NCBI GenBank assembly: GCA_018898455.1
Contig: JAHIJO010000005.1
Location: 6,591-70,590, forward strand
Origin: Verrucomicrobiota bacterium
Lineage (GTDB): Bacteria; Verrucomicrobiota; Kiritimatiellia; JAAZAB01
Reading direction: 5' to 3'
Length of the DNA: 64,000 nt
Notes under the pieces: model-generated
What the model was told of the DNA's origin: nothing
The model's input: only the letters and a program-made list of their open reading frames with translations
Databases searched by the model: none
Made by a program: the position numbers and the translations under genes
In this document: positions 1 to 64,000 of the stretch, piece by piece
Layout of the letters: the number at the start of each line of letters is the position of its first letter
Numbering within the stretch: position 1 is the stretch's first letter

Positions 1-179
1 ATCTTAAAGCAAAAACTTATCGCCTGGTCGTGTGTTTCATTTCTCCAGTTCCCGGGCTAATTTCAGCAGACGTTTGATTTTTTCGATCTCGCCCGTTTCG
101 CGCATATAAACAGAAATCACGTAGGGTTGGCAATTTGTGAATTCTGTTAGCGTTCAAAATTCCAACAGGCAATATTTTT

Positions 180-223
180 CCCTGAGTAGTCTCCGCTTCA
201 CGGAGATAAGGAGGGTGTTTTTT
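180..223 (+). terminator. Possible rho-independent terminator: imperfect GC-containing stem (ccctgagtagtCTCCG cttca CGGAGataaggaggg) followed by TGTTTTTT
   Basis: Hairpin CTCCG/CGGAG with extended imperfect outer pairing, then a T6 run. It lies 3' of the minus-strand gene ending at 240 and would terminate a plus-strand transcript entering from before position 1. Confidence 0.35.
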
Positions 224-239
224 GGTTTATTAACGCCTT

Positions 240-2471
240 TCAGGGGTGACCTGGTCCGGAAACTGAACCAGGCACACATATCCCTGTCCCTAAATTACAG
301 ACAACGGTCTTAACCGGCTGGTTGGGATTTTCTCTATACCAGGTAGCGTCTATATCCAGGCCGCTCATTGAAGCTACTTTGCCGTCCTTACTGGCGGTAA
401 TCTTATAAGTGAAGTTTCTTTCCGAATCGCCTTTTTTTACATAATCCGTAATTATGAAAGTATTATTTCCGTCGGCAGGCAAAGGAGTATGTCCGTCTAT
501 TCCCGTAGTTGCCGAGCGCATATCGTTCGCATCCATCCATGCTCTATACCAATTCGCAGTTTGCCCGCTGGTCGGATGCACCCATTTCCAACCAGTTTTC
601 ATGTTCTCGGCAGGATAGTTTGCGTCGTCCACCTCGTTGGTGACAGTTACCGTTGCCCAAGGGACTGGATCGCCTTTCTTATCCACTACTTTGACATCAA
701 GGTAATATTGACGGCAATATTGAGGTTTCCAGTATTCGCTGATCTCTACATCAATAAACTTGCAGTTGACAAAATTACCGGCGCCTCTTACCCCAAGTTG
801 ACCACAATTAAATACAGTATCATAGAAATATCCGTTTAACTCGCTATAGGTTAGACTAAATGGCGGTATGGCGCTAAGCTGAACATTTTTTATCAGGTAA
901 TAGTCATGGTAGGAAGCCGGAGAGAAACGAATTGCATGGGTGCCGGTTATGTTTTCAATAGTACTATCCTGGATATCTAAATGCCGCAAACTACTTAAAA
1001 ACAGTTCTCTGACATTTTTAATGCTTGATTTTTTCATCACCAATTTCCCGTAGGTTTCAGATATCTGATATTTGTTTACATAATCCATGTGAAGACGTTC
1101 ATGAACAACAGGATATGCTGGGTCGGGTGTCTTGATGACAGAGTTTTCCATAATAAGCGTCCAACCCGGCTTTAGCTGCAATTTCTTCAAATTGCCGGCA
1201 GTTGAGTTAATCGTTAGCGTTTCGTTGGAAAGTGTTAAAGCAGCTCCTCGCCAGAACATCAGGTTCGCATTGCAGATTGCTTTCTTTGTTGTGTCGTTGT
1301 AACTGAATATATCCTGGTTATTGATATCCCTGGCAACCTTGGCCAGGGTATTGCCACAACCTCGGATTATGACCGTACCCGATCTTGAATCATAAGTGTC
1401 CGGAATGTCGGGAAATATTGGCGTATCATATACCCTGACATTATCTATCCAGACCCGGCGTTTATCCGGCTGGCTAAGGTACAATCCCATGGCCGTTGAT
1501 GTGCTCAATTCATCTGACCAATGGCTGGAATACGGTATGTAATCATCATCAATCCACAGATACCAGATGCCGTCAGTATCGTGAATAACTCTCATCTGGT
1601 GCCAATCCCGGCCTATGCCATCATGGCCATCTCCAGCATCTATACGATAATATCCTGAACCAGTCATCGCCGGAGTCCCATAGGTTATCGGACATCGCTC
1701 TCCCTGGGTATTGAAATAATCAAGCCATAAATGTTCATCTGCTGCCTTCTCAAAACGGTAACATCTTCGGCTATAATCCGAGTCGTTCTTAATGTTATTT
1801 AATACCAGATACACATCAATACCCAGGCTGTAATCATCGCCGCCTTCGGAAAATCTGAACTCATATTCCCAGGTGCCATATACATTTGTTGATGATGTAT
1901 CCATCATTGTATATGGCGCTGATGAGCCGAAATTGTGACCAGCCATATCAGGCGAACCTTTTCTCACTGTCCATTCGGGCAATTTTCTGCCCCACGGGTC
2001 GGTCTCTGCCCGGCCAGTGTATTTTCCGTCAGCAAAATAATCAAACACAACAGGCGCTTCTGCTTTATCCAATGTGGATATAACCCATTCCAAATTAGTC
2101 TGCCCACCAGAAGCATTGGATGCTTTGACCTGTATTTCCCAGATACTTTTCCTGTCCGGAACTGTCCACCGGAAACTGTTTGCATTACTCTTTCGGTCAA
2201 CTTTATTGACCAGCCATTGATATTCCACATCTTTATCTGCGGTAATCGAAAAAATAATAGTTTCACCCTGCTTGACTAAATACATCATATCCTGATCATT
2301 GTCTTTATTTTGGATTATTCCACCAGTAGAACTGAAACTAATAATCTTTGGCGCTACTTTCGGGTTTTGTTTCAGATCTGTTCCGCCTACATTGGTACCT
2401 GAGCAGTTACCCAAATTGATGAAAAACATTACCACAACACTTACCATACTTAATAACATTATTGTTTTCAT
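240..2471 (-). CDS. Secreted hypothetical protein with N-terminal signal peptide, possibly right-handed beta-helix / polysaccharide-lyase-like
   Basis: ORF 240..2504. The first ATG is at 2471 (MKTIMLLSMVSVVVMFF..), preceded by GAGGTGG RBS; the 2504 start is TTG. Hydrophobic signal peptide. Middle region has repetitive N/G/V-rich segments (NITGTHAIRF.., VQLSAI.., GNFVNCKFIDVEI) typical of parallel beta-helix folds. No family assigned with certainty. Confidence 0.6.
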   Translation of the reverse strand: MKTIMLLSMVSVVVMFFINLGNCSGTNVGGTDLKQNPKVAPKIISFSSTGGIIQNKDNDQDMMYLVKQGETIIFSITADKDVEYQWLVNKVDRKSNANSFRWTVPDRKSIWEIQVKASNASGGQTNLEWVISTLDKAEAPVVFDYFADGKYTGRAETDPWGRKLPEWTVRKGSPDMAGHNFGSSAPYTMMDTSSTNVYGTWEYEFRFSEGGDDYSLGIDVYLVLNNIKNDSDYSRRCYRFEKAADEHLWLDYFNTQGERCPITYGTPAMTGSGYYRIDAGDGHDGIGRDWHQMRVIHDTDGIWYLWIDDDYIPYSSHWSDELSTSTAMGLYLSQPDKRRVWIDNVRVYDTPIFPDIPDTYDSRSGTVIIRGCGNTLAKVARDINNQDIFSYNDTTKKAICNANLMFWRGAALTLSNETLTINSTAGNLKKLQLKPGWTLIMENSVIKTPDPAYPVVHERLHMDYVNKYQISETYGKLVMKKSSIKNVRELFLSSLRHLDIQDSTIENITGTHAIRFSPASYHDYYLIKNVQLSAIPPFSLTYSELNGYFYDTVFNCGQLGVRGAGNFVNCKFIDVEISEYWKPQYCRQYYLDVKVVDKKGDPVPWATVTVTNEVDDANYPAENMKTGWKWVHPTSGQTANWYRAWMDANDMRSATTGIDGHTPLPADGNNTFIITDYVKKGDSERNFTYKITASKDGKVASMSGLDIDATWYRENPNQPVKTVVCNLGTGICVPGSVSGPGHP

Positions 2472-3114
2472 CCGAGTACCACCTCGCTTTGTTTTTCGAA
2501 CCAACTAACCCGCACAGATCAATTGTCCATTTCCGACTGAAGCTTAACCTGGAAACCTTGGCTGCTTCCGCGGCATCATACTTCAGACACCGCGGCGATG
2601 CCAGCAAGGTAAAGCCCTGCTTAATGCGCGCATCCGGCACGTGGCCGGACTTGGGTTCCAGCGGATTGGCCAGAAAATGACGACTGACAATCTCATGAGC
2701 CATGAACGCCAGCGTCATATGCCGCGTGATTTCATCGCCCGTCACCGCCTGCATTTGACGAAGCAAGTTTTCGATCGCGGCGAAGGCGCGGGGCTTGAAC
2801 AGCAGGGGCAACCCGGCCTGAGCGTCCAACGGATCGCCATTATCAAGCCCCACGCGATAATGAATATTCAGCATCTCGAACGGCAGGTTGAGGTTAAAAT
2901 AGAACTCCACAAAAGGCGGAATTGAAATTACCACGCCTTTTTTCAATGCATAGCGCTGATGATTGATAAACACCGCACCGGTGCCGCGCGTGATATGCAG
3001 CAAGTGAAAGTCGTCATTCACCTGGATGCGGCTTCGTCCGCCTTCCCGATTATGAAAAACCGGACAGAATGAAACAAACTGAAACTTGTGTTTTAGAAGC
3101 AGTTGTTTATTCAT
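2407..3114 (-). CDS. AraC-family-like ligand-binding (cupin) domain protein, apparently lacking the C-terminal HTH (possible remnant)
   Basis: Segment FHLLHITRGTGAVFINHQRYALKKGVVISIPP resembles the AraC N-terminal cupin domain. Only 235 aa with no recognisable double HTH. The 3' end overlaps the next gene by ~65 nt. Confidence 0.4.
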   Translation of the reverse strand: MNKQLLLKHKFQFVSFCPVFHNREGGRSRIQVNDDFHLLHITRGTGAVFINHQRYALKKGVVISIPPFVEFYFNLNLPFEMLNIHYRVGLDNGDPLDAQAGLPLLFKPRAFAAIENLLRQMQAVTGDEITRHMTLAFMAHEIVSRHFLANPLEPKSGHVPDARIKQGFTLLASPRCLKYDAAEAAKVSRLSFSRKWTIDLCGLVGSKNKARWYSDENNNVIKYGKCCGNVFHQFG

Positions 3115-3546
3115 GGGCTATTACTATTTCATATTTATCAAGGGCAGTAAATAGACATTCTGCGCAATTATTTGCGTTTTACGCGCATTCACGGAATGTC
3201 TTCCAGTGGCATGATGCAGACTGTCGGGCGAAAATAGGCACTGATCGCCCTTCGGGCGGACATTTCCGGCAAGAACGTTTGTCATCCTGAACGCAGTGAA
3301 GGATCTCGTATCCAACCGACAAGGTCAAATCTGTGATTCCTCGCTACGCTCGGAATGACAAACTATACGACATTGTCTGCCTGAGGCGGCCGGCCTGAGT
3401 TCGGCCAGAAATCCGCCTTTGGTAAAAATTTCCTAAGCATTAATTCCGGACACCAATCAGAAATTGCCTCGACTCTGAATCGTGATTGTGCCAACAATAC
3501 CTGCCTATCCGAGGAGTAGGCTGACTTTCAAATTAACAAACAGGTT

Positions 3547-3648
3547 GAAAATGGAGCCGGGGGTGCCCCCCGGACGCAATCCGTCAGCCGACGGATAGCG
3601 ACTGCGGGCAGGCCACCCCGGTTGTTTCAGGAAAGGAGAGAACCCACA
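3547..3648 (+). promoter_or_regulatory. Conserved ~100-nt 5' leader element (copy A) with hairpins and alternative pairing; candidate cis-regulatory RNA
   Basis: ~90% identical over ~90 nt to the reverse complement of 48260..48352, in the same position and orientation relative to the downstream start codon. Contains CCGGGGGUG/CCCCCCGG and AUCCGUC-AGCC-GACGGAU hairpins. CACCCCGG further downstream can alternatively pair with CCGGGGUG. Confidence 0.5.
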
Positions 3649-4239
3649 ATGGCAACCCGTCAACTCAAGGTGGTGGCGTTTAACGGCAGTCCGCGGACGG
3701 ACGGCAATACCGTCCTACTCATTCAGCGGGTATTTCAGGAATTGGACCGCGCAGGCATTGGCACCGAACTGGTCAACCTGGCCGGTTCCCCCCTGCGCGG
3801 ATGTACCGCCTGTTTTCGATGTCATGCCAGCAGGAACAAGCGCTGTGCCGTGGACAACGACCTCTTGAATTCCCACCTGGAAAAAATGATCGCGGCCGAC
3901 GGTATCCTGCTGGGCTCCCCGACGTACTTCGCCGACATCACCTCGGAAATGAAAGCGCTCATTGACCGGGCCGGATTCGTCGGACGATCCAACGGCGACC
4001 TATTTCAACGGAAGGTTGGAGCCGCTATCATCGCCGTCCGGCGCGCCGGCGCCATTCATGCCTTTGACTCCATCAATCATTTCTTTCTCATCAGCCAGAT
4101 GATCATTCCCGGTTCCTGTTATTGGAACGTGGCGCTGGGCCGGGAAAAGGGCGATGTGGAACGCGACGAGGAAGGCATGAAGACCATGGCCGTTCTCGGC
4201 CAGAACATGGCCTGGTTGTTGAAACGGGTTTGCGAATAA
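3649..4239 (+). CDS. NAD(P)H-dependent FMN reductase / iron-sulfur flavoprotein-like (flavodoxin fold)
   Basis: MATRQLKVVAFNGSPRTDGNT.. is the typical NADPH-dependent FMN reductase N-terminus. Cys cluster CTACFRCH..C as in Isf-type flavoproteins. AAAGGAGAG RBS upstream. Confidence 0.75.
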   Translation: MATRQLKVVAFNGSPRTDGNTVLLIQRVFQELDRAGIGTELVNLAGSPLRGCTACFRCHASRNKRCAVDNDLLNSHLEKMIAADGILLGSPTYFADITSEMKALIDRAGFVGRSNGDLFQRKVGAAIIAVRRAGAIHAFDSINHFFLISQMIIPGSCYWNVALGREKGDVERDEEGMKTMAVLGQNMAWLLKRVCE

Positions 4240-4242
4240 TAT

Positions 4243-4315
4243 CTTCGGCTCGGCCAGAGGCCTAGCCCTACCCGAGGTGACATTCCGAAGGGAGGGCGGG
4301 GCATTTGGCCGAGCC
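4243..4315. promoter_or_regulatory. Structured intergenic element: long-range stem GGCTCGGCCA (4247-4256) / TGGCCGAGCC (4306-4315) enclosing a ~50-nt GC-rich region with further internal pairing (CTTCGG/CCGAAG)
   Basis: Inverted repeats read directly from the sequence between the flavoprotein stop (4239) and the NYN-like gene start (4341). No T-tract follows, so it is not a canonical terminator. Confidence 0.3.
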
Positions 4316-4340
4316 ATCCGCGTATGTCACGAAAATCTCC

Positions 4341-4850
4341 ATGAAAATGAAAAAATGGCTCCTCATTGACGGATACAACCTCATTTTTCAACTGCCCGCC
4401 GGAAGACAGGACATGCCGCCGGATATGGCCGGCAAGCGACAACGCCTGCTTCGAATGCTGGATGATATGGCCGGGGTTCTAGCCGACCGCGTCACGGTGA
4501 TCTTTGATGGACGCTCGGCGGCGCCCGGTGACGCGACGGAGTCTCCGCATGTGGAGATTATTTTTTCGCCCCCCGACAAGACAGCCGATACGGTCATTGA
4601 GCAGTTGGTTTGCGGGACGGAGCATCCCGAGAAAATCCTCGTCGTCACCTCGGATCGCCGCGAAAATGAAACGATCCGAGCCGCGGGCGCTGAGGTAATG
4701 TCCTGCGCGGCATTCCTGGACCACTTGCATCAGGAACGGGAAAACCTGGGTTGGCTGATCCAGCGCCGGACAAGCCGGGCGCCGGCCAATTCCCTCGGGG
4801 ATTTCTTCCCGCCAGTGAAGCTTCAGGATATACCGACGACAGACCGCTGA
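4341..4850 (+). CDS. YacP-like NYN domain protein (PIN-like predicted RNase, COG3688 family)
   Basis: N-terminal KWLLIDGYNLIF.. and later ILVVTSDRRE motifs are characteristic of NYN/YacP (Rae1-like) proteins. First ATG at 4341. Confidence 0.65.
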   Translation: MKMKKWLLIDGYNLIFQLPAGRQDMPPDMAGKRQRLLRMLDDMAGVLADRVTVIFDGRSAAPGDATESPHVEIIFSPPDKTADTVIEQLVCGTEHPEKILVVTSDRRENETIRAAGAEVMSCAAFLDHLHQERENLGWLIQRRTSRAPANSLGDFFPPVKLQDIPTTDR

Positions 4851-4912
4851 CCCGGCCCCGTTGCCAACGGAATGCGACCTGCAGCGGCGGCGTAAGAGCC
4901 TGCGAGCAGGCT

Positions 4913-6190
4913 CTATTTTGACAAACCACCTTTCCCTATCCCATGCTGGCAATGCGGAAAATCGGCGGACTTCCTATCAAGAATTATGGCCGGAACCGTC
5001 TTCCACCCCAGGGTCTTACACGCTTGCAGACGCAAGTGCCCGGCAACAACCTCATATGCGCCGTTAAGCCTCCGCTCAACAACAATAGCCTGAAGAAGCC
5101 CCATTTTGGCAATCCTGGCAGCCATCTCTTTGACCTGTTGGTCTGTTCCCGGGTTCCCCAAGATGCCTGTCGAATCAATGATGAGATTAACGTCAATATC
5201 CGTGGCTTCCGTATCGTTACTTGTCGTGGCATCACCATCCGCACGACGTCCCCCCTGAATGCCCATCCGATATGAATACACAAAGGGGATGGCGAAATCC
5301 ACTTGTGGATTACCCTGAAATTCATCGAAGATTTTCCGGGTAATCTCGTGAACAATCCGCGGACGGTCCATGGCCAAGGTCATATAGCGCAGGCGCATAT
5401 AGACCCCGTAATCGTACAGGTCGGACCGGATATAGGGTTTATGGCCGGTTTCTTTGATCACCTCTCCGGTGACCTCGGTCGCCGCATCCATCAGAATGCG
5501 CTCGGCAATTTTCCAATCCGAATCATACGTGATCCTGACAACCACCTCGTCGAGCACGAAGGGATCCGCCTGCTGGGGGGTGTAATTAATAACCACGTTG
5601 CTGAAGAGCATGGCATTGGGAACAAGGATGTGCCGTCCGGTTGCCTCCTCGGTTCCCACGGTGCCTCCCACCTGGTTAAGCACGGTGTACATCATACCCA
5701 TCTGCTGAACATCGCCAATCAGGCCCAAGGACGGCAACAGGACGCGGTCGCCAAGACGGAACGGGCGCTTGACCGTCACCAGAATCCAAGCCGCCAGACC
5801 GCTGATGGGAGCCTGGAGCGACCAACCCAACAACAGGCCGACAAAAGGCGCCACCGCCACCCAGGAACCCGACAACTTGCCCATAAAGTGGAAAAAGGAC
5901 GCCACGATCATTACCCCCACGCCAAAGCGCAGGAGGGAAGCAACCATGGGTATCTCGCTCGGCGCCCCCCGGTGCACACGAACCTTGATGGTAAACGCCA
6001 GGATGCAGATTTCATAAACCGCCAGCACGGCCGCCGTAAACGCCAGGTAATCGGCGAGCGTCTTATCCTGGGAAAATTTAAAAAAGGAAACGTCAATGTG
6101 GTCCAGCCAGAAAAAGACCACCGCCAGAACCACGAAGACTATCAGCAGACTGATGCGGGTTTTCGTCATAGCAATGTATTTTTTAATCAT
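4913..6190 (-). CDS. Mechanosensitive ion channel (MscS family) with a C-terminal ParB/sulfiredoxin-like domain
   Basis: N-terminal TM helices plus the MscS beta-domain signature (..GDRVLLPSLGLIGDVQQMGMMYTVL..). C-terminal ~70 aa GLLQAIVVERRLNGAYEVVAGHLRLQACKTLGWKTVPAIILD closely match the ParB N-terminal domain consensus (IxVRP..YxxxxGxRRxxAxxxxGxxxxPxxV). Confidence 0.7.
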   Translation of the reverse strand: MIKKYIAMTKTRISLLIVFVVLAVVFFWLDHIDVSFFKFSQDKTLADYLAFTAAVLAVYEICILAFTIKVRVHRGAPSEIPMVASLLRFGVGVMIVASFFHFMGKLSGSWVAVAPFVGLLLGWSLQAPISGLAAWILVTVKRPFRLGDRVLLPSLGLIGDVQQMGMMYTVLNQVGGTVGTEEATGRHILVPNAMLFSNVVINYTPQQADPFVLDEVVVRITYDSDWKIAERILMDAATEVTGEVIKETGHKPYIRSDLYDYGVYMRLRYMTLAMDRPRIVHEITRKIFDEFQGNPQVDFAIPFVYSYRMGIQGGRRADGDATTSNDTEATDIDVNLIIDSTGILGNPGTDQQVKEMAARIAKMGLLQAIVVERRLNGAYEVVAGHLRLQACKTLGWKTVPAIILDRKSADFPHCQHGIGKGGLSK

Positions 6191-6366
6191 AGCCGCAACT
6201 CATTCCTTTAAGCGGAAATATACTTTATCGCCGATTGCGTGTAAAGACCGGTAACCGCAATTTATTACCAACGCGAATTTTAGCCGGGATTCAGCCTCTG
6301 GCAAAAAACACGGGGCTGCCTTAAGGATATGTCACGTTAGATAGGTCGTTTGGATTAGTCTTGCAA

Positions 6367-7119
6367 TCAACCTTTTTTATTATAGTCGCCCATGCTGAAA
6401 TATTTTTCGAGCCAGAGATAAAGGCAGATGAACAGGTAGCGGCTTCCCATTTCCTTGATTTTGAGCTTGGCCTCACCGGTCCGCCGATTCCGCCAGGTGA
6501 TGGGAATCACCGCCCAGGAATACCCCCGCACGATGGCCTTAAGCGGCAACTCAACGGTCAGGTTGAAATGGGGCGCGATCAACGGCCGGCATCCTTCAAT
6601 AACATCCTTCCGATAGGCCTTGAACGCGTTGGTCGTGTCGTTCAGACCATGCCGGAACATCATCCGCAAAAAAGTATTGGCCAGGCGGTTCAGAATCCAT
6701 TTGAACCGCGGATAATCGACGGTTCCGCCGCCCTTGATGAATCGGCTTCCGAACACGCAGTCATAGCCCTCGTTCAGTTTCTGCCAGTAGCGCACAACAT
6801 CGCGACAGTCATCGGACTCGTCGGCCATCATAATGACGACGGCATCGCCCCGCATGGCATTGAGCCCGCAAATTACGGCCAGTCCGTAACCATGAGGCCC
6901 GGCATTCCGGACCGGCACGAGAGTCGGAATTTTTTCCTTCAATCCGTCCAGCAAGGCCCAGGTCCGGTCGGTACTGCCATCATCCACCACGACGATTTCA
7001 TGGGGAATGTGGTGAATGCGAAGTTCGACATGAAGATGTTCGACGGTGGAAGCGATACATCCCGCTTCATTCCGCGCGGGCATGACAATCGATAATAACG
7101 TTAACAGACGAGTTTCCAT
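6367..7119 (-). CDS. Family 2 glycosyltransferase (dolichol-phosphate mannosyltransferase-like)
   Basis: LSIVMPARNEAGCI.., VVVDDGSTDRT.., MMADESDD are GT2 motifs. Start placed at METRLL (7119) to avoid overlap with the upstream gene ending at 7134; the alternative start is 7149. Confidence 0.8.
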   Translation of the reverse strand: METRLLTLLSIVMPARNEAGCIASTVEHLHVELRIHHIPHEIVVVDDGSTDRTWALLDGLKEKIPTLVPVRNAGPHGYGLAVICGLNAMRGDAVVIMMADESDDCRDVVRYWQKLNEGYDCVFGSRFIKGGGTVDYPRFKWILNRLANTFLRMMFRHGLNDTTNAFKAYRKDVIEGCRPLIAPHFNLTVELPLKAIVRGYSWAVIPITWRNRRTGEAKLKIKEMGSRYLFICLYLWLEKYFSMGDYNKKG

Positions 7120-7133
7120 GAAGCCAAGAATAT

Positions 7134-8204
7134 TTACCCATCCCCGCATAGTTCGAGCCAGCGGGGATTTTGTTCCGCATGGCGGGCGATTTCATCGAGA
7201 ATCTGCGACAGCGGAATCACGGGGTCCCAGTTCCAGACCTGTCGGGCCGGTTGCGCATTGAGCACCAGCCAGGGAATATCGAATGGCCGGCATTCACGAC
7301 TGACGCCAATACGGCGCGGACCGAATCGTTCCGCGCACCAGGCGCTTAACCGGGCCAGCGACATGCTGTTGGCCACGCCACCGCTGACATTCAGAACCCG
7401 CATCGGAGTCGCCTGCGGATGCGCTATTTGCCGTCGGATCAGCGCGAGCAGATCGAGCGGATGCAGACAATCCCGAACCTGGCATCCGCGGCCGTTAAAA
7501 CCGATATAGCGCAAGGGCATCCGGCGCATGTACGCGTGAATCCAGTACGAAAATATGCCTTGGTCTGCCTTGCCGAATTGTCCGGCTCCGGCCAACACAC
7601 CACAACGATTGACAAACACCGGTAAATCATAGGCTGAACCATATTCCAACGCCAGGCACTCCGATGCCAGCTTGGTGGCGCCATACAGGGAAACTGGCGC
7701 CTGGGTGGAAAACTCCTCCGTGATTCCACTGGATGTCATCCCGCGTATCCGCAGGCTTTGAGAGGCCGGCACAAAGGCCTGATTCCTGATCCTCATTTTC
7801 AATCCGGCCAATGCCGGGATGGAATAAACACGGCTGCTGCTAAGCATGATGAATCCACAAGACCATTTTCGGGCCAGTTCGAGCAGGTTCATGGTTCCAA
7901 GCAAATTATGTTCCACCAGTTGACGACTGCTGGTTTTGCCGTCCACCCCGGCCAGGACACTGGGGTTCGCGGCCGCATCAATAATCCAGTCGGCAGGCTG
8001 ACAGGAATCGAGATCGCCGGCATTGCGGATATCCCCATGCACTACGGAAATCCCCAACGGTTTCAGCAACCGGCGATTAATTTCACTCCCCGGCCGGACC
8101 AGGTTGTCGATCCCGGCAATTCGGGCCTTCGGAAGCGCCTCACGCAGGCCGCGCGCCAATGAACTGCCCACAAATCCACAGATGCCCGTGATGAATATTT
8201 TCAT
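7134..8204 (-). CDS. NAD-dependent epimerase/dehydratase family protein (SDR)
   Basis: MKIFITGICGFVGSSLARGL.. Rossmann GxxGxxG motif. Start chosen at ATG 8204 with G-rich RBS; the ORF extends to 8276 with alternative upstream ATGs. Confidence 0.75.
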   Translation of the reverse strand: MKIFITGICGFVGSSLARGLREALPKARIAGIDNLVRPGSEINRRLLKPLGISVVHGDIRNAGDLDSCQPADWIIDAAANPSVLAGVDGKTSSRQLVEHNLLGTMNLLELARKWSCGFIMLSSSRVYSIPALAGLKMRIRNQAFVPASQSLRIRGMTSSGITEEFSTQAPVSLYGATKLASECLALEYGSAYDLPVFVNRCGVLAGAGQFGKADQGIFSYWIHAYMRRMPLRYIGFNGRGCQVRDCLHPLDLLALIRRQIAHPQATPMRVLNVSGGVANSMSLARLSAWCAERFGPRRIGVSRECRPFDIPWLVLNAQPARQVWNWDPVIPLSQILDEIARHAEQNPRWLELCGDG

Positions 8205-8369
8205 AATTCCCCTGCCCCCGTGATCGGTACTCCTTGCCGTTCTCTCGAACGGCCGCGACATCATTATGTCACGCATGCCTGGGTAGCAACGGTTTGACAG
8301 AACCGCAGACCGTGCCGCATGGCAGAAGCGGATTCCTCGCAGGCGTCCTTCGCCTGTGAGACATCCGGG

Positions 8370-9431
8370 TCAATGCCCTTTCATCCGTTCCCGCCACGAC
8401 TGGACAATTTCCTCGATAATCCGGGACAGACCTTTGCTGATAGCCCATCCCGGATAATGCGATTTCATTTTTGTCAAATCACTGTAATAGCAAATATGAT
8501 CGCCGATCCGGTTCTGATCCACATAATGATAGCGCTGTTGTATACCGGTCAGAGATTCGGTCAGATGGAATGACTCCAGGACCGAGCAGGCATTGGCCTT
8601 GCCGCCACCCAGATTATAGACCTCGGCGCAACGCGGATGGCGGTAAAACTCCAACATGAATCGCGCCACATCTTCGGCATGGATATTATCACGAACCTGT
8701 TTACCTTTGTATCCATACAGTGTGTATTCCTTTTGTTCCAGATTGCATTTCACAAGGTAACTCAGGAACCCGTGGAGTTCCACCCCCGAGTGGTTGGGGC
8801 CGGTCAGGCACCCACCCCGCAGACAGCAGGTCGGCATATTGAAATAACGCCCATATTCCTGGACAAGAACGTCGGCCGCCACCTTGGAAGCGCCGAAGAG
8901 GGAATGCTGCGACTGATCGATGGGAAAGCTTTCCGGAATGCCCTCCGTAAACGCCGGATCGTCATAATCCCAGCGGGTCTCCAGTTCTTTCAAGGAAATG
9001 GCATTGGGGCGATCGCCATAGACCTTGTTGGTCGACATATGAATGAACGGCGACTGGGGACAGGATTGCCGCGCAGCTTCCAGCAGGTTGAGCGTGCCAA
9101 CGGCATTGGTGTCGAAATCGTCGAAGGGAATCGCCGCGGCACGGTCATGCGACGGCTGGGCCGCCGCATGGATCACGACATCCGGACGGATCGTCCGAAC
9201 CAGATCGAGGATTCCCTTGCGATCGCGCACATCCAGTTCATGATGACAGAAATTGGGTAAGGATTCGACCAAACGCCGTTGATTCCACCGCGTATCACCG
9301 GCCGGACCAAAAAAGACGGCACGCTGATTATTATCTATTCCATGGATCTCAAATCCCTGCTCATGAAAAAAACCGCTGACTTCCGAGCCGATCAAACCTG
9401 AAGATCCAGTTACCAGACATCGCTTTCCCAT
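8370..9431 (-). CDS. NAD-dependent epimerase/dehydratase (CDP-paratose 2-epimerase / UDP-sugar epimerase-like)
   Basis: [18 protein letters not shown].. and YxxxK-type SDR catalytic region (FGASKVAAD). Confidence 0.8.
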
Positions 9432-9450
9432 AATCCAATCTCCCGTTCCT

Positions 9451-10677
9451 TTATCGCGCCTGATTCGTCAACACCTGGGACATATTCCAAATGGGAAGCA
9501 GAATAGCCAGAGCCAGGAACAGGACGCCGACGCCGATGACGAGGGTGATGACGGGCTCGATCATCGTGGTTAAGTTCTTCATGGTATAATTGATTTCCAT
9601 GTCATAAAAATCAACAACCTGGTCCAGCATATCGTCCAAACTTCCGGTTTTCTCACCCACGGCAATCAGACTGGTCACCAAGGGCGGGAAGATGGGCATC
9701 TCATTGAAAAAACCATCGGCAATGGTATTGCCATCCTGGATGGTCTGCCTGACGTTGACCAGGAGCTGCTTGAAATACGCGTTGGCCACAACGGATGGCG
9801 CAATTTCCAGCGCCCGCAAGACCGGCACGCCGTTCCGCACCAGCATGGCGAAAATCCGTCCGAACCGGGCCACGACAATCTTGGTATAGACCGGACCCAG
9901 GAGATACAGGTTAAATTTCATCTTATCAATCATCAGCCGGATCGACTTATTCCTCAACAACATCCACCACGCAACTCCGCCGCTAATAACCAGGACAAGC
10001 AGGATCGGCCAGTAATGTTGAAACAGGTTATTGCCGGTGACCAGAATGCGGGTCGGCAGAGGGAGTGGAACGGTGGATTTCGCGAAAAACACCGTGAAGC
10101 GGGGAAGGACAAAGGCCACCATGATGATCATGGCAAGAATCAACGCGATAACGACCATGATCGGATAGCGCAGGGCCGCCTTGATGGCCGTCCGGATTTC
10201 CAACTCACGCTCCATCCACTGAGCGAGACTGAACAACGCTTTCACCAGATCGCCGCCGCTTTCGCCGGAGACGACGATGTTCACATATTCCGGGGTGAAA
10301 ACGCGCGGGAATTCAGCCAGGGACTCCGACAAGCTTGACCCGGCGGTCAGACTCCGGCTCACATCGATAAGCACCTGTTTAAACCCCCTATTCTCGGCCT
10401 GCTCCCGCAGAATCTCAATGGATTGGACAATGGGAATGCCCGCCTTCAGCATAGTGGCCACCTGGCGGGTAAACAGAATGATATCTTCAGCCCGGATCCG
10501 CCCGAACAGCATGCGGAACAGCGCGTTTTCCATCGACTCGGTGGCTTGACGGATTTCGATCGGAATGAGCTTATCTTCCGTCAACTGATCATGGGCCGCA
10601 TTACTGTCTTTGGCCTGGATTGTCCCTTCGACTATCCGTCCGGTCAGGTTGCGCGCGCGATAGGCGTAATTTCTCAT
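9451..10677 (-). CDS. gspF: Type II secretion system / type IV pilus platform protein GspF/PilC family
   Basis: ~400 aa with the duplicated GspF domain organisation, three TM segments and motifs such as SGESGGDLV.. and [11 protein letters not shown] typical of GspF/PilC. Confidence 0.85.
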
Positions 10678-10729
10678 GGGGAACCGCCAGGATCAGGAAT
10701 AGCATCCCTGCCGTCCGACTCGATGGAGA

Positions 10730-10993
10730 CTACCAGATCAACAGGACAATAAAAATGACGGAAAGCAGCAGCGTGATCAAGCCGATGATTTTATGCCAGG
10801 CCAGCAATTGCGAGTCAATATCATGGGTCCGATTCAATTGTTTCTCCAAAGATTCCGTTGAAATCCACCTCTTGAATATGCTGTTGGCCCGAATGAGCAT
10901 GTTCGGCCAGATCAACAGGAATGCCGTCATGATCAAACATAAGACGGCGAACCAGAGCACAAGCAGCTTATAAGGCATCTCTACTGCAATCAT
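10730..10993 (-). CDS. Small two-TM membrane protein, hypothetical
   Basis: 87 aa with two hydrophobic helices. Sits between the ExeA-like and GspF genes in the same orientation. No family recognised. Confidence 0.4.
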   Translation of the reverse strand: MIAVEMPYKLLVLWFAVLCLIMTAFLLIWPNMLIRANSIFKRWISTESLEKQLNRTHDIDSQLLAWHKIIGLITLLLSVIFIVLLIW

Positions 10994-11062
10994 CGTGAAA
11001 TCCCCCTTCCCTATGTTGTTTCCGATTTCTCTGCCACGACAGCGCCTTGGGCGCCAAAAGCT

Positions 11063-11881
11063 TCAAACAACTCCGAATTTTTCAGCGGCCTCCAGTACCA
11101 GATTCGTATCAATCCGCCCTGATTTTTGAGCATAGCCCAAGGCCAGGCTGACATCGCACAGGGTGTTGATGCGCCGGGGAATGCCGCCCGAATTCCGGTG
11201 AATGAGATTCAACGCCTCTTCCTGGAACAGCGGATCGGCTCTTCCGGCGACAGCGAGCCGGGATTGAATATACCTGGCCGTATCGGCGCTGTCAAAATGA
11301 TGCAAGGTGCAGGTGATGGGGATGCGCTGGGCAAACTGCTTCAAACCCGCCACGCGCTCGGCCAATTCCAGGTGCCCCAGGAAAAGCAAAGTCAGCAAAA
11401 ATTCATCATGGCTTTGAACATTCAGCAACAGACGCAACATTTCAAGCACCGCTTCATTATCAAGCATGTGGGCCTCGTCAATGATGAGCACCGTGTGCTT
11501 GCCGTCCCGGCGATTTTCCTGCAACGCCTTTTCGATGATCTCCAGCATGGCGTCCGCCACAAGATTAGAACGGTCCGCTGACAACGGGGTCTCCGTCATG
11601 GCCCGCGCTATGCTCCGCAGCAGATCAAGGGGGGCCATTCCCGGCTGAGCTATACATGATTTCGAGACATTGGATTTGCCAAGTTGCTGGAGCAGGACGC
11701 GGGACAACAGCGTTTTGCCGCAGCCATAGGCGCCGGTCAGCAGTGCGGCGCCCATGTTTTCAGTGACGGCATACGTCAACTTCATCAGCGCTTCATCGTG
11801 CTGAACCGAGTGGTAAAAAAACTTAGGGTCCGGCGTGTTGTGAAACGGACGGTTATTCAATTTCCAATATTCTTCGTACAT
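11063..11881 (-). CDS. ExeA/GspA/MshM-family AAA ATPase
   Basis: N-terminus ..NRPFHNTPDPKFFYHSVQHDEALMKLTYAV.. followed by Walker A LLTGAYGCGKT and Walker B VLIIDEAHML. Matches ExeA/MshM architecture. Confidence 0.8.
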   Translation of the reverse strand: MYEEYWKLNNRPFHNTPDPKFFYHSVQHDEALMKLTYAVTENMGAALLTGAYGCGKTLLSRVLLQQLGKSNVSKSCIAQPGMAPLDLLRSIARAMTETPLSADRSNLVADAMLEIIEKALQENRRDGKHTVLIIDEAHMLDNEAVLEMLRLLLNVQSHDEFLLTLLFLGHLELAERVAGLKQFAQRIPITCTLHHFDSADTARYIQSRLAVAGRADPLFQEEALNLIHRNSGGIPRRINTLCDVSLALGYAQKSGRIDTNLVLEAAEKFGVV

Positions 11882-11897
11882 GGCATCCTCGGGCAGG

Positions 11898-13811
11898 TTA
11901 CCGGTTTTTTTTCGCCAGCCAGCTTGTCATCTGCTTCCGGTAATCATCAAGATCCAAGCTGAGGCTTTCCGCCTTGACCGCCTCCATGGCCGGTTCGGCT
12001 TCCCCGGCCTCCGGTTGTTCTTTCGGAAGGGACCCCGGCGGCAGGGAAATTTCCGCGACATTTTCCAGGGCGGCAGTGCGCAGCACTTCTTCGAGGGTCG
12101 TGATGCCCCGCTCAACCTTCTCGATGCCGTCGTCCAGCATGCTGACCATGCCGTCCTTGCGCGCCTGCGCCCGCAAGGCGGCGGTTGTTTGTCCGGCGGC
12201 AATTATATCGGCCAGATCCAAAGTCACGGGCATCAATTCGAAAACGGCAATGCGCCCCACGTAGCCGGTATCGCGGCACTTGGAACATCCTTTCCCCCTC
12301 CACATCTTGCCGGGTAGCGACAAACCGGAGGCCGTCAGCCGCTGGCGCAGGCCGTCGGGAACGGCAAAAGGTTCCCGGCATTCCTCACAGATCCGCCGCA
12401 CCAGGCGCTGGGCCATCGCGCCCACCAGCGAGGAGGATACCAGGAACGCCTCGATGTTCATATTGATGAGCCGGGTAACTGCGCCGGGCGCGTCATTGGT
12501 ATGAATTGTCGAAAACACCAGGTGCCCCGTCAGGGCTGCGCGCACCGACAATTGCGCGGTTTCCGGATCCCGCACTTCGCCCACCATGATGACATCGGGG
12601 TCCTGTCTCAGGATGCTGCGGAGCGCGGACGCGAAGGTCAATCCCGCTTTTTCATTCACCTGGATTTGAGTAACCAGGTCCATGCGGCGTTCCACCGGGT
12701 CCTCGATGGTGATGATGTTGCGTTCCGGGGATTTTGCCTTGGACAGCATGGCATAGAGCGTGGTGGACTTGCCGCTGCCGGTCGGTCCGGTGACCACAAC
12801 CATACCATAGGGACGTCGAATCATCCGTTCGACCTGGGGTAGAAGTCTGTCGGAAATGCCCATGCTTTCCAGGGGAATCGCCATGGCCCGCGTGTCGAAA
12901 AGGCGGATCGCCATGTTCTCGCCGTTGGTGGTGGGCATGCTGGAAACACGGGCCTCCACGGTGCGCTTGTCTATGGTGATCTGGAAATGACCGTCCTGCG
13001 GAATGCGGCTTTCCGCGATGTCCATGCTGCTGATGACCTTGATGCGGGAAATGATAAAGGGATGGAGATATTTCGGCGGCGGCGGAATATCATAGAGGAC
13101 GCCGTCAATACGGAAACGGACCTTTAATTGTCCCTCGCCAGGATCGATGTGAATATCGCTGGCCCGGTCGCGCACGGCCTGGGCCACGATCATATCCACC
13201 AGGCGGCTGACCGGCGATTTACTGCTCTGCAGGATGCTTTCCTGAGATTTCACCGCCATCGTTCCCTGTAAGGAATCCTCACCCATTTGATCCAGCAATT
13301 CCTTGAATTCCTCGTGCCCGGAATACACCCGGTTGATCATTTCATGAATATCCTTCCGGGCAGCCAGGCACGGTTCAATCGTGAACTTGCCCAGTGCCGT
13401 CGCCAGCCGATCGAGAACGGTGATGTCGCTGGGATCGGCCAACGCAACCGTGAGTGAGTCGCCGATGGCAAACAAGGGGAATACTTCCAGTTCACGCGCC
13501 AGCTTCTCGTCAATCAGGGAAACCACGGCTTGATTATAAATGTAGGTTTCGAGATCGACGAAAGGCACGCCGAAAATGCCGGCCAGTTCCTCGTAAGCCG
13601 TCTGCTTGGACAATAGATCCAGATTGACAAGAACCTCGACCAGAAGTTCGCGGGTTTCCCTGCTGACCGCCATGGCCTTTTTCAGGGTCTCACTCGTCAA
13701 AAGCCCCTTGGCCATGAGGCGCTTGGCCAAGTCCTCGTTCGTCTGCGCCAACATCTGCTGGCTGAGATCCTGATTCATATCAATCCTCGCTGACACATCC
13801 CGCCCGTTCAA
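11898..13811 (-). CDS. gspE: Type II secretion / type IV pilus assembly ATPase GspE/PilB family with N-terminal GSPII_E_N domain
   Basis: Walker A VVVTGPTGSGKSTT, Asp/His boxes, C-terminal CxxC..CxxC zinc motif (GCSKCRDTGY..). N-terminal T2SSE_N-like domain. Has an Ala/Glu-rich C-terminal extension. Confidence 0.9.
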   Translation of the reverse strand: MNGRDVSARIDMNQDLSQQMLAQTNEDLAKRLMAKGLLTSETLKKAMAVSRETRELLVEVLVNLDLLSKQTAYEELAGIFGVPFVDLETYIYNQAVVSLIDEKLARELEVFPLFAIGDSLTVALADPSDITVLDRLATALGKFTIEPCLAARKDIHEMINRVYSGHEEFKELLDQMGEDSLQGTMAVKSQESILQSSKSPVSRLVDMIVAQAVRDRASDIHIDPGEGQLKVRFRIDGVLYDIPPPPKYLHPFIISRIKVISSMDIAESRIPQDGHFQITIDKRTVEARVSSMPTTNGENMAIRLFDTRAMAIPLESMGISDRLLPQVERMIRRPYGMVVVTGPTGSGKSTTLYAMLSKAKSPERNIITIEDPVERRMDLVTQIQVNEKAGLTFASALRSILRQDPDVIMVGEVRDPETAQLSVRAALTGHLVFSTIHTNDAPGAVTRLINMNIEAFLVSSSLVGAMAQRLVRRICEECREPFAVPDGLRQRLTASGLSLPGKMWRGKGCSKCRDTGYVGRIAVFELMPVTLDLADIIAAGQTTAALRAQARKDGMVSMLDDGIEKVERGITTLEEVLRTAALENVAEISLPPGSLPKEQPEAGEAEPAMEAVKAESLSLDLDDYRKQMTSWLAKKNR

Positions 13812-14191
13812 CCGGCGCTTTCGGCAAGAAGCTTGGCGATGGTTTCCAGCATCTCCTGGGGTTTAAAAGGCTTGGTCATGTAAGCATCGCCGCCCACGCT
13901 CATCCCGGTTTCCCGATCGCTCTGCTGGGACCGGGCCGTCAGCATGACGATGGGAATATTCCGATGTTTTTCATCAAATTTCAACAACCGGGCCACCTTG
14001 TAGCCATCCATCTTGGGCAACATGATATCGAGAATTATCAGGTCCGGATTCCGGTTCCGGGCCAAATCCAGCCCGGCGACACCATCCTCCGCCTCAATGA
14101 CTTCATATCCATTGGCTTCCAGGCGCATGCGAAGCGCCATGCGAAATTCCGGCTCGTCTTCGATTAGAAGTATTTTTTTTGCGGGTGCCAT
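13808..14191 (-). CDS. Single-domain response regulator (CheY-like receiver)
   Basis: KKILLIEDEPEF..DLIILDIMLPKMDGY..MLTA..K motifs of REC domains. ATG 14191 with GGGGAG RBS. Confidence 0.8.
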   Translation of the reverse strand: MAPAKKILLIEDEPEFRMALRMRLEANGYEVIEAEDGVAGLDLARNRNPDLIILDIMLPKMDGYKVARLLKFDEKHRNIPIVMLTARSQQSDRETGMSVGGDAYMTKPFKPQEMLETIAKLLAESAG

Positions 14192-14231
14192 ATTATTTTT
14201 CTCCCCGGTTTTGAATTCAGGGTAATCTTTA

Positions 14232-15767
14232 TCAGCGGCCTTTTTCCTCGATGGGTTCCAAATAGGTTTTCGGTTCAAGGTTCAGCAGAATTCGGATCTT
14301 ATCCAGCAGGTCGTTGGGCGTAAACGGCTTGGCCAGAACTTCATCCGCCCCATCCCGTACCACTTCGGTCAGCGAATGGACATCTCCTGATATGATCAAA
14401 ACCTTGCTGTTATGTTGGCGCGATTGCTGCCGCAAGGAAAGCAACACCTGTTCCCCGCCCACTTCCGCCAGATGCATATCGAGAATGATAAGATTCGGCT
14501 TGAATTCTCCAGCGATGATCAGCGAATCGAGTCCGCTCAACGTTGACTTGACCTCCAGCTTCAGGTCGGAATACCGAAGCACTTTTTCAATCATCCGGAC
14601 AACAAGTTCCTCGTCGTCAACAATGAGGATCCGGGAGGGCAGTTCCTTATCGTACACCGGGAGGGTGAATGAAAAGCAACTCCCCTTGCCAATCGTGCTG
14701 TCAACCGAAATACAGCCGCCATTGAGTTCCACCAGGCTCTTGGCAATTTTCAATCCAAGACCGGTACCCTTGGTGCCCGGACCGTCCTTGCGATCGATCT
14801 GGACGAAGGCCTCAAATATCTTTTCCAATGAATCCCGGGGAATTCCGGGTCCCGTATCTTCAACATCAATGCGCAGGAAGCGGCCTTCCTCTTTGGTTCG
14901 AATGCGAAGGGTTCCCTTCTCCGGCGTAAATTTATGGGCGTTCCCGATCAGGTTCGTCAGAATATTATGGACGCTTGTCACGTCGCAATGCGCCATTGGC
15001 AGATTATCAGGAACATCCAGCACCAGCGTCTGTTTTTTGGTTTGGCAGACGGGGGTAAAATCATTGCGAAACTGCATCAGCAAGGACGTCAAATCCGCTT
15101 TGGTTCTGTGCAATTCCGCCTTACCGGCTTCAATGCGGGCCAAGTCCAGTATCCGGCTGATCAGGTCGGTGAGCTTGTCGCAATTGCGAAGAGCCGCATC
15201 GAGGCATTTGCACTGTTTTTCATTCAGCGGACCTACGGTCTCGTCCCGGACAAGCGACACAAATTCCCGGATGATCGCCAACGGGGTCCGGATCTCATGC
15301 GAAACTTCAGCTACAAATTGGGATTTGGTCTCGTTTAATTCGCGCAAACGTTTCAAGGCCTCCTGGCTGTTCTTCTTCGCGCTATGGCGCTCAATGGCAT
15401 AGCGCAGGGCATGAACCAGCGCGCCAATATCCCCCTGCCCCTTGATCAAGTAATCCTGCGCGCCTTCCTTGACCAGTTGGGAGGCCAGGGCTTCATCCCC
15501 GACACACGTTAAAACGATAATCGGGATTTCGGGGAATCGCCCGTATACTTTCCTGAATGTTTCCAGTCCACGGCTGTCCGGTAGAATCAGGTCCAGCATG
15601 ACCACCTCAGCCTGGCTTTCGGCCAGCCATGAGAGCGCCGCATCGAGTCGGCCAACCGACGCAATATTGAAATTGGTATCTTTGGTATGAAGCAGTTGTT
15701 CCTTGATCAATACCACTTCATCCGGATTATCCTCAACCAGCAGAATATTGATGCGTTTGGATTTCAT
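14232..15767 (-). CDS. Hybrid sensor histidine kinase with N- and C-terminal receiver domains (REC-HisKA-HATPase-REC)
   Basis: N-terminal REC (INILLVEDNPDE..MLDLILPD), HisKA H-box (VSHEIRTPL), N/G1/G2 boxes (NLIGNAHKFT, DTGPGIP, GTGLGL), C-terminal REC (RILIVDDEELV..DMHL). Confidence 0.85.
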   Translation of the reverse strand: MKSKRINILLVEDNPDEVVLIKEQLLHTKDTNFNIASVGRLDAALSWLAESQAEVVMLDLILPDSRGLETFRKVYGRFPEIPIIVLTCVGDEALASQLVKEGAQDYLIKGQGDIGALVHALRYAIERHSAKKNSQEALKRLRELNETKSQFVAEVSHEIRTPLAIIREFVSLVRDETVGPLNEKQCKCLDAALRNCDKLTDLISRILDLARIEAGKAELHRTKADLTSLLMQFRNDFTPVCQTKKQTLVLDVPDNLPMAHCDVTSVHNILTNLIGNAHKFTPEKGTLRIRTKEEGRFLRIDVEDTGPGIPRDSLEKIFEAFVQIDRKDGPGTKGTGLGLKIAKSLVELNGGCISVDSTIGKGSCFSFTLPVYDKELPSRILIVDDEELVVRMIEKVLRYSDLKLEVKSTLSGLDSLIIAGEFKPNLIILDMHLAEVGGEQVLLSLRQQSRQHNSKVLIISGDVHSLTEVVRDGADEVLAKPFTPNDLLDKIRILLNLEPKTYLEPIEEKGR

Positions 15768-15968
15768 ATCTTGATGTACCTTCAAACCAGTAAACTGATC
15801 CGGACGATATCAACCGCCTTTACCCCGATCGAGACAACACGCTGGGGACTCAACCATACCGCAACCCAACGTTAGAAATGCCTTAAAATAACCCCATTAC
15901 ACAAAGGGTGTCAAGGCGAATCACGACGGTCGTAATGAGTCCCTATCCCATGGATTGCTGATAGCCGC

Positions 15969-15997
15969 TTGATTTTCGCCGGTTCCTCTATTATACT
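15969..15997 (+). promoter_or_regulatory. Sigma70-like promoter candidate TTGATT-17-TATACT
   Basis: Hexamers at 15969-15974 and 15992-15997 with a 17-nt spacer, ~45 nt upstream of the 16041 start. Confidence 0.3.
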
Positions 15998-16040
15998 TTT
16001 TTTTATCACATCAATTAATCACCATTCCCGGGAGGGAATC

Positions 16041-16511
16041 ATGAATAAAGTTCTATTGATAGCCATTACATGCCTGATGATTGCCCAGATGCCAATGCTG
16101 GCCGGCGACGGCGGCAAGACAACGGTTCAAGCCATAGTGGGCACCTCGCCGCGCGCGGAGAACACCTCGAAAGTCATGATCCAGACCGCTGTGGTTCCCG
16201 CGAAGTCGGAAGACGACAAGAAACCGATCGCTCCACCGCCCCCCCTGCCCGCCGCGGACTGGGTGGCGGCCTGGCAGGCCGCCAAGGAAACATGCCCGGA
16301 AGCCTCCGGGATGACAATCTATTATAACGACCGCTCCGGCCCCACCCCGGAGTCGCTGAAAGTATTCCCATGCGTAGATATGAAGGCCCGCGGGGAACTG
16401 CTGGTCATCACCATCAAACAGCCGGGGCAAAAAGAGGAATCGGTGGCCATTGTCCGCGCCAGCGACGTGGTCCGGATTGATGTCAGTAAACCCGCCACCG
16501 CCAACCCCTGA
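16041..16511 (+). CDS. Small secreted hypothetical protein (signal peptide, Pro/Ala-rich linker)
   Basis: ATG 16041 with GGAGGG RBS. MNKVLLIAITCLMIAQMPMLA signal peptide. No family recognised. Confidence 0.55.
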   Translation: MNKVLLIAITCLMIAQMPMLAGDGGKTTVQAIVGTSPRAENTSKVMIQTAVVPAKSEDDKKPIAPPPPLPAADWVAAWQAAKETCPEASGMTIYYNDRSGPTPESLKVFPCVDMKARGELLVITIKQPGQKEESVAIVRASDVVRIDVSKPATANP

Positions 16512-16547
16512 ACTTTTTTCATGGGCCGCTCCAACGCCATCAGCCCC

Positions 16548-16586
16548 AATTAAATTAGCCCCCCGCAGCGGGAGACTAATTTAATT
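16548..16586 (+). terminator. AT-rich perfect 11-bp inverted repeat AATTAAATTAG ... CTAATTTAATT with 17-nt GC-rich loop; possible terminator/regulatory hairpin
   Basis: Arms 16548-16558 and 16576-16586 are exact reverse complements. Follows the stop at 16511 and precedes the operator/promoter of the next operon. Confidence 0.3.
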
Positions 16587-16588
16587 TA

Positions 16589-16626
16589 AACTTTGTGTTG
16601 CAAAGTTCTTTGCGGAGTGTTATTCT
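16589..16626 (+). promoter_or_regulatory. Promoter TTGCAA-17-TATTCT overlapped by a dyad-symmetric operator AACTTTG-N5-CAAAGTTCTTTGCG (site 1)
   Basis: -35 at 16598-16603, -10 at 16621-16626. Three CAAAG/CTTTG half-sites in alternating orientation (16591-95, 16601-05, 16609-13). The same 26-mer architecture recurs at 17679-17711. Confidence 0.45.
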
Positions 16627-16648
16627 TCGTTCAGAAACAAGGAGAACT

Positions 16649-17287
16649 ATGCTCGCACATCATGTCCATGATGCTTTAACCCAGGTCAAACGGCTCCAGG
16701 CCCTCATCCTTGAGAAGCGTTTATTCCGCGGTTACTCGGGGATTGCCCGCATGGCCGGCGGTCTCGTTGCGCTTGGCGGAATGTTCATCATGGCATCCCC
16801 GCTCTTCCCTTCCGTGCTCTCCGCGCATCTTCTGGGTTGGACGGCGGTGCTGATCATTGCCCTGGCCATTAATTATGGCACGCTGCTGTTCTGGTTTTCG
16901 ACCATGCCCGCCGCCCGCCGTTCGCTCCGTGAGCTGGTGCCCGCTTGCGATGCCGTTCCGGCCCTGGCGGTCGGCGCCGGACTCAGTCTGGCGCTGATAA
17001 TGCATGGCGAATACGATCTATTGTTTGGAACTTGGATGTGCCTGTATGGTTTGGTGCACATGCCTTACCGCAACAGCCTGCCCTTTGCCAACTACCTGGT
17101 CGGCATCTTTTATCTGGCGTGCGGCGCGATCATGCTGGTCTGGCCGGGAGTAGCGTTCACCAATCCGTACCCGATGGGCCTCGTTTTCGGCGCCGGCGAG
17201 CTGGGCGGAGGTTTTGTGTTGTGCCGGTTGAATCAAGAAACTGTTCTGGAACAGGAGGAAGAAACATCCCATGAAAACAACGACTGA
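16649..17287 (+). CDS. Integral membrane protein, hypothetical (5-6 TM)
   Basis: ATG 16649 with AAGGAG RBS. Several hydrophobic helices. The 3' end overlaps the start of the downstream ArsR-like gene, implying translational coupling. Confidence 0.6.
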   Translation: MLAHHVHDALTQVKRLQALILEKRLFRGYSGIARMAGGLVALGGMFIMASPLFPSVLSAHLLGWTAVLIIALAINYGTLLFWFSTMPAARRSLRELVPACDAVPALAVGAGLSLALIMHGEYDLLFGTWMCLYGLVHMPYRNSLPFANYLVGIFYLACGAIMLVWPGVAFTNPYPMGLVFGAGELGGGFVLCRLNQETVLEQEEETSHENND

Positions 17288-17648
17288 TAGTCCGTTCGAT
17301 GCGCTGGAGAAAATATTCCATGAACCTAACCGCCTGGCCATCATGTCCGCCTTATGCGCCGCGGATGGCGGAGTCCCCTTCACCGACCTGAAGACATCCT
17401 GTCGGCTGACCGACGGCAATCTGAGCCGCCATCTTAAAGTGCTTGAGGAAACTGGCGTGATCCGCGTGGAAAAGTCATTCGTCAAACTCCGTCCACGGAC
17501 GACAATCCACCTGACCAAAACCGGCTTCCAGCGGTTTAACGAATACCTGGCCGCGCTGACTGAAGTGTTGGAACAAGCCCGCCAGGCCACAGGCACCGAG
17601 CGAAGCAAATCGCGTCTGCCAGCTTTTGGGAAACTAGCGCCGGCGTAA
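17271..17648 (+). CDS. ArsR/SmtB-type winged-helix transcriptional regulator
   Basis: HEPNRLAIMSALCA....FTDLKTSCRLTDGNLSRHLKVLEETGVIRVEK matches the ArsR-family HTH pattern (xRLxIxxxL ... LSxHLKxLxxAGLV). Confidence 0.7.
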   Translation: MKTTTDSPFDALEKIFHEPNRLAIMSALCAADGGVPFTDLKTSCRLTDGNLSRHLKVLEETGVIRVEKSFVKLRPRTTIHLTKTGFQRFNEYLAALTEVLEQARQATGTERSKSRLPAFGKLAPA

Positions 17649-17678
17649 TTGAGTTAACACCGTATTTTTTTATTGCTC

Positions 17679-17711
17679 AACTTTGCCAAACAAAGTTCTT
17701 TGCGTTAGATT
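17679..17711 (+). promoter_or_regulatory. Promoter TTGCCA-17-TAGATT overlapped by the same operator AACTTTG-N5-CAAAGTTCTTTGCG (site 2); predicted leaderless start
   Basis: -35 at 17683-88, -10 at 17706-11. The predicted transcription start coincides with ATG 17719, which has no RBS. The operator copy is identical in spacing to site 1. Confidence 0.45.
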
Positions 17712-17718
17712 GAATCAC

Positions 17719-18921
17719 ATGAAAACAGTTCAAACCTTACAAGTGCTATCCGCAACACTCCTGGCGATCGGACTGGTGGTCACCCTACCCCTGCTTGGAA
17801 TCATGGCGACCGGCCTGCCGATCGGACACTATCTCGAATTTCCCCCTCACACCCATTACGTGGAACACGCCGGTTTTTCATGGTCCGTATTCGCCGGACT
17901 GGCCGCGTTTATTCTAATTGTCATCCTGCCTTTCATTATCCGGATCCTGTGCGCCAACCGGATGACGAAGACGAAAATGAAGCCGCTTATGGAGTCAACC
18001 GTCGCCCCGGCAGAGCCCCCTTTGCTGGGAAGCTACGGAGGGCCATGGTGGGGCGGATACAATTGCAATCAAAACGCCCGCCGTTTTCCAGTTTGGGGCT
18101 GGATTGGCATCGCCGGGGGAATCGGGGCCTGGATTCTCGCCTGGTCCCGTTTTGATTGGTTCGCACCCTGGCAGGCCTTCACGTTCAGTCCGTTGTGGTT
18201 CAGCTATATCGTCATCGTCAACGCCCTGACTCACCGGCGCACCGGCCAATGCATGCTGACCCAGAGACCCGTTTTCCTGCTGATGCTCTTTGTGTTCAGC
18301 GCCGCCTTCTGGTGGTTATTCGAATACCTGAACCGATTCGTCCAGAACTGGTACTACCTCGGGATCGGTTCCCTGACCCCCTTGGAATATTTTCTGTTTG
18401 CCACCCTCCCGTTTTCCACCGTGCTCCCGGCGGTAATGGGCACCTTCCAGCTCCTGGCCACCTACCCGCGACTTTCCAACGGACTGACCGGAATTTTTGT
18501 CATGCCCCACATCCAATCGCGCTTCGGTGCTCTCATTGTTCTTACATTGTCGGCGGGCGGATTGGCAGGTATTGGCTTGTGGCCGGACTACCTGTTTCCA
18601 TTACTCTGGCTGGCGCCGCTGGGAATACTGGCATCCCTCCAAACACTGACCGGACGGACGTCACTGTTTGCCGACCTGGTCCGCGGCGACTGGCGGCGGA
18701 TCGTCCTGCTGGCGCTGGCCGCGCTGATTTGCGGCTTCTTCTGGGAGATGTGGAATTTTTACAGCCTCGCCAAGTGGGTCTATGCCGTGCCATTCGTTGA
18801 CCGCTTCCACATTTTTGAAATGCCGGTACTCGGCTATGCCGGCTATCTACTCTTCGGCCTGGAATGCGCGCTGATTGCGGATTTACTGTGCGGTCGGCGA
18901 CAGATCGAGGAAAAACCTTGA
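17719..18921 (+). CDS. Large polytopic membrane protein, hypothetical (about 10 TM, Trp/aromatic-rich)
   Basis: First ATG at 17719; the 17683 start is TTG inside the operator. Highly hydrophobic. No family recognised. Stop overlaps the downstream start (TTGA). Confidence 0.6.
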   Translation: MKTVQTLQVLSATLLAIGLVVTLPLLGIMATGLPIGHYLEFPPHTHYVEHAGFSWSVFAGLAAFILIVILPFIIRILCANRMTKTKMKPLMESTVAPAEPPLLGSYGGPWWGGYNCNQNARRFPVWGWIGIAGGIGAWILAWSRFDWFAPWQAFTFSPLWFSYIVIVNALTHRRTGQCMLTQRPVFLLMLFVFSAAFWWLFEYLNRFVQNWYYLGIGSLTPLEYFLFATLPFSTVLPAVMGTFQLLATYPRLSNGLTGIFVMPHIQSRFGALIVLTLSAGGLAGIGLWPDYLFPLLWLAPLGILASLQTLTGRTSLFADLVRGDWRRIVLLALAALICGFFWEMWNFYSLAKWVYAVPFVDRFHIFEMPVLGYAGYLLFGLECALIADLLCGRRQIEEKP

Positions 18922-19481
18922 AAACATTTTACCACAGGTTACTGCAATTATGGCAGACAACACCGGAATGGAAACGTTCGGCGCTGGTCACGGCATTTCT
19001 TCTTCTGGCGTTGATACCGTGGACGGACTGCATGCCGGCGTTCTGGCGGACGGCATTCGTAATGCCGACCGCCTGGATCGCATCCTGGTTTATGTCGGCC
19101 AACTGTGTTCCCACACCACAAGGGTGCCTGCTTATCACGCCGATTGCGCCTGTTCATGTAACCCTCGCCTGCTGTGCGGCCAGATTTTTTGTCCTCCTGG
19201 CTTCCATGCTCGTCGGGCAGATTGTGGTTTCACGACGCCCTAAAATCCCCGGATTGGCGATTGCCTTGTTGATCGCCTACATGGTTGCGATTGCGGCCAA
19301 CTCGGCACGAGTTGTTTTCGCGTGGTTTGCCGGTCGGTGGGCCGAGCGCATCTTACCGTCCCATTTCGCCGCGGCAGTGCATATGGGCGCAGGCATAATG
19401 GTGTTTCTCGTGTTCCTGGTTGTACCGTGGGTCTTGTTCATGAACATAATTGATGACAAACGAAAGGAGAACTGGCGATGA
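18918..19481 (+). CDS. Minimal exosortase/archaeosortase-family protein candidate (~187 aa, 5-6 TM)
   Basis: TTG 18918 with GAGGAAAAAC RBS (alternative ATG 18864 overlaps the upstream gene). Motif LACCAAR (19164-19184) resembles the exosortase active-site EACSGLR (Cys...Arg). Later ANSARVV matches the conserved N-x-x-R motif. All sit in predicted TM context. Confidence 0.55.
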   Translation: MKTFYHRLLQLWQTTPEWKRSALVTAFLLLALIPWTDCMPAFWRTAFVMPTAWIASWFMSANCVPTPQGCLLITPIAPVHVTLACCAARFFVLLASMLVGQIVVSRRPKIPGLAIALLIAYMVAIAANSARVVFAWFAGRWAERILPSHFAAAVHMGAGIMVFLVFLVVPWVLFMNIIDDKRKENWR

Positions 19482-22411
19482 ACGCAACAGCAGATCGTTC
19501 ACAACTATTCGGTGACATATTGCGGAAACCAGCATTCATTCTGTGGACGATGATCCTGCCGCAGCTTCTTCTGCTGGCAATCAATATCAGCTCATGGAAC
19601 CTGGTTTCGGGCGAGATGTCCGCAATTCAGAAGGGTAATGCTTTCATGATTGGCGCTTTCGAAGTTGCCCTCCTGGGCGCTGGCGCCATTGCGTTTACTG
19701 GTTTGCAGATCCTGAAAAAAGGGGTGGGACGGATTCTTTCTGTGGGCATAATCCTTGCACATATCGGTTATCTCTGGACATTCACCTCTGCCATGCGTCA
19801 ACTGGTGCCCACCAGTGTTGCGGATTGGATTCTGCCGGGCGGTGAACTCCTTTATTATCAATATGCACTCATCATGCCGGCCCTGTTTTACGCAGGGTTC
19901 CGCCTGGTATCATTCGAGATACCGCTACGGCAAATCGCCGACTTTGGTGTCTCGCTGGGTGTGCTCCTCCTTCTGCCGATTGCCTGGTTTGTGGTCTTTT
20001 CACTTGCGCGCTTCTTGCCGTGGGGTTTCGAACCGCCAGTGATTATCGGGATTGTGTTCTTCGTGGCTTCGACAGTCATCGCCCTGCTGGCATTCCTGCG
20101 AGTGCTCCTGATTGTCTATGCCTGGGTGAACCGGGTAGTACACGGACGCCTTGTGCTCCTGGTGGTAACCGGCATTGCCGCGCCAATCGGCGGACTGTTG
20201 TTGAACATCGCGTATCCATTTCCTTATGATTTCCAGGACCCGTGGGTTTATATCCTGACAATACTTAACGGCCTGATCCTGTTGATTCCCACCCCGAAGA
20301 CCACGTCCCTGCGAGTAGGCATCTGGTACTTGCGCGCGCTGGTGTTTCCATTCTCGCTCTATTTCTTCGTGGTGTTCCTCCCGTTCCTGCCATTGTCACT
20401 CCTGGCCATGCTTGCCTGCGGCGCCGGTTGCCTGATCCTCGCCCCGACGCTCCTCTTCGTGATACACACGCGATGCTTACTAGATGAAGGCCGCGCCCTG
20501 ATCCCGCAGAAAGGCTGGACGGTTGTGTTGGCGTTGCTGGTCGCCGGCGTTTTGACCATTCCGGCCGGTTACACCGTCCGCGCACTCTATGACCGGCAGG
20601 CATTGATGTCGGCCGTGGATGCCGTGTACAGCCGCGATGCAGACGTCACCCGCGTCAGCTTCAATCCGCACTCCGCCTTGCGCGCCGTGGAACGTCTGCG
20701 TAACCAGAAGAACGGTATCCAGGTCCCGTTCATCTCGGACTACTACAATTGGCTGGTTTTCAATGGTTTGGTCCTGCCGGACTACAAGATGGATGCAATC
20801 GAACTGGTCCTCTCCGGAGCCAAACCTGCAAAACCCAAAATTAACAGTCATTTCAGCTTTGCCGAAATTTTTGCTACCCGAGGCAGGAGCCGTCCAGCAT
20901 GGCGCTCGACACCGGCGCCGCCACGGCGTGTTGAATTGACTACGGTGAATACAAACACTGAACGGGCCGGCGACGTGCTTAAGACCCGGGTCCAACTGCA
21001 AATGCGGAATGGAACCGACAATGCGGCCGAGTTCGTTACGGACATCACGGTGCCGCCCGGAGTTATGGTCACGGGCTATTGGTTGAACATGGAAACCAAC
21101 CGCGTGCCCGGCCGCATCTTCGAGAAAAAAACGGCGATGTGGGTCTATCACATGATCCGCGACACGACACGCCGGGATCCCGGTTTGCTGGTGTATCAGG
21201 ACGAACACCGTCTCAAGCTTAGCGTGTTTCCATTCCGGCAAAACGAGGAACGGATCACCGAAATCGAGTTCACATTCCCTGCAATCATGGATCCGGAGAT
21301 CGTGATCGGGACCCGGCCATTGCGCCTGAACAGCGATGCCCAACTGCGCGCCGAACCGATCCGATTCAAGCATGCCGGCAGTGACGCCCTGGCCGTTCCG
21401 CGCGCGGTGTTGAATACATTTCCCACGGTTCGCCGAAAACCCTACTTGCATTTCATCCTGGACTGTTCGGCAACCGCCGAAAAAGAAGCGCACCAGTTTG
21501 CCGAACGCATCCGGCGTGAAGCGGCCCGTTTCCCGGAAGCCGGTGGCTGTCTTATCTCCGCGGCTAACTATGAAGTTACCGACCTGACCGATCAGTTTAT
21601 CCCCTTGGCCGATGCGGCGGAACTCGTGACCGCATCGCGTGGAAAGATGCTCCCGTTCCGGGGCGCACTTTGTCCGGAATATGCGATCAAACGCGGACTG
21701 CCGGATTTCAGATTCGGATTGGCATTCGACAAAAGCGGCGAATTAATGGTCCCAATCTTTGTTGTGATCAAGGCCGACGCCACCACGCCGGTGATGCCGA
21801 CCGACCTTGCCGTTTTTGCCGATGCGGTTCCGGATGTGCCGGCATGGTACATCACGCGCTTGGACGGCCGCCTCGACGCCTGCGCATTTGATGGCAGAAC
21901 AAACACCATTGTCGAGCGACCGTCACTGCCTGAACCGGCAGTTGTGTTTCGGCACGGCGACGCCATCGTGACACATTGCGCCAAGACGGACGCGATTATT
22001 TCGTTCCGTCCAACTGCCGCGCCGATAATGTATTTCGATCCTGCTACTCGCCAGTTCATTGAGATCACGAATATTATCAAGTCGGCACACGACAGCGGAT
22101 ATGGCGCGGCCATATCACTCTGGTTGGACTGGCGCGATACGGTCATTCGGCCATCAACCCTAAATGCACGGCTTCCGGCAATTGTCAAGGCCAGCCGGGA
22201 GTCGAATGTCATCGTACCGTTGACTTCCTACATCGTGGTCGAGAATTCGGCGCAGTGGAAAATGCTTGTGATCAAGGAAAAACAGTCGTTGGCGGCGGAC
22301 CATGCGCTCGCGTTCGACGAATTCAAGGAGTCGCCGGAGCCCGCGTCGTGGCTCTTGCTGCCAATCGCCTGCGCCTTGCTGTGGTGGCGAAGGACAAGAC
22401 AATACGGATAA
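19478..22411 (+). CDS. 977-aa protein: N-terminal ~460-aa multipass membrane domain, large soluble middle region (VIT-like?), C-terminal PEP-CTERM-type sorting signal
   Basis: ATG overlaps the upstream stop (ATGA), AAAGGAGAA RBS. At least 10 hydrophobic helices in the first 460 aa. C-terminus ..SPEPASWLLLPIACALLWWRRTRQYG (22331-22408) is PEP motif, then TM helix, then Arg cluster. This is the PEP-CTERM signature recognised by exosortases. Confidence 0.7.
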   Translation: MNATADRSQLFGDILRKPAFILWTMILPQLLLLAINISSWNLVSGEMSAIQKGNAFMIGAFEVALLGAGAIAFTGLQILKKGVGRILSVGIILAHIGYLWTFTSAMRQLVPTSVADWILPGGELLYYQYALIMPALFYAGFRLVSFEIPLRQIADFGVSLGVLLLLPIAWFVVFSLARFLPWGFEPPVIIGIVFFVASTVIALLAFLRVLLIVYAWVNRVVHGRLVLLVVTGIAAPIGGLLLNIAYPFPYDFQDPWVYILTILNGLILLIPTPKTTSLRVGIWYLRALVFPFSLYFFVVFLPFLPLSLLAMLACGAGCLILAPTLLFVIHTRCLLDEGRALIPQKGWTVVLALLVAGVLTIPAGYTVRALYDRQALMSAVDAVYSRDADVTRVSFNPHSALRAVERLRNQKNGIQVPFISDYYNWLVFNGLVLPDYKMDAIELVLSGAKPAKPKINSHFSFAEIFATRGRSRPAWRSTPAPPRRVELTTVNTNTERAGDVLKTRVQLQMRNGTDNAAEFVTDITVPPGVMVTGYWLNMETNRVPGRIFEKKTAMWVYHMIRDTTRRDPGLLVYQDEHRLKLSVFPFRQNEERITEIEFTFPAIMDPEIVIGTRPLRLNSDAQLRAEPIRFKHAGSDALAVPRAVLNTFPTVRRKPYLHFILDCSATAEKEAHQFAERIRREAARFPEAGGCLISAANYEVTDLTDQFIPLADAAELVTASRGKMLPFRGALCPEYAIKRGLPDFRFGLAFDKSGELMVPIFVVIKADATTPVMPTDLAVFADAVPDVPAWYITRLDGRLDACAFDGRTNTIVERPSLPEPAVVFRHGDAIVTHCAKTDAIISFRPTAAPIMYFDPATRQFIEITNIIKSAHDSGYGAAISLWLDWRDTVIRPSTLNARLPAIVKASRESNVIVPLTSYIVVENSAQWKMLVIKEKQSLAADHALAFDEFKESPEPASWLLLPIACALLWWRRTRQYG

Positions 22412-22523
22412 TGGAGGTATTAAATTACTTCATCCAAACTGAAAATTAATATTCAACTAACTCTTGGGTCGAATTGTCCATTTCATGCAGCTGAACCAAG
22501 ACAAAATTAAGACAAGGGAAACT

Positions 22524-23315
22524 ATGCCAACTGAAACACTATTTAAGAACTGCATTGAAAAAGCAACACTCGGCGCCATTCTGATATTAATCCTGTTGTG
22601 TTGTTCGGCTTGTGAAAGGCTTTTCGATGCCTTTAATAGTCCGGCAGAACAGGCTTACTTGATGGGATTACGCGCCCAGAAAGGTGAAGCCAGGGACACT
22701 GACCCCCTGGAATGTTTCAATCGAGCAATTAGCTTGGATCCGCATCGATCCCGATATTACAGCGCACGTGCCGAATTGTATTTTTGGAAAAGGCAATTTG
22801 CAGAAGCGCTCCGGGATCTGAATGAAGCTGTCTCGCTCTCGCCTAATTGGTACTATCTTTATTTCGAGCGCGGCAACTGTAAATGTCAATTGAATGACTT
22901 CATATCAGCACTGGCAGATTTTGATACAGCGATCAAGGCACAGCCTGATAACGCTCAGTACTACAGTGGCGTCGCTCTGGCAAATCTTGGAATGAATAGT
23001 CCCGATAAAGCGCTGGAGGCAATCGAAAAAACAATAGCTTTAGACCCTATGTGCCTGCGCTGGCACTTCTATAGAGGTGTCATTTTAAGCCGCATGGGTA
23101 GACACAAAGACGCAGTATCGGAATTCGCTAAAACGGAAGCCTTCACGATTATGCTGAAAGACAACAAGCAAAAGCAGGTTTTTTTCGACGGAGAAATTGA
23201 ATATACCAAGGCGCGCGCTCTGTCACCGCAACAACTGCTGAGTACCTGGCCTTATGCTCCTTCCGAAGAGCGCGCTGAGCAGTACTTTCTCAAGCGAGGC
23301 TCAAACGAGGAATAA
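22524..23315 (+). CDS. Tetratricopeptide-repeat protein, probable lipoprotein
   Basis: ATG 22524 with AAGGGAA RBS. N-terminal hydrophobic segment ending ..LLCCSAC. At least 4 TPR-like units (A..LDP...Y..RA.....A..D..A). Confidence 0.7.
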   Translation: MPTETLFKNCIEKATLGAILILILLCCSACERLFDAFNSPAEQAYLMGLRAQKGEARDTDPLECFNRAISLDPHRSRYYSARAELYFWKRQFAEALRDLNEAVSLSPNWYYLYFERGNCKCQLNDFISALADFDTAIKAQPDNAQYYSGVALANLGMNSPDKALEAIEKTIALDPMCLRWHFYRGVILSRMGRHKDAVSEFAKTEAFTIMLKDNKQKQVFFDGEIEYTKARALSPQQLLSTWPYAPSEERAEQYFLKRGSNEE

Positions 23316-23449
23316 GCAAGGGGTTACTTAATAGGGGCCTTGTTTGCCTAATCCATAGCCAAAAACAAACCTATTGATTTTCGCGTCTGCCGGAGGAGAA
23401 ACACAATTGGATTGCGGGCATAGTTCGCGTTGGCTCCGAAGAAATCATT

Positions 23450-25060
23450 ATGAATGCACCATCACATCATCCGTATTCACGGGCGGGAATCTGTGTTTGG
23501 ATCAATGGGCTGATCGTTCTATTCCTCGCCGTCTATTTCCTGATCCTGCCGGGGTTCATTTTGGTACACGACCTGATGGACCCCAACCTCCGCCAGCCGG
23601 GTGGTATCCCCCGGATGGCCTGGCGGGTGCATGCCAGCTTGACCCCGCACTACGAACACTGGGCGCGGGCCCGCGTCGCCTCCGGCAGAGCCGGACATCT
23701 CCAGCTAAATGACGTGCCCAGCACGGAATGGCCGATGTTCGGATCGGTTTTCTATCTTGCCGCCACAGAAAATCTTCAACGCGCGTGGGACAAAGGTGAG
23801 CATGGTTCCCGTATTGCTCCGAAAGTGTATGCCCGGGCCGCAATTGAAGCGGCGGCGGAACTCATCCTGGACCCCATCCACCACACGTGGGTTCGCACGC
23901 ATTGGGGACCGAACTACCTGCACCATGAAAATGTGTTCTTCCGGGCCATGATTATCCAAGGCCTCACCTGCCGCCAAAACCTGATCGGTGACGGCAAATA
24001 CCTGGACATCCTACGCGACCAGGTGGAAACACTTGCGGACGATCTCGACCGTTCGCCATACGGACTGCTCCACGATTATCCCGGAGAATGCTACCCAGTC
24101 GATGTATTGGCGGCGATCACCATGATTCGCCGGGCGGATCCTGTGCTGGGCACGGATCATTCGGCATTTGCCGGCCGGGCCAGGCGCGGATTCCAGGGAG
24201 CACGGCTTGATGCGCGCGGATTGCCACCCTACGTGGCCGAGCCTACTACCGGCGGACATGACGGTATCTCACGGGGTATCGGCAATTCATACATTTGTAT
24301 CTACGCCCCGGAACTTTATCCGGATTTGGCCCGAGTCTGGTATGACGCTTATCAACGCTACTTCTGGCAGGAGCGAATAGGCGCGGCCGGGTTTCGCGAA
24401 TATCCCAACGATCTTCCCGGCTACGAATTATTTTTCGATGTGGATTCCGGCCCTGTCATTTTCGGATTCAGCCCGGCGGGGAACGCTTATGGCTTGGCGG
24501 CGGCGCGGGTCAACGGCCGTTTCGATCAGGCGTGGCCGCTGGCCTCACAGGTACTGGCGGCTTGCTGGCATCTGCCCAACGGCAGTCTGCTGGGACCGCG
24601 GATGTTGTCCAATGCCGCGCACGCCCCCTACCTGGGTGAAGCCAATATGCTTTTCCTGCTGACACAGAACCCGATCCCAGCCCAACCGATCCGCCTTGGC
24701 GGGCACATGCCGCCGCTGGTGTATGTTGGATTCATGTTTTATTTCGGATTGGGGACACTAGTGATTGGCTTGACAACCCGTAAACTTTTCGCCTGGAAAA
24801 ACACAGGTGAAATCGTTCACGTGCCTTTTGCTCGGATTCAACTCAGTCTATGGCTGCTCTTAATGCTTGCCGGGATCATCCTGATGATATGCATCAGCCC
24901 CGGCATCGGCATGTTACCCATTATTACCGCCCAGCTTCTGCCGCGCTTCGGTAAGGTCAAAAGGAATAGCTCACGAAATGGTCGGATGGCTTCCGTTGTA
25001 GCGGCCGTTCGACAGAACGGCAATCCACGGTTCTTCCCGCTAGGAGCGGGACAAACTTAA
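23450..25060 (+). CDS. Hypothetical membrane protein (N-terminal TM, large extracytoplasmic domain, C-terminal TM bundle)
   Basis: Single long ORF with hydrophobic segments at both ends. No family recognised. Confidence 0.55.
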   Translation: MNAPSHHPYSRAGICVWINGLIVLFLAVYFLILPGFILVHDLMDPNLRQPGGIPRMAWRVHASLTPHYEHWARARVASGRAGHLQLNDVPSTEWPMFGSVFYLAATENLQRAWDKGEHGSRIAPKVYARAAIEAAAELILDPIHHTWVRTHWGPNYLHHENVFFRAMIIQGLTCRQNLIGDGKYLDILRDQVETLADDLDRSPYGLLHDYPGECYPVDVLAAITMIRRADPVLGTDHSAFAGRARRGFQGARLDARGLPPYVAEPTTGGHDGISRGIGNSYICIYAPELYPDLARVWYDAYQRYFWQERIGAAGFREYPNDLPGYELFFDVDSGPVIFGFSPAGNAYGLAAARVNGRFDQAWPLASQVLAACWHLPNGSLLGPRMLSNAAHAPYLGEANMLFLLTQNPIPAQPIRLGGHMPPLVYVGFMFYFGLGTLVIGLTTRKLFAWKNTGEIVHVPFARIQLSLWLLLMLAGIILMICISPGIGMLPIITAQLLPRFGKVKRNSSRNGRMASVVAAVRQNGNPRFFPLGAGQT

Positions 25061-25306
25061 GCCCCTAGATTGCAAGTTACTCCACCTTCTATGGGTGACA
25101 CCACGCCGCCTGATTTTGCTCATTCTGACCAATGCATGACAAAAACCAACTCCACGGCGACAGATCGCCGTGGCCACAGGGGCCGGATATCGCATTCTGC
25201 TGTAGCCACACTGCTTGCTACTCTGCTAAGTAGCATCGCTACGTAGCACGAGCTGCCGGGGCATCCGCCCGCAACAACCTTGGTCATATTGATAATTGCT
25301 GAATAC

Positions 25307-25366
25307 TTGACAAGAGGAGCATCATTCGGATAGAGTTCAGCCTTCGATTTATTGCCATTATGGCAA
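25307..25366 (+). promoter_or_regulatory. Promoter TTGACA-18-TAGAGT followed by perfect palindrome TTGCCAT-T-ATGGCAA, upstream of rpsU
   Basis: -35 at 25307-12, -10 at 25331-36. 15-nt palindrome at 25352-25366. Further upstream (25203-25247) five GTAGC/GCTAC dyad elements cluster within 45 nt. Confidence 0.35.
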
Positions 25367-25423
25367 TGACCGGGCGGCCATTATCAAAGGTTGTCTTAAT
25401 CAGGAAGGGAGTGTGAATCCAAC

Positions 25424-25594
25424 GTGGTTGAAATTAAGCTCAAACGAGGCGAAAGCGTTGACAAGGCCTTACGTCGACTGAAGAAGAAGCTGGACAAGGA
25501 AGGGACGATGAGGGAGATCCGAAATCACCGGTACTTCGAAAAACCCAGTGAAAAACGGCGCAAGAAAGCTTCCCGCATTCGCCCCACTTATTAG
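25424..25594 (+). CDS. rpsU: 30S ribosomal protein S21
   Basis: Not in the ORF track (56 aa). GTG 25424 preceded by GGAAGGGAG. Translation (M)[55 protein letters not shown] matches the S21 family pattern (..ALRRFK.....G......R.YEKPS..RR). Confidence 0.75.
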
Positions 25595-25680
25595 CCCGCA
25601 TATTTCAGGCGACTTCAGGCCGCATTGATATGCGCCTCATTAAATGCTATGGGCGCTCAGTGATGTAAAGGTTTCATTTC

Positions 25681-26646
25681 ATGAAGGCATTGATCACCGG
25701 TATTACCGGACAGGACGGGTCTTATCTGGCGGATTTTCTACTGAGTCGCGGCTACCAGGTCTTCGGCATGGTGCGCCGCTCCAGCACGGAAACCTTCGAG
25801 CGCATCGCACATATCAAGGACCGGCTCAACCTGAAACAGGCCGACCTGCTGGACCAGCTCTCGCTTATTGAGTTGATGGAGGAAGTTCAGCCGGATGAAA
25901 TCTACAACCTGGCGGCCATGTCGTTTGTGCCGACCTCCTGGACCCAGCCGATGCTGACGGGGGAATTTACAGCCATCGGCGTCACCCGCATGCTGGAAGC
26001 CATGCGCCATGTCTGTCCGCAAGCCAAATTTTACCAGGCCTCCAGCAGTGAAATGTTCGGCCAAGTCCGCGAAGTGCCCCAGACCGAACTCACGCCGTTT
26101 CACCCGCGAAGCCCCTATGGCGCCGCCAAGGCTTACGGCCATTACATTACCGTCAACTACCGGGAAAGCTACAACCTGTTCGCATGCTCCGGCATTCTCT
26201 TCAACCATGAAAGCCCGCGGCGCGGCAAGGAATTCGTCACCCGTAAAATCAGCAACGGTGTCGCCCGGATCAAGCGGGGACTTGACCATGAACTCCGCAT
26301 GGGCAATCTTGACGCGAAACGGGATTGGGGATTCGCCGGCGATTATGTCAAGGCCATGTGGATGATGCTTCAGCAGGATCATCCGGATGATTATCTCATC
26401 GCCACCGGCCAAGCTCATTCAGTCCGCGATTTTCTTGAACAGGCATTTTCCCATGTGGGACTGGACTGGAAACAGTATGTCGTCCAGGACCCCCAGTTCA
26501 TTCGGCCGGCGGAAGTCGATCAATTGATGGGGAACAGTTCCAAAGCCCGGCGGGTGCTGGGCTGGACACCGGAAGTTGACTTCCACGGACTGGTCACTAT
26601 GATGGTGGATTCAGATCTGGCCAAACTTCAAACTGTTAAGCCCTGA
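25681..26646 (+). CDS. gmd: GDP-mannose 4,6-dehydratase
   Basis: [29 protein letters not shown].. and the downstream catalytic motifs are near-textbook Gmd. Confidence 0.9.
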
Positions 26647-26648
26647 TC

Positions 26649-27590
26649 ATGCGCGTGCTTGTCACAGGAGCCAGTGGGTTTGTCGGTAAACACCTGATTC
26701 GCGAATTACTCCGGCACGATCACGAACCGCTGGCGTTCGACCTCGTCCCGGCCCGGTCCCTGCCCGTATCCGTTCCCGGTTTTACGGGGGATATTCTGAA
26801 CGCGGAACTCCTGCTGCGGCTGGTGGCCCGTATCCGGCCTGACGCCTGCGTGCATCTGGGCGGCATTTCATTCGTCCCCGAGGGTTGGCATAATCCGGAA
26901 CGCATGTTATCCGTCAATGTGCTGGGCGCCATTCACCTGCTGGAAGCGTTCCGGAAATCCTCGGCCGGCGCGCATATCCTGGTCATCAGTTCCGCCGAGG
27001 TGTATGGATGCCGGCCCCGCTCCCACCCGATTACCGAACAGGAACTGCTGGATCCCGATAATCCTTACGCCGTTTCCAAGGCGGCGGCCGACCAAATGTC
27101 CTTGTTGTATGCATCCTATCACGGCATGCATATCATGACAGCGCGCCCCTGCAACCATATCGGGCCGGGCCAGTCCCCGCAATTCGTGGTGCCCTCCTTC
27201 GCCGAACAACTCCTGGCAATCGCCCGGAAGAAGACGGCGCCTGTTTTAAAAGCCGGCAACCTGGAAAACCTGCGCGATTTCACGGACGTCCGCGATATCG
27301 TCCGGGCCTACCGCCTGCTCATCGAAAGCGGCAAAGCCGGACAGGCCTATAATATTGCGTCCGGACGCGCTGTGCCCATTCAAACCATTCTGGACCAGTT
27401 GGGCGGAATTATTGGCGTGACGCCATCAGTTGAAAGGGATCCCAACCGGTATCGCCCCCTGGAACACCGGCCGCAAATCGCCATCGGCAAAATTGCGGCG
27501 GATATTAATTGGAAACCCGATATCCCGCTGGAAGTCACCTTGCGGGATGTGGTTGCCGAACTCAACCGATCTCCCACCCCTCCGACATGA
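26649..27590 (+). CDS. NAD-dependent epimerase/dehydratase, GDP-4-keto-6-deoxy-D-mannose reductase (Rmd)-like
   Basis: MRVLVTGASGFVGKHL.. SDR Rossmann motif and YxxxK (YAVSKAAAD). Immediately follows gmd with a 2-nt gap. The Rmd versus GDP-fucose synthase assignment is inference from context and N-terminus. Confidence 0.65.
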   Translation: MRVLVTGASGFVGKHLIRELLRHDHEPLAFDLVPARSLPVSVPGFTGDILNAELLLRLVARIRPDACVHLGGISFVPEGWHNPERMLSVNVLGAIHLLEAFRKSSAGAHILVISSAEVYGCRPRSHPITEQELLDPDNPYAVSKAAADQMSLLYASYHGMHIMTARPCNHIGPGQSPQFVVPSFAEQLLAIARKKTAPVLKAGNLENLRDFTDVRDIVRAYRLLIESGKAGQAYNIASGRAVPIQTILDQLGGIIGVTPSVERDPNRYRPLEHRPQIAIGKIAADINWKPDIPLEVTLRDVVAELNRSPTPPT

Positions 27591-28687
27591 GATCCATTTC
27601 ATCGCTGAAAAAAACGCTTTCCATCGCGCTGCGACTGGCGCTGGCCTTCGGAATCATCTTTTACCTCCTGCATAAAATCGACATGCAGGCTCTGACGCTG
27701 ATCCTGCGGGAAAGTCTGAGCCAATGGGAATGGCTCATTGCCGGCATCGTGCTCAGCTATCTAGCCCTGCACGCCGGCATGATCCGGTGGAGCATCATTC
27801 TCGACGCCCAGGGACTGGAAATGTCAGCAAAGCGCTGTTTCAGCGTGTATTTCATCGGGCAATTTTTCAACTCGTTCATGTTCGGTTCCACCGGGGGCGA
27901 CCTGATCCGCGCCTTTTACGCGGCGAAGGAAACCCATCACAAGAAGACTGAAGCCGTGGCTACGGTGTTCATTGACCGGATGATCGGGCTCATCGCCCTC
28001 TATCTGATTGCCGCGATCATGCTGACGGTTCGAGTAAAGTTTTTCCTGAGCCAGTGGGAAACCCATCTGCCGGCGCTGATCATGATCGGCATGATCCTGG
28101 CCACCATGGTCGCCCTGATCGTGGTCTTCAATATCAATCGTTTTGCCAACTGGCCGCTGGTGGACAGAATCAAGCGGCACCCGACGCTCGGACGAACAAT
28201 CAAGCGCGTGTTGATTTCCATCTATCTGTACCGGCGCCGGACAGGCGTCCTGATACGGACCTCGCTTCTGTCGCTTTTAATCCAGGCGCTCACCGTTACG
28301 CAATGCTACTGCATCGGCCGGTGTTTCCAGATCAATATTGGCGTCGTGGATTACCTGACGGTCATTCCCATTATCATATCAATCGCGGCCATCCCGATCA
28401 CTCCCGGCGGACTGGGCATCCGCGAGGGACTCGCCGTCACCCTGCTCGGCGCGATGGGCGTCAACAGCGCTCAGTCTCTGCCGCTGTCCCTGATGATTTT
28501 CTTTATCTCCGTGGCCTGGAGCCTGGTAGGCGGCGTGATCTTCATGGGGTATTCAGCGAGCTCCGGACACACGGTCCACGAGGAAATGGTCGAGCTCGAA
28601 CACGAGACGGAGAGCGAAGACGGGGAGGAAGGGATCCCGAGCGCCCATGAACAAGACAACGTCATCCGAACGTGCCAGGGCCAATAA
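27587..28687 (+). CDS. Lysylphosphatidylglycerol-synthase-TM-like / flippase-like membrane protein (UPF0104 family)
   Basis: ATG overlaps the upstream stop (ATGA). 8 or so TM helices and the PGGLGIREG motif diagnostic of the LPG_synthase_TM family. Acidic C-terminal tail. The 3' end overlaps convergent murC by ~135 nt. Confidence 0.7.
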   Translation: MRSISSLKKTLSIALRLALAFGIIFYLLHKIDMQALTLILRESLSQWEWLIAGIVLSYLALHAGMIRWSIILDAQGLEMSAKRCFSVYFIGQFFNSFMFGSTGGDLIRAFYAAKETHHKKTEAVATVFIDRMIGLIALYLIAAIMLTVRVKFFLSQWETHLPALIMIGMILATMVALIVVFNINRFANWPLVDRIKRHPTLGRTIKRVLISIYLYRRRTGVLIRTSLLSLLIQALTVTQCYCIGRCFQINIGVVDYLTVIPIIISIAAIPITPGGLGIREGLAVTLLGAMGVNSAQSLPLSLMIFFISVAWSLVGGVIFMGYSASSGHTVHEEMVELEHETESEDGEEGIPSAHEQDNVIRTCQGQ

Positions 28688-29938
28688 CCGGGCTTGCAAG
28701 TCGTCATAACCGCCCACAGCCTCGGCCGCCACGCCCGCGCGCGCCAGGCGCTCCACGAGCCGGACGGAATCAACCGTTGCCTGGACCGTACCCCCCGCGT
28801 AATACACCGGCATGATCAGCACACGATCATCGCCACGAATCACGGCGGCAAATGCCCGGGTAAGTTCCTCCATCATCAAGGCCAGCGGCGCAAAACCGTG
28901 CGGGCGCCACACGGCAATGACCCGCTTAAAATGAGGCGCCACAGCTTGCCAGGCGGCCGTGATTTTGGCCGGATTATGCGCATAATCATCGATAACCGTC
29001 ACGCCTTTGGCCTTACCAATCCATTCCAGGCGCCGCTGAATTCCGCGAAAGGTGGTCAAGGCGCGGCTTACTTCCGGCAGGCTCAGCCCCAGGCGCTCGC
29101 ACATCCGGACACAATGCAGGGCGTTCTCAGCGTTATGCCGCCCAAGCATGGTAATTTCAAATACCACCCCCTGGTAATCAAACGCACACCCCTGCGCCGA
29201 CAGGCGGGGCTGAAATGTGTCCGGGAAATCCGGCGGGGCACCATAACAGCCCACCACGCCGCGCCGGACTTTGCAGGCAAACTCCTGAAACAGCCGCCGG
29301 ACTTCATCCAGCTCAAAATGATCCTTCGAGATGTTGGTAATGACCGCCCAATCCGGATCAAACTGCAGCAACGAACGATCGCTTTCATCCGCTTCCAGCA
29401 CCCAGATTGCGCCTTGACCGATCCGCACATTGCCAATGGCATCATCGGTCATCCAGTTGAGCACGGCGCCGCCGTTGACCACCATGGGATCCAGCCCCAT
29501 CTGTTCCAATACCCATCCGATCATGCCGGTGACGGTCGTTTTGCCGGCGGTGCCGGTCACCGCAATCGTGGTGACGGAACGAGCCAGGCGGGCCAGCATT
29601 TCGGCCCTATGGATGATGGGAACTCCCAGCCGGCGCGCCGCCGCCAGATCAGGGTTATCCGGTTCAATGGCCGTACTGACAACTACGCCGGCGGTGTCGG
29701 GCCGGACGCCGGCCCCGTCCTGCGGGACGAGGCCCACGCCGGCCCGGCGGAGTTTATCCAGAACGGACAATTCCTGGCCACTATCGAGATAGCGATCGGA
29801 CCCCGTAACCTTGAACCCCTGGGCCAATAGGACCTGGGCCAGGGCGCTCATACCCACGCCGGCAACCCCGACCAGATGAACATGGGCAGGCGGTTGAATA
29901 ATTGTCCGCCGAGGAAGGAACTTCGTATCCATCGTCAT
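28553..29938 (-). CDS. murC: UDP-N-acetylmuramate--L-alanine ligase (Mur ligase family)
   Basis: N-terminus VHLVGVAGVGMSALAQVLLAQGFKVTGSD.. and ..GVPIIHRAEMLARLAR.. match MurC. Mur ligase middle-domain GTAGKTT P-loop. Confidence 0.7.
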   Translation of the reverse strand: MTMDTKFLPRRTIIQPPAHVHLVGVAGVGMSALAQVLLAQGFKVTGSDRYLDSGQELSVLDKLRRAGVGLVPQDGAGVRPDTAGVVVSTAIEPDNPDLAAARRLGVPIIHRAEMLARLARSVTTIAVTGTAGKTTVTGMIGWVLEQMGLDPMVVNGGAVLNWMTDDAIGNVRIGQGAIWVLEADESDRSLLQFDPDWAVITNISKDHFELDEVRRLFQEFACKVRRGVVGCYGAPPDFPDTFQPRLSAQGCAFDYQGVVFEITMLGRHNAENALHCVRMCERLGLSLPEVSRALTTFRGIQRRLEWIGKAKGVTVIDDYAHNPAKITAAWQAVAPHFKRVIAVWRPHGFAPLALMMEELTRAFAAVIRGDDRVLIMPVYYAGGTVQATVDSVRLVERLARAGVAAEAVGGYDDLQARLLALARSDDVVLFMGARDPFLPVFALRLVFELDHFLVDRVSGAR

Positions 29939-30037
29939 TACTATCTATCTTTATAACATAAAAAGTGCGAAAAATGAGTGAGGCAGAACGTCCAGCATGT
30001 CCGGCGCGAGCACCGCCTACGGACCATGCCGTTGGAT

Positions 30038-31285
30038 TCAGTCTTGACTCAGCAGGTCAATCAAGTTCTCAAAACGTCGCGCGATATACGAGTACTCGCA
30101 CTTGCCTTTCACATCCCGATCGTCACGAAGTGTGCGAAGGGCATCCGCAATCAGTTTGCGATCCGTTGTGATGATGTCTTCAATGAGCGGGGCCGCAGAG
30201 TTCGAGTAGAAGACCTCGCGGACGTTGCCATAGGTTGTTCGTCCACCCCGCGAGCCAAGATAGGTCAAGACTAGGTACTTCAGAATCTTCTCCTTCGGGT
30301 CGTCAGGGCAGAAAATGAAGCCACTGACCTCTGTGAATGATCGAATCACGTCCCCGTGTTTCTCGTATGCGCCCCAGCTTGTTCCTATAGCGTGCATGGC
30401 ATTGTAGATGGAATCAAAAAAGTCAATCACCTGAGAACGCTTGAGATAGGAGAGTAGGCCCATTGCAGAGGCTACGCATGCCTGCCGACGATCAAGCGTC
30501 GTTCGTCCAATCTTCTCCTGAAGGTGCTTGGCCAGACTGAGGCGAACGGCATTCTGCGTCAATGAGGACAATCTCGTCAGAAAAGTGAAGGCGTTCTGCT
30601 GAACAATCTCCGACTGCCCTTTGTTCAGCGAAACACTCATCAGAAACTTCAGGATCTCTTCCTGCCGAGGGGCAGGAGCAGACCGGAATTCCTCAAGAAG
30701 TGTCTCTGTCGGAACAGCCGGAGTTGCTCCTTCGACAATATCCTTAACGTCCGTAACTCTGAGCAACTGCACGGGGTCTCGCGACAGCACAACGTCTATG
30801 CATGTTCTGAATACATAGACGCAGTCTTCGATTCCTGCCTCGTACTCATCATCCTCATGCTCTAGGTCGCGTCTAATTTCATAGCAGCGCGACAGTCGCC
30901 TCCATTCCGGACGTGAAAGGAATCCTATTTTGTAGGCAAGGTCAACCAGTTTTGCCGTGGGATAATGTTCCAGATCCTCTGCCGTTGCCACAGGAGGGAG
31001 CTTCGCCTGAATTGCTGCCTCTTTGGCGATGTCCAGACCAGCAACAATGATTTTCTCACGCAGATCATGGATGGCCGCATTGAGGATGCGTTGACAGGCG
31101 CTACTTGGATCGACTTCAAGGAGACGTTGAACCCTTGTGATCAGATTCTTGGTTTTCCACGACGGCCTAATCTGGTCCATCAAGGAAGGCACCTCCGACC
31201 TGCGGATGATCTCAACATGTTCGGCTGGTACGATTTCGTTTGTCATATTTTTTCTATCCAACGTCCTGCACACTCCCACCCTCAA
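30038..31285 (-). CDS. Hypothetical protein, fourth gene of the restriction-modification operon (no recognisable domain)
   Basis: Start (TTG 31285, or ATG 31246 MTNEIV..) overlaps the vsr stop (TTGA). 400-415 aa, no Walker or nuclease motifs detected. Codon/GC usage similar to the RM genes. Confidence 0.55.
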   Translation of the reverse strand: MRVGVCRTLDRKNMTNEIVPAEHVEIIRRSEVPSLMDQIRPSWKTKNLITRVQRLLEVDPSSACQRILNAAIHDLREKIIVAGLDIAKEAAIQAKLPPVATAEDLEHYPTAKLVDLAYKIGFLSRPEWRRLSRCYEIRRDLEHEDDEYEAGIEDCVYVFRTCIDVVLSRDPVQLLRVTDVKDIVEGATPAVPTETLLEEFRSAPAPRQEEILKFLMSVSLNKGQSEIVQQNAFTFLTRLSSLTQNAVRLSLAKHLQEKIGRTTLDRRQACVASAMGLLSYLKRSQVIDFFDSIYNAMHAIGTSWGAYEKHGDVIRSFTEVSGFIFCPDDPKEKILKYLVLTYLGSRGGRTTYGNVREVFYSNSAAPLIEDIITTDRKLIADALRTLRDDRDVKGKCEYSYIARRFENLIDLLSQD

Positions 31286-31737
31286 CTTACCCGTCTGCGG
31301 GCAAGTTGTAGTGGTGGAGTGCGTTGCTGGACAATTGCTTTCAATTTCTGGACCTTCCGCGATTTCTTGCCAACCGTCAAATCATGTTCCCACAATCTGA
31401 TGACAAACCATCCTGTTAGTCGCAGAAAGAGATTTGTTTTTTTGTCCCGCGCCTTGTTGTGTTCGATCTTCGCCCGCCAGTAGGCGCGTTTGCTGTGCGG
31501 CATTCGGCAGTGCCGGGGGCAACCATGCCAGAAGCAACCGTCAACAAAGACGGCTACGCGCTCACGCGGGAAAACGAAGTCGGGCTTCCCATGAACGGGG
31601 AGTCTGCGCCGCCAGCCGGTGATGCCGGTTTCCCTGAAAAGCTGGATCATGCGCAACTCCGTCGAGCGATTCCCTTCGGACTTCACTTGCGACATGATGC
31701 GGGATCTGGTTTTTGGCGTCACGTTGTCCATAAGCAA
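31282..31737 (-). CDS. vsr: Very short patch repair endonuclease
   Basis: ..TELRMIQLFRETGITGWRRRLPVHGKPDFVFPRERVAVFVDGCFWHGC.. is the canonical Vsr signature (FVDG.FWHG). Confidence 0.9.
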   Translation of the reverse strand: MLMDNVTPKTRSRIMSQVKSEGNRSTELRMIQLFRETGITGWRRRLPVHGKPDFVFPRERVAVFVDGCFWHGCPRHCRMPHSKRAYWRAKIEHNKARDKKTNLFLRLTGWFVIRLWEHDLTVGKKSRKVQKLKAIVQQRTPPLQLARRRVS

Positions 31738-32841
31738 TCATAGGGAAATAATCGTCCGGGGCCTCTTGTTCAGGAGTTTGGCTTCCAATAGGGATTTCGG
31801 GGGTATGCTGGCGGCTTGCAGCAGTTTATTGAAGTCGGTGTCTCCCTGAATCGGGGGTATCTGCCCGGCATAGAGGTTGTCCACCTCCAACGGGCGGATG
31901 CCAGTGCGGGAACGTGCCGCATAGCGTAGGCTGAGAATGTTCACTTCCTTCAACACTTCCGAAATCAGTTTCCGCATATTCAAGTCGGTGGTGTTGGAGA
32001 TATAGGCGGCGAGCGCATCTTGAAGAATCCAGATGGTTTGGCCGCCCCATGCTTTCCCGATCTGCGACTTGACGATCAACTGACTAACCATTCGCGCCCA
32101 GACCTGCCTGTAGTTGATACCTGGCGCTGCGTGCGGTTGGCCCAGGATGGCCTTACGGAAGGCATTCTGAATCGTCGTTCCCTTGGTCTTGTTCCCACCC
32201 GACGTGCTTGAAGTCATAACCTCGATCACTAAGGGCTGGCCTGCCGGGTATTCTTCGATGTACTTCCGACCGCCACGACTTGCGAGTGTGTAACCGTTCT
32301 TGGTCAAGGCAGATTCAAGTTTGCGCTCGATAATTCCGAGTGTGTTTGCCGTTTCGGAAAGCAGTTTCGGGCGGATTGGACAAATGATGTAGTCGAAGGT
32401 GTAATCAAAGATCTTATCGGCGTCGGCCTCATCTTCGGCCTCCTCCGAGTGCTTGATCTTCACTTCAGACCAGACGCCGGCCTTGCAGGGCAAGGCGTTG
32501 GGTGCGAATCGCCGCAACAGACCTTCGCAGAAGCCCTCGTGTGATGTGTGACCTCCGCCCTTATCCAAGACAAAGAGACGGCGGGGGCAAACGATCCACG
32601 TTTCATCGGACGTGGAAAGCGAACACACGCCAGCCGGAATGTCCGCTGTCTTGCCGTCAAAGAACGTGACCAGTTCGCGGTCGCGGGTCGCGTCAAGGTG
32701 TAAGAACGATTGATAGCGATTGCCGCCGCCGTCACACATCTGTCCCATGAATGGGCAAAGACACTGTTTTCGGTGTCGTTTGGCTTCTGCTGTGTGGTCT
32801 TCTGTAAGGAATCCAAATAATTCATATATCTTGGAACTCAT
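31738..32841 (-). CDS. Type II restriction endonuclease, NotI-family-like
   Basis: N-terminal Cys cluster (..CLCPF..C....GVC......WIVCPRRLF) parallels the NotI Fe-Cys4 motif (..CPF..C..GVC...WLVCPNRAL). Central ..VIEVMTSS.. resembles the NotI catalytic region. Confidence 0.65.
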   Translation of the reverse strand: MSSKIYELFGFLTEDHTAEAKRHRKQCLCPFMGQMCDGGGNRYQSFLHLDATRDRELVTFFDGKTADIPAGVCSLSTSDETWIVCPRRLFVLDKGGGHTSHEGFCEGLLRRFAPNALPCKAGVWSEVKIKHSEEAEDEADADKIFDYTFDYIICPIRPKLLSETANTLGIIERKLESALTKNGYTLASRGGRKYIEEYPAGQPLVIEVMTSSTSGGNKTKGTTIQNAFRKAILGQPHAAPGINYRQVWARMVSQLIVKSQIGKAWGGQTIWILQDALAAYISNTTDLNMRKLISEVLKEVNILSLRYAARSRTGIRPLEVDNLYAGQIPPIQGDTDFNKLLQAASIPPKSLLEAKLLNKRPRTIISL

Positions 32842-34043
32842 GCTAACACCTTCGCGATCTGCGCCGCAACCACTTGCGCGAGTGGCGGGGGTACGGAGTT
32901 GGCGACAAGTCGGTGCTGATCAAGGTTTTTGACTGTCCCCGATCTGCTACGGATGGGCCCGCAGAGAATGTACTCGTCCGGATATCTGTGAAGGCGCAGA
33001 TACTCGCGGGGGGTCAAGTATCTATCCTCGACGGGATGGAAGAATATCTCGCCGCAACGAAGGGTTAAGGATGGTTCGAGCCGATGCAATCTGCGGTACT
33101 TCGTCGTGTCCTTTTTCGTAAGGTTGCATTTCAAATCTGGTGGAGCATTCAGGGTTCCGGCCAAGAAACCGCCTTCGGCTACGGGGTGAATACGTTCACG
33201 ATCACGGTCGGGGGTCACGTCAACATGGTTCGGGAAAGCGGGTTGAGTTCCTTTTGCTGCTGGTGGCGGCAGGCCGCCTAGGACCGTCCCCGATCCGACA
33301 TATGGTTTGAGCGTGAAGAGGGGCGTTTCTTCGGGGTCTTCGGCATGAGTGGGCGGCGGGAAAGAGAAGCCATTTTCGCCCTTTCGCGCCACGATGAAGA
33401 CGCGTTCGCGCAGTTGCGGGACGCCATAGTCGGCGGCGCAAAGCACAGCCCACTTGACGCAGTAACCGAGTTGTTCGAGTTCGCGGATGAACCGTTTGAA
33501 GACGCCGCCTGCCTCGCCCTTTTCGTCGGGGGCGCTCAACAGTCCTTTTACTTGTTCAAGCAAGATAGCGCGAGGTTTCAAGGCCGCAGCAAAGCGGATC
33601 ATCTCAAATAGGAGGAGGCCGCGTGAGTCGCCGAGGGAACCGCGTTTGCCGATGAGAGAGAAGGCTTGGCACGGTGGCCCACCGTGAAGGAGATCAATTC
33701 CAGGCTCCGCCACTGCAAGAGGGTCAACCATGCGGATGTCCGCTTCGACGATCTTTGTCTCGGCATTTTTTCGTTTGGCGTTGAACCGCAGGGTCTCGGC
33801 GGCATTCGGATCGAACTCCACACAAGCGAGATTCCTGAACCCGGCGGTTTCGACGCCGATGTCCATCCCGCCTCCGCCGCTGAACAGGGAAACCGAAGTC
33901 AGTTTGCGGCCATAACCGGCGGCGGACTCCTTCACCATGCGGGGCTTCTTGGCGCGTTTTTTCACGCTTTTGCTCATGGGGCTACTGTACACCATTCGCC
34001 TGTCTCTTGGTAGTGTCATTTTTCTGTCTTGTCCAACATCCAT
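32838..34043 (-). CDS. DNA (cytosine-5)-methyltransferase
   Basis: Motif I SLFSGGGGMDIG, motif IV GGPPCQAFS, motif VI ENVKGL-like (LLEQVKGLLS). Overlaps the endonuclease gene start by 4 nt. Confidence 0.9.
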   Translation of the reverse strand: MDVGQDRKMTLPRDRRMVYSSPMSKSVKKRAKKPRMVKESAAGYGRKLTSVSLFSGGGGMDIGVETAGFRNLACVEFDPNAAETLRFNAKRKNAETKIVEADIRMVDPLAVAEPGIDLLHGGPPCQAFSLIGKRGSLGDSRGLLLFEMIRFAAALKPRAILLEQVKGLLSAPDEKGEAGGVFKRFIRELEQLGYCVKWAVLCAADYGVPQLRERVFIVARKGENGFSFPPPTHAEDPEETPLFTLKPYVGSGTVLGGLPPPAAKGTQPAFPNHVDVTPDRDRERIHPVAEGGFLAGTLNAPPDLKCNLTKKDTTKYRRLHRLEPSLTLRCGEIFFHPVEDRYLTPREYLRLHRYPDEYILCGPIRSRSGTVKNLDQHRLVANSVPPPLAQVVAAQIAKVLA

Positions 34044-34060
34044 TCAACAATAATCTGAAG

Positions 34061-34079
34061 TTCAACGTTGAGCGTTGAA
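34061..34079. promoter_or_regulatory. Palindrome TTCAACG-TTGAG-CGTTGAA in the RM operon promoter region
   Basis: 7-bp perfect arms with a 5-nt spacer, extended imperfectly (CTGAAGTTCAACG / CGTTGAAAGTTGTTCAG). 20-40 nt upstream of the MTase ATG (34043). Confidence 0.3.
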
Positions 34080-34105
34080 AGTTGTTCAGTGACGGCGAGG
34101 CCGTC

Positions 34106-35164
34106 TCAGGGATACTTGCCCGGCTGATTGAGCCCATCCGTTTCCGGAAACCCGAAAAGGAGGTTCATATTTTGCAGCGCGGACCCCGCCTGCCCTTTCA
34201 TGAGATTGTCGATATGCGAAATGATCCGGAGCTTATTCGTCCGGGCATCGACATCCACGATCAGATTGCAGTAATTTGTGCCGCGGACATGGGCCGAACC
34301 GATTCCTGAATCGCGATCAAACAGACGCACAAAGGTCTGGCCCCGGTAAAACTCCCGGTACGCGGAGGCCACATCGTCCGCAGATATGCCGTCAGCCAGT
34401 TCGCCGTAGAGCGATGACATGATCCCTCGGCAAACAGGCACCACCTGGGCTGTAAAAGCAATCTTCAGGGCAGTCCCGGCAAGCAAGCCCAACTCCCGCT
34501 CAATTTCGCAGACATGCTGATGCCCCGCCAGTTTGTAGGCATTCATGTGGTCGTAGCGGGCCGGATAATGAAATCCGGCCGACGGCTTCTTACCGGCGCC
34601 CGAAACGCCGGTCTTGCAGTCACAGATGATGCTATTGAACCGGATGAGACGCTGTTTGACTGCCGGCGCCAGACCCAGGATACAGCTGACGGCAAAACAA
34701 CCGGGATTGCCGACAATCCGCGTTGTCGCACCCAATTCCTTGCGATGCAATTCGGTCAATCCGTAAACCGCCGGAGGAAGCAGTTCCGGGGAAGCATGCT
34801 TGGGATCCCGCCCGATACGCGTCGCATATTCGGCATAGCTTTCCGTTGAATTAAACCGGAAATCTCCGCTGTAATCGATGACTTTGACGCCGGCCTTCAA
34901 CTCGGCCGGGGCAAGTTTCATACCAACGCCGTCAGGAGTGGCCATGAAAACCACGTCCACAGGCTCCTTTGCTTTCGGATCGTCCGCGCCGATAATGGGC
35001 AGGTCGCAGAAGCCCGTCAAATGGGGATAGAGCTTGCTGATCGGCACGCCGACATCCGTCACATCCACGAGACAGGCGATTTTCGCCCGGGGATGCCCCA
35101 TCAGCAGTTCCGTGATGCCCACGCCGCCATACCCGCCCGCGCCAATGATTTTCACCTTAATCAT
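34106..35164 (-). CDS. argC: N-acetyl-gamma-glutamyl-phosphate reductase
   Basis: MIKVKIIGAGGYGGVGITELL.. and active-site Cys motif GNPGCFAVS. Confidence 0.9.
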   Translation of the reverse strand: MIKVKIIGAGGYGGVGITELLMGHPRAKIACLVDVTDVGVPISKLYPHLTGFCDLPIIGADDPKAKEPVDVVFMATPDGVGMKLAPAELKAGVKVIDYSGDFRFNSTESYAEYATRIGRDPKHASPELLPPAVYGLTELHRKELGATTRIVGNPGCFAVSCILGLAPAVKQRLIRFNSIICDCKTGVSGAGKKPSAGFHYPARYDHMNAYKLAGHQHVCEIERELGLLAGTALKIAFTAQVVPVCRGIMSSLYGELADGISADDVASAYREFYRGQTFVRLFDRDSGIGSAHVRGTNYCNLIVDVDARTNKLRIISHIDNLMKGQAGSALQNMNLLFGFPETDGLNQPGKYP

Positions 35165-35247
35165 AAACCTGATTCCTTTGGTTAATTCAGAATACGCTAA
35201 AACAAATTGATACTAGAAGGTTTTCGTTGGTTTTTCAAACCCAATTG

Positions 35248-36492
35248 TCAGCTGACCGTTTGGTGGGCAATGCGGGTCCATTCGTCAAATCTTTCCGGAT
35301 GGTTATTGCACGTATGGGTATCCAACAGCACAATTTCCAGAATGCATCCATGGTGGCGAGCGGTCTCGACCGTATGGCGCAGGTAACTCTCGATTCGTGA
35401 CGGATTGAAAGCGCCCACCAGGTGCGCCGGCTGCGGCTTCCACATGAAAATAACCTCCCCCTTGATCCGTTGTGCGCACTGCTCCACATTGGCCCATGGG
35501 GAAATCGAGACACGACGCAGATTGGGAATGGTGAGCACAAAGTCCAGCTTCCTGGTGACGTCATCGCAGCAGCCATAACCATTGAGGCCAAAAGGCATCA
35601 GCAGGCGCTTTTCATAGGGGAAAGCAAACTCTGCGTGCATTTCCGGCGAAACCACCGCCATTTCCTGCGCTTCCGCCCAGCCCCACATGTTTTCGGGCCG
35701 GACATGATCAGGATCATATCCCGGCTGGGGCAATTGATCCGTATAGCCGTATCCGCTCGTATAAATTGGGGTGTTGTCGTTGTTGAGGCTCAACAAATCC
35801 TGTTCCACGTACTGCCGCAAGACCCGCCGATGTCCTTCTTCAAAAAACGCCATCGCCTCGTGGAGCATCTGCGGATTGTCGAGCATGTCCACCAGGACCT
35901 CCTGCAGTCCCCGCAAGGCGGTGTACTGGTTCATCAGGTGATAAGAGAGGTCGCAAACTCCCTTCAGCCTGACTTCCAGAATGTCCCCGAATAGTGCCTG
36001 GAAGAAATCGTGTTGCTCCCGGGTCGCCACGGCGTCATAAATGATTTCAGGAAATCTTAATTTCTTAAGATCGTCAGCCGCCAGAATGACCGGTTCAAAA
36101 CCGAACGCCCCACGGGCATCGTCAGAGTGGGTGCGCCGCGGAGTCAGCCCCCACCCGGAATGATGGATTACCTTACGCACCACCCATTCCTTCTCAATCA
36201 CATTGTCACTCGCAAAATGCTCGGCAACGTAGATGCGGCGGCGTAATGCCAGTTCTATCCCCCGCGCCACCTTGTCCCGACAAAGCAACGCATCCTCCGA
36301 AATCAGCTCGCACCACGCCCCTTGCGGATCAACGTAAACGACGGGGCGGACCGGCTCCAGCGCATTGTGCCGCCGCCAAAGATCACGGCGTGTGGCCATG
36401 ATCGGGCCGACTGCAATTTCGGCAACCCGCCGGGCAAGATCGCGTACTATTTGCCTGTCTTCGGAGTAGATTGACGGGGGTGTCGCTGGCAT
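35248..36492 (-). CDS. Uroporphyrinogen-decarboxylase (URO-D) family-like protein, paralog of 38472..39665
   Basis: Shares a series of aligned motifs with the other URO-D-like ORF (MLDNP/MYEDP; ..FAFPYEKRLLMPF / ..FVFPYHKRLFDEF; GYGCCDD / IHLCGD). Confidence 0.5.
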   Translation of the reverse strand: MPATPPSIYSEDRQIVRDLARRVAEIAVGPIMATRRDLWRRHNALEPVRPVVYVDPQGAWCELISEDALLCRDKVARGIELALRRRIYVAEHFASDNVIEKEWVVRKVIHHSGWGLTPRRTHSDDARGAFGFEPVILAADDLKKLRFPEIIYDAVATREQHDFFQALFGDILEVRLKGVCDLSYHLMNQYTALRGLQEVLVDMLDNPQMLHEAMAFFEEGHRRVLRQYVEQDLLSLNNDNTPIYTSGYGYTDQLPQPGYDPDHVRPENMWGWAEAQEMAVVSPEMHAEFAFPYEKRLLMPFGLNGYGCCDDVTRKLDFVLTIPNLRRVSISPWANVEQCAQRIKGEVIFMWKPQPAHLVGAFNPSRIESYLRHTVETARHHGCILEIVLLDTHTCNNHPERFDEWTRIAHQTVS

Positions 36493-36548
36493 CTGATCTC
36501 CCTTTTATATGTGGCAAGCCTTCTGCAAGTTCATCATTGAGCCACCTT

Positions 36549-38399
36549 TTATGAAGATTGCAGTTTAACAGGCCATTCGAAGCTATTTAAACCCGGGTGG
36601 ACATCGAGAAACATCAACGTAGCGGGATAACCGGCAATACCGTCTAGGATAACCGTTCCTGACTCCGGAACCGAATAGCCCCAAAGACATACAGGCAGAT
36701 GTGACAATTCTCGTGGCGCATTGACAACAAACGAAACCGCCGCGCCGCGCATGGTCTCCTGTAGAGTTGCGGCAAAGCCGCTTAGATCCACCATCGCCAT
36801 CTGCCGGGTTTCCGGCATGTTCTGCACACGGCGGTAGTCATACCACCAGAAGGGCAGCCACGGCGCACCCTTATGTTGCGGCTGGATGGTCACCCGCGCA
36901 CAAGGTGCAATGTCGGCATTTTGGGCGGGCTCATCGATAATGGGACGTTTTAAAAATGCGGCCTTCCCATTCTCGCCACACCAAACCAGTGTTTCGGGAA
37001 ATACCTCTGGTTTGCCCAGATGCGGACCAAACTGATCAAAACCCAGTTTGTCCTTCATCACCTGCCGCACAGCCTGCGGCGCCGTCAAATCGGCCACGAT
37101 ATCATGGACAACATAGCTCTGATCAGGCGTCGTAGCCAGGTGGCGTTGAAAGTATTTGGCCACATCGGCTTTATGGGAAAAGATCACCTGCCCGGAACGG
37201 CCCCGGTTGCCAAAATACTGGAGTATCATACGATTGCCGGCCACAATCCCCGGACATTCATTATCGCCCATTTCGACCGGGCCACACAATACCACCGGCA
37301 CTGCGGCGCGGTTCGCCGCGATGGAGGCATACATTTCTTCCTGGAATTCAATGTACTTGTCCAGCGTCCGGCTGACATCAATGGACGGTCCGCCTGCAAG
37401 CGGATCGGTTTGCCGCCAACAGCGGATGAACATCGCCATGTCATTGCTGTGATCCGTATACCCGGCATGGCTCAGCACGGGGTGCCGCAAATCGGCCGGA
37501 AATATGAGCACTGGGGAAGGCCATTCATCGCGGTGGCCCGCCTTTCTGAAATCCTCCCGGCGGACGTAATAGGGGAAATTGGACATTCCGAAATGATACT
37601 GCCTCCAGCCGTAGTCCCAACGGGAGCCGCCATCGTTGAAATCGTGTTCACTGAATACACCGTCGATTCCAACCAATTCCTCCAGGCTGCAGGCCTCCAC
37701 CAACGTATTGTTGGGGGTGTAATGGCCGACCATCTCGAACGGCGGCAGATTCCATCTTTGCCAGTGCTCCTGCAGTGCCTGCAGGAATTTCCGACATTCC
37801 CCCACGGACAGTCCATGGGCGGTAGGATTGGGCAAAGGACCAAAAACCTTCCCGCCGCGGAGTCCTTTGAGTTCCGGTACAAAGAACTCCGCCAGGGCAA
37901 AATCCAGAAAAGGGTAGACCTTGCACGACGTCGACCTGTGGTGGTTTTTCAAATTGTCAATGGCATACCAGGTGCGGCTTAGGAATTCATCCCCGGCGGT
38001 ACAGATTTCGATATCCGCCGGCAGATGGTATCTTTGGAACTCCGGTCCGTAGAAATCATGAAGATTGCCGCAGCCATGCCACGCCGAGGTAAAGAACACC
38101 CACATCGTCTGGACGGCAATCCCCGGCGCCCAGACGCCAAAATACGCCGTCCTCTCGTCCGCGCCCTTCCCGATGCCGGCATAGTAGTTTCCGGGCGCAG
38201 AAGGCGTATAGGACGCCTGGGATTTATAACCATCCGAAGCCTGCTCCCATAGAAGCGGCAAGGAACACCGCTGGGTTCCGTTCTTCTCGAGGTAACGCTC
38301 GTATATGATGAGTGAGTCAGGCCCGGGTTTGTCGGCTTCAATAAGGAAGGAAAGGGTTTCACCGACGTTGACCAGTCCGCCGCTTGTTTGGATTCGCAT
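36549..38399 (-). CDS. Hypothetical protein (616 aa), no signal peptide, possible carbohydrate-active enzyme
   Basis: Single long ORF in an operon-like array with URO-D-like and oxidoreductase genes. No family recognised. Confidence 0.5.
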   Translation of the reverse strand: MRIQTSGGLVNVGETLSFLIEADKPGPDSLIIYERYLEKNGTQRCSLPLLWEQASDGYKSQASYTPSAPGNYYAGIGKGADERTAYFGVWAPGIAVQTMWVFFTSAWHGCGNLHDFYGPEFQRYHLPADIEICTAGDEFLSRTWYAIDNLKNHHRSTSCKVYPFLDFALAEFFVPELKGLRGGKVFGPLPNPTAHGLSVGECRKFLQALQEHWQRWNLPPFEMVGHYTPNNTLVEACSLEELVGIDGVFSEHDFNDGGSRWDYGWRQYHFGMSNFPYYVRREDFRKAGHRDEWPSPVLIFPADLRHPVLSHAGYTDHSNDMAMFIRCWRQTDPLAGGPSIDVSRTLDKYIEFQEEMYASIAANRAAVPVVLCGPVEMGDNECPGIVAGNRMILQYFGNRGRSGQVIFSHKADVAKYFQRHLATTPDQSYVVHDIVADLTAPQAVRQVMKDKLGFDQFGPHLGKPEVFPETLVWCGENGKAAFLKRPIIDEPAQNADIAPCARVTIQPQHKGAPWLPFWWYDYRRVQNMPETRQMAMVDLSGFAATLQETMRGAAVSFVVNAPRELSHLPVCLWGYSVPESGTVILDGIAGYPATLMFLDVHPGLNSFEWPVKLQSS

Positions 38400-38471
38400 T
38401 AACAGTCCACTCCCATTGCCTGAAACTTTGCTTCTTTCAATACCGTTTCGAAAAGCTCTCCCCGTAAACCA

Positions 38472-39665
38472 TCAATACCGGCCGAATTCCTTGCCGGCTT
38501 CGTACATTGCCTCGATGTTTTCGATTGGCGTACAGGGCGCCATGTTGTTGGCCTCCTTGAGGATGAACCGGCCGCCTTCCATGATGCCTGATTCGCAGAT
38601 CCGCTTGACCTCTTTCCGGATCTGCTCCGGCTTACCGTCCTTGAGCAGCATGATCGTGGGTCCGCCGTCGATCCGCACGTTCGGCCCGAGTTCCTTACGC
38701 AGCCAGGCAAAGTCCACGGGAAAGCCCGTGTCGAACGCCTGTACGTTCAGGCGGTCACGCAGGAATTTGAAGTGCCGGGTGGCATCGCCGCATAAATGAA
38801 TATATGCGGAGCTTCCGTCGCTGAATTCATCAAACAGGCGCTTGTGATACGGAAATACAAACTGCTCGTAATCCCTTGTGGATATCATGGCAATGGCGTC
38901 GTCGGCAAACCAAAACCAGGATCCTTTGAATTTACCCTTGTCCGGCGCATCCGGGTTGCGCGCCCAGCGCCACTGACGGATGGCTTTCATCCGCCGAATG
39001 ATATTTTCAGTGATGAAGGACATAAGGTCATGGTAGTATTTCGGATCCTCGTACATGTCAAGGCAGACTTCGGCAGCGCCGCGCAATTTATAGGCCAGGT
39101 CAAAAGGACCGTCAGTACCTTCCCCGGGGATGCTGTTCGGAGGCTTGACCGGCAACCCTTCAAACTCCATCTTCGGGCACTTCGCGTGCATGTAGTCGAA
39201 GAACTCCATGGCCCGGCCCAGCAGGCCGCCGTGCAGGGCATCCGGCTCCTTGAGCTGGTAGAGTTTGCTTTTGTCCTCCTTCAGGATTTCAATGGTGTCC
39301 GGCACGCCGTTACCGGAGTAGTGCATGGGACAACCCATCCAGCCGGCCTCATAGGAATTCTGAAAATCAACATTGAGTTGCCAGCCGTTTTTGGGCGGGC
39401 CCATTGCATTGTCGCAGACCAGGTTGTATCGGCACCATTTCTGGTAAACCAGCTGGCACTCGATCTGCGCCTGGGGATTCTTGAAGAAATCCTCAAACGT
39501 GTAGCCGGTGGTATTGATCTCCGGATTTGAAAACAAGTTGCAGATACTGCCGGCAACCGTAATCGGAACCCGGATGGGCTTGCGCTGGTGAAAGGCATCC
39601 CAGACTTTACCGCATTCGTCATTGTGCCGATCGAAGTCTATTTTACGTTTTAAAAAACTGCTCAT
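38472..39665 (-). CDS. Uroporphyrinogen-decarboxylase (URO-D)/MtaA-CmuA-like family protein
   Basis: ATG 39665 with AAGGAAA RBS. C-terminal region ..YIHLCGD.....L......V.AFD.....D.....ELG.....DGGP.. is typical of the URO-D TIM barrel. Confidence 0.6.
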   Translation of the reverse strand: MSSFLKRKIDFDRHNDECGKVWDAFHQRKPIRVPITVAGSICNLFSNPEINTTGYTFEDFFKNPQAQIECQLVYQKWCRYNLVCDNAMGPPKNGWQLNVDFQNSYEAGWMGCPMHYSGNGVPDTIEILKEDKSKLYQLKEPDALHGGLLGRAMEFFDYMHAKCPKMEFEGLPVKPPNSIPGEGTDGPFDLAYKLRGAAEVCLDMYEDPKYYHDLMSFITENIIRRMKAIRQWRWARNPDAPDKGKFKGSWFWFADDAIAMISTRDYEQFVFPYHKRLFDEFSDGSSAYIHLCGDATRHFKFLRDRLNVQAFDTGFPVDFAWLRKELGPNVRIDGGPTIMLLKDGKPEQIRKEVKRICESGIMEGGRFILKEANNMAPCTPIENIEAMYEAGKEFGRY

Positions 39666-39690
39666 ATCAATTTCCTTTCTAACATACAAC

Positions 39691-41526
39691 TCAGCTATGG
39701 TAAACTTGAATTTCGTCCACAAAAAACCAGGGCTTGCCGGGCACGGCATAGCGCTGTGGATTCGCCCGGGGTGGCCATGCTTGCACCCTGACATAACGCA
39801 CACTGGTCGGATGGAACCTGGCGCAAAGGTAAGGACCGGCAACCAAGTGTTTCTTTTTAATCCGACTCTGACCAGGCCGGACCGTGCCCACCGTCCGAAA
39901 GCGCTTTCCGTCGCTGGAGACCGCGAACCGCACCCGCGCGGGGAGCAGGATGCCGTCAGCAGGCCGCAACATGAACACGACGCCGATCTCGCCGATCTCC
40001 GTCTGTTTGCCCAGATCTACGGTCCCGATGAGTTTGTCCAGCTTGTCCGTCTTGAATCCAAGCCAGGCCTTGTCACCCGTATCATCCGCACCGGGCCTGC
40101 CGGCGGTTAAGGTCTGCGGGCCGTCGCCGAACCAGCCATGAGGCGGGACATTCAGCGTGACCGGCTTGCCGACAGCCAGGCCGACGCCCTCCCGCAGGTA
40201 GCGCTGATAGTCGGCATAGAGTTTTAGGCTGGGCTTGCCGCCCGGCCTTCGCGACATAGTCGGCGCACTCATCATCCCGGGGAACTCGAAGGCCAAAATC
40301 TTTTCGAAGTGCGGAAAGCGCTGGAAGTCGCTGATCAGCCCCTCGATGGGTCGCGGACTCAAGGCCATATCGTCCTCCAACACGAAGATCTCCATATCCA
40401 TCCAGAAATGAGCTCCGGATTCATTACACAGTTTCTGCAGGATTTTGGCGGTTTCCTCGGCCGAGAACCTGGTGCGGCGCGGCGGACATGTCGGGGCATG
40501 ATGATGCATCCGCTGGAATCCGAACGGCGCATAAATATCCACGTTTTTTAGCACGGCCGGATAACGGTCCAGCCCTCGCTCAATGGCATAGCAGTTGAAG
40601 GCATAGAGCATGGGCTTGTCGGGCGCCATGCGCTTGCAGTGCTTCACAAAGCGCTCGGTGAAGCGCGGTATGGGACCATGCATGTCACCGCCCCCCTCAT
40701 CGGCCAGATACCAGCCGTAGAAGGAACGGTGATGTCCGTACAAACTCCAAACTTCAGAAGCCACCTGTTTATGCCATGCCAAAGAATCGTCTGTAAAAGT
40801 GGAATAGGCGAAAAGACCGATTCCCGGCAGGACGTGCATCCCAAGACGGTCCGCCTCGTCCATGATCACCTCAAGGGGATTGGGGGTGACGATCGGCGCA
40901 CGCCGGGCGAAGAGCCTGGTTGGATAGGCCGCCGGTCCGTCGAAGGCGGCGCCTTCGACGTAACCCCTGTAATGCGGGAACAGCATCGAGACGACCATCA
41001 CGTTCATATCCACCGCATGCATGGCCCTGACCAGTTCGCGCCATTGCGCCGGAGTCAGCGCAGCCAGTGCGTCGTTGAACAGACGACCCGTCTGCGCGCA
41101 GTGATGATAGAGATCCACCCAGGCCCCGCCCAGCCGCTGCGTGGAGCGCATGGCCGACGCGATGATCGTCATCGGCCAGGCTTCGCGAAAAACCTCAGCG
41201 CCGGATTCAACCCGCAGGATAATCTGATGGGCGCCGGCGTGACCGCGGGTCGGCCAGCGGAACGCCACGGCCCGCGCGCCGTGCGCCGAAACGCGGAGGC
41301 GGCAGCGGTGCAGACAGTGCGCACCATCTTCCGTGTCGAGATAGACGGCCACATTGTACACGCACGCAGCCGAAGCCAGGTTGCGAATGCCCGCCCGAAT
41401 ATCGAGTTCAATCCGGTCGGTCACCGGCGAAGGCGGAATCAGGGTCAGTGAGACCGGCGGAAAACTGCCGCGTGCATGTTTGAGGACTTGCGCCTGGTGT
41501 TGAGTAGACATACTATATTCTTTCAT
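39691..41526 (-). CDS. Hypothetical protein, possible TIM-barrel glycoside-hydrolase-like domain plus C-terminal beta-sandwich (discoidin-like?)
   Basis: ATG 41526 (MKEYSM..) lies 8 nt after the upstream stop. Central region ..MHVLPGIGLFAYS....W.......YGHHRSFYGWYLADE.. resembles DUF4434-type predicted glycosidases. Domain calls are tentative. Confidence 0.45.
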   Translation of the reverse strand: MKEYSMSTQHQAQVLKHARGSFPPVSLTLIPPSPVTDRIELDIRAGIRNLASAACVYNVAVYLDTEDGAHCLHRCRLRVSAHGARAVAFRWPTRGHAGAHQIILRVESGAEVFREAWPMTIIASAMRSTQRLGGAWVDLYHHCAQTGRLFNDALAALTPAQWRELVRAMHAVDMNVMVVSMLFPHYRGYVEGAAFDGPAAYPTRLFARRAPIVTPNPLEVIMDEADRLGMHVLPGIGLFAYSTFTDDSLAWHKQVASEVWSLYGHHRSFYGWYLADEGGGDMHGPIPRFTERFVKHCKRMAPDKPMLYAFNCYAIERGLDRYPAVLKNVDIYAPFGFQRMHHHAPTCPPRRTRFSAEETAKILQKLCNESGAHFWMDMEIFVLEDDMALSPRPIEGLISDFQRFPHFEKILAFEFPGMMSAPTMSRRPGGKPSLKLYADYQRYLREGVGLAVGKPVTLNVPPHGWFGDGPQTLTAGRPGADDTGDKAWLGFKTDKLDKLIGTVDLGKQTEIGEIGVVFMLRPADGILLPARVRFAVSSDGKRFRTVGTVRPGQSRIKKKHLVAGPYLCARFHPTSVRYVRVQAWPPRANPQRYAVPGKPWFFVDEIQVYHS

Positions 41527-41534
41527 TGTCCTGC

Positions 41535-43514
41535 TTAGAGCAGAAGATGGGCCGCAAAACCAACCCCGCCCCAGTTGAGCTCCTCGGCCCATTGCGTGTT
41601 GCGATAGCTGTAACCGGGCACTTTGATGTCCATGGTATTCATTCCGCCCGAAGGCTCCAGCGACCATGCCAGGCGCGAGTACCAGCGCCATTGCAGGACC
41701 TGTGCCGAAAGCGGATCGTTCAATCGCGTCGCCAGGGCCAGCAGCGTCTCGTTGCCGAGCTTATCAAACATTCCGCCCTTGCCGATGGTATCGCGCACCC
41801 CGCCACACCACAGCGCCAGCATACCCGCACTCAACGGAAACGCGAACGCCTCGGGCTGATCGATGTAGAAGTTCGACCCGGCAAAAACAGCGCAAGCGCT
41901 GGCCTGCTTGGCCAGTTCGGCATATTGTGGGTCGTCCGTGGCGAGGTGGCGTACCAGGAGCTGGTAAGCAAGCCCTGCGAAGTCGTCGTGAAACATGGGG
42001 ATGCTCTCACTGGTGCCGGGACCGGGCACGCGCAGCGCTGACGGCCCTTTGCGACGGTCAAGCTCAAAGGCTACGTAATTCAACACGCAGTCGCAAATCT
42101 TCCGGGCACCCGCGTTGCCGCAGACGGCAAGCCTTTCCTGAAGCTGCCAAAGCACCCAAAAGAGACCCCCATTGCCCTGACCGGTCCACTTTGGGTTTTC
42201 AAAGTCATATCGCGTGGAAAAGCTTCCGTCGGGTCCCTGAATCGCAGCAAGCGCCAGGCCCAAGTCACGCGCCCGCTCCAGCGCCAAGGCGGATCGGGAC
42301 GGATCGCCAAGTTTCGCGTAGGCATCCGATAGATAGAAATACCCGCGCGCGGCAATGGCATAGTCGCATGACCGTGTCAATGGCTTCCAGTCTTCCTGCA
42401 CAACCCCGGCGGGCGAAATGGCCATTGGGTACCCGATCCGACCATCCGGGAAGAACTTGCAGAACGTCCGGTATTTCTCCAGGGCGGCGAACATCACGTC
42501 CACATAGTGGCGCTCGCCCGTGTGAAGCGCCGCAGCGCTCATGAGCATCGCCACCCGAGGCATGTAGCACACCGCCGCGTAATTCTCCTCGCGCAAGAAC
42601 GGAGCGAGCGTTCCAAGATGGTAGGCATCGGGAATCACACCTGCCACCGCCGGCCAAGCGGCGGCGGTTTGCTTGACCGTATTGCAAACTGCATCGGCCA
42701 TCCTGAGAAGCGCCACGGAAGCTTCGGGAACCTTTGGAAAAGAATGCGAAACCTGCCCTTTGTTGGCAAGCACCCGCAGGATGAGTCTGGCCACACGACC
42801 CTGGCCGAACGATTCCACCTCCAGTCGGCGGGCGGCGCCGTGAGGAGTGTCGGCGCTGCTCCTGACACGCAATGTGCCACCTGGCGCCTCCAGGCGGAGG
42901 GCCGGCATGCGCTGGGCCGTGTCAGCAAGGGCCAAGACCTTCGCTTGATCCCATCTGCCACAGCCATCGGCATAATAGCACAACGGCCAAGCCTGGCCAT
43001 CGCAGTCGGCCCAATCATACAGCGGGTACAGCCAAAGCTTGAAGCCCGTGGCATCCGTGGGGCCGCCGCTTTGCAGCACGATCGTGTCGCCCTCCAGACG
43101 GATGTCCCAGTCGAACCTGCCGCATTGTTGTTGATCCTTACCGAAGGCAGGCATGCCTTTGAGGGACAGTGCACCCCTGCCGTAATCCGGCTGGATTTCC
43201 TCCGGTTCGAATCTGAATTCCGCATTATTCTGCATGTCGCGGAAACCGGACTGGAACGGAAAAACCTGACCGGTAGCCGCTTGGCCGTAGGGGTAGATTC
43301 CCCAATGTCCGGCCCGAAGCTGGTTCGAGTCCGAGTTATAGAGGATGTTCTGGAACGGACCAAATGTTCCAAACGAGAAAAGGGTAAACACGCGCGGTTT
43401 GACCGTGTCAATCCAAAGACATAAACCCTCGTTTTTCAAAACCTCGTAACATTTCAAGACAGGACCGGAACGAAGATATTGCTGCAACTGCGGATTGAAT
43501 TCGGGTGTCTTCAT
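41535..43514 (-). CDS. Hypothetical protein (659 aa), possibly (alpha/alpha)6-barrel glycoside hydrolase/lyase-like
   Basis: Long ORF with ATG at 43514. Trp/Tyr-rich C-terminal half. No family recognised. Confidence 0.45.
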   Translation of the reverse strand: MKTPEFNPQLQQYLRSGPVLKCYEVLKNEGLCLWIDTVKPRVFTLFSFGTFGPFQNILYNSDSNQLRAGHWGIYPYGQAATGQVFPFQSGFRDMQNNAEFRFEPEEIQPDYGRGALSLKGMPAFGKDQQQCGRFDWDIRLEGDTIVLQSGGPTDATGFKLWLYPLYDWADCDGQAWPLCYYADGCGRWDQAKVLALADTAQRMPALRLEAPGGTLRVRSSADTPHGAARRLEVESFGQGRVARLILRVLANKGQVSHSFPKVPEASVALLRMADAVCNTVKQTAAAWPAVAGVIPDAYHLGTLAPFLREENYAAVCYMPRVAMLMSAAALHTGERHYVDVMFAALEKYRTFCKFFPDGRIGYPMAISPAGVVQEDWKPLTRSCDYAIAARGYFYLSDAYAKLGDPSRSALALERARDLGLALAAIQGPDGSFSTRYDFENPKWTGQGNGGLFWVLWQLQERLAVCGNAGARKICDCVLNYVAFELDRRKGPSALRVPGPGTSESIPMFHDDFAGLAYQLLVRHLATDDPQYAELAKQASACAVFAGSNFYIDQPEAFAFPLSAGMLALWCGGVRDTIGKGGMFDKLGNETLLALATRLNDPLSAQVLQWRWYSRLAWSLEPSGGMNTMDIKVPGYSYRNTQWAEELNWGGVGFAAHLLL

Positions 43515-43572
43515 TTTTTTAGTTCTGTTGACAAATTTATGGGTTGAGGGCTGTGTTTTCTATACCAAGGCG

Positions 43573-44412
43573 TCATAGCTTCATAAATCTGCCTATTGCT
43601 TTAGCCTTAAGGGCCACATCCAGAATCCGGCGGATCATCAGACTTTCCGCCCGGTCAATGGTCGCTTTTCCGGCCTCAAACAAATCCAGGATCGCCGCGG
43701 CCATATCCAGAAAGAGGCGCGCACAGTCCTCAATAATGATTTTGGTTTCTTTGTCCGTGGTGACGCTGGCCGCATACGGGGTGGCGGCGTTAGTGTACAC
43801 ATTGATGACGGCGGTGCGCCCGCCGCTGAAGTCAACGACCAACTGCCGCTGGTTGTCTGCGCCCCGCAACATGAGGCGTTCGGCGTTTGGCCCCATGCAA
43901 CTGACGACCAGTTCCACGGGATGAATCGCATATTCTTCAAACGAGCTGCCGCCTCCCCACGCCACCATGTGGCGGACATTGGCCGCACCCACCTCGCGGA
44001 CATGGGCCTGTATTTTCGTATAGCGGAGCGCAGAGGTGGTTTGCATGGCAACGCCGCACTTATCGGCCAACGCAAATAGTTTTGCGGCTGTCTTGAGGTC
44101 CGGCGCAAAGGTCTTGTCCACGTAGGTCGGCTTGCGCATGGGAAACACCTTCTTGCACAGCGCCCAATGCGTTTCGGGATTGGACGGCGCCAGAATCATG
44201 TAATAATCCACGGCCTTATCCAGCTTGGCGACGGAATCGAAATAGGGCACGCCGTTCTTTTCCGCCCATTGCCGGCCCATTGCCTCCTCCATGCCAAAAC
44301 ACCCATCGACGGTAAAGCCACGACCGCGCAGTTCTCCCCGAATCGCCGCGAGATAGGTATTCGCATGAAAGTTATCCAGCTTGAAATCCACAAAACCAAT
44401 TCGTTTGTTCAT
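43573..44412 (-). CDS. Gfo/Idh/MocA-related oxidoreductase with degenerate N-terminal nucleotide-binding motif
   Basis: Central ..AVDYYMILAPSNPETHWALCKKVFPMRKPTYVDKTFAPDLKTAAKLFALADKCGV.. matches the Gfo/Idh/MocA core (..H.e.a..al.aGKhV..EKP....eea.el...a.k.gv). Lacks GxGxxG at the N-terminus. Confidence 0.5.
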   Translation of the reverse strand: MNKRIGFVDFKLDNFHANTYLAAIRGELRGRGFTVDGCFGMEEAMGRQWAEKNGVPYFDSVAKLDKAVDYYMILAPSNPETHWALCKKVFPMRKPTYVDKTFAPDLKTAAKLFALADKCGVAMQTTSALRYTKIQAHVREVGAANVRHMVAWGGGSSFEEYAIHPVELVVSCMGPNAERLMLRGADNQRQLVVDFSGGRTAVINVYTNAATPYAASVTTDKETKIIIEDCARLFLDMAAAILDLFEAGKATIDRAESLMIRRILDVALKAKAIGRFMKL

Positions 44413-44559
44413 GAATGATTTCCTTCACTTATGATGTTGTTGACGGTATGGACCTGATTTTGCCAAAATACTCGCGGCGCCATGGCTGACTCCACTCGCT
44501 TTTGGCATTCCTTCCGGACGAAGATGGCCCCTTGTTTTCGCCGCACTTCGCAATCAAAA

Positions 44560-45387
44560 CTAATCGTTATTTTGTTGGCCCTGTGCCTTGAGCTTTTCCA
44601 CATATTTTTCGAAAAGCGCTATATCCTTTCTGATCATATCCTGATCATCCTTAATAAACATTCCTACGCACACAACATCGTTATTGCGAACTGCATTGCC
44701 AAGAACTTCGAATGCGGGGATTATGGGTTTATTACCACCCGCAAAAACTTTGTAATGGACTACAGGCTTTTCAATAGTCGCAATGGTTTTCAGCATTCGC
44801 TTGCGGTCGTCATCATTCCACTTTTCATCCACGGAAATATGATGTGGGCTACGAGTGCGATCTGTCGGATTATAATGCGAACACATCTGGAAGTCGACAT
44901 CGAGGTTGTCGCGAACCCATTCGTGTGACTCGGGTCTATGCCCGGCGAATCCTACAGGCGCCCCGCAATCCCGTATCATGCGGAAGGCCTCCCTTAGATT
45001 GTCAAACAGACTGTTGGCATGCCAGAAATCCGTTTCCCCTCCATGAATGTATATGGCCGTTGCCCCGGATTCCAAAGATGTCTGTATCCACGTTTTCCAA
45101 CTGTCGGCTTTATCCTTTTCTTCGCATACTTGCGCAAACCACTGGATGGTTCCGCCATTGCCCCAATAGTCGCGTAGGACCGCGATAATATGATCGTCAG
45201 CACGCGCAAAGAGGGTATTTATACCGGCATACTCGGCGGCGCGCAACGTCTCTTTGATGCGTTCGGGAGTGAAATACTCGGTCATTTCCCGGCTGCGCTC
45301 ATTCCCCTGATGGGAAAACCCGGCAAACGGGTTTCCTCCTATACATAGACCGGAGACCTGCACTTTCCCGATGGCAACTTTCCTCAT
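44560..45387 (-). CDS. Hypothetical protein (275 aa)
   Basis: ATG 45387 with AAGGGAA RBS. Same strand and operon-like spacing as neighbours. No family recognised. Confidence 0.45.
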   Translation of the reverse strand: MRKVAIGKVQVSGLCIGGNPFAGFSHQGNERSREMTEYFTPERIKETLRAAEYAGINTLFARADDHIIAVLRDYWGNGGTIQWFAQVCEEKDKADSWKTWIQTSLESGATAIYIHGGETDFWHANSLFDNLREAFRMIRDCGAPVGFAGHRPESHEWVRDNLDVDFQMCSHYNPTDRTRSPHHISVDEKWNDDDRKRMLKTIATIEKPVVHYKVFAGGNKPIIPAFEVLGNAVRNNDVVCVGMFIKDDQDMIRKDIALFEKYVEKLKAQGQQNND

Positions 45388-45625
45388 ATTCGTTCCCTTC
45401 TTGAATTTGATAAATAATTCTTCCCAAAAGAAAATTGTATTTTTTAAGAATTGTTTTTGTAGCCGCAGCGCCCGTGAGGGCGTGGATGCTTCCGGCGGCG
45501 TCACCCCGCCCTCCGAGGCGAGGCCTCGCCCCGATACAGGGCGGGCGCCAGCGGTTACATGAAACAGTCGCCGCCTTTGGCGGCTTAATTCATACGTCCT
45601 CGGAAAGTCCGGCGATTAGAAACCA

Positions 45626-47212
45626 TCAAGCAATAGAAGGCCATTCGAGTTCGATCTTCTGATCTGCAAGAAGTTTCTGAAATTCACCGAGAACTTCGCC
45701 GCGTTCCGCCACCTGGCGCGGATAAACCTTGTTTTGCAGACAAAATGCCGCCAGAAGCCCGGCAGATTCGCCGATATTCCATTCGACGGGATGAAGGCGG
45801 TAACATCCATTTGTAATATGAGTTGTTCCAATATTTTTACATGCGGGAATAAGATTTTTCATGCGAACAGGAATCATACTGCGCAAAGGAATTTGAAACA
45901 AGGTCGCACCACAGTGTATATAATTGTTTCCTCCCGATGAAGGGTGAAGATCAATGTGATAGGATCCAATTCCAACGCTGTCTTTGAAAAAAGACGCCGT
46001 ATGATTGTCGCTAGATTCTTTCGTGACGTGTAATTCTGTTATTGTAAATAATGCCTTGATGCGCCTGGATTCCCTTATGTAGGGATATTTTGCCAAGCCA
46101 TCTTCCGTTCCCGTAATATCCGGGCGGGGATACAAGCCGGGATATCCAATTCCGCCATCCGGTCTTGGCGCCTCTGTCTGCAGCCAGTAAAGCAGACTCA
46201 GCGACAGATCTTTTGAAGCATGCAAATGTTTTTGGATTTCATCTTCAGACTTGTCAATGATATTTCCATTTACATAGTCATTTTGCGGCCAATTAATCAG
46301 GGTAACCTCATCAATCGGGGCATTATAATGATCGGAACATAGCAGTCGGCGATAACGCCATAAATCACTTGTGTCAGCAGCTTGAATCGGCAAATCCATG
46401 AGCCCTATTCCGCTTGCCTGGGGTTTGAGTGTCCAAGGCTGCGAATAGGTCCAACTCAATAATCGTCCGGACCATGGCGGACTCATGGATGGGGTAAAAT
46501 TCTTCCAGAACTGATAATTTGACGGTTTGTCAATTATATGACTGCATTTAGGATCATAACCGACAGCAAGACACCAAGTGAATGATTGCACATTGTCCGG
46601 TTGAGCCGGACCGGATACCGCATGCGGTTCTCCCGTTTCATCCGCTGATTCGGCCCCGACGACATATTCAGATCCTGACAATGCCAGTAGGTCGCCCAAC
46701 TCGGTAGCATCCAGAATATAATCCGCTTCTATAAAGTCTCTTTCGCCGGTTTCGGAATTGAGGAGTGCTACGCTTATAATTGAATCCCCGGAAAGATCAA
46801 CTTCCACAGGCTTGCGTTTCAACAGGATTTTCAATTTATTCGAGGCCACGGAACAAGCCAGCATCTGTTGAAGCACATGCAATCCTACCCGCGGCTCAAA
46901 ACATAATTTCGACACGTTTCCTTTGCCGGGATTAAGGAAAGGATCATTTTGTGCCACCGTGGTCAACGGATAATTGTCTTTATAATATTGCCGGACTTTG
47001 TTACGAAATTCACGGTACCGGCCTGTGCAACCATGTGTTTCAATAGCATGATGCTCATCCGGTGGCGCGGCTTGGGACGTTAATTGTCCGCCGATCCAGT
47101 CCGTTTCTTCCGTCATTATTACATTTAGATTAACCGAACATGCGCTAAGCGCCGCAGCGCAGCCTCCAGCGCCGCCGCCAACAATAAGCAAACCTGTTTT
47201 ATATTCAGCCAT
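45626..47212 (-). CDS. FAD-dependent oxidoreductase (FAD_oxidored family)
   Basis: N-terminal dinucleotide-binding motif LLIVGGGAGGCAAAL. ~530 aa. Confidence 0.8.
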   Translation of the reverse strand: MAEYKTGLLIVGGGAGGCAAALSACSVNLNVIMTEETDWIGGQLTSQAAPPDEHHAIETHGCTGRYREFRNKVRQYYKDNYPLTTVAQNDPFLNPGKGNVSKLCFEPRVGLHVLQQMLACSVASNKLKILLKRKPVEVDLSGDSIISVALLNSETGERDFIEADYILDATELGDLLALSGSEYVVGAESADETGEPHAVSGPAQPDNVQSFTWCLAVGYDPKCSHIIDKPSNYQFWKNFTPSMSPPWSGRLLSWTYSQPWTLKPQASGIGLMDLPIQAADTSDLWRYRRLLCSDHYNAPIDEVTLINWPQNDYVNGNIIDKSEDEIQKHLHASKDLSLSLLYWLQTEAPRPDGGIGYPGLYPRPDITGTEDGLAKYPYIRESRRIKALFTITELHVTKESSDNHTASFFKDSVGIGSYHIDLHPSSGGNNYIHCGATLFQIPLRSMIPVRMKNLIPACKNIGTTHITNGCYRLHPVEWNIGESAGLLAAFCLQNKVYPRQVAERGEVLGEFQKLLADQKIELEWPSIA

Positions 47213-47257
47213 AAACGATTTTTGTGTTTTTAGTTGGGGATCTTCAATCCAAAGCCC

Positions 47258-48259
47258 TTAACGATACGAGACGGGTATTCGTTTTCCCTTCCCTGCCGAT
47301 TGATAAATCGCCCTGATAATGCAAGCGGCTTTAAACCCGTCCGCCGCCGTGATCGCCGGTTGCTTGCGCCGGCGCACACAGTCCAAAAAGTGCCGCACCT
47401 CGCCAACGAACCGGTCCGGGTGTTTCGCGCAATCAACAGGCTTCCATGCATTTCCACCTTCGACCTTGTACGACAGGTCGGGAAATCCAGGATTCCAGTA
47501 ACTAACGATGGCCGTGCCTTTGGTTCCATACCATTCCACAAAGTTGCCGCAGACTTTAAGGGAATAGCTGGATGTGATTTCGCCAAACGCGGCGCTGCCA
47601 CGCGTGGCCAGGTTGATCATGCCAAAGTCCTCGATGCGGAGCTTCTGCATGATGTTCCCAGCCATTGCCTGGGCGGCCACCGGATCGCCCACGAGGAAAC
47701 GAAACAGGTCCACCGAGTGAGCGCAATTGTCCGCCAGGCACCCGCCGCCTGAGAGCTTCGGATCCGTACGGTGGTTACCCTTGAGCGCCAGGTAACCGCC
47801 AAAGATATTGCGAAACAAAAGTGGTTTGCCGAGGATATCGCGATCAATGAGACCTTTCAATTCGACGATTGCGGGATGAAACCGATGACAGAACGCCGTC
47901 ATAAATACAGAGCGGGATCGGCGCGACAGCGCAGCCAGTTGGCCGGCTTTTCCGGCATTCACTTCCAACGGCTTTTCGCAGAGAATCCCTATTCCTGCTT
48001 TCAAGAACGGCATGCAGTTGTCGAGATGCATCGCCGGAGGCGAACAAATACTGACGGCATCCAAATCGCCACCTTTCACCATTTCATCCAGTGATCCCAC
48101 CACACGGGCGCCGGTTTCTTCAGCCAGTTTGTCGGCGGCCTGAGGTCTGACATCATAAACCGCGACAATGGTAACTCCCTTGTTGCCCTTGTAGCCATTG
48201 ACATGCGCGCGCGCGATACCGCCACAGCCTACAATACCAACTCGAATCGTCCTGCTCAT
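47258..48259 (-). CDS. Gfo/Idh/MocA family oxidoreductase
   Basis: MSRTIRVGIVGCGGIARAHV.. Rossmann motif and ..CEKPL.. core. ATG 48259 with GGAGAG RBS, directly preceded by conserved leader copy B. Confidence 0.8.
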   Translation of the reverse strand: MSRTIRVGIVGCGGIARAHVNGYKGNKGVTIVAVYDVRPQAADKLAEETGARVVGSLDEMVKGGDLDAVSICSPPAMHLDNCMPFLKAGIGILCEKPLEVNAGKAGQLAALSRRSRSVFMTAFCHRFHPAIVELKGLIDRDILGKPLLFRNIFGGYLALKGNHRTDPKLSGGGCLADNCAHSVDLFRFLVGDPVAAQAMAGNIMQKLRIEDFGMINLATRGSAAFGEITSSYSLKVCGNFVEWYGTKGTAIVSYWNPGFPDLSYKVEGGNAWKPVDCAKHPDRFVGEVRHFLDCVRRRKQPAITAADGFKAACIIRAIYQSAGKGKRIPVSYR

Positions 48260-48352
48260 GGTGCTCTCCTGAAACAACCGGGGTGACCTGCCCGCAGTCG
48301 CTATCCGTCGACTGACGGATTGCGGGCGGGGGGCACCCCGGCTCCATTTTTA
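48260..48352 (-). promoter_or_regulatory. Conserved 5' leader element (copy B), reverse-complement orientation
   Basis: Reverse complement is ~90% identical to 3547..3640 (AAAATGGAGCCGGGG.TGCCCCCCG..CGCAATCCGTCAG.CGACGGATAGCGACTGCGGGCAGG.CACCCCGGTTGTTTCAGG..AGAG). It ends at the RBS of the Gfo/Idh/MocA gene. Confidence 0.5.
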
Positions 48353-48512
48353 ATCTATCTGCCGCTTCTGGAGCCGGCCTGCCCTCAGGCCGGTCCGTTG
48401 TTTCTTCACCATTAAATCCCGACCCGCCGCGGGGCGGGCAATTATGCTCCTTTCTTCTTTATGTTTTAACCGTGTGAACAACCACCGGTCCCTCAAGGCA
48501 AAAAACACTCAT

Positions 48513-49487
48513 TCATGCCGACTCGCGAATCACCAGCCGCGGTGGAATTAAAACGGATGATTCCTGGCCCCCGTTAATCATGCAAATCAGCTTGCGCGCC
48601 GCCAGGCGGCCTTCTTCCCGGAAAGGCTGATGGAGCGTGGTCAACGCCGGTGTGATCTCGGAAGTTAAATCCAGATCATCGTATCCGATCAACAGAACGT
48701 CGCGACCCACCTGGAGGGAGGTCAGGGATAATGCCCGAAGGACCCGTAACGCCAGCACATCCGTGGCGGCAAAAATACCGACCGGCCGGGAGGAAGACGC
48801 TTTCAGACAAAACCGGGACAACGACTTCAGGCCGGATGCGTCACTCTTGAATTCACGCGCAGTTCTGCCGGCCGCCGATAGGAACTGTTGAAATCCCTGC
48901 TTTCGGCCAGAATAGGATCCCATAAAGGCAAAACGGACACAGCGCCGCGCCAACAAGCGTTCTGCCGCCAAGCGCCCACCGTGCCGGTCGTCAATCGAGA
49001 TGACCGGCACCCCGTCAAGCTGCGCCGATGTATTAAGGAGAACGACTTTTCCTCCCTTGAAGCGGTAGGCGGCCACCTCCTTTTCCACGTCCGGATCGGC
49101 AATCAAGCCAGGATAGGAAATGATACCCGAGTGGGCGAGATCAACATTGCGCCGGAGAAATTTACGAAAGCCTTCGACGTAGCTATCAAAGCCAATCTGC
49201 AGAGGAAGGTCTTCTTCCGACAATATCTCCGAAATGCCGAATACAAGGTCGGCCACCAGCCGGTTGGCCGCCGCCGGCAAAAAAACACCCACGGTTGGCA
49301 AGCCGCCGCGCCGCATGAATTCCGCCATCCGATTCCGGCGGAACCCAATTTCGCGCGCGACTTGCATCAACAGACGACGCGTTACCGGCGACACACGGGC
49401 GTACCGATCCGGCCGCGGATTCAAGGCGCGGGAAACAACGGCCACCGAAAAGCCCGTTTTACGGGCAATATCTTTGAGCGTTGCCAC
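48513..49487 (-). CDS. LacI-family transcriptional regulator
   Basis: (GTG)ATLKDIARKTGFSVAVVSRALN HTH at the N-terminus and a periplasmic-binding-fold sugar-binding domain. Confidence 0.85.
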   Translation of the reverse strand: MATLKDIARKTGFSVAVVSRALNPRPDRYARVSPVTRRLLMQVAREIGFRRNRMAEFMRRGGLPTVGVFLPAAANRLVADLVFGISEILSEEDLPLQIGFDSYVEGFRKFLRRNVDLAHSGIISYPGLIADPDVEKEVAAYRFKGGKVVLLNTSAQLDGVPVISIDDRHGGRLAAERLLARRCVRFAFMGSYSGRKQGFQQFLSAAGRTAREFKSDASGLKSLSRFCLKASSSRPVGIFAATDVLALRVLRALSLTSLQVGRDVLLIGYDDLDLTSEITPALTTLHQPFREEGRLAARKLICMINGGQESSVLIPPRLVIRESA

Positions 49488-49501
49488 AATTACCCCTTGA
49501 A

Positions 49502-49515
49502 AACAATCGTTTGTT
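49502..49515. promoter_or_regulatory. LacI-type operator-like palindrome AACAATCGTTTGTT (central CG, one mismatch)
   Basis: Sits 15 nt upstream of the LacI-family gene start, in the divergent region shared with gnd. Confidence 0.35.
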
Positions 49516-49658
49516 CACTAACTGGATAAAATCTATTCGGACCCGATATCAAAGACAAGAAAAATGTAAATGTTTTTTTCGCTTGCATTCCGGAGCGCTT
49601 TTCTTAAAAGAGAAGGCGCAATTAACTTCTTTCGGGAACCAGTTATCGGAGAACCTGT

Positions 49659-51077
49659 ATGAATCAAGCGGATATCGGATTGATCGGGCTGGCAGTCATG
49701 GGCGAAAACCTGGCCCTGAACATGGAAAGCCGGGGATTTACCGTGGCGGTATTCAACCGCACGGTGGCGAAAGTCGATGATTTCAGCAAAGGCCGCGGCC
49801 ACGGCAAGAAATTCATCGGCGCCCATTCCCTGGGCGAACTCATCGCGGCGTTGAAAAAACCCCGGCGGGTCATGCTGATGGTCAAGGCCGGCAAGCCGGT
49901 GGATGAATTCATCGCCCAGCTGGTACCCCTGCTCGATCCCGGCGACATCATCATCGACGGCGGCAACTCCCATTTTCCCGATACCATCCGGCGGACAAAG
50001 ACCCTGGAAAGCAAAGGCCTGCTTTTCATCGGAACCGGCGTTTCCGGCGGCGAAGAAGGCGCCCTGAAAGGCCCGAGCATGATGCCCGGCGGATCGCCGG
50101 CGGCCTGGCCCCACGTCAAAAACATCTTTCAGAAAATCTGTGCCAGGGTGGAAGACGGAGCGCCCTGCTGTGAGTGGGTGGGCAATGACGGCGCCGGCCA
50201 TTTCGTCAAGATGGTGCACAATGGCATTGAATACGGCGACATGCAGTTGATCTGCGAAGCCTACCAGGTCATGAGCCAGGCGCTGGGCATGCCCCCAAAG
50301 GAAATGCACAAGGTGTTCAGGAAATGGAACCAGGGCGAACTGGACTCTTACCTGATTGAGATCACGGCGGACATCCTGGCCAAAACAGATCCGGAGACCG
50401 GCAGGCCCATGGTGGATGTCATCCTCGACACGGCCGGACAGAAAGGCACTGGAAAATGGACCAGCGAAGCCGCCCTGGACCTCGGGGTGCCGGCGCCGAC
50501 TATCGCCGAAGCCGTTTTCGCGCGTTGTCTATCAGCCATCAAGGAAGAGCGCGTTGCCGCCGCCAAACACCTGCCGGCGCCGAAGACCAGGTTCCGCGGC
50601 AACCGGAAAGTTTTTGTCGAGGCAATTCGCCGGGCGCTGTATGCCGCCAAAATCTGCTCCTATGCCCAGGGCTATGCCCTGATGGCCGCCGCCGCCCGGG
50701 AGAATAACTGGGACCTTCATTTCGGAGAAATTGCCTTGATGTGGCGGGGCGGATGCATCATCCGCGCCCGGTTCCTCGGCAAGATCAAGGAGGCCTTCGA
50801 TCGCCGCCCGGATCTGCCGAACCTGATGCTGGACCGGTATTTCACCGGCGTTCTCAAGAAGAACCAGGACAGTCTGCGGAAAGTTGTCATCGAAGCCTCG
50901 CGCCTGGGGATTCCCATGCCCGCCTTCTGCTCGGCCCTAGCCTATTTCGACGGTTATCGCAGCGCGCGCCTGCCAGCCAACCTCCTGCAGGCCCAGCGCG
51001 ATTATTTTGGGGCCCATACCTACGAGCGCGTGGACCGCAAACGCGGGGAAATGTTCCACACGGAGTGGCTGGCATAG
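49659..51077 (+). CDS. gnd: 6-phosphogluconate dehydrogenase, decarboxylating
   Basis: [27 protein letters not shown].. is the canonical Gnd N-terminus. ~470 aa. Confidence 0.9.
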
Positions 51078-51091
51078 CACAAAGGAGCAAC

Positions 51092-52000
51092 ATGAGCAAG
51101 TCATCGGTGTTCACCACCAAGAATGATTTAACAGGGCTTCAACCGAAACATGAGACCTTTGTCGGCATCGATTCCGACGGTTGCGTGTTCGACACGATGG
51201 AAATCAAGCAGAAGAAATGCTTTCATAAACTGATCGTTTCGAACTGGCGCCTGGAACCGATCGAAAAGTACCTCCGCGAAGCCGCCGAGTTCGTCAACCT
51301 GTATTCCAAGCATCGCGGAAAAAACAGGTTTCCCTGCCTGGTGTTATCGATCGATCTTCTCCGCGACCGTCCCGAAGTCATGGCCAGCGGCGTCAGCCTG
51401 CCGGAGTTCAAAGCCCTAAAAAAATTCATTGAATCCGGCCTGCCCCTGGGTAACCCGGCCCTGGAAAAGCTGGTCAACGAGACCGCAGACCAGGAACTGG
51501 CATCCGTTCTGGCCTGGAGCAAGGCCGTTAACAAGGAGATCGAGAAAACGGTGACCAACGTGCCTCCCTACGCGTGGGTGCTGGACAGCTTGCAGAAGAT
51601 CAAGGCGAACTCCGACGCCATCTGCGTTTCGCAGACGCCGACCGAAGCCTTGATCCGGGAATGGCAGCAGCATGACCTGATGGGATACGTCAAGGTGATC
51701 GCGGGCCAGGAACTGGGCACCAAGACAGAGCACATCCAGATGGCCACCCGCGGACGTTACCAGCCCGACAACATCCTGATGATCGGCGACGCTCCGGGCG
51801 ATTTCATCGCGGCCAAAGGAAACAAGGCACATTTCTATCCCATCAATCCGGGACATGAACCCGAGTCCTGGGAACGGTTTTACCGGGAAGCCTATGATAA
51901 ATTCCTACGGCACGAATACGGGGGCAAATACGAAGCCGACCTGGTGACCGAGTTTGAACAACTCCTGCCTGAAACACCCCCCTGGAAAAACACACCATGA
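51092..52000 (+). CDS. HAD-superfamily hydrolase
   Basis: ATG 51092 with AAAGGAG RBS. Motif I GIDSDGCVFDT (DxDx[T/V]). Later GDAPGD resembles motif IV. Confidence 0.65.
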   Translation: MSKSSVFTTKNDLTGLQPKHETFVGIDSDGCVFDTMEIKQKKCFHKLIVSNWRLEPIEKYLREAAEFVNLYSKHRGKNRFPCLVLSIDLLRDRPEVMASGVSLPEFKALKKFIESGLPLGNPALEKLVNETADQELASVLAWSKAVNKEIEKTVTNVPPYAWVLDSLQKIKANSDAICVSQTPTEALIREWQQHDLMGYVKVIAGQELGTKTEHIQMATRGRYQPDNILMIGDAPGDFIAAKGNKAHFYPINPGHEPESWERFYREAYDKFLRHEYGGKYEADLVTEFEQLLPETPPWKNTP

Positions 52001-52983
52001 AAAAAGCCGGCTTCATTGACATTCAGTCCAACGGATACAAGGGCATTGATTTCTCTTCGGAAACTCTGACGCTGGATCAAATCCGGACCGCCACGCGGGA
52101 ACTGGTCAAGGATGGAACCATTGCCTATTGCGCTACCCTCATCACGCAACCCATTGACGGATTTCGCCGCAACCTGGCGCTCATGGCGGAAGCCATGCGA
52201 GATCCGGAATGCTCGCGCCATATCCTGGGCATCCACATCGAAGGCCCATTTATATCGCCGGAGGAAGGCGCCCGCGGCGCCCATCCGACAGCGTGCATCA
52301 TTCCGCCCTCCGTAGATGTCTTCCGTCAAATGCAGGAATGGGCGGACAACAAAGTCATTCTGCTGACACTCGCCCCGGAAGTGGAAGGCGCGACAGCGCT
52401 AATCCGTTACGCATCCGAGCACGGCACGGTGGTGGCGCTCGGCCATCACCTGGCGGATGATGCCGCGCTGGAGCAGGCGGTGCAGGCCGGCGCCAGGGCC
52501 TGTACCCATCTGGGCAACGGCATGCCGAACATGATCAATCGCCATCAAAACCCGCTCTGGTGGCAACTGGCATGCGACAACCTGACCGGAACTTTTATCA
52601 CCGACGGGCATCATCTGCCGGCCGATTTCATCAAAGTCGCCTGTCGCGCCAAAACAACGAATCATTTCATCGTGGTCAGCGATCAATCCAGCTTGGCGGG
52701 CTTGCCACCGGGCACGTATGAATTTCACGGCTCGAAAGTAGTGCTGGCACCCACGGGCCGAATCAGCTTAGGCGATACCCCTTACCTCGCCGGATCATCC
52801 GCCACCATGCTTCAATGCATGAATCACCTGGCTTCGCTGGAAATTCTTTCCGAAGCCGAACTGTGGCAGGTGGGATACGAGAATCCGCTGGCGTTGCTCG
52901 GAATCAAAAGGCGACGTTTCCACGCCGTTAACGGACAGGCCTTCGAGTTCCGCGGAAACCGGTTCGAAATCACGTCAGCGTGA
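51997..52983 (+). CDS. N-acetylglucosamine-6-phosphate deacetylase (NagA)-like amidohydrolase, E. coli-type Q-x-N variant, N-terminally short
   Basis: GFIDIQSNGYKG (compare E. coli GFIDVQLNG), ..LTLAPE.., ..GHH.. and ..THLGNGMP.. align with NagA. Start overlaps the HAD gene stop (ATGA). Confidence 0.6.
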   Translation: MKKAGFIDIQSNGYKGIDFSSETLTLDQIRTATRELVKDGTIAYCATLITQPIDGFRRNLALMAEAMRDPECSRHILGIHIEGPFISPEEGARGAHPTACIIPPSVDVFRQMQEWADNKVILLTLAPEVEGATALIRYASEHGTVVALGHHLADDAALEQAVQAGARACTHLGNGMPNMINRHQNPLWWQLACDNLTGTFITDGHHLPADFIKVACRAKTTNHFIVVSDQSSLAGLPPGTYEFHGSKVVLAPTGRISLGDTPYLAGSSATMLQCMNHLASLEILSEAELWQVGYENPLALLGIKRRRFHAVNGQAFEFRGNRFEITSA

Positions 52984-53239
52984 CAACCACCAGCACTCTC
53001 AACCAATACGCCTTTCGAAAGACAATGACGAGAACGGCGGGTACCAGGCTGAGCAAAGATATGATCAATATTCCCCACATCGTTTTTCTCCGTAAATCGA
53101 ACAGTGTTAACCTTAGAGCTTGTCCGTAACTAAGGAATCGGCTCATAGAGCCGATGCTACACCTCTGAAAAGCACAGACTTTTGCTGTAGCAGCCGCTCT
53201 ATTAGCGGCTTTCGGACTATTTATGGATAAGCTCTTAGT

Positions 53240-54040
53240 TTATCCTGATTTTTTCGGCGGCGGGGTGCGCCCCAGGAGCTTGAGCACTTCCAGCATGTCG
53301 TTCCAGACATCCCACATGGCTGGCGGGTTACGCAGCAAATAGGAGGGATGGAAGGTCGGCATCAATGGAATGTTTTCGTACGTCAGCCATTTCCCGCGCA
53401 GGCGGGTGATGAAAATTTTTCCCTGCGCGGGGATCAAGCCCTCCAAGGCGGTCGCTCCCAGGGTCACAATTACCTTCGGCTTCAAGGCCGCAACTTGCGC
53501 CTTCAGGAACGGCAGGCAGGCTTCCATTTCATCCGGCAACGGCTTGCGGTTATCGGGTGGCCGGCATTTGACCACGTTGGCGATGAAGACATCTTCCCGC
53601 CGGTAACCCATCCGGATGATCAGGCGGGTCAGTAATTGCCCGGCCCGTCCGACAAACGCCAGTCCCTGGAGGTCTTCATCCGCGCCGGGCCCTTCTCCGA
53701 CAAACAAGATCTCGGGTTGTGAATGCCCCTGGCCGGGAACCGTCTTTGTCCGTGTTTTATGGAGAACACATTTGGTACAGACAGCAATCTGTGACGCGAT
53801 GCCCGCCAAGGCCGCCTTAACGTTAACGGCCGAATCGTTCGCCGCCACCGGGATACGCGTTTCGGGAACGACGGGTCCAGCAGGCGATTGCGCGTCGGAT
53901 GGGGAACTGGTCATCAGCATGGGGCGCTCCGTCAATTCCCGGGACAGTTCTATTTCGGTCACACCGTCTTCCTTCAGGTTTTCGAGGTAACCGATAAGAT
54001 CATCGATGATGCGACCGACAGGATCTGCGGGTGTTTCCAT
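53240..54040 (-). CDS. Uracil-DNA glycosylase, family 4 (Fe-S type)
   Basis: ..GEGPGADED..G..FVG.AGQLL........R..V...N.VKCRPP.NR.P.. and Cys residues are characteristic of family-4 UDG. Has an N-terminal extension. Confidence 0.8.
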   Translation of the reverse strand: METPADPVGRIIDDLIGYLENLKEDGVTEIELSRELTERPMLMTSSPSDAQSPAGPVVPETRIPVAANDSAVNVKAALAGIASQIAVCTKCVLHKTRTKTVPGQGHSQPEILFVGEGPGADEDLQGLAFVGRAGQLLTRLIIRMGYRREDVFIANVVKCRPPDNRKPLPDEMEACLPFLKAQVAALKPKVIVTLGATALEGLIPAQGKIFITRLRGKWLTYENIPLMPTFHPSYLLRNPPAMWDVWNDMLEVLKLLGRTPPPKKSG

Positions 54041-54042
54041 GA

Positions 54043-54801
54043 CTACAGGGTAACTTCCTCAACCTCCTCTGGTTCCGGCGGAAGAAACGGCGCTTTCTTC
54101 AATTTGACGAACAAGGGACCGATTAGGACATAGATCAGACCCAAAGTCAGCATAATAAGCGCCGCCATGCTCGCCACGCCACGCTCGTGGTAAAACAGCA
54201 AGGCCACCAAGACCACGCAGGGGATAAAGACAATCATGAGTTTGCTGGGCTTCGGATAACGCACATTGGATACCTGCAAGGTGATCATGGCAATTACGCC
54301 GATAAGGAAAAAAACCCCGACCGGCCCCTGGCTCAGTCGGAAAAACTCGCCGAAGAACTTGGTTTCACTTAAGAAGACAAAGAGCGCCACCCATCCGGCG
54401 CTGGCCGTGATTGGCAATCCGCAGTACCCGGCCTGCCCGCGAAGCGGATCCTTGACCTTAAACCGCGCCAGGCGAATAACGCCGGACAGCACCACCATGG
54501 CGGTCATCAGGATCCGCCAGTCCACATGTCTCTGCAAGGACACTTGGTAAATCAAAATAGCCGGCGCCAGGCCGAAAGCCGTCATATCCACATAGGTATC
54601 GAGTTCTGCGCCAAAGGCGCTGGTTCCCTTCAATAATCTCGCCAGATTGCCGTCGAGCCCATCCAGAATTAACGCCAGCATGATTAATTGTGCCGAAAGG
54701 AGAAAATTTTCATGTCCCTCGAGGGCCAGCAGAATACTGAAAAAGCCGCACAACATCGCGGCCAGGGTAATAATCGTTGGAAGAATTTGGCGCCAGTTCA
54801 T
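54043..54801 (-). CDS. pssA: CDP-diacylglycerol--serine O-phosphatidyltransferase (CDP-alcohol phosphatidyltransferase family)
   Basis: DGLDGNLARLLKGTSAFGAELDTYVDM matches D-G-x2-A-R-x8-G-x3-D-x3-D. Adjacent to psd. Confidence 0.8.
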   Translation of the reverse strand: MNWRQILPTIITLAAMLCGFFSILLALEGHENFLLSAQLIMLALILDGLDGNLARLLKGTSAFGAELDTYVDMTAFGLAPAILIYQVSLQRHVDWRILMTAMVVLSGVIRLARFKVKDPLRGQAGYCGLPITASAGWVALFVFLSETKFFGEFFRLSQGPVGVFFLIGVIAMITLQVSNVRYPKPSKLMIVFIPCVVLVALLFYHERGVASMAALIMLTLGLIYVLIGPLFVKLKKAPFLPPEPEEVEEVTL

Positions 54802-54824
54802 GAAAAAGTCTCCGCTGTTTCCTC

Positions 54825-55502
54825 TCAGGACTTGGGTCCCTTGGGTTTGATCGTTGCGACAACAGTCAGACCCGCCTTTACCCTATCACCTTTCCGGATC
54901 ACAACATTCACATCGGATTTCGGCAGATACATATCCAGCCGGGACCCGAATTTCATCATGCCGATGCGCTCGCCCAGCGCCACATCCTGATTCAGCGTCA
55001 GCCAGTAAACCACCCGCCGCGCCACCGGGCCAACAATCTGATTGACCAGGCACCGGGTTTGCGGACCTTCAATCAGAATGGAATTGTGCTGATTGTAATC
55101 GGAGGACTTTTCCTGAAAGGTAAAGTAGCGCGCGCCCGGGTAATATTGGAGAAAAGTGATTGTGCCGGCAACCGGCGCCCGGTTCACATGGACATCAAAA
55201 AGGCTCAGAAAAATACTGATGCGCACTGTTTCCGTCTTCAAGAACGCATTTTCCGGCATCTCCTTGATGCTCATGACGACCCCATCGGCGCCGGCAACCA
55301 CAACCGTCGTATCCGTTGACGGCGTCCGCTCGGGATCCCGGAAAAAATACAGCATGTAGCAGGCCGATACGATCGCCAGGATGAAACATAGGATCGCCGT
55401 CCGGCGCCACTTCACAAGACGGCAAACAATCCCCAATGCTCCAAAGATGACCAGGCATCCGATTAAAAACGGCAACACTTCTTTGACGATGGGAATGGGC
55501 AT
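54825..55502 (-). CDS. psd: Phosphatidylserine decarboxylase (short/archaeal-type proenzyme)
   Basis: ~225 aa, N-terminal TM. ..GERIGMMKFGSRLDMYLP.. contains the G-S-R/T self-cleavage-type motif. Confidence 0.8.
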   Translation of the reverse strand: MPIPIVKEVLPFLIGCLVIFGALGIVCRLVKWRRTAILCFILAIVSACYMLYFFRDPERTPSTDTTVVVAGADGVVMSIKEMPENAFLKTETVRISIFLSLFDVHVNRAPVAGTITFLQYYPGARYFTFQEKSSDYNQHNSILIEGPQTRCLVNQIVGPVARRVVYWLTLNQDVALGERIGMMKFGSRLDMYLPKSDVNVVIRKGDRVKAGLTVVATIKPKGPKS

Positions 55503-55602
55503 ATTCTCCCTGCAAAATGATTCATGCCGCCATGAATCCGAACACCGGGTTTAATAGTTAGCTACCTTCTCAATATCCAGTCGGCATTGTCAAGTCGCGA
55601 TT

Positions 55603-56847
55603 TTACTCCGCAGGATGTTGGACCATCCCCCAGACGACAATGGCCTTGCGCGGACGCGCCGGACACTGGCTCTGGCAGGCGCCGCATCCCCGGCAGACGG
55701 CTTGATTCACCTCCGGACAAGGAACACCCTGATTCTCCAGCGACCGAATCGCCAGATAGGGACAAAACTCGGCGCACAGCAGGCAATACTGCTGTTGCGA
55801 CCAGGCAAGACAGCGGCTCCGGTCAATCCGCGCATTTCCCAGCGAGAGACACCGTTTTTCCTCCAGGGTCAGGCGCCGAATCGCCCCCGTGGGACAGACC
55901 TGGGTGCACCGGTTACACCACTCGTCGCAGTAATCCCGACCGTAGTTTACCACAGGGGTCAGCAGACCTCCCAAACCGCTTCCACCAAGGTCGGGAACCA
56001 GAATACGCTCGGGACAGACTTGGATGCAGTTACCGCAGCGCACACACAGTCCCGGAAAACGGCTTTCATCCACAACACCCGGCGGCCGAAGCGGTTGAAC
56101 AGAATTCCGGGTTCGGAGTCTCCGCGTCAACCATCCCGCCGCTCCGCCGCACAAGGCCATTAAAAAAATCCGACGGCCGGATTTTATGCTCCGCCATGGT
56201 TCCACCTGGGTATCGGAACGAGCCATCCAGTCTTGCCCCCCCCCGGGGAGTACCTTCGAACTACTGCGTAGCAAAGCCCGAATCCGTCGGCCGGCCCCTC
56301 CCAGCATGGCCTGCAGGGCGCCCAACGGACACAGGCGCTCGCACCAGATATGAGGCCGATAGATCGTGAGAAGAAGCACGCAACCGAATCCGATCGCCGG
56401 CAACACGTCTCCCCAAGATCGAGGCATAGGCCGCCATACGCCGGCAAAACCGTTGAATAACGCCAGGGGATCCATCCATAAAAACCAGGCATATCCTGCC
56501 GCGGCAGTCCCCGCGCCAAACACCACCAGCCAACGACCGAGTGCAGGAACCTGATGATACGCATCCCGGTTCCTGCGGTTGAGATTACCCAGCACATCCA
56601 GAACCAGACCGACGGGACACAGGCGGCGGCAGAACCAGCGTCCTTTAACCAACGCCAGCAACACCAGTGGCAGGGCCAACCACGAGACCCATGAGACATG
56701 CCGGGCAGCGAGGGCAGACCCCAGAGCAACCCAAGGACTGGCCGCCGGCAGGATCACCGCCACTGACGGCCATGGCAGAACCTGCAACCCGAGAATGGCC
56801 GCCATGACCGCAATAATGATCCGGATGAGTAATTTCATGCGGGGCAC
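55603..56847 (-). CDS. Membrane-bound polyferredoxin (NapH/MauN-like 4Fe-4S protein)
   Basis: Several TM helices plus multiple CxxCxxCxxxCP clusters (CVRCGNCIQVCP, CNRCTQVCP, CLLCAEFCP, CRGCGACQSQCP) and ..WFCRRLCPVG... Confidence 0.7.
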   Translation of the reverse strand: MPRMKLLIRIIIAVMAAILGLQVLPWPSVAVILPAASPWVALGSALAARHVSWVSWLALPLVLLALVKGRWFCRRLCPVGLVLDVLGNLNRRNRDAYHQVPALGRWLVVFGAGTAAAGYAWFLWMDPLALFNGFAGVWRPMPRSWGDVLPAIGFGCVLLLTIYRPHIWCERLCPLGALQAMLGGAGRRIRALLRSSSKVLPGGGQDWMARSDTQVEPWRSIKSGRRIFLMALCGGAAGWLTRRLRTRNSVQPLRPPGVVDESRFPGLCVRCGNCIQVCPERILVPDLGGSGLGGLLTPVVNYGRDYCDEWCNRCTQVCPTGAIRRLTLEEKRCLSLGNARIDRSRCLAWSQQQYCLLCAEFCPYLAIRSLENQGVPCPEVNQAVCRGCGACQSQCPARPRKAIVVWGMVQHPAE

Positions 56848-57148
56848 TGGATGAAAGAGCGTTTAGATTTGATATGATTCTGACAAAACCAACGCTAATC
56901 GCAATCTTTTTTTGGCGTATCGAATAAGTCTGGACAAACCGGAGCAGGCGTGTCATTCTTTTACAAGAATTTTCGATCATTCGCGGAACCGATCCGCAAC
57001 CGGAAACATTGTCGGATTGCCACACGCAGTGCGGTGAGTAGCGCGAATCCTGCATCAATCAGCATCATCAGGCGATCAGGCATGCCGGATCGAGCCCAGG
57101 GGGTTCCGGTTTTTGCAGACGCGTTGATCAACCAGAGTTTCTACAGGC

Positions 57149-57415
57149 ATGAGCTTTCGACTGACCATTGACATTGATCGCTGCAAGGGCTGTGAACTGT
57201 GCATCGAGGTTTGCCCCCGTCATACCCTGGCTATGTCTGCAACCTTGAACACGAGCGGGGTTCATTTTCCGCAGATAAACCCGGCACATGACTGCCTGGG
57301 GTGCCGCCAGTGCGCAATTCTGTGCCCGGAGGCGGCCCTAGAAATTGAAAAAATCACGGAACGTCCGCCATCCCGGATCGCAACTCGACGTACCCGGAAG
57401 TCTCGGACCACTTAA
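57149..57415 (+). CDS. 2-oxoacid:ferredoxin oxidoreductase delta subunit (2x[4Fe-4S] ferredoxin)
   Basis: CKGCELCIEVCP and CLGCRQCAILCP motifs. First gene of the four-gene D-A-B-G array. Confidence 0.8.
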   Translation: MSFRLTIDIDRCKGCELCIEVCPRHTLAMSATLNTSGVHFPQINPAHDCLGCRQCAILCPEAALEIEKITERPPSRIATRRTRKSRTT

Positions 57416-57427
57416 CAGGATAAGATC

Positions 57428-58513
57428 ATGGCCCAACAGAAACCCATATCTCCCCGCGTGCTCATGATGGGCAACGAAGCGGTGGGCGAAGGCGCTATCC
57501 GCGCCGGATGCCAATGTTACTTCGGCTACCCGATTACACCGCAAAACGAATTGACAGCGTACATGGCGAAACACATGCTTGAACACGGACGAGTGTTCAT
57601 TCAATCGGAGAGCGAACTGGCGGCCATCAGTATGGTATTCGGCGCCGCGGCCGCCGGCGCGCGGGCCATGACAAGTTCCTCATCTCCCGGCATCAGCCTC
57701 AAACAGGAAGGCATTTCCTACCTGGCAGGCGCCAGATTACCGGCGGTGATCGTCAATGTCCAGCGCGGCGGACCGGGCCTGGGCGGGATTGATCCGTCGC
57801 AATGCGATTATTTTCAGGCAGTCAAGGGAGGCGGTCATGGGGATTATCATTGCATCGTCCTTGCGCCGGCCTCGGTCCAGGATATGCACGATATGACCGT
57901 GGAAGCATTTCGCCTGGCAGACCGTTATCGAACACCGGTCATGGTTCTGGCCGATGGACGCCTGGGACAAATGATGGAACCGATTACCCTTTATGCCGCG
58001 CCCCCGCCTCCAGTTCCGGCCAAGCCATGGGCCTTGACGGGCGCAACAAAGCGCGAGGCGCGAAATATTCGTTCATTGTTCATGGCTGAAGGCGGTTTGG
58101 AAAAACACAATATCATCCTCCAGGAAGTTTATCAGCAGATCAAGCGCACGGAACCACGGAGCGAAGAGATCCTGACGGAGAATTGCGACTATGCGATTGC
58201 GGCCTGGGGTACCTGTGCGCGAATCGCCAAAGAAGTGATTCAAAAGGCACGCGCCCAGGGCCTGCGAGCCGGGCTCTTCCGCCCGATCACGCTCTGGCCT
58301 TTCCCCTCGGAATCGCTTTTGGCGCTTGCCGGCAAAGTCAAAGCTCTGCTGGTGGTTGAAATGAATGCCGGGCAGATGCTTGAAGATGTTCAACTGGCCG
58401 TGAAGGACCGTGTCCCCGTGCATTTCAGCGGATATCCAGGAGGCCGGGTTCCCACGACATCAAATATGTTATCGGCGCTGACCCTTATGGCGCAGCAATT
58501 CCGAGGCCTATGA
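57428..58513 (+). CDS. 2-oxoacid:ferredoxin oxidoreductase alpha subunit
   Basis: ..MMGNEAVGEGAIRAGCQCYFGYPITPQNE.. typical PorA/KorA/VorA N-terminus. Confidence 0.85.
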   Translation: MAQQKPISPRVLMMGNEAVGEGAIRAGCQCYFGYPITPQNELTAYMAKHMLEHGRVFIQSESELAAISMVFGAAAAGARAMTSSSSPGISLKQEGISYLAGARLPAVIVNVQRGGPGLGGIDPSQCDYFQAVKGGGHGDYHCIVLAPASVQDMHDMTVEAFRLADRYRTPVMVLADGRLGQMMEPITLYAAPPPPVPAKPWALTGATKREARNIRSLFMAEGGLEKHNIILQEVYQQIKRTEPRSEEILTENCDYAIAAWGTCARIAKEVIQKARAQGLRAGLFRPITLWPFPSESLLALAGKVKALLVVEMNAGQMLEDVQLAVKDRVPVHFSGYPGGRVPTTSNMLSALTLMAQQFRGL

Positions 58514-59301
58514 ACACGAAAAAAAACCATCCCGCGCGGCGCAGTAAAAAACAGATGCTGTATCAGCGTCCAAAATCGCTGACCAACGTGCCCATGCACT
58601 ACTGCGCCGGTTGCGGCCACAGTCTGATTCACAAGGTGCTGGCGGAACTGATGGACGAACTCGGCATTCGGGAGCGAACGATCGGCGTGGCGCCGGTGGG
58701 ATGCGCCGTACTGGCCTATTTCTATCTAAAATGCGATATTTCCGAAGCAGCTCACGGCCGGGCCGCGGCCGTCGCCACCGGCATAAAACGCGCGTTGCCA
58801 GATCGCATTGTTTTTTCCTATCAAGGCGACGGCGACCTGGCAGCCATTGGCATGGCAGAAACGGTCCACGCCGCCAATCGCGGAGAGAATATTACCGTCA
58901 TTTTCGTCAACAACACGGTCTATGGCATGACGGGAGGCCAGATGGCGCCCACCACCCTTGTGGGGCAGATCACACCCACCTGCCCCAAGGGACGGGATCC
59001 GCTGACCATGGGGCCGCCAATCCGGGTCTGTGAATTACTGAATACGCTGGATCGGCCCTATTATATTGAACGGGTCGCCCTGGACGGTCCCCAAGGCGTT
59101 CTGGCCGCCAAGCGGGCATTGCGGACAGCCCTCACGGCCCAGATTGACAACAAAGGATATACTTTCGTGGAAGTGTTGTCCCCCTGCCCCACGTATTTCC
59201 GGCTCTCTCCGATAGAGTCCTTGCGTTTCGTAAAGGAGTCCATGGTCCCCGTATTTCCAGTCGGGGTATTCCGCAAAGAAGGAGTTGCCATCCATGCTTG
59301 A
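58510..59301 (+). CDS. 2-oxoacid:ferredoxin oxidoreductase beta subunit (TPP-binding)
   Basis: ..YCAGCGHSLIH.. and GDGD TPP-binding motif. Start overlaps the alpha subunit stop. Confidence 0.85.
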   Translation: MNTKKNHPARRSKKQMLYQRPKSLTNVPMHYCAGCGHSLIHKVLAELMDELGIRERTIGVAPVGCAVLAYFYLKCDISEAAHGRAAAVATGIKRALPDRIVFSYQGDGDLAAIGMAETVHAANRGENITVIFVNNTVYGMTGGQMAPTTLVGQITPTCPKGRDPLTMGPPIRVCELLNTLDRPYYIERVALDGPQGVLAAKRALRTALTAQIDNKGYTFVEVLSPCPTYFRLSPIESLRFVKESMVPVFPVGVFRKEGVAIHA

Positions 59302-59821
59302 ACGCATCCTGATCGCGGGATCCGGCGGCCAGGGGATTCTCCTGATTGGCAAAATGCTGGCCCAGCTGGCCATCGGCAAAGTGCCGTATCTCACCTTCTT
59401 CCCGTCCTATGGCGCGGAAGTGCGCGGCGGCACTTCGAATTGCCAGGTCATTCTCTCGTCGCATGAAATCGCCTCCCCCCTGGCGGAGGAGTTTGATTCG
59501 CTGATGATCATGAATCAGCAAAGCGCGCCGCGGTTTCTGCCGGGACTGTCCCCGACCGGCCTGGCCGTCATCAACCAGTCGCTCTGCCGCCTGGCTCACG
59601 ATAAGCGATTTATCATGATCCGGGCCACGGACATTGCCGATCATCTGGGCAATGCGCGCGCCGCGAATTTTGTGATGCTGGGCGCCTGGCTGGCGCACAA
59701 ACCGCTGATTCCGGTTCCTGACGTCGAGCAGTGGATCGCCGAAAGTTTCACCGGCGCAAAGCCGGCCGTCATTGAAGCCAACCTCAAGGCATTTCAGGCA
59801 GGACTGAAACACAAATCTTAG
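59285..59821 (+). CDS. 2-oxoacid:ferredoxin oxidoreductase gamma subunit
   Basis: MLERILIAGSGGQGILLIGKMLAQ.. gamma-subunit N-terminus. Confidence 0.8.
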   Translation: MPSMLERILIAGSGGQGILLIGKMLAQLAIGKVPYLTFFPSYGAEVRGGTSNCQVILSSHEIASPLAEEFDSLMIMNQQSAPRFLPGLSPTGLAVINQSLCRLAHDKRFIMIRATDIADHLGNARAANFVMLGAWLAHKPLIPVPDVEQWIAESFTGAKPAVIEANLKAFQAGLKHKS

Positions 59822-59854
59822 ACCCAGGCATCCCTATCAGCAGACCTGCCCCGA

Positions 59855-61498
59855 TCAAGAAAGAACCGGCGGACGCAATGCCGCAACCGCGGCCCGGCGC
59901 ACAGCGGGGATCAGTTTGGCGCTTACGCTGACGATCCGAATGCCCAGACTGATCAACTTGCCGATATAAGCGGGATCTCCAGCCAGCTCGCCACATACGG
60001 AAAGCGGCCGGCCCTGTTCCTCCGCCGCGCGAACCATGTCCGCCAGCAACCGCCAGAACACTTGCCGATCCGGGGTGAAGTCATAAGAGACCCGTTCATT
60101 ATTGCGATCCACTGCAAATAAATATTGAATCAAATCGTTGGTTCCGACACTGGCGAAATCGGCGCTGGCCAGCAATTCCCGGGCCTGCAGACAGGCCGAG
60201 GGCACCTCGAACATGACGCCGTGAGAAATCCGGCCCGCTTCAATATCGCGCGTCGCCTGTTGGAACATTTTTTTTAATGCCAGAAACTGTTCCATATCGA
60301 TAATCATCGGGTAGAGCACCTGCACGGGCCCCAGTTGCGAGGCGCGCGTCAGCGCGCGCGCCTGAGCCGCCAGCAAGTCCGGATGGGCCAGAAGAAAGCG
60401 GCTACCGCGGAATCCCAGGTAGGGGTTCTGTTCCGGCGGAATCTCAAAATATGGCGCTGCCTTGTCCCCGCCGACATCGAGCAGACGGACGGTAACCGGC
60501 TTGCCGTTCATTGCCTTGACCACGGCGGTGATTTTTTCGAACTGCTCGTCTTCATTCAGCAAATGCCCCGCGGAAAAGAATTCGAATTCAGTTCTGTACA
60601 GGCCTATCCCTTCTGCCAGCATGGCATTGGCCTCGGCGACATCCGCGGCGGTCGTTATGTTGGCCATGACCTGCAATCCCGGGACCGGCGTAATGGCCAT
60701 CGCTCCCGATTCCGGGGGCGGCTGCACCGCCGGCATCGCCTGGACGGTGGTCTCGGAGGGCCAGACGATCACTTCACCCGTATTGCCGTTGATCAACACT
60801 TCGGTTCCGCAACTGATGGCGCCGTGAATACCCTTGATGCCGGTCACGGCAGGAATGCCCAAAGCGCGCGCCAGGATGGCGGCATGCGAAGTTTTTCCGC
60901 CCCGTTCGGTCACAAATCCACGGGTATGTTCAGTATCCAAAGCAAGCGTCAGCGTGGGCGTCAGCTCATCGGCAACAATGATCCGGTTGCGTCCCTTCTG
61001 ACAATGGGGCTGACCGGCGCACTGCAACGCGGGATTAATATTTCCGAGAATGTCCAGCAGGCGCCGCTTGATTTCGCCGATATCCGAAGCCCGATCTTTG
61101 ATATATTCATTGTCCACTTCCAACAAGCGGGACTCATACGCTTCCAACACGGACGTCACGACCGCCTCGGCATTGGCGTTTTTAGCCTGGACCGTCTCCA
61201 GCATCCGCTGTTTCAAGGCGGGATCCTGCAGAATCTGTGCTTGGGCTGAAAAGATTTCCGCCTCCGCTTTGCCCACGCGGGAGGCCACATCCTGGCGCAA
61301 TGCCTCCAGTTGCGTCACCGCCAGATCCATTGCCCGCAGAATGCGGTTCCGTTCCCGTTCCATGCCTTCACCGCTCACCCGATACACGGGCAAATTGGCA
61401 TGGCGCCCCTCATTAAAGAGGCAGACTTTTGCCGCTACCACCCCTGCACTGATCGGGATACCCTGGAGCCGGATTTCTTCTCTGTAATTGATATTCAT
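59855..61498 (-). CDS. ptsI: Phosphoenolpyruvate--protein phosphotransferase (PTS enzyme I family)
   Basis: Phosphohistidine domain ..GGKTSHAAILARALGIPAVTG.. and PEP-utilising TIM barrel ..NDLIQYLFAVDRNNERV... ATG 61498 overlaps the RND gene stop (ATGA). Confidence 0.8.
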   Translation of the reverse strand: MNINYREEIRLQGIPISAGVVAAKVCLFNEGRHANLPVYRVSGEGMERERNRILRAMDLAVTQLEALRQDVASRVGKAEAEIFSAQAQILQDPALKQRMLETVQAKNANAEAVVTSVLEAYESRLLEVDNEYIKDRASDIGEIKRRLLDILGNINPALQCAGQPHCQKGRNRIIVADELTPTLTLALDTEHTRGFVTERGGKTSHAAILARALGIPAVTGIKGIHGAISCGTEVLINGNTGEVIVWPSETTVQAMPAVQPPPESGAMAITPVPGLQVMANITTAADVAEANAMLAEGIGLYRTEFEFFSAGHLLNEDEQFEKITAVVKAMNGKPVTVRLLDVGGDKAAPYFEIPPEQNPYLGFRGSRFLLAHPDLLAAQARALTRASQLGPVQVLYPMIIDMEQFLALKKMFQQATRDIEAGRISHGVMFEVPSACLQARELLASADFASVGTNDLIQYLFAVDRNNERVSYDFTPDRQVFWRLLADMVRAAEEQGRPLSVCGELAGDPAYIGKLISLGIRIVSVSAKLIPAVRRAAVAALRPPVLS

Positions 61499-64000
61499 GA
61501 TGTCCTTTTCAACCTCCTGGAGCGCCACAGAAGATAAATGGCCGGATAAACAAGCAGTTCCAAAATAAAAGAGGTGAATAAACCGCCAACCATCGGGGCG
61601 GCAACCCGCTTCATCACGTCAGCCCCCGTACCCAGCGACCACATGATAGGCATGAGACCCATCGAGGCCGCAGCAACGGTCATCATCTTCGGCCGAATTC
61701 GTTTAACCGCGCCATGAATGATGGCTTCGTGCAGGTCCGAAATATTTTGCAGACGGCCCTTCCGTTTCGCCTCCTCATACGACAGATCCAGGAACAGAAG
61801 CATGAACACACCGGTCTCCGCATCCAGCCCCATCAACGCAATCATCCCCACCCACGCGGCAATGGAGATATTATAGCCCAGAACATACATCAGCCACACG
61901 GCGCCGACTATTGAGAAGGGCACGGCCAGCATAACGATCATAGCTTTGAACGCCGACTTGGTGTTCATATACAGCAGGAGGAAAATGAGCAGGATGGTTA
62001 TGGGAACGATGATCTTCAACCGTTCGCGCACGCGCAGCATGTTCTCGTATTGGCCGCTCCAGACCAGGGTGTAACCGGTGGGCAGCTTCAATTCTTTGGC
62101 TACGGCCTGTTTGGCCTCTTCGACGTAGCCGCCGACGTCGCGGCCGGTGAGGTCAACGTAAACGTAGCCGGCGAGCATGCCGTTTTCGTTGCGGATCATG
62201 GCCGGACCGTTAACCAAGCGGATATCGGCCACCTCAATGATCGGCACCTGTACACCGTTGCGTGTGGTGACGAGTACGCGTTCGAACTGGTCAAGGTCGG
62301 CCCGCAGGTCCCGCGGGTACCGGAGGTTGATGGTGTAGCGCGCGCGGCCTTCAATGGTGGTGGAGATGGTTTCCCCTCCGATGGCCGTCATGATGACCGT
62401 ATGCAAGTCGTCCAGGGTCAGCCCGTAACGGGCCAGCGCCTCGCGTTTCGGTACGAAATCCACGAAGAACCCGCCGGCGGCACGTTCGGCGTAAATACTG
62501 CGTGTGCCGGGCACTTTACGGAGGATCGTTTCAATCCGCTCACCGATACTCTGGATCGTGTCAAGGTTCGCGCCGAAAACCTTGATGCCGACGGGAGTGC
62601 GCACACCCGTGGAAAGCATGTCGATGCGGCCTTTGATCGGCATGGTCCAGGCGTTGACGTTGCCGGGAATTTGCAGGGCGCGATCCATCTCGTTGATCAA
62701 TTCCTCCCATGAAATGTGAGCCGGCCATATCTGGCCAAAGACGGCCGCCAGCGGCTTCGGCGCCCAGGAGGAATACCAGCGGTGTTTGACGCGCCACTCG
62801 CCCGGCGGCTTGAGCACCACGGTCGTCTCCATCATGGAGAACGGCGCCGGATCGGTAGAAGTGTCGGCGCGTCCGGCTTTACCGAACACGGAGACCACTT
62901 CCGGGAAGGCCTTCAGGATGCGGTCCTCAATTTCCATGAGCCGTTGCGCTTCGGTGACGGAAATGCCAGGCAAGGTGGTGGGCATGTAGAGAATCACGCC
63001 TTCATTCAGCGGCGGCATGAATTCGTGGCCCAGTTTCAGGTAGACCGGCACCGCCGAGGCCATGATCAAGACCGCCAGCGCGACGGTGAGTTTCGGATGG
63101 CGCAACACCCAACGGCAGGGCCGTTCGTACAACGCAAACAGCACACGGCTGACGGGATGTTTTTCCTCAGGATAGTATTTGCCGACAGTGATGCCGTTGA
63201 CGATCCACGCCAGCCAGCGAGGGCGGAAATGAAACGGGTCCATGCGCGCAAACAGCATACGCACGGCGGGATCGAGCGTGATCGCCAGCAGGGCCGCCAG
63301 CGCAATGGCCAGGGTCTTGGTGTAGGCCAGCGGCTTGAACAACCGTCCCTCCTGCTCGATGAGCGTAAAAACCGGCAGGAACGCTACCGCAATCACCAGT
63401 AGTGAAAAGAACACCGAAGGGCCGACTTCCATGAGGGCCTCCAGCCTGATTTTGTGGAAATCGCCGTGGCGGCCCTCCTCCTGCCAGCGTTCAAGTTTTT
63501 TGTAGGCGTTTTCCACCTCCACGATGGCGCCATCCACCAGCACGCCGATTGAAACGGCGATACCGGCCAGGCTCATAATGTTGGAAGTAATGCCCATCAT
63601 GTACATGGGGATAAAGACCAGCACGACGGAGATGGGGATCGTAATGATCGGCACGATGGCCGAGGGCATGTGCCAGAGGAAAAACAGGATTACCAGGCTA
63701 ACGATAATCATCGTCAGGATTAGTTCGTGTTTGAGATTGTCAATGGATTCCCGGATCAACCCCGAACGGTCATAGGTGGTGACGATCTCAACGCCTTCGG
63801 GCAGTGACGGTTTCAACTCATCCAGTTTGGCTTTTACACGCTTAATCACATTCAGCGCATTCTCGCCGTGGCGCATAACGACAATCGCGCCGACCGTATC
63901 GCCCTTGCCATCCAGATCCGCTATGCCGCGGCGGATTTGCGGGCCGAGCTGGATGTCGGCCACATCGCGCAAGAGCACCGGCGTGCCTTTCAGGTCGGTC
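61495..64000 (-). CDS. Heavy-metal-efflux (HME) RND transporter permease, CzcA/CusA-like; 5' end lies beyond the window
   Basis: ..DVADIQLGPQIRRGIADLDGKGDTVGAIVVMRHGENALNVIKRVKAKLDELKPSLPEGVEIVTTYDRSGLI.. matches the CusA/CzcA family. Only the C-terminal ~830 aa are in the window (partial). Confidence 0.85.
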   Translation of the reverse strand, partial: TDLKGTPVLLRDVADIQLGPQIRRGIADLDGKGDTVGAIVVMRHGENALNVIKRVKAKLDELKPSLPEGVEIVTTYDRSGLIRESIDNLKHELILTMIIVSLVILFFLWHMPSAIVPIITIPISVVLVFIPMYMMGITSNIMSLAGIAVSIGVLVDGAIVEVENAYKKLERWQEEGRHGDFHKIRLEALMEVGPSVFFSLLVIAVAFLPVFTLIEQEGRLFKPLAYTKTLAIALAALLAITLDPAVRMLFARMDPFHFRPRWLAWIVNGITVGKYYPEEKHPVSRVLFALYERPCRWVLRHPKLTVALAVLIMASAVPVYLKLGHEFMPPLNEGVILYMPTTLPGISVTEAQRLMEIEDRILKAFPEVVSVFGKAGRADTSTDPAPFSMMETTVVLKPPGEWRVKHRWYSSWAPKPLAAVFGQIWPAHISWEELINEMDRALQIPGNVNAWTMPIKGRIDMLSTGVRTPVGIKVFGANLDTIQSIGERIETILRKVPGTRSIYAERAAGGFFVDFVPKREALARYGLTLDDLHTVIMTAIGGETISTTIEGRARYTINLRYPRDLRADLDQFERVLVTTRNGVQVPIIEVADIRLVNGPAMIRNENGMLAGYVYVDLTGRDVGGYVEEAKQAVAKELKLPTGYTLVWSGQYENMLRVRERLKIIVPITILLIFLLLYMNTKSAFKAMIVMLAVPFSIVGAVWLMYVLGYNISIAAWVGMIALMGLDAETGVFMLLFLDLSYEEAKRKGRLQNISDLHEAIIHGAVKRIRPKMMTVAAASMGLMPIMWSLGTGADVMKRVAAPMVGGLFTSFILELLVYPAIYLLWRSRRLKRTS

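Follow-up and report, generated by a model that had tools for sequence, protein, structure and literature searches.

A widespread fusion of an MscS-type mechanosensitive channel to a predicted minimal ParB-CTPase-fold domain

The window analysed here is a stretch of 64,000 nucleotides from contig JAHIJO010000005.1 (assembly GCA_018898455.1) of a bacterium of the phylum Verrucomicrobiota. Its minus strand carries an ORF of 425 codons and a stop codon that is read without an internal stop, and the encoded protein is 100% identical to a database entry named 'mechanosensitive ion channel [Verrucomicrobia bacterium]'. Pfam assigns two channel families and one ParB family to this protein: MS_channel_2nd (PF00924) at residues 129-204 (E=6e-10, 39.5 bits against a cut-off of 20.2), MS_channel_3rd (PF21082) at residues 215-292, where the match is weak (15.8 bits) and under the 21-bit cut-off, and ParB_N (PF02195) at residues 350-405 (E=1.4e-10; 41.5 bits, where the gathering score is 26.3). 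The top partial matches in NCBIfam are Noc (TIGR04285) and MscS (PRK10334). The window holds no other ParB-like or MscS gene that we could find and no tRNA or Rfam features, and no terminator-like site was found near the fusion gene. A convergent NYN/YacP gene ends at position 4850, so there is no space for further ParB domains downstream. A scan of the region for sigma-70-like promoters gave three matches where 1.0 +/- 1.3 were expected, and two of the three lie upstream of the start codon. The features of the gene are collected in Table 1.

Table 1. Features of the fusion gene and its upstream region, in window coordinates
Feature	Position	Strand	Evidence
Complete MscS-ParB_N fusion ORF, 425 aa + stop	4913..6190	-	ORF call, PF00924 and PF02195, 100% identical database entry
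N-terminal membrane region, aa 1-108, three hydrophobic helices ahead of the pore helix	5867..6190	-	AF2 helices, hydropathy
TM3 pore-lining helix and RPFRxGD motif, aa 109-145 (GLLLGWSLQAPISGLAAWILVTVKRPFRLGD)	5756..5866	-	BLASTP to E. coli MscS 96-134, family conservation
MscS beta-domain, aa 146-210	5561..5755	-	PF00924 at aa 129-204, invariant columns
Predicted MscS alpha-beta cage domain and last strand DFAIP[FY]VYSYR, aa 211-308	5267..5560	-	Weak PF21082, Foldseek
Linker, variable, predicted disordered, aa 309-328	5207..5266	-	pLDDT, low identity
Predicted minimal ParB-CTPase-fold (ParB/Srx) domain, aa 329-405	4976..5206	-	PF02195, profile vs PDB, AF2, Foldseek
Box I / C-motif loop G364-L-L-Q-A368 (family consensus GLLQP)	5087..5101	-	Codons read directly, conservation in 81 sequences
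Box II / P-motif G384-H-L-R387 (GxxR)	5030..5041	-	Codons read directly, conservation, HMM alignment
Non-conserved C-terminal tail, aa 406-425	4916..4975	-	pLDDT, 10% identity
Two sigma-70-like promoter matches (consensus only) in the 176-bp upstream intergenic region	6217..6304	-	Motif scan

Judged by alignment and predicted fold, the channel half of the protein is a genuine MscS-type subunit. BLASTP aligns it with E. coli MscS at 28% identity over 153 residues, and residues 83-150 align ungapped with residues 69-136 of E. coli MscS, a segment that spans the pore helix and the RPFRxGD motif. R142, P143, F144, R145 and D148 are invariant among 30 relatives, as are G118, G122, W123, Q126 and P128 in the TM3 region. 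The mean pairwise identity is 71% in the TM3/RPFRxGD region and 64% in the alpha-beta cage region (residues 211-308). The N-terminal membrane region is poorly conserved (26%) and contains hydrophobic helices at about residues 5-37, 45-72 and 79-104, which the AF2 model places at residues 2-31, 45-72 and 79-103. When the AF2 model was searched with Foldseek, approximately 260-300 columns aligned with E. coli MscS, YnaI and MscK (E ~1e-13), the alpha-beta domain included. TM3 with its glutamine and the RPFRxGD motif, the beta-domain and, judged by the structural alignment, probably the alpha-beta cage are common to the fusion protein, E. coli MscS and the MscS-like channels YnaI, YbiO, MscK and MSL1/10; the same search returned no solved MscS-like structure with a ParB-fold C-terminal domain. 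By analogy with MscS, the channel is presumably a heptamer.

The fusion protein differs from E. coli MscS in having one extra N-terminal helix, an Ala-Pro at the position of the G113 kink, and a 9-residue insertion in the beta-domain with an invariant QVGGxxGxEE loop. This loop (residues 173-182, QVGG[TSA][VI]G[ST]E[ED]) is specific to the clade. The hydrophobic gate of E. coli MscS is formed by the leucine rings L105 and L109. L119 of the fusion protein aligns with L105 and the invariant W123 aligns with the L109 gate position, which points to a gate that is still hydrophobic, but a variant one.

The C-terminal domain is predicted to be a minimal ParB-CTPase fold that is closest to Noc and chromosomal ParB. 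It consists of a beta strand, the Box I helix and loop, two further strands, the Box II helix and a final strand (residues 329-405). A family profile searched against the PDB matched Noc (7nfu, E=3e-21), ParB (7bnk, 3e-16) and sulfiredoxin (Srx, 5e-8), with further matches to SbnI (1.5e-6), PadC (6ryk, 1e-4) and SerK (0.02). The AF2 model of the domain has a core pLDDT of ~90, and its top Foldseek matches are Noc, KorB and ParB-CTPgammaS (TM ~0.65), with a Foldseek probability of 1.00 to Noc, KorB, ParB, Srx and PadC. A preliminary description of this DNA, made from the letters alone, had proposed an MscS channel fused to a ParB/sulfiredoxin-like domain, and the Pfam, profile and Foldseek results bear this out: the ParB HMM match is significant and the predicted structure of the C-terminus is a ParB-CTPase fold. 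Within that pair of names the domain is nearer to Noc/ParB than to sulfiredoxin. The description placed the ParB match in the last ~70 residues, but the domain is ~77 residues long and is followed by a 20-residue tail that is not conserved. The scores fall far under the cut-offs for canonical ParB families (33.6 against 58.45 for TIGR00180 and 49.4 against 315 for TIGR04285).

The peptide quoted in the preliminary description, GLLQAIVVERRLNGAYEVVAGHLRLQACKTLGWKTVPAIILD, is found at residues 364-405. Conservation within the domain is concentrated in two motifs. The Box I helix (residues 349-363) leads into the loop G364-L-L-Q-(P/A)368, and among 81 sequences G364 is conserved at 97%, the leucine at 93%, Q367 at 96% and P368 at 98% (the protein in the window has A368). 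In Box II G384 is conserved at 100%, R387 at 96% and A390 at 97%, so that the GxxRxxA core is kept. In the HMM alignment R387 is the last arginine of the Noc/ParB GERR motif and is equivalent to Noc R89. The Glu and the first Arg of GERR are replaced in the family (by H/R and L/M/F). GHLRLQA had been described as a degenerate GERRxRA motif, but it is not degenerate in the sense of decay: GxxRxxA is kept family-wide and only these two residues are replaced. Cys391, which directly follows the alanine of the P-motif helix, is invariant, and the position of the Cys in the sulfiredoxin-type GCHR motif is H/R/Q/D in the family, with Cys never among the four commonest residues. Box III (ENxxR) is the motif for Mg2+ coordination and hydrolysis. 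It is absent here, as the Pfam match ends at profile position 79 of 95 and only the tail follows. The HTH (no PF17762 match in Pfam) and the C-terminal dimerisation domain are also absent.

The domain thus shares the Box I GLLQP loop and the Box II Arg with the N-domain of Noc and chromosomal ParB, at 34-36% identity, and unlike those proteins it has no GERR Glu and first Arg, no Box III (the Noc N121 region), no HTH, no dimerisation domain and no N-terminal ParA- or membrane-targeting peptide. In Noc, the R89A substitution abolishes CTP binding, and the Box III substitution N121S results in CTP that is bound more weakly and not hydrolysed (PMC8429893). The domain is charge-neutral (8 K/R against 8 D/E). 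Its core has a mean pairwise identity of 47%, while the linker has 18% and the tail 10%, and the AF2 pLDDT is below 50 at residues 304-326 (linker) and 407-425 (tail). The full-length AF2 model (pTM 0.37) shows no confident docking of the ParB domain onto the cage. The ParB core is under purifying selection, with pN of 0.12-0.20 against pS of 0.68-0.88 in comparisons with close relatives; synonymous sites are saturated in most pairs, so these values state only that pN is far below pS, and the sole dN/dS that could be computed is 0.077.

The MscS-ParB fusion is real and is a single ORF, not a frameshift. That an MscS gene was joined to a ParB-like neighbour by a frameshift, by misassembly or by faulty gene calling has next to no probability, and nothing was found in its favour: the continuous ORF with both domains recurs in 83 of the 85 fetched loci, across independent assemblies and phyla, the ParB core is under purifying selection, and the gene has a GC content of 54% in a window of 55%. 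Orthologues without the ParB domain exist naturally (loci L058 and L083), and no separate ParB-like ORF adjoins either of them. A homologue search returned 1244 matches, with both PF00924 and PF02195 on nearly all of the best 120. The fusion is present in at least 186 GTDB species from eight or more phyla, nearly all of them represented by MAGs; these include Verrucomicrobiota, Planctomycetota, Chloroflexota, Lentisphaerota, Armatimonadota, Bacillota and Latescibacterota. The architecture had been called unusual, which is fair in that it is unstudied, but it is widespread. The family has probably been overlooked because nearly all of its members belong to anaerobic lineages that have not been cultured. 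In archaeal relatives a zinc ribbon occupies the position of the ParB domain, and together with the ParB-less orthologues this marks the C-terminus as a site for accessory modules outside the channel core. No conserved neighbour gene was found among the called genes at six loci or among ORFs of at least 90 aa clustered from the 85 loci; nothing recurred in more than 13 of the 85 except shadow ORFs and common families (GFO/IDH/MocA oxidoreductases, histidine kinases). The gene stands alone in every case, and the fusion protein is therefore self-contained, as expected of a sensor-effector fusion.

Our tentatively preferred reading, to which we give slightly less than an even chance, is that the ParB domain regulates the channel as a tethered module that binds a nucleotide. 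The last strand of the cage leads through a flexible linker of ~20 residues into the minimal ParB-CTPase-fold domain, and the domains would be slung under the cytoplasmic vestibule of the channel as cytoplasmic nucleotide sensors, seven per channel if it is heptameric. They would bind a nucleoside triphosphate, probably without ParB-style hydrolysis. The Noc/ParB-like Box I loop makes CTP the first guess, and a GLLQS-type Box I loop is listed among the CTP binders in a survey of ParB-CTPase fusions (Kaljevic et al., PNAS 2025; PMC12704722). The same survey found that ParB-like folds bind CTP, ATP or GTP and that neither sequence nor AF3 docking predicts their nucleotide specificity. If the domains dock or pair upon ligand binding, this could then alter gating, the conductance of the cage portals or the clustering of channels, and solute release would thereby be coupled to the nucleotide or energy state of the cell.

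A nucleotide-dependent role, which was among the suggestions of the preliminary description, is the best supported because conservation in the domain peaks at the Box I loop, which contacts the base, and at the GxxR Arg of Box II, which contacts the phosphate. In non-canonical ParB-like proteins Box III is often missing, and the GxxR Arg of Box II is essential for the binding of CTP, ATP or GTP (PMC12704722). Conserved motifs are no guarantee of NTP binding, since 17 of the 28 ParB-fold proteins purified in that survey showed no NTP binding in vitro (PMC12704722). The replacement of the GERR Arg and Glu and the missing Box III could lower the affinity for the triphosphate. The usual ParB switch is a pairwise engagement of N-domains, which has no simple fit to an odd-numbered heptamer.

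Several other readings of the ParB domain were weighed. The domain could be a protein-protein adaptor or scaffold that recruits a ParA/MinD-type ATPase or a ParB/Noc N-domain, or that cross-links channels. It is closest to the N-domains of Noc and chromosomal ParB, which self-engage, and PadC, whose CTP-binding ParB-like domain is a scaffold without switching, was also matched by the family profile (6ryk, E=1e-4) and in the Foldseek search. PadC, Srx and SerK all use the fold without switch behaviour (PMC12704722), and seven flexibly tethered copies would fit recruitment based on avidity. An adaptor of this kind would position the channel, or tether a partition or nucleoid complex to the membrane, instead of regulating the pore. 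We nevertheless consider it unlikely, as the 85 loci show no conserved ParA, ParB or other partner gene in the neighbourhood, and the protein lacks the N-terminal ParA-activating peptide (the tail does contain 'IGKGGL', but this match is inexact and the sequence is not conserved). It also lacks the helices that follow the core in ParB and make up a large part of the N-engagement interface. If nucleotide binding has been lost altogether, the domain would be a ligand-free appendage that stabilises the oligomer or caps or filters the bottom of the cage. The loss of the GERR Glu and first Arg, the missing Box III, the many ParB-fold proteins without NTP binding in vitro and the existence of ParB-less orthologues would all agree with this, but conservation is highest in the Box I loop and at the Gly and Arg of Box II and not in a generic hydrophobic core, and a long, disordered and variable linker argues against a rigid cap; we think it quite improbable.

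DNA-dependent gating or nucleoid tethering, both raised in the preliminary description, fare worse. A domain that binds DNA and ties the channel to the chromosome has only the family name in its favour; the closest relative, Noc, does bridge DNA and the membrane (PMC8429893). Noc and ParB bind DNA through their HTH, however, and here neither an HTH nor a dimerisation domain is present, the protein ends 20 residues past the fold with a convergent gene that leaves no space for more, and the domain has zero net charge, all of which makes a DNA-binding role very unlikely. An enzymatic domain would be equally hard to credit. The profile matches to Srx, SbnI and SerK, and the invariant Cys391, could suggest a sulfiredoxin-like ATP-dependent reductase, a SerK/SbnI-like kinase or a ParB-like nuclease with a substrate in or near the channel. 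The catalytic Cys of sulfiredoxin lies inside the GCHR motif, though, which is GHLR in this protein, the second C-terminal domain needed by SerK and SbnI is absent, and the similarity to Noc/ParB is better by 13 or more orders of magnitude.

The bacterial channels closest in design to a nucleotide-sensing MscS protein are the bCNG channels, in which an MscS core is likewise followed by a C-terminal cytoplasmic ligand-binding domain. That domain is a cNMP-binding domain for cAMP or cGMP, whereas here it is a ParB-CTPase fold with a presumed NTP ligand; a Pfam search of the fusion protein gave no match to cNMP_binding (PF00027) at E<=1, and the resemblance is an analogy of design only. To our knowledge, MscS-like channels with ligand-binding C-termini are limited to this poorly understood group. 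A 2026 review describes bCNG channels as specialised MscS-like channels in which the role of the ligand in gating is unknown and which occur mostly in cyanobacteria, in contrast to the MAG phyla of the MscS-ParB fusion, and it does not mention the MscS-ParB architecture (PMC13591265). The fusions surveyed in PMC12704722, and PadC, are similar to the present protein in that orphan ParB folds are joined to lineage-specific domains and Box III is often absent. The partners in that survey include HTH, HNH, methyltransferase, CBS, DUF3850 and similar domains, many of them on mobile elements, and its text and accessible supplements do not mention MscS, mechanosensitive or channel partners; the MscS-ParB gene is chromosomal and highly conserved. 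We found no description of an MscS-ParB fusion in the literature, and a search for ParB-like proteins with MscS led only to a Staphylococcus aureus preprint. In S. aureus, intracellular K+ and c-di-AMP fall when parBL and mscS, which form an operon, are expressed together, and ParBL, whose biochemistry is uncharacterised, carries the annotation of a putative transcriptional regulator (bioRxiv 10.64898/2026.05.29.728642). There too a ParB-like protein is tied functionally to an MscS channel, but the two are encoded by separate genes; we count this as an independent functional association in favour of the preferred reading, and the operon may be a 'split' counterpart of the fusion.

A larger possibility, which we regard as speculative and rather doubtful, is that these proteins are the first ion channels under ParB-type nucleotide control. 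CTP or another NTP bound to the seven minimal ParB folds would set the opening, inactivation or clustering of the MscS channel, the release of osmolytes and ions would be tied to nucleotide pools, and the S. aureus parBL-mscS pair would be a split version of the same system. The CTP-dependent ParB switches described to date serve DNA-centred processes such as segregation, nucleoid occlusion and transcription. If the proposal is true, the ParB-CTPase fold would be extended to membrane transport and the MscS field would gain a second, genetically simple model of a ligand-modulated mechanosensitive pore. The fusion may also serve as a 'Rosetta stone' for a direct partnership of ParB-like proteins and MscS, a link that the 2026 S. 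aureus study saw genetically and left unexplained.

Membership of a defence system was considered and set aside: PADLOC gave a single match, a weak one (E=3.5e-4) between the ParB region and a ParB-MTase model, and the gene neighbourhoods are housekeeping and variable, with no defence island. Stand-alone relatives of the ParB module were sought in a library of 1.84 billion representatives. The proteins of ~90-115 aa that top this search are, in those that were read (P0121, P0122, P0124 and P0133), fragments of fusions, several of which start inside the '...IPYVYSYR' strand or the linker, and the matches of ~340 aa are fusions that are truncated, chimeric or divergent. Below these come proteins of canonical ParB/Noc size.

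A Pfam scan, which the preliminary description had called for, matched both an MscS domain (PF00924) and a significant ParB N-terminal domain (PF02195) in a single 425-aa ORF spanning the region, and the proposal of an MscS channel with a ParB-type C-terminus in one protein was borne out. The best partial NCBIfam matches were to Noc for the C-terminus and to MscS (PRK10334) for aa 83-236, and BLASTP aligned aa 83-235 to residues 69-207 of E. coli MscS (EcMscS) at 28% identity with TM3 ungapped. The G+C content is 54% for the gene and 55% for the window, and no second ParB-like or MscS-like ORF was found in the 64 kb.

Features of the fusion protein and of its surroundings; identities are mean pairwise values over 81 distinct family members
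Feature	Residues (aa)	Window position	Strand	Evidence	Identity
MscS-ParB_N fusion gene		4913-6190	-		
MscS beta-domain PF00924	129-204			Pfam, E=6e-10	
MscS alpha-beta domain PF21082	215-292			Pfam, weak, 15.8 bits, under 21-bit cut-off	
ParB N-terminal domain PF02195	350-405			Pfam, 41.5 bits vs gathering score 26.3	
TM3, last of four hydrophobic helices	110-141			AF2 + hydropathy	71%
Beta-domain	149-191			AF2 + hydropathy	72%
Alpha-beta domain	211-305			AF2 + hydropathy	64%
Disordered linker	304-326			pLDDT below 50	18%
Compact C-terminal domain	329-405			AF2 + hydropathy	
ParB core	349-405				47%
Disordered tail after compact domain				AF2	10%
W123	123	5822-5824	-	ungapped alignment	
A127-P128	127-128	5807-5812	-	ungapped alignment	
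W135	135	5786-5788	-	ungapped alignment	
QVGG loop	173-182	5645-5674	-		
C391	391	5018-5020	-		
GIGKGGL	416-422	4925-4945	-		
YacP-like NYN-domain gene		4305-4850	+		
T2SSF		9451-10677	-		
AAA_22 ATPase		11063-11881	-		
T2SSE with MshEN domain		11898-13811	-		
Hybrid histidine kinase, after T2SSE		14232-15785			

A database search returned 1244 significant matches, and nearly all of the best 120 of these are proteins of ~400 aa with both PF00924 and PF02195; one match, from a Verrucomicrobia MAG, is 100% identical. When one genome per GTDB species was scanned, at least 186 encoded relatives were found, mostly in uncultured members of the Verrucomicrobiota, Planctomycetota/Brocadiia, Chloroflexota (Anaerolineae), Lentisphaerota/Victivallales, Armatimonadota, Bacillota/Clostridia, Latescibacterota and Handelsmanbacteria, with two archaeal MAGs also among them. 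At 83 of the 85 fetched loci a single unbroken ORF encodes both domains. The two exceptions (L058 13-1071 and L083 3887-4930) are ParB-less orthologues, 52-55% identical, that stop ~15 residues past the final cage strand, just after '...YSYRSGEK', and no ParB-like ORF occurs near them within the fetched flanks. The preliminary description had considered that the C-terminus might derive from a frameshifted separate gene; the single-ORF loci and the widespread database relatives rule this artefact out, leaving it a negligible probability.

The domain layout was taken from hydropathy analysis and a full-length AF2 model built on a 30-sequence alignment. In Foldseek comparisons of this model, the first ~300 residues aligned to EcMscS, YnaI, YbiO, MscK and MSL1/10 (E about 1e-13) and the C-terminal domain aligned separately to Noc; none of the matched solved structures joins an MscS core to a ParB fold. 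A model of the isolated domain (core pLDDT ~90) matched Noc, KorB, ParB-CTPgammaS/CDP, sulfiredoxin (Srx), SbnI, PadC and SerK, and a domain profile from 20 family members matched Noc (7nfu, E=3e-21), M. xanthus ParB (3e-16), Srx (5e-8) and PadC (1e-4). On these profile and structure matches, the C-terminal module is a ParB/Srx fold of the Noc/chromosomal-ParB type.

The near-invariant positions of the ParB core are I360, G364, L365, Q367 and P368 on the side of Box I (the base-contacting C-motif loop, here 'GLLQP'), G384, R387 and A390 in Box II (the P-motif, 'GxxRxxA'), and Y379, C391, L394, G395, W396 and P400. Compared with 71-80%-identical relatives the core has a pN of 0.12-0.20 and a pS of 0.68-0.88, which is saturated; the sole computable dN/dS estimate is 0.077. 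These substitution patterns indicate that the core is under purifying selection. In the family the glutamate of the GERR motif is replaced by H, R, Q or D and its first arginine by L, M, Q or K, and the HMM alignment places R387 at the last arginine. Substitution of the equivalent Noc residue, R89, abolishes CTP binding (PMC8429893), and nucleotide binding by the fold hinges on the Box II arginine (PMC12704722). Sequences of the 'GLLQS' type occur among the loops of CTP binders, and specificity for CTP, ATP or GTP is not predictable from sequence or AF3 docking (PMC12704722). Box III (ENxxR, Mg2+/hydrolysis) is missing, as only a variable tail of 20 aa follows the core. Non-canonical members of the ParB-CTPase fold often lack Box III (PMC12704722), and the Noc Box III mutant N121S binds CTP more weakly and does not hydrolyse it (PMC8429893).

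Retention of both nucleotide-contacting motifs together with loss of the hydrolysis elements favours a sensor that would bind a nucleotide without hydrolysing it. If the channel assembles as a heptamer, as MscS does, seven of these minimal ParB folds would sit below the cage on ~20-residue linkers and could modulate gating, portal access or clustering. We consider this the most economical reading and hold it tentatively, at slightly less than an even chance. It would be analogous to bCNG channels, in which a C-terminal ligand-binding domain is attached to MscS; a September 2026 review describes no other class of this design and makes no mention of ParB (PMC13591265). A role as a scaffold or adaptor of the PadC kind is unlikely, and a structural appendage without a ligand somewhat more so. 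The preliminary interpretation is partly supported: its nucleotide-related part finds inferential support, whereas tethering to DNA or the nucleoid is improbable, as the protein has no HTH and the domain is neutral in charge. Enzyme activity of the Srx, kinase or nuclease type is equally improbable, because the domain lacks the catalytic Cys motif.

The architecture joins two known kinds of protein, the MscS-like channels that carry accessory domains and the fusions of the ParB-CTPase fold. The searchable literature gives no functional description of it, though databases annotate it automatically as 'mechanosensitive ion channel' or 'ParB N-terminal domain-containing protein'. The text of the 2025 ParB-CTPase fusion survey and the supplements searched mention no MscS, mechanosensitive or channel partners (PMC12704722). 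In the literature searched, the sole relevant work linking ParB or sulfiredoxin to MscS or mechanosensitive channels is a 2026 preprint on S. aureus, which determined that the ParB-like gene parBL is co-transcribed with mscS and that together they reduce intracellular K+ and c-di-AMP (bioRxiv 10.64898/2026.05.29.728642). The protein may be a fused counterpart of this operon, with one ORF in place of two co-transcribed genes. The fusion is a candidate for a mechanosensitive channel under nucleotide control, and one that lends itself to direct testing.

The channel core also has peculiarities. An invariant W123 sits at the hydrophobic-gate position of EcMscS L109, A127-P128 replaces the kink glycine G113, and a second invariant Trp, W135, replaces G121. 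Given these substitutions in the pore helix, the pore and gate of the clade may behave differently from those of EcMscS. The beta-domain contains an invariant loop of low pLDDT, QVGG[TSA][VI]G[ST]E[ED], that exceeds its EcMscS counterpart by 9 residues. This loop marks the whole clade, ParB-less and archaeal relatives included, and could be a site for a ligand or an ion. C391, directly after the P-motif helix alanine, is found in 97% of the 81 family members, where Noc and ParB carry V, S or A, and could be structural or redox-related. The tail sequence GIGKGGL resembles the ParA-binding motif, (L/F/I)G(K/R)G(L/F/I) (PMC12704722), probably by chance, because the match is inexact and relatives do not conserve the tail.

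Four archaeal proteins of the same MscS clade (P0052, P0060, P0071 and P0091; ~520 aa, Thermoproteota/Bathyarchaeia) have tandemly duplicated cytoplasmic beta and alpha-beta domains and a C-terminal zinc ribbon where bacteria have ParB_N, a position that is empty in L058 and L083. In a library of 1.84 billion representatives, the main family forms a handful of 50%-identity clusters, and the next-best module matches are proteins of canonical ParB/Noc size. These comparisons mark the C-terminus as a site for accessory modules and show that the ParB module forms a distinct, tight clade. P0142 and P0150 (572-613 aa), which are among the module's closest relatives outside the channels, have a ParB HTH domain between two ParB_N domains (ParB_N-HTH-ParB_N). 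In a divergent subgroup of the fusions (P0126 and P0127, 340-347 aa) the module is kept but the membrane region is shorter. The QVGG loop is missing from P0126, although the ParB module hardly differs from that of the planctomycete type (GRFRLLACK). The subgroup could have arisen by shuffling of domains or by a second fusion.

The fusion protein stands alone as a self-contained, chromosomally encoded unit. A 176-bp intergenic region of its own, with two promoter-like matches, lies upstream of the gene, clustering of all ORFs from the 85 loci found no conserved partner in more than 13 loci (the recurrent ones being generic families), and PADLOC matched no defence system. Six loci in other phyla have wholly different neighbours; here they include an FMN reductase, a GT2 glycosyltransferase and epimerases. 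The YacP-like NYN-domain gene is convergent with the channel gene, with ~60 bp between the stop codons and no terminator-like hairpin detected between them. No tRNA or Rfam family was found in the whole window. Pfam gave no match for five long ORFs of 412-754 aa, at E<=0.001 for 240-2504(-) and at E<=1e-5 for 17683-18921(+), 23450-25060(+), 36549-38399(-) and 41535-43514(-). The reverse strand at 9451-13811 carries a gene set resembling those of type II secretion or type IV pili.

Follow-up and report, generated by a model that had tools for sequence, protein, structure and literature searches.

The locus at positions 16548-22411 of the analyzed DNA (the window, 64 kb in full) is probably a combination of two independently conserved modules: a sorting pair, B2 and B3, and a regulated module consisting of A1, A2, B1 and D2. 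The analysis established family memberships, conserved residues, gene linkage, a B1-D2 fusion, the fold of D2 and the conservation of an operator. Five open reading frames with overlapping start and stop codons had been claimed for this region in the initial annotation, and all were found in the ORF listing (A1, A2, B1, B2 and B3, each on the plus strand). The end of the locus at 22411 did not hold, however, as the functional unit continues beyond it and takes in D1 and D2. The features are as follows.

16548..16586, plus strand: stem-loop between the upstream gene and operator 1, an inverted repeat with 19-nt arms that are 89% complementary
16589..16626, plus strand: operator 1, AACTTTGTGTTGCAAAGTT followed by CTTTGCG, overlapping a putative promoter
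16649..17287, plus strand: A1, 212-aa membrane protein with about 5-6 TM segments
17271..17648, plus strand: A2, 125-aa winged-helix regulator (Pfam HTH_34, ArsR-like superfamily)
17679..17711, plus strand: operator 2, AACTTTGCCAAACAAAGTT followed by CTTTGCG, with a promoter-like site
17719..18921, plus strand: B1, 400-aa polytopic membrane protein of a large, highly conserved, unnamed family
18918..19481, plus strand: B2, 187-aa minimal exosortase, XrtK-like, with Cys85, Arg131 and His155 as catalytic candidates
19478..22411, plus strand: B3, 977-aa MSEP-CTERM protein
22525..23315, plus strand: D1, 263-aa TPR protein with a hydrophobic segment at the N-terminus
23450..25060, plus strand: D2, 536-aa membrane-anchored (alpha/alpha)6-barrel protein

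The gene upstream of the locus ends at 16511, and the stem-loop that follows it folds as RNA with -20.2 kcal/mol (z = -1.9). Because there is no clean T-run at 16548..16586, a role as terminator or insulator of the upstream gene is assigned to it as probable.

The sorting pair consists of an enzyme and a substrate that are recognized by separate family models. B2, whose TTG start overlaps the B1 stop codon (TTGA) and is also the start of the 187-aa protein in GenBank, was searched against the exosortase models over 18918..19481. It passes the exosortase/archaeosortase signature TIGR04178 with 28.4-28.7 bits (cutoff 23), which bears out its earlier description as an exosortase-like protein and agrees with its GenBank name, archaeosortase/exosortase family protein. 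The best subfamily match is XrtK (TIGR04287, model length 163) with 30 bits, below the cutoff of 55. XrtK is the commonest subfamily match for B2-type proteins (64 of 65), and its cutoff is missed by nine of ten tested partners, mostly from the PVC group (27-45 bits), the exception being the L066 protein with 68.9 bits. In size and partnership B2 agrees with XrtK, being 187 aa long and adjoining a TIGR04286 member. B2 is thus classified on its sequence as an exosortase-family protein of XrtK-like type. A PDB sequence search returned no solved relative of its exosortase family.

B3, whose ATG overlaps the B2 stop codon by 4 nt (ATGA), matches the NCBIfam MSEP-CTERM model TIGR04286 with 434 bits (E = 1e-129, cutoff 150), residues 15-974 aligning to model positions 3-915 of 920. 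This alignment identifies it as a full-length member of the MSEP-CTERM family, under which name it already stands in GenBank. Hydropathy places about 11 TM segments between residues ~17 and 368, and this N-terminal membrane domain occurs almost only in proteins of ~950-1000 aa. A VIT domain follows at residues 488-598 (nt 20939-21271; Pfam VIT 27.6) and was found in 20 of 20 relatives; the odd number of TM segments, together with a basic N-terminus read from the sequence, fits an extracytoplasmic position for it. The next region is termed vWA-like from its DxS strand (D662, S664) and very weak matches to solved structures. The sorting tail runs from S952 to G977 (nt 22331-22408; the C-terminus reads KESPEPASWLLLPIACALLWWRRTRQYG) and is laid out as SPEP-ASWLLLPIACALLWW-RRTR, that is, motif, hydrophobic helix and basic cluster. 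No variation was seen at P953 or P955, and the hydrophobic-then-basic order is family-wide. The literal MSEP motif is not present in B3, where the window reads KESPEP; relatives carry SPEP, SPAP or TPAP, and a few carry SSEP, LSEP or TSEP. The tail had been called a canonical PEP-CTERM signal, a description that does not stand: it scores 13.4 bits against the generic model TIGR02595 (cutoff 16), and Pfam PF07589 gives no match for B3 and a weak match in one of 20 relatives.

The system most similar to the pair is MSEP-CTERM/XrtK (TIGR04286, TIGR04287), with which it shares the architecture of the substrate (multi-pass N-terminus, large extracytoplasmic region and tripartite tail) and an adjacent exosortase of ~165-190 aa serving one substrate. 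It differs in the sub-cutoff XrtK scores given above, in the SPEP motif (SPAP in relatives) in place of MSEP, and in the location of the pair inside a winged-helix-repressor operon with B1 and D2. The initial annotation had guessed at either the MSEP-CTERM or the XrtN/VIT type, and only the former was upheld. Like the XrtN system, the locus has a dedicated exosortase substrate with a VIT domain, and B3 residues 513-602 align to the VIT region of TIGR04477. XrtN is, however, ~400 aa long as compared with 187 aa for B2, and both models fall far under their cutoffs (39 bits for B3 on TIGR04477, cutoff 250; 17.1 bits on the XrtN model TIGR04476, cutoff 200).

With XrtA (EpsH)/PEP-CTERM (PMC1569441), the locus shares the enzyme superfamily, the same Cys, Arg and His, and a tail composed of motif, hydrophobic helix and basic cluster. 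Classical XrtA processes many substrates per enzyme and is associated with polysaccharide-synthesis loci and PrsK/PrsR regulation (PMC1569441), whereas B2 has one substrate, B3, and the generic PEP-CTERM models do not recognize the B3 tail. Within the window, no PrsK/PrsR, EpsI or Wzy genes lie near the locus, and a regular-expression scan located only one tail of the B3 type in 64 kb, in agreement with the earlier view that this is not an EPS-type PEP-CTERM locus. The kinase and response regulator encoded nearby belong to generic hybrid types, and a GDP-mannose dehydratase, an epimerase, a flippase-like protein and a Mur ligase are encoded downstream. A model for transfer to an acceptor is provided by the homologous enzyme ArtA, which acts on PGF-CTERM proteins: the C-terminal helix is removed and a prenyl-derived lipid anchor is gained (PMC7157517; 10.1101/2023.06.07.544157). 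Unlike B2, ArtA is archaeal, has many substrates and recognizes a different motif.

The pairing of one enzyme with one substrate, proposed from the window alone, proved to be conserved in the synteny check: in 64-67 of 79 genomes, most of them from PVC bacteria, the gene immediately before B3 encodes a B2 homologue. In the literature searched, no paper on MSEP-CTERM or XrtK was found. To our knowledge, the subfamily of B2 has not been the subject of any biochemical study, so that the cleavage and transfer proposed for B2 are an extrapolation from ArtA, XrtA and further members of the family; nor do we know of a lipid acceptor for any bacterial exosortase. B2 could instead have a structural or assembly role as a subunit of a B2-B3 complex in which the C-terminal helix of B3 is a permanent second anchor. 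We regard this as unlikely. It would be in keeping with the rejection of the B3 tail by the generic models, with the frequent replacement of the motif Glu by Ala in relatives (SPAP or TPAP), with the small size of B2 relative to typical exosortases, and with the fact that B3 is already membrane-anchored and has no obvious need for release or re-anchoring. However, among 65 B2 homologues that are very divergent (mean column identity 22%), C85, N128 and R131 never vary and H155 reaches 98% conservation, which argues that catalysis has been retained; Cys, Arg and His make up the triad proposed for exosortases (Haft preprint, 10.1101/2023.06.07.544157). In addition, the invariant P-x-P of B3 directly abuts the helix, as in known cleaved signals (10.1101/2023.06.07.544157). 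B2 is more probably a processing enzyme.

The regulated module begins with A1 and A2, whose reading frames overlap by 17 nt. The A1 ATG is preceded by an AAGGAG ribosome-binding site, and the same start is used in homologues and public gene calls. A1 matched no Pfam or NCBIfam family and is a hypothetical protein in GenBank. It is always accompanied by A2 (in nine loci and also in L087 and L088), and we propose that it is a membrane sensor or partner of the A2 repressor. A2 had been annotated as an ArsR/SmtB-type regulator, which its scores do not support: HTH_34 (PF13601) is the best Pfam family with 75.3 bits (cutoff 27), while the ArsR/SmtB model NF033788 gives 38.3 bits, under its cutoff of 55. 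Among solved structures, PH1061 (entry 1ub9) comes closest to A2. A metal- or metalloid-sensing ArsR/SmtB repressor, which would make the locus a metal-stress response, is very improbable, even though NF033788 is the best NCBIfam match of A2 (E = 9e-10) and Pfam HTH_5 and HTH_20 also match. Direct reading of the A2 sequence revealed no CXC (ELCVCDL-type) alpha-3 motif, by which ArsR/SmtB proteins bind metal, the A2 regulon contains no metal transporter or reductase, and the constant pairing of A2 with A1 points to a membrane-derived signal.

In Bacillus subtilis, the ArsR-like autorepressor SdpR is controlled by SdpI, a polytopic membrane protein of ~200 aa encoded in the same operon. The A2-A1 arrangement is a functional analogue only: it likewise couples an ArsR-like regulator to a polytopic membrane protein of ~200 aa, but A1 has no sequence relationship to its counterpart, the gene order is reversed, and A2 scores 15 bits on the SdpR model (cutoff 100).

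Two copies of a 26-nt operator, at 16589-16614 and 17679-17704, are identical at 21 of 26 positions; each is a perfect 7-5-7 palindrome, AACTTTG-N5-CAAAGTT, followed by CTTTGCG. They are the only matches in 64 kb at ≤2 mismatches, as compared with a chance expectation of 0.23, and two matches were reached in 3 of 100 shuffles. The first copy overlaps a putative promoter read from the sequence (-35 TTGCAA at 16598-16603, -10 TATTCT at 16621-16626; only 8 of 12 matches to the sigma-70 consensus), the hexamers of which were not flagged by the promoter scanner. The second copy overlaps a promoter-like site (-35 TTGCCA at 17683-17688, -10 TAGATT at 17706-17711). This -10 hexamer stops 7 nt before the B1 ATG, and the B1 mRNA may therefore be leaderless. 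In the window and nine related loci, ten altogether, operator 1 precedes the A1 ATG by 59-64 nt; the background in 76 unrelated loci is 0.31 matches per 10 kb at ≤3 mismatches. Four loci (the window, L087, L088 and L009) have a further operator downstream of A2. The closest relative, L001, does not, and since that locus has one operator only, the second promoter may add little. The shared operator that had been noted in front of two promoters is thus present in both copies and conserved across related loci, and the comparative data indicate that it is a real site. We propose that A2 is the repressor working at both operators.

Gene-neighbourhood comparisons identify A1, A2, B1 and D2 as a separate conserved module. 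A1, A2 and B1, with D2 where present, lie beside the sorting pair in 9-15 loci, the order of the genes varying among them, and L087 and L088 carry the module without any exosortase or sorting pair. A2 accordingly goes with A1, B1 and D2, and its initial description as a repressor dedicated to the sortase pair was not borne out. D2 is indicated to be the functional partner of B1, and in many other organisms the two are fused into one protein. It matched no Pfam family, but its barrel superposes on the (alpha/alpha)6 fold of linalool dehydratase/isomerase (PDB 5i3t) at 12% identity. The membrane-anchored linalool isomerase Lis has four N-terminal TM helices (PMC4791888), whereas in D2 one such helix is N-terminal and about three are C-terminal; D2 is also partnered or fused with B1. 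D1 is lineage-specific, with no counterpart in L001.

The module and the pair are separable in both directions. Most MSEP-CTERM loci do not contain the regulated module (B1 and D2 are missing from ~64 of 79), and eleven carry a GntR regulator and an ABC transporter in its place; the two modules therefore need not be linked in function. A possible, though less favored, explanation is that the exosortase/MSEP-CTERM cassette is a passenger inserted in a B1-D2 operon, sharing its regulation and not its function. Elsewhere, B1 and D2 are found fused or side by side, so that the cassette interrupts an ancestral unit, and the same module carries other cargo (a TPR gene and two unknowns in L087, CreD in L088, and DUF4153 in L006 and L043). 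Moreover, B1 is found by itself, for example in Desulfofustis. Against mere carriage, 12 of 79 species-level genomes have B1 co-oriented with B3 and no more than 7 kb upstream of it, yet the B3 proteins of these genomes share just 36-45% identity, and gene orders vary, with D2 before B2 or after B3 and B1 and D2 fused or split. This linkage is far above random placement and suggests selection, although shared descent in one subclade is possible.

Taken together, the combination of two conserved modules that we favor would operate as follows. B3, the sole substrate of the minimal XrtK-like exosortase B2, would insert via its ~11 N-terminal helices, placing the VIT and vWA-like domains outside the cytoplasmic membrane, and the chain would be re-anchored by the C-terminal SPEP motif, hydrophobic helix and RRTR tail. 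B2 would cut at SPEP using Cys85, Arg131 and His155 and would probably also move the new C-terminus onto an envelope acceptor, with the N-terminal domain keeping B3 tethered throughout. An A2 dimer would bind the 7-5-7 palindromes that overlap the -35 regions of both its own and the B1 promoter, and A1, co-translated with A2, would probably pass an envelope signal to it. B1 and D2 may constitute a two-part membrane enzyme. Transcription would continue through to D2, and with the B2-B3-TPR cassette placed between B1 and D2, expression of the sorting pair would fall within the A2 regulon. For the exosortase and MSEP-CTERM pair, curated models already exist in NCBIfam and names in GenBank; its regulatory and accessory context, a putatively repressor-controlled operon of membrane proteins, is the previously undescribed part of the system.

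Five genes lie in the same orientation on the plus strand, as established from the ORF list and by direct reading of the window, and the co-oriented layout with TTGA and ATGA couplings described in the initial annotation was confirmed. A sixth gene, D2, lies beyond the range covered there.

16649..17287, plus strand: A1, membrane protein (212 aa), AAGGAG ribosome-binding site upstream
17271..17648, plus strand: A2, winged-helix regulator and proposed repressor (125 aa), overlapping A1 by 17 nt
17719..18921, plus strand: B1, polytopic membrane protein (400 aa)
18918..19481, plus strand: B2, XrtK-like exosortase (187 aa), TTG start overlapping the B1 stop (TTGA)
19478..22411, plus strand: B3, MSEP-CTERM protein (977 aa), ATG start overlapping the B2 stop (ATGA)
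23450..25060, plus strand: D2 (536 aa)

The sizes of A1 through B3 agree with public gene calls on the identical contig (GenBank locus tags in the KKG09_090xx range; source, a Verrucomicrobia/Kiritimatiellae MAG). A 205-aa form of B2 starting from an ATG at 18864 was rejected: its sequence is absent from public collections, and GenBank annotates the 187-aa form with the TTG start. Between B3 and D2, a TPR gene (22525-23315) has a G+C content of 0.51, as against about 0.55-0.58 in its flanks. It is missing from the closest relative, L001, its product has a MamA-like TPR model as best NCBIfam match, far under cutoff, and the gene is probably a recent insertion.

The C-terminus of B3 had been read as a canonical PEP-CTERM signal, and the system had been likened to MSEP-CTERM or to the XrtN system VIT-domain type. 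The MSEP-CTERM guess was right: B3 scores 434 bits (cutoff 150) in a full-length match to NCBIfam model TIGR04286 ('MSEP-CTERM sorting domain-containing protein'), and the MSEP-CTERM name is already attached to it in GenBank. The generic PEP-CTERM models do not accept its tail, S952-PEP-ASWLLLPIACALLWW-RRTRQYG, and the score for the XrtN-system VIT model falls far under cutoff, which led to rejection of the XrtN/VIT assignment. Across the family the two prolines are the sole fixed positions of the tail motif, and Ala frequently replaces the Glu; within the window, B3 alone has a tail of this type. Hydropathy places about 11 hydrophobic segments in residues 17-368. This N-terminal membrane domain is specific to the B3 architecture, because nearly all of its 703 representative relatives are proteins of about 950-1000 aa. 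A Pfam VIT domain follows at residues 488-598 and is present in 20/20 relatives. Further along, a conserved hhhhDxS strand (D662, S664) tentatively suggests a vWA-like domain, an assignment kept tentative because the profile of B3 gives only marginal matches, to inter-alpha-trypsin inhibitor heavy chain VIT domains and to the anthrax toxin receptor vWA domain.

B2 passes the exosortase/archaeosortase signature model (28.7 bits, cutoff 23), as expected of the exosortase-like protein originally proposed at 18918..19481. Its best subfamily match is XrtK, at 30 bits and below the cutoff of 55. Of 65 B2-type proteins whose genes immediately precede those of B3 homologues, 64 match XrtK, more than match any other subfamily; most score 27-45 bits, and one of the ten tested passes the cutoff. 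Although mean column identity in this set is only 22%, C85, N128 and R131 of B2 never vary and H155 is retained in 98% of the sequences. Cys/Arg/His has been proposed as the catalytic triad of the exosortase family (Haft preprint 10.1101/2023.06.07.544157). By synteny, 64-67 of the 79 species-level genomes carry the B2-B3 pairing; they represent Kiritimatiellae, Victivallales/Lentisphaerae, Verrucomicrobia/Opitutae, Omnitrophota, Planctomycetes and, in a few cases, Spirochaetota. Carriers in culture include Opitutaceae EW11 and strain IMCC26134 (loci L057 and L067). The curated XrtK model misses most PVC-group partners, though the substrate model finds the PVC-group substrates, and this constitutes an annotation gap.

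The shared operator proposed at two promoters was recovered as two copies, and it is conserved in relatives.

16589-16614, plus strand: operator 1, 26 nt
17679-17704, plus strand: operator 2, 26 nt

The copies are identical at 21/26 positions, and both contain the perfect palindrome AACTTTG-N5-CAAAGTT followed by CTTTGCG. They are the only matches at ≤2 mismatches in the 64-kb window, where 0.23 are expected by chance; since no third copy was found in the window, D2 has no operator of its own. In nine other loci with A1/A2 homologues the palindrome starts 59-64 nt 5' of the A1 ATG (60 nt in the window), and the background in 76 loci without the module is 0.31 matches per 10 kb at ≤3 mismatches. 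The comparative data settle that this predicted operator is a real element. L087, L088 and L009 likewise have a second copy directly 3' of A2, ahead of the following gene; L001 lacks it, and there B1 comes straight after A2 and has a ribosome-binding site of its own. Plausible -35 hexamers lie under the palindrome at site 1 (TTGCAA) and site 2 (TTGCCA). The site 2 promoter was picked up by a promoter scan, and that of site 1, as read from the sequence, has 8/12 consensus positions. The -10 element of site 2 ends 7 nt 5' of the B1 ATG, and the B1 mRNA may therefore be leaderless. An inverted repeat with 19-nt arms (AATTAAATTAGCCCCCCGC / GCGGGAGACTAATTTAATT) adjoins operator 1 at 16548-16586; it folds at -20 kcal/mol (z = -1.9) without a clean T-run, and may be the terminator of the upstream gene for a 156-aa secreted protein or an extra regulatory site. 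An Rfam search of the whole window returned no RNA elements.

A2 had been described as an ArsR/SmtB-type regulator. It is a winged-helix protein, matching Pfam HTH_34 at 75 bits, with PH1061 as its nearest solved relative; its score falls short of the ArsR/SmtB family cutoff and it lacks a metal-site motif, and a metal-sensing role was rejected on these grounds. Neither Pfam nor NCBIfam contains a family for A1.

A1, A2 and B1 lie beside the sorting pair (B2 and B3) in only 9-15 of 79 loci. D2 follows B3 directly in L001 and lies between B1 and B2 in L028 and L053. In many organisms, many PVC bacteria among them, B1 and D2 form a single polypeptide: in the 883-aa homologue P0295, residues 33-367 correspond to B1 (56% identity) and residues 385-871 to D2 (57%). 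Relative to P0295, B1 carries a Gly/Trp/Asn-rich insertion of about 29 residues (residues ~90-118), with pLDDT below 50 in the model. At 50-60% identity there are at least 4491 homologues of B1 and at least 908 of D2; both families are large, strongly conserved and unnamed, annotated solely as 'hypothetical', and neither protein contains a Pfam domain. D2 has a linalool-dehydratase-like barrel fold, and B1 has no clear fold relative.

A1, the HTH_34 regulator and a B1-D2 fusion, with two operators, also occur without any exosortase or MSEP-CTERM gene (L087, L088); the gene after A2 in these loci encodes a TPR protein and CreD, respectively. B1 is also found alone. The repressor had been proposed to be dedicated to the sorting pair. 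Given the occurrence of the module without that pair, it belongs primarily to the B1/D2 module. Here the B2-B3-TPR cassette sits between two genes that are fused elsewhere, and the main rival explanation makes the sorting cassette a passenger of a B1-D2 operon. That the cassette and B1/D2 stay linked in genomes that have diverged deeply, and in varying gene orders, speaks to some degree against a passenger, which we regard as a serious but rather doubtful possibility.

DUF4153 membrane proteins (~195 bits) are encoded between B1 and the XrtK-like gene in L006 (3250-4869) and L043 (2155-4029), adding to the variable cargo genes of the module. In about 10-11 Omnitrophota/Planctomycetes loci the same sorting pair has another kind of regulator-plus-membrane module in front of it, made up of a GntR regulator, an ABC ATPase and a membrane protein of 460 aa that matches no Pfam family. 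This set lies ~1-4 kb upstream of the XrtK-like gene in L022, L023, L027, L032, L034, L037, L039, L046, L050 and L051; in L041 the GntR and ABC genes are downstream of B3.

Directly 3' of D2 (25681-28687) are envelope glycan or lipid genes: a GDP-mannose 4,6-dehydratase, another epimerase/dehydratase, and a flippase-like protein of the LPG_synthase_TM type that also shows a weak HpnL-like match. In L087, lipid A genes (LpxI, LpxB) and a glycosyltransferase lie 3' of the B1-D2 fusion (11733-14724), a hint of a module role in the outer envelope. Divergent from the locus, on the minus strand (9451-15785), is a type II secretion/type IV pilus-like set (T2SSF, an AAA_22 ATPase and a T2SSE carrying an MshEN domain). 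Next to it come a receiver protein that stands alone and a hybrid histidine kinase in which there are two receiver domains. A minus-strand segment at 30038-34043, where a C-5 cytosine DNA methylase (32838-34043) adjoins two ORFs of ~400-450 aa without family match, may represent a defence cassette, for instance of the restriction-modification type.

What the data establish are family memberships, conserved residues, gene linkage, the gene fusion, the fold of D2 and the conservation of the operator. In the reading that they support best, all regulatory and enzymatic steps are inferred. A2 would bind the common palindrome and repress both its own operon and the B1 operon, with A1 probably coupling A2 to a membrane signal. 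De-repression would yield B1, B2 and B3 from translationally coupled genes, and the TPR protein and D2 would probably be co-expressed. B3 would insert into the membrane with its VIT/vWA-like domain outside, and B2 would cleave B3 at the SPEP motif of its tail and may pass the C-terminus so generated on to an acceptor in the envelope. A more far-reaching proposal, which we consider improbable, is that B1 and D2 make or modify a membrane acceptor (an isoprenoid-type lipid or envelope glycan) for XrtK-like transfer of the MSEP-CTERM C-terminus, that the locus is a bacterial equivalent of archaeosortase-type lipid anchoring, self-contained and under repressor control, and that B1 has a previously unseen membrane-enzyme fold.

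The literature library searched contained nothing on the MSEP-CTERM/XrtK system, experimental work included, and the system is known here from NCBIfam curated models only. The core of the locus is not new, because the system is a curated family whose name is already in the public record. New are the composite make-up of the locus and the conservation of its two-operator design, together with the fusion that links B1 to D2, the resemblance of the D2 fold to linalool dehydratase, and the under-reach of the XrtK model for PVC-group partners. For experiments the locus makes a reasonable starting point, but it is not a surprise. A defined repressor and operator are a possible handle for switching the system on, and a single substrate with a C-terminus traceable by mass spectrometry could show whether bacterial exosortases are transpeptidases, and to which acceptor. 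B1 and D2, a very widespread linked pair of unnamed membrane proteins that now have a conserved regulator, a gene-fusion link and a fold for D2, are worth study apart from the exosortase.

What the first reader, a model, noticed from the sequence alone, without database searches (positions are those of the whole stretch)
16589..16626. Repeated dyad operator AACTTTG-N5-CAAAGTTCTTTGCG embedded between -35 and -10 of two promoters (second copy 17679-17711)
Seen directly in the sequence: both sites contain three CAAAG/CTTTG half-sites in alternating orientation with identical spacing. Each spans the -35 hexamer and 17-nt spacer of a sigma70-like promoter (TTGCAA-17-TATTCT and TTGCCA-17-TAGATT). 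One promoter drives the operon ending in the ArsR-like regulator, which suggests autoregulation. The other drives the exosortase/PEP-CTERM operon and predicts a leaderless mRNA, since ATG 17719 sits ~7 nt after the -10 with no RBS. This is a compact, testable regulon.
Basis: seen in the sequence. Interest (0 to 1): 0.6.

Follow-up and report, generated by a model that had tools for sequence, protein, structure and literature searches.

The report
Conserved operator pair of membrane-linked repressor
The two repeated 26-base sites are real and are almost certainly the binding sites of the small DNA-binding protein encoded between them; the same site-plus-regulator module recurs in hundreds of bacteria from many phyla, usually in front of membrane-protein and prenyl-lipid genes, and does not appear to have been described.

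Summary
AACTTTG-N5-CAAAGTTCTTTGCG occurs exactly twice in the 64-kb window (16589-16614, 17679-17704), with none expected by chance.

A weight matrix built only from other genomes scores these two sites 39 and 29 bits. The next best position scores 9.8, which is noise.

The sites flank a translationally coupled pair: an unannotated six-helix membrane protein (16649-17287) and a 125-aa HTH_34/ArsR-like winged-helix protein (17271-17648).

In 80 related genome loci from at least six phyla, the 17-bp core ACTTTGnnnnnCAAAGT occurs 115 times against about 1 expected. 103 of these lie at the same two places: upstream of the membrane-protein gene, and just after the regulator gene.

Site 1 is a conserved autoregulated promoter (TTGCAA-17-TAnnnT).

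Site 2 is less settled. It is absent or degenerate in four of five close relatives. The proposed leaderless promoter is not conserved, because the closest relative has a GGAG ribosome-binding site before the same ATG.

The gene controlled at site 2 is an unannotated 400-aa membrane protein. The exosortase and MSEP-CTERM genes ride behind it.

Elsewhere the same operator precedes UppS, HMG-CoA synthase, IspH, DXS, CreD and DUF4153 genes.

The parts
16548..16586 (.). 19-nt-arm inverted repeat (AATTAAATTAGCCCCCCGC / GCGGGAGACTAATTTAATT) directly upstream of operator 1. Probably a terminator or insulator hairpin after the upstream gene.
   Evidence: I2. A similar hairpin sits at the same place in L082. 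Its function was not tested.
16589..16614 (+). Operator 1. Core palindrome ACTTTGTGTTGCAAAGT (16590-16606) plus an adjacent third half-site TCTTTGCG (16607-16614).
   Evidence: 39.0 bits with a matrix trained on other genomes. Conserved at the same place in 56 of 80 related loci and in all five close relatives.
16598..16626 (+). Promoter 1: -35 TTGCAA (16598-16603, the right half of the palindrome), 17-nt spacer, -10 TATTCT (16621-16626).
   Evidence: TTGCAA is almost invariant. A TAnnnT box lies 17-18 nt downstream in 16 of 31 non-alphaproteobacterial site-1 sequences, against scattered hits at other offsets. In close relatives the -10 boxes are TAGACT, TAGTTT, TAGTCT, TATTTT and TACATT in the same register. 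The transcription start was not mapped.
16649..17287 (+). Gene for a 212-aa membrane protein with an N-terminal cytoplasmic helix and six transmembrane helices, no family assigned (called 'mem212' here). RBS AAGGAG at 16639-16644. Presumed sensor or partner of the regulator.
17271..17648 (+). Gene for a 125-aa winged-helix regulator (HTH_34, ArsR-like). It overlaps the upstream gene by 17 nt.
   Evidence: PF13601 E 4.3e-21; HTH_20 and HTH_5 also above cut-off. Below NCBI's ArsR/SmtB metalloregulator cut-off, 38.3 against 55. Nearest solved structure is 1ub9, PH1061. Recognition-helix motif LTDGNL[NS]RHL and two cysteines (C29, C44) are invariant in 29 homologues.
17665..17672 (+). Run of seven T followed by A, at -15..-8 from the core of operator 2. 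Conserved at site 2 across phyla; role unknown.
   Evidence: Profiles. No consistent hairpin precedes it.
17679..17704 (+). Operator 2. Core palindrome ACTTTGCCAAACAAAGT (17680-17696) plus third half-site TCTTTGCG (17697-17704).
   Evidence: 29.2 bits. A core site lies just after the regulator gene in 47 of 80 loci. Present in L001, but degenerate or absent in L081-L084.
17683..17711 (+). Candidate promoter 2: -35 TTGCCA, 17-nt spacer, -10 TAGATT. It would start transcription at or next to the A of ATG 17719.
   Evidence: 9 of 12 consensus match. The same register gives TAAGAT in L012 and TATAAG / TAAAAG in L004 / L006, but GAAATG plus a GGAG RBS in L001. Not conserved and not mapped.
17719..18921 (+). 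Gene for a 400-aa polytopic membrane protein with no family assigned ('mem400'). It is the first gene after operator 2.
18918..19481 (+). Exosortase-family gene, weakly XrtK-like. The probable start is TTG 18918, overlapping the mem400 stop codon (TTGA) and preceded by GAGGA. The mechanical ORF starts at 18864.
   Evidence: TIGR04178 exosortase signature 28.4 against cut-off 23; XrtK 29.8 against cut-off 55. Sequence. The L084 counterpart is 181 aa with a 4-nt overlap.
19478..22411 (+). MSEP-CTERM sorting-domain protein with a VIT domain, 977 aa. Its start overlaps the exosortase stop codon (ATGA).
   Evidence: TIGR04286 E 1.1e-129, 434 bits against cut-off 150. C-terminus is ...KESPEPASWLLLPIACALLWWRRTRQYG.
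22464..23315 (+). TPR-repeat protein, 283 aa, in the same gene string.
23450..25060 (+). Gene for a 536-aa protein with no family assigned ('unk536'). It is often the direct neighbour of mem400 in relatives.
   Evidence: Adjacent to mem400 or to the regulator in L001, L002, L003, L008, L035, L083 and L084.

Best explanation
The two 26-bp sites are operators for the HTH_34 (ArsR-like) winged-helix protein encoded between them.

Binding (inferred). A dimer would recognise the 17-bp palindrome ACTTTGnnnnnCAAAGT, whose CTTTG and CAAAG centres lie 10 bp apart. The directly adjacent third half-site probably recruits a second dimer through one subunit.

Operator 1. It covers the -35 (TTGCAA is the right half of the palindrome) and the spacer of the promoter of the mem212-regulator operon. 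The protein would therefore repress its own synthesis. The position is shown; the repression is inferred from it.

Operator 2. It lies 31 nt after the regulator's stop codon and 15 nt before the mem400 start codon. It would keep the mem400 / exosortase / MSEP-CTERM / TPR / unk536 gene string off. Two routes are possible, and they are not exclusive:
- occluding an internal, possibly leaderless, promoter (TTGCCA-17-TAGATT);
- blocking RNA polymerase that reads through from promoter 1.

Signal input (inferred from conserved pairing only). The translationally coupled six-helix membrane protein is the likely input device, holding or releasing the repressor in response to a membrane or lipid signal. 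Two invariant cysteines in the regulator are an alternative input.
For: - Exact repeat, unique in the window.
- Cross-validated matrix scores of 39 and 29 bits against a 9.8 background.
- In 80 loci retrieved only through the regulator protein, the core with at most 1 mismatch occurs 115 times in 728.5 kb, against 0-4 (mean about 0.9) in shuffles. 56 lie upstream of the mem212 gene and 47 just after the regulator gene.
- In an independent metagenome scan for the site-2 pattern, a regulator gene lies directly upstream in 71 of the 74 contigs with room for one.
- Neighbouring genes vary while the regulator-operator pairing persists.
- The promoter-1 geometry is conserved: TTGCAA-17-TAnnnT in all close relatives. 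Alphaproteobacteria use a different but equally occlusive layout, TTGCnT-16-TAT|ACTTTG....
- mem212 and the regulator overlap by 17 nt here and in L081 and L084, and by 20 nt in L082 and L083.
- Where operator 2 is missing (L084), mem400 is fused into the regulator operon. The same regulator would still control it.
Against: - No binding, transcription-start or expression data exist. Everything rests on comparative sequence evidence.
- The loci were found with peptide patterns that include the recognition helix (LTDGNL[NS]RH), so a conserved operator is partly expected by construction.
- Operator 2 is not conserved among four of five close relatives, so its importance here is uncertain.
- Promoter 2 scores 9 of 12 but is not conserved. 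Promoter 1 scores only 8 of 12 and was not picked up by the consensus scan.
- The role of mem212 is inferred from synteny only.
- Whether the protein represses or activates at operator 2 is not shown.
Confidence: 0.78

Rival explanations
1. Operator 2 is not part of a separate leaderless promoter. It is an internal operator on a transcript that starts at promoter 1. Bound repressor stops read-through into mem400, and the conserved T-run 9-15 nt upstream helps release the stalled polymerase. This refines the best explanation rather than replacing it.
For: - In Alphaproteobacteria the palindrome's central ATG is the start codon of the downstream uppS-type gene, with GGAG 8 nt upstream. This leaves no room for a promoter.
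- In L001, L024 and others an RBS follows the operator directly, with no -10 box.
- In L084 mem400 is part of the regulator operon.
- The T-run at -15..-9 is conserved in both alphaproteobacterial and other loci.
- It is not preceded by a consistent hairpin, so it is not a classic terminator.
Against: - In this window a 9-of-12 promoter sits in exactly the right register for a start at the A of ATG, and there is no Shine-Dalgarno sequence.
- The expected stall position of RNA polymerase, about 14 nt before the block, fits the T-run only approximately.
- There are no experimental data.
Confidence: 0.45
2. The palindromes act in RNA, as hairpins that attenuate transcription or mask translation starts. 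They are not protein-binding DNA sites.
For: - The sites can fold: -11 kcal/mol for 16585-16630 (z -2.85) and -6.3 for 17675-17710.
- In Alphaproteobacteria the hairpin would enclose the start codon.
Against: - Sequence, not just pairing, is conserved across phyla. There is hardly any covariation.
- Operator 1 lies upstream of the predicted transcription start, overlapping the -35.
- Site 2 folding is not better than shuffles (z -0.95 and -1.4).
- No Rfam family matches.
- The third half-site has no pairing partner.
Confidence: 0.03
3. The sites are bound by a different factor, for example the response regulator of the hybrid kinase / response-regulator pair at 13808-15785.
For: A two-component pair lies 0.8 kb upstream on the other strand.
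Against: That pair is not conserved next to the motif in related loci. The HTH_34 gene is next to the motif in 103 of 115 genome occurrences and in 71 of 74 metagenome occurrences.
Confidence: 0.04
4. The repeat is a chance or recent local duplication, or a remnant of a small mobile repeat, with no regulatory role.
For: There are only two copies in the window, 1,090 bp apart.
Against: - The flanks and the central 5 nt differ between the copies.
- The same motif is found at the same relative positions in at least six phyla.
- The window sites score 39 and 29 bits with a matrix trained elsewhere.
Confidence: 0.01

Closest known systems
ArsR/SmtB-family repressors (SmtB, CzrA, ArsR; PDB 6j0e was the only characterised hit)
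   Same: A small winged-helix protein. It has inverted-repeat operators overlapping its own promoter, shows negative autoregulation, and may use more than one dimer per operator. Pfam HTH_5 and HTH_20 are matched above their cut-offs.
   Different: - The best family is HTH_34, not HTH_5.
- It falls below NCBI's metalloregulator cut-off (38.3 against 55).
- The PDB match to ArsR is weak (E 5e-4).
- It has an obligate, translationally coupled six-helix membrane partner.
- No metal-resistance genes lie behind its operators.
PH1061 of Pyrococcus horikoshii (PDB 1ub9), a structural-genomics winged-helix protein
   Same: It is the closest solved relative by sequence profile (E 2.4e-13, residues 14-101).
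   Different: The deposit records no function, operator or partner for it. It gives a fold, not a mechanism.
BlaI/MecI repressors with the BlaR1/MecR1 membrane sensors (from general knowledge)
   Same: The logic is similar: a winged-helix repressor is co-transcribed with a membrane sensor, and dyad operators control both the regulator operon and a target gene.
   Different: No homology was detected; there is no Penicillinase_R or BlaR1 family hit. mem212 has no protease or penicillin-binding domain. The gene order and targets differ.
SigM with its membrane anti-sigma complex YhdL-YhdK in Bacillus subtilis, which responds to undecaprenyl-phosphate levels (PMC11081497)
   Same: It is a possible analogue in logic. 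A transcription factor is held by a membrane partner and controls lipid-carrier-related genes. That paper predicts that analogous pathways are common in bacteria.
   Different: It is a sigma/anti-sigma system, unrelated in sequence. The link of the present module to undecaprenyl phosphate is only inferred from the genes found behind its operators.
Roadblock repression by operators inside transcription units (for example LacI at O2, CodY, CcpA; from general knowledge)
   Same: Operator 2 sits between the regulator gene and the next gene, often with no promoter of its own.
   Different: The fixed T-run upstream of the operator, and an operator centred on the start codon in Alphaproteobacteria, are not standard features of the known cases. 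The mechanism was not tested.

Membership tests
Pfam HTH_34 (PF13601) winged-helix family | Match to the family model above its gathering score | tested here: met
   75.3 bits against cut-off 27, E 4.3e-21, covering 79 of 80 model positions.
ArsR/SmtB metalloregulators | Match to the ArsR HTH model (PF01022) | tested here: met
   25.8 bits against cut-off 22. This is weaker than the matches to HTH_34 and HTH_20.
ArsR/SmtB metalloregulators | NCBIfam NF033788 (metalloregulator ArsR/SmtB subfamily) above its cut-off | tested here: not met
   38.3 bits against cut-off 55. All named equivalogs fall far below their cut-offs.
ArsR/SmtB metalloregulators | Known metal-binding motif (alpha-3 CxC, or the alpha-5 His/Asp/Glu site), with metal-resistance genes as targets | tested here: inconclusive
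   No CxC is present. Two invariant but separated cysteines, C29 and C44, are seen in the alignment. The genes behind the operators are membrane and prenyl-lipid genes, not metal genes. Metal binding cannot be tested here.
Transcription-factor operator | Conserved at the same position relative to orthologous genes (phylogenetic footprint), and far more frequent than chance | tested here: met
   115 core hits against about 0.9 expected; 103 lie at the two syntenic positions. Cross-validated matrix scores 39 and 29 bits.
Transcription-factor operator | Specific binding by the proposed protein | not testable with these tools
   Needs EMSA, footprinting or DAP-seq.
Sigma-70-type promoter (site 1) | -35 and -10 hexamers with a 16-18 nt spacer, conserved in register among relatives | tested here: met
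   TTGCAA-17-TATTCT. A TAnnnT box lies in the same register in 16 of 31 sites and in all five close relatives. The transcription start was not mapped.
Sigma-70-type promoter (site 2) | -35 and -10 hexamers with a 16-18 nt spacer, conserved in register among relatives | tested here: inconclusive
   TTGCCA-17-TAGATT scores 9 of 12. The register is shared only by L012, and loosely by L004 and L006. It is absent from the closest relative L001 and impossible in Alphaproteobacteria.
Leaderless mRNA | Transcription starts at, or within a few nt of, the start codon, and there is no Shine-Dalgarno sequence | not testable with these tools
   No SD precedes ATG 17719, and the -10 ends 7 nt upstream. Against this, L001 has GGAG 4 nt before the same ATG. 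Needs 5'-RACE or dRNA-seq.
XrtK / MSEP-CTERM exosortase system | MSEP-CTERM protein (TIGR04286) above its cut-off, with a C-terminal sorting signal | tested here: met
   434 bits against cut-off 150. The C-terminus reads SPEP, then a hydrophobic helix, then RRTR.
XrtK / MSEP-CTERM exosortase system | Adjacent exosortase K (TIGR04287) above its cut-off | tested here: not met
   29.8 bits against cut-off 55. Only the general exosortase/archaeosortase signature passes, 28.4 against 23. An exosortase gene is adjacent, but it is not a clear XrtK.

The most novel reading that the evidence does not exclude
The mem212 / HTH_34 pair may be a cross-phylum, membrane-coupled sensor-repressor of prenyl-lipid supply, acting on undecaprenyl-type carrier lipids and their precursors.

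Its operator sits directly in front of UppS-type cis-prenyltransferases, HMG-CoA synthase, IspH and DXS in separate lineages. It also precedes mem400, which in one lineage is fused to a cis-prenyltransferase.

This would make it a bacterial counterpart, in logic, of Insig/SCAP-SREBP or of SigM-YhdLK. In this organism it would tie the exosortase / MSEP-CTERM surface system to lipid-carrier status.

A second new element would be repressor-dependent termination at the T-run-plus-operator placed just after the regulator gene.
Probability: 0.3. Interest if true: 0.85.

Novelty: new member of a known kind. Interest (0 to 1): 0.6.

Why it matters
How bacteria set the supply of isoprenoid precursors and of the scarce carrier lipid undecaprenyl phosphate at the level of transcription is largely unknown. 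Outside Bacillus SigM, the authors of PMC11081497 only predict that analogous pathways exist.

This module supplies three concrete things:
- a defined DNA motif;
- a defined small regulator;
- a defined membrane partner.

All three are present in at least 595 species genomes, including cultivable Bradyrhizobium, Aureimonas and Cerasicoccus. The hypothesis can therefore be tested directly.

Even if the lipid link fails, the result assigns a first regulatory context to several large 'hypothetical' membrane-protein families:
- mem212;
- mem400, with more than 4,400 members;
- DUF4153;
- CreD.

It also gives a candidate regulator for an exosortase / MSEP-CTERM system.

Tried and rejected
- **RNA element.** Rfam finds nothing real in 16300-17900 (one E 0.086 microRNA hit on the upstream hairpin). 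Site 2 folding is not better than shuffles.
- **Classic intrinsic terminator before operator 2.** Folding the 52 nt that end in the T-run, in about 50 loci, shows no consistent hairpin. The consensus scan finds no terminator there.
- **More operators in the window.** None scores above noise.
- **Literature.** There are no papers for HTH_34 / PF13601, MSEP-CTERM / XrtK, the motif strings, or an ArsR-type regulator of uppS / ispH / dxs. The library lacks most subscription journals, so this is absence of evidence only.
- **Conservation of promoter 2.** It fails in most relatives.
- **An exclusively isoprenoid regulon.** This is weakened by the metagenome sample. There, CreD (21-22 of about 58 contigs with a scoreable downstream gene) and small unknown membrane proteins dominate.
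- **Longer mem400-family proteins as further fusions.** P0211, P0224, P0226 and P0227 show no extra Pfam domain.
- **Caveat on my ORF calls.** In GC-rich loci they include spurious antisense ORFs (cluster c3). Downstream genes were therefore re-scored by tblastn.

Full report
**1.

The window reads AACTTTGTGTTGCAAAGTTCTTTGCG at 16589-16614 and AACTTTGCCAAACAAAGTTCTTTGCG at 17679-17704. Allowing three mismatches, these are the only two matches on either strand of the 64-kb window. 100 dinucleotide-preserving shuffles gave none.

The short 12-mer alone is not unusual: 8 matches with two mismatches against 5.2 expected. The signal therefore lies in the full architecture.

That architecture is a 17-bp palindrome ACTTTG-N5-CAAAGT, followed without a gap by a third half-site (T)CTTTG(CG).

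- TTGCAA 16598-16603, 17 nt, then TATTCT 16621-16626.
- TTGCCA 17683-17688, 17 nt, then TAGATT 17706-17711.
- ATG 17719 lies 7 nt after the second -10, with no Shine-Dalgarno sequence.

The consensus scan reports the second promoter at 9 of 12. It does not report the first, which scores 8 of 12.

**2. The genes around the sites**

Between the sites lie two overlapping genes.

- **16649-17287** encodes a 212-aa membrane protein with no Pfam or NCBIfam family. I call it mem212. All its homologues start MIA(N/H)HIHDAL, which fixes the start codon at 16649, preceded by AAGGAG.
- **17271-17648** encodes a 125-aa winged-helix protein. Its best family is HTH_34 (PF13601, E 4.3e-21). It also passes the HTH_20 and ArsR HTH_5 cut-offs. 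It falls below NCBI's ArsR/SmtB metalloregulator cut-off, 38.3 against 55.

After site 2 come five genes on the same strand:
- An unannotated 400-aa polytopic membrane protein (mem400, 17719-18921).
- An exosortase-family protein. It passes only the general signature and is below the XrtK cut-off. Its probable start is TTG 18918, overlapping the mem400 stop codon.
- A 977-aa MSEP-CTERM / VIT protein (434 bits against cut-off 150). Its C-terminus has SPEP, a hydrophobic helix, then RRTR.
- A TPR protein.
- An unannotated 536-aa protein (unk536).

The source is a metagenome-assembled 'Verrucomicrobia bacterium'.

**3. The motif travels with the regulator across phyla**

A scan of one genome per species with the regulator alignment found at least 595 relatives, and 80 loci were kept. 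The search was blind to DNA motifs. It did, however, use peptide patterns that include the recognition helix.

Key counts:
- In these 728.5 kb the core with at most one mismatch occurs 115 times, against 0-4 in shuffles.
- 56 hits lie 450-1,000 nt before the regulator start, which is upstream of the mem212 homologue.
- 47 hits lie within 250 nt after the regulator stop.
- Most of the other 12 lie directly before further genes.

The lineages include Verrucomicrobiota, Kiritimatiellia, Lentisphaerota/Victivallales, Calditrichota, Planctomycetota/Phycisphaerae, Binatia, Bdellovibrionales and many Alphaproteobacteria.

A weight matrix built from 49 of these sites, without the window, scores the window's sites 39.0 and 29.2 bits. 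The next best window position scores 9.8, inside the range of shuffle maxima.

An independent metagenome scan for 'T-run + core' returned mostly AT-rich contigs. Of the 74 contigs with room upstream, 71 encode a regulator homologue directly before the site.

The membrane-protein gene is the regulator's constant upstream neighbour (55 of 80 loci by my clustering). The other neighbours vary. This pairing is the main argument that the HTH_34 protein, and no other factor, reads the motif.

**4. Operator and promoter 1**

The consensus outside Alphaproteobacteria is a-ACTTTG-ya-T-TGCAAAGT-ac-TTTG. This is three 8-bp half-sites arranged forward, reverse, forward. The CTTTG and CAAAG centres of the palindrome lie 10 bp apart, as expected for a winged-helix dimer. 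The lone third half-site starts 17 bp after the first.

TTGCAA, the right half of the palindrome, is nearly invariant. A TAnnnT box lies 17-18 nt downstream in 16 of 31 sites, against scattered single hits at other offsets.

The five closest relatives (regulator 70-88% identical) all keep TTGCAA-17-TA(G/T/C)nnT followed by AAGGAG or AAGGAA and then ATG.

Alphaproteobacteria use a different layout that still covers the core promoter. It reads cTTGCnT, then a half-site ACTTTGCG in the spacer, then TAT|ACTTTGCAATACAAAGT. The extra half-site again lies 17 bp from the palindrome's first half-site.

Two unrelated layouts that both place the operator over the core promoter argue for repression and autoregulation.

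**5. Site 2 is real but its mode of action is open**

Across phyla a site follows the regulator gene. It is preceded at -15..-9 by a run of seven T. This holds in both the alphaproteobacterial and the other loci, none of which was selected for the T-run.

The T-run is not the tail of a classic terminator, because no consistent hairpin precedes it.

In Alphaproteobacteria the central ATG of the palindrome is the start codon of the downstream uppS-type gene (M-Q-S-...-HVGIIMDGNGR), with GGAG 8 nt upstream. No separate promoter can fit there.

Among the window's close relatives, site 2 varies:
- L001: intact.
- L081 and L083: degenerate.
- L082: absent.
- L084: replaced by direct coupling. The mem400 start lies 10 nt after the regulator stop, and exosortase-like, VIT/MSEP-like and unk536-like genes follow.

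The mem400 start (ATGAAAAC, MKT) is conserved, so ATG 17719 is right.

The -10 box TAGATT is not conserved, however. L001 has GAAATG and a GGAG ribosome-binding site 4 nt before the same ATG. Only L012 (TAAGAT), and loosely L004 and L006, share the register.

The leaderless promoter is therefore possible in this genome but not supported by conservation. An internal operator that blocks read-through from promoter 1 is at least as likely, and both may apply.

**6. What the regulator family controls**

I scored the first gene after each of the 59 non-autoregulatory operators in the 80 genome loci by tblastn:

| First gene after the operator | Count |
|---|---|
| UppS-type cis-prenyltransferase | 31 |
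| HMG-CoA synthase | 6 |
| IspH | 3 |
| B12 radical-SAM | 3 |
| mem400 | 2 |
| DXS | 1 |
| DUF4153 | 1 |
| CreD | 1 |
| P450 | 1 |
| Unnamed family | 1 |
| Unresolved | 9 |

These are not independent counts, because most UppS cases are Bradyrhizobium and its relatives. Even so, four different isoprenoid enzymes appear in separate lineages:
- Alphaproteobacteria and Calditrichota: UppS.
- PVC bacteria: HMG-CoA synthase.
- Planctomycetota: IspH.
- Bdellovibrionales: DXS.

In L029, mem400 is fused to a cis-prenyltransferase domain in a single 631-aa ORF.

The metagenome sample looks different. CreD has 21-22 cases, DUF4153 has 6, UppS 6-7, radical-SAM 3 and IspH 2. Several small unknown membrane proteins also appear. 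So do a weak Coq4-like family, DUF1361, and a DAGK/undecaprenol-kinase-family protein.

The safest summary is 'inner-membrane proteins and prenyl-lipid enzymes'. A specific role in prenyl-lipid homeostasis is an attractive reading but unproven. I give it a probability of about 0.3.

**7. The proteins**

- **Regulator.** In 29 homologues, LTDGNLxRHL, FHEPNRL, KPRTT and two cysteines (C29, C44) are invariant. The nearest solved structure is the uncharacterised PH1061 (1ub9, E 2.4e-13). ArsR (6j0e) matches only weakly.

**8. Most likely mechanism**

What the sequence and comparisons show directly:
- The sites exist and are unique in the window.
- They co-occur with the regulator gene across phyla.
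- Site 1 overlaps a conserved core promoter.
- mem212 and the regulator are translationally coupled.
- mem400 is either behind site 2 or inside the regulator operon.

What is inferred:
- The HTH_34 dimer binds the palindrome, and a second dimer uses the third half-site.
- It represses promoter 1, giving autoregulation.
- It blocks expression of the mem400 / exosortase / MSEP-CTERM / TPR / unk536 string, either at promoter 2 or as a roadblock.
- mem212 transmits a membrane signal by holding or releasing the repressor.

**9. Rivals**

- **RNA hairpin.** Unlikely. Sequence rather than pairing is conserved, site 1 lies upstream of its transcription start, there is no Rfam match, and site 2 folding is unremarkable.
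- **Another factor, such as the neighbouring two-component pair.** Unlikely, because only the HTH_34 gene co-varies with the motif.
- **Chance or a mobile repeat.** Excluded.

**10. Comparison with known systems, and novelty**

In kind this is an ArsR-like winged-helix repressor with dyad operators and autoregulation, which is a well-known design. In logic it also resembles BlaI/BlaR1 (a repressor with a co-transcribed membrane sensor). It may further resemble SigM-YhdLK, which responds to undecaprenyl phosphate (PMC11081497).

It fails the test for a bona fide ArsR/SmtB metalloregulator, and no metal genes lie behind its operators.

I found no description of this family, its operator or its regulon in the searchable literature. 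That library is incomplete.

I therefore file it as a new member of a known kind. A more novel reading remains open: a prenyl-lipid sensor-regulator, with a T-run-assisted roadblock.

Noticed in passing
L040-L079 (e.g. L055 5404-5420, L069 5393-5409): In Alphaproteobacteria the central ATG of the operator palindrome (ACTTTGCA-ATG-CAAAGT) is the start codon of a uppS-type cis-prenyltransferase gene (NF011412, 427 bits). GGAG lies 8 nt upstream. The operator therefore sits on the translation start.
   Followed up: partly
window 17665-17672; the same position in most site-2 copies of L001-L080: A run of seven T plus G/A lies at -15..-8 from the site-2 core and is conserved across phyla. It has no consistent hairpin before it. 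It may be a release site for polymerase stalled at the operator, an UP element, or a weak extra half-site.
   Followed up: partly
L029 5351-7246: A single 631-aa ORF fuses a mem400-family membrane domain (33% identical to the window protein) to a complete cis-prenyltransferase domain (PF01255, E 2e-77). In the same locus a second operator sits 30 nt before a DXS gene (2577-4358).
   Followed up: partly
window 17719-18921 (alignment A2): mem400 carries two similar invariant motifs, FWWFFEYLNRFVQNWYY (about residues 197-213) and FWEMWNY..LAKW.Y (about 341-355). Each is followed by a short strand in the model. This suggests an internal duplication in an unannotated family of more than 4,400 proteins.
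   Followed up: no
window 17271-17648 (alignment A1): Two cysteines (C29 in SALCAA and C44 just before the recognition helix) are invariant in all 29 aligned regulators. They could form a thiol or redox switch or a ligand site independent of the membrane partner.
   Followed up: no
window 16548-16586: A near-perfect 19-nt-arm hairpin flanked by A/T runs lies immediately upstream of operator 1. A similar hairpin is present in L082. It is probably a bidirectional terminator or insulator, and it explains the spurious Rfam mir-6644 hit (E 0.086).
   Followed up: no
window 13808-15785 (- strand): A hybrid histidine kinase / response regulator (517 aa) and a stand-alone receiver protein (156 aa) lie upstream on the opposite strand. 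They are not conserved next to the module in relatives.
   Followed up: no
L001 6681-8207, L083 4074-5597, L084 13096-14625 versus window 18918-23315: In L001 and L083 the unk536 homologue follows mem400 directly. In the window and L084 the exosortase and MSEP-CTERM genes (plus TPR in the window) lie between them. The exosortase pair behaves as an insertable cassette inside a conserved mem400-unk536 pair.
   Followed up: partly
L085-L164 (metagenome contigs, mostly AT-rich): In these contigs the same regulator and operator (ACTTTGAAATACAAAGTACTTT) most often precede creD (21-22 cases), DUF4153, or small unknown membrane proteins. One precedes a DAGK/undecaprenol-kinase-family gene (L103), and three precede a weak Coq4-like protein.
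   Followed up: partly
L053 6248-7774, L069 5296-7782: In Bradyrhizobium the operator-controlled uppS paralogue is followed by a B12 radical-SAM protein that scores as BchE-like (TIGR02026, 539 bits). In L069 the two are fused into one 828-aa ORF. This suggests an unknown prenyl-lipid modification pathway.
   Followed up: no
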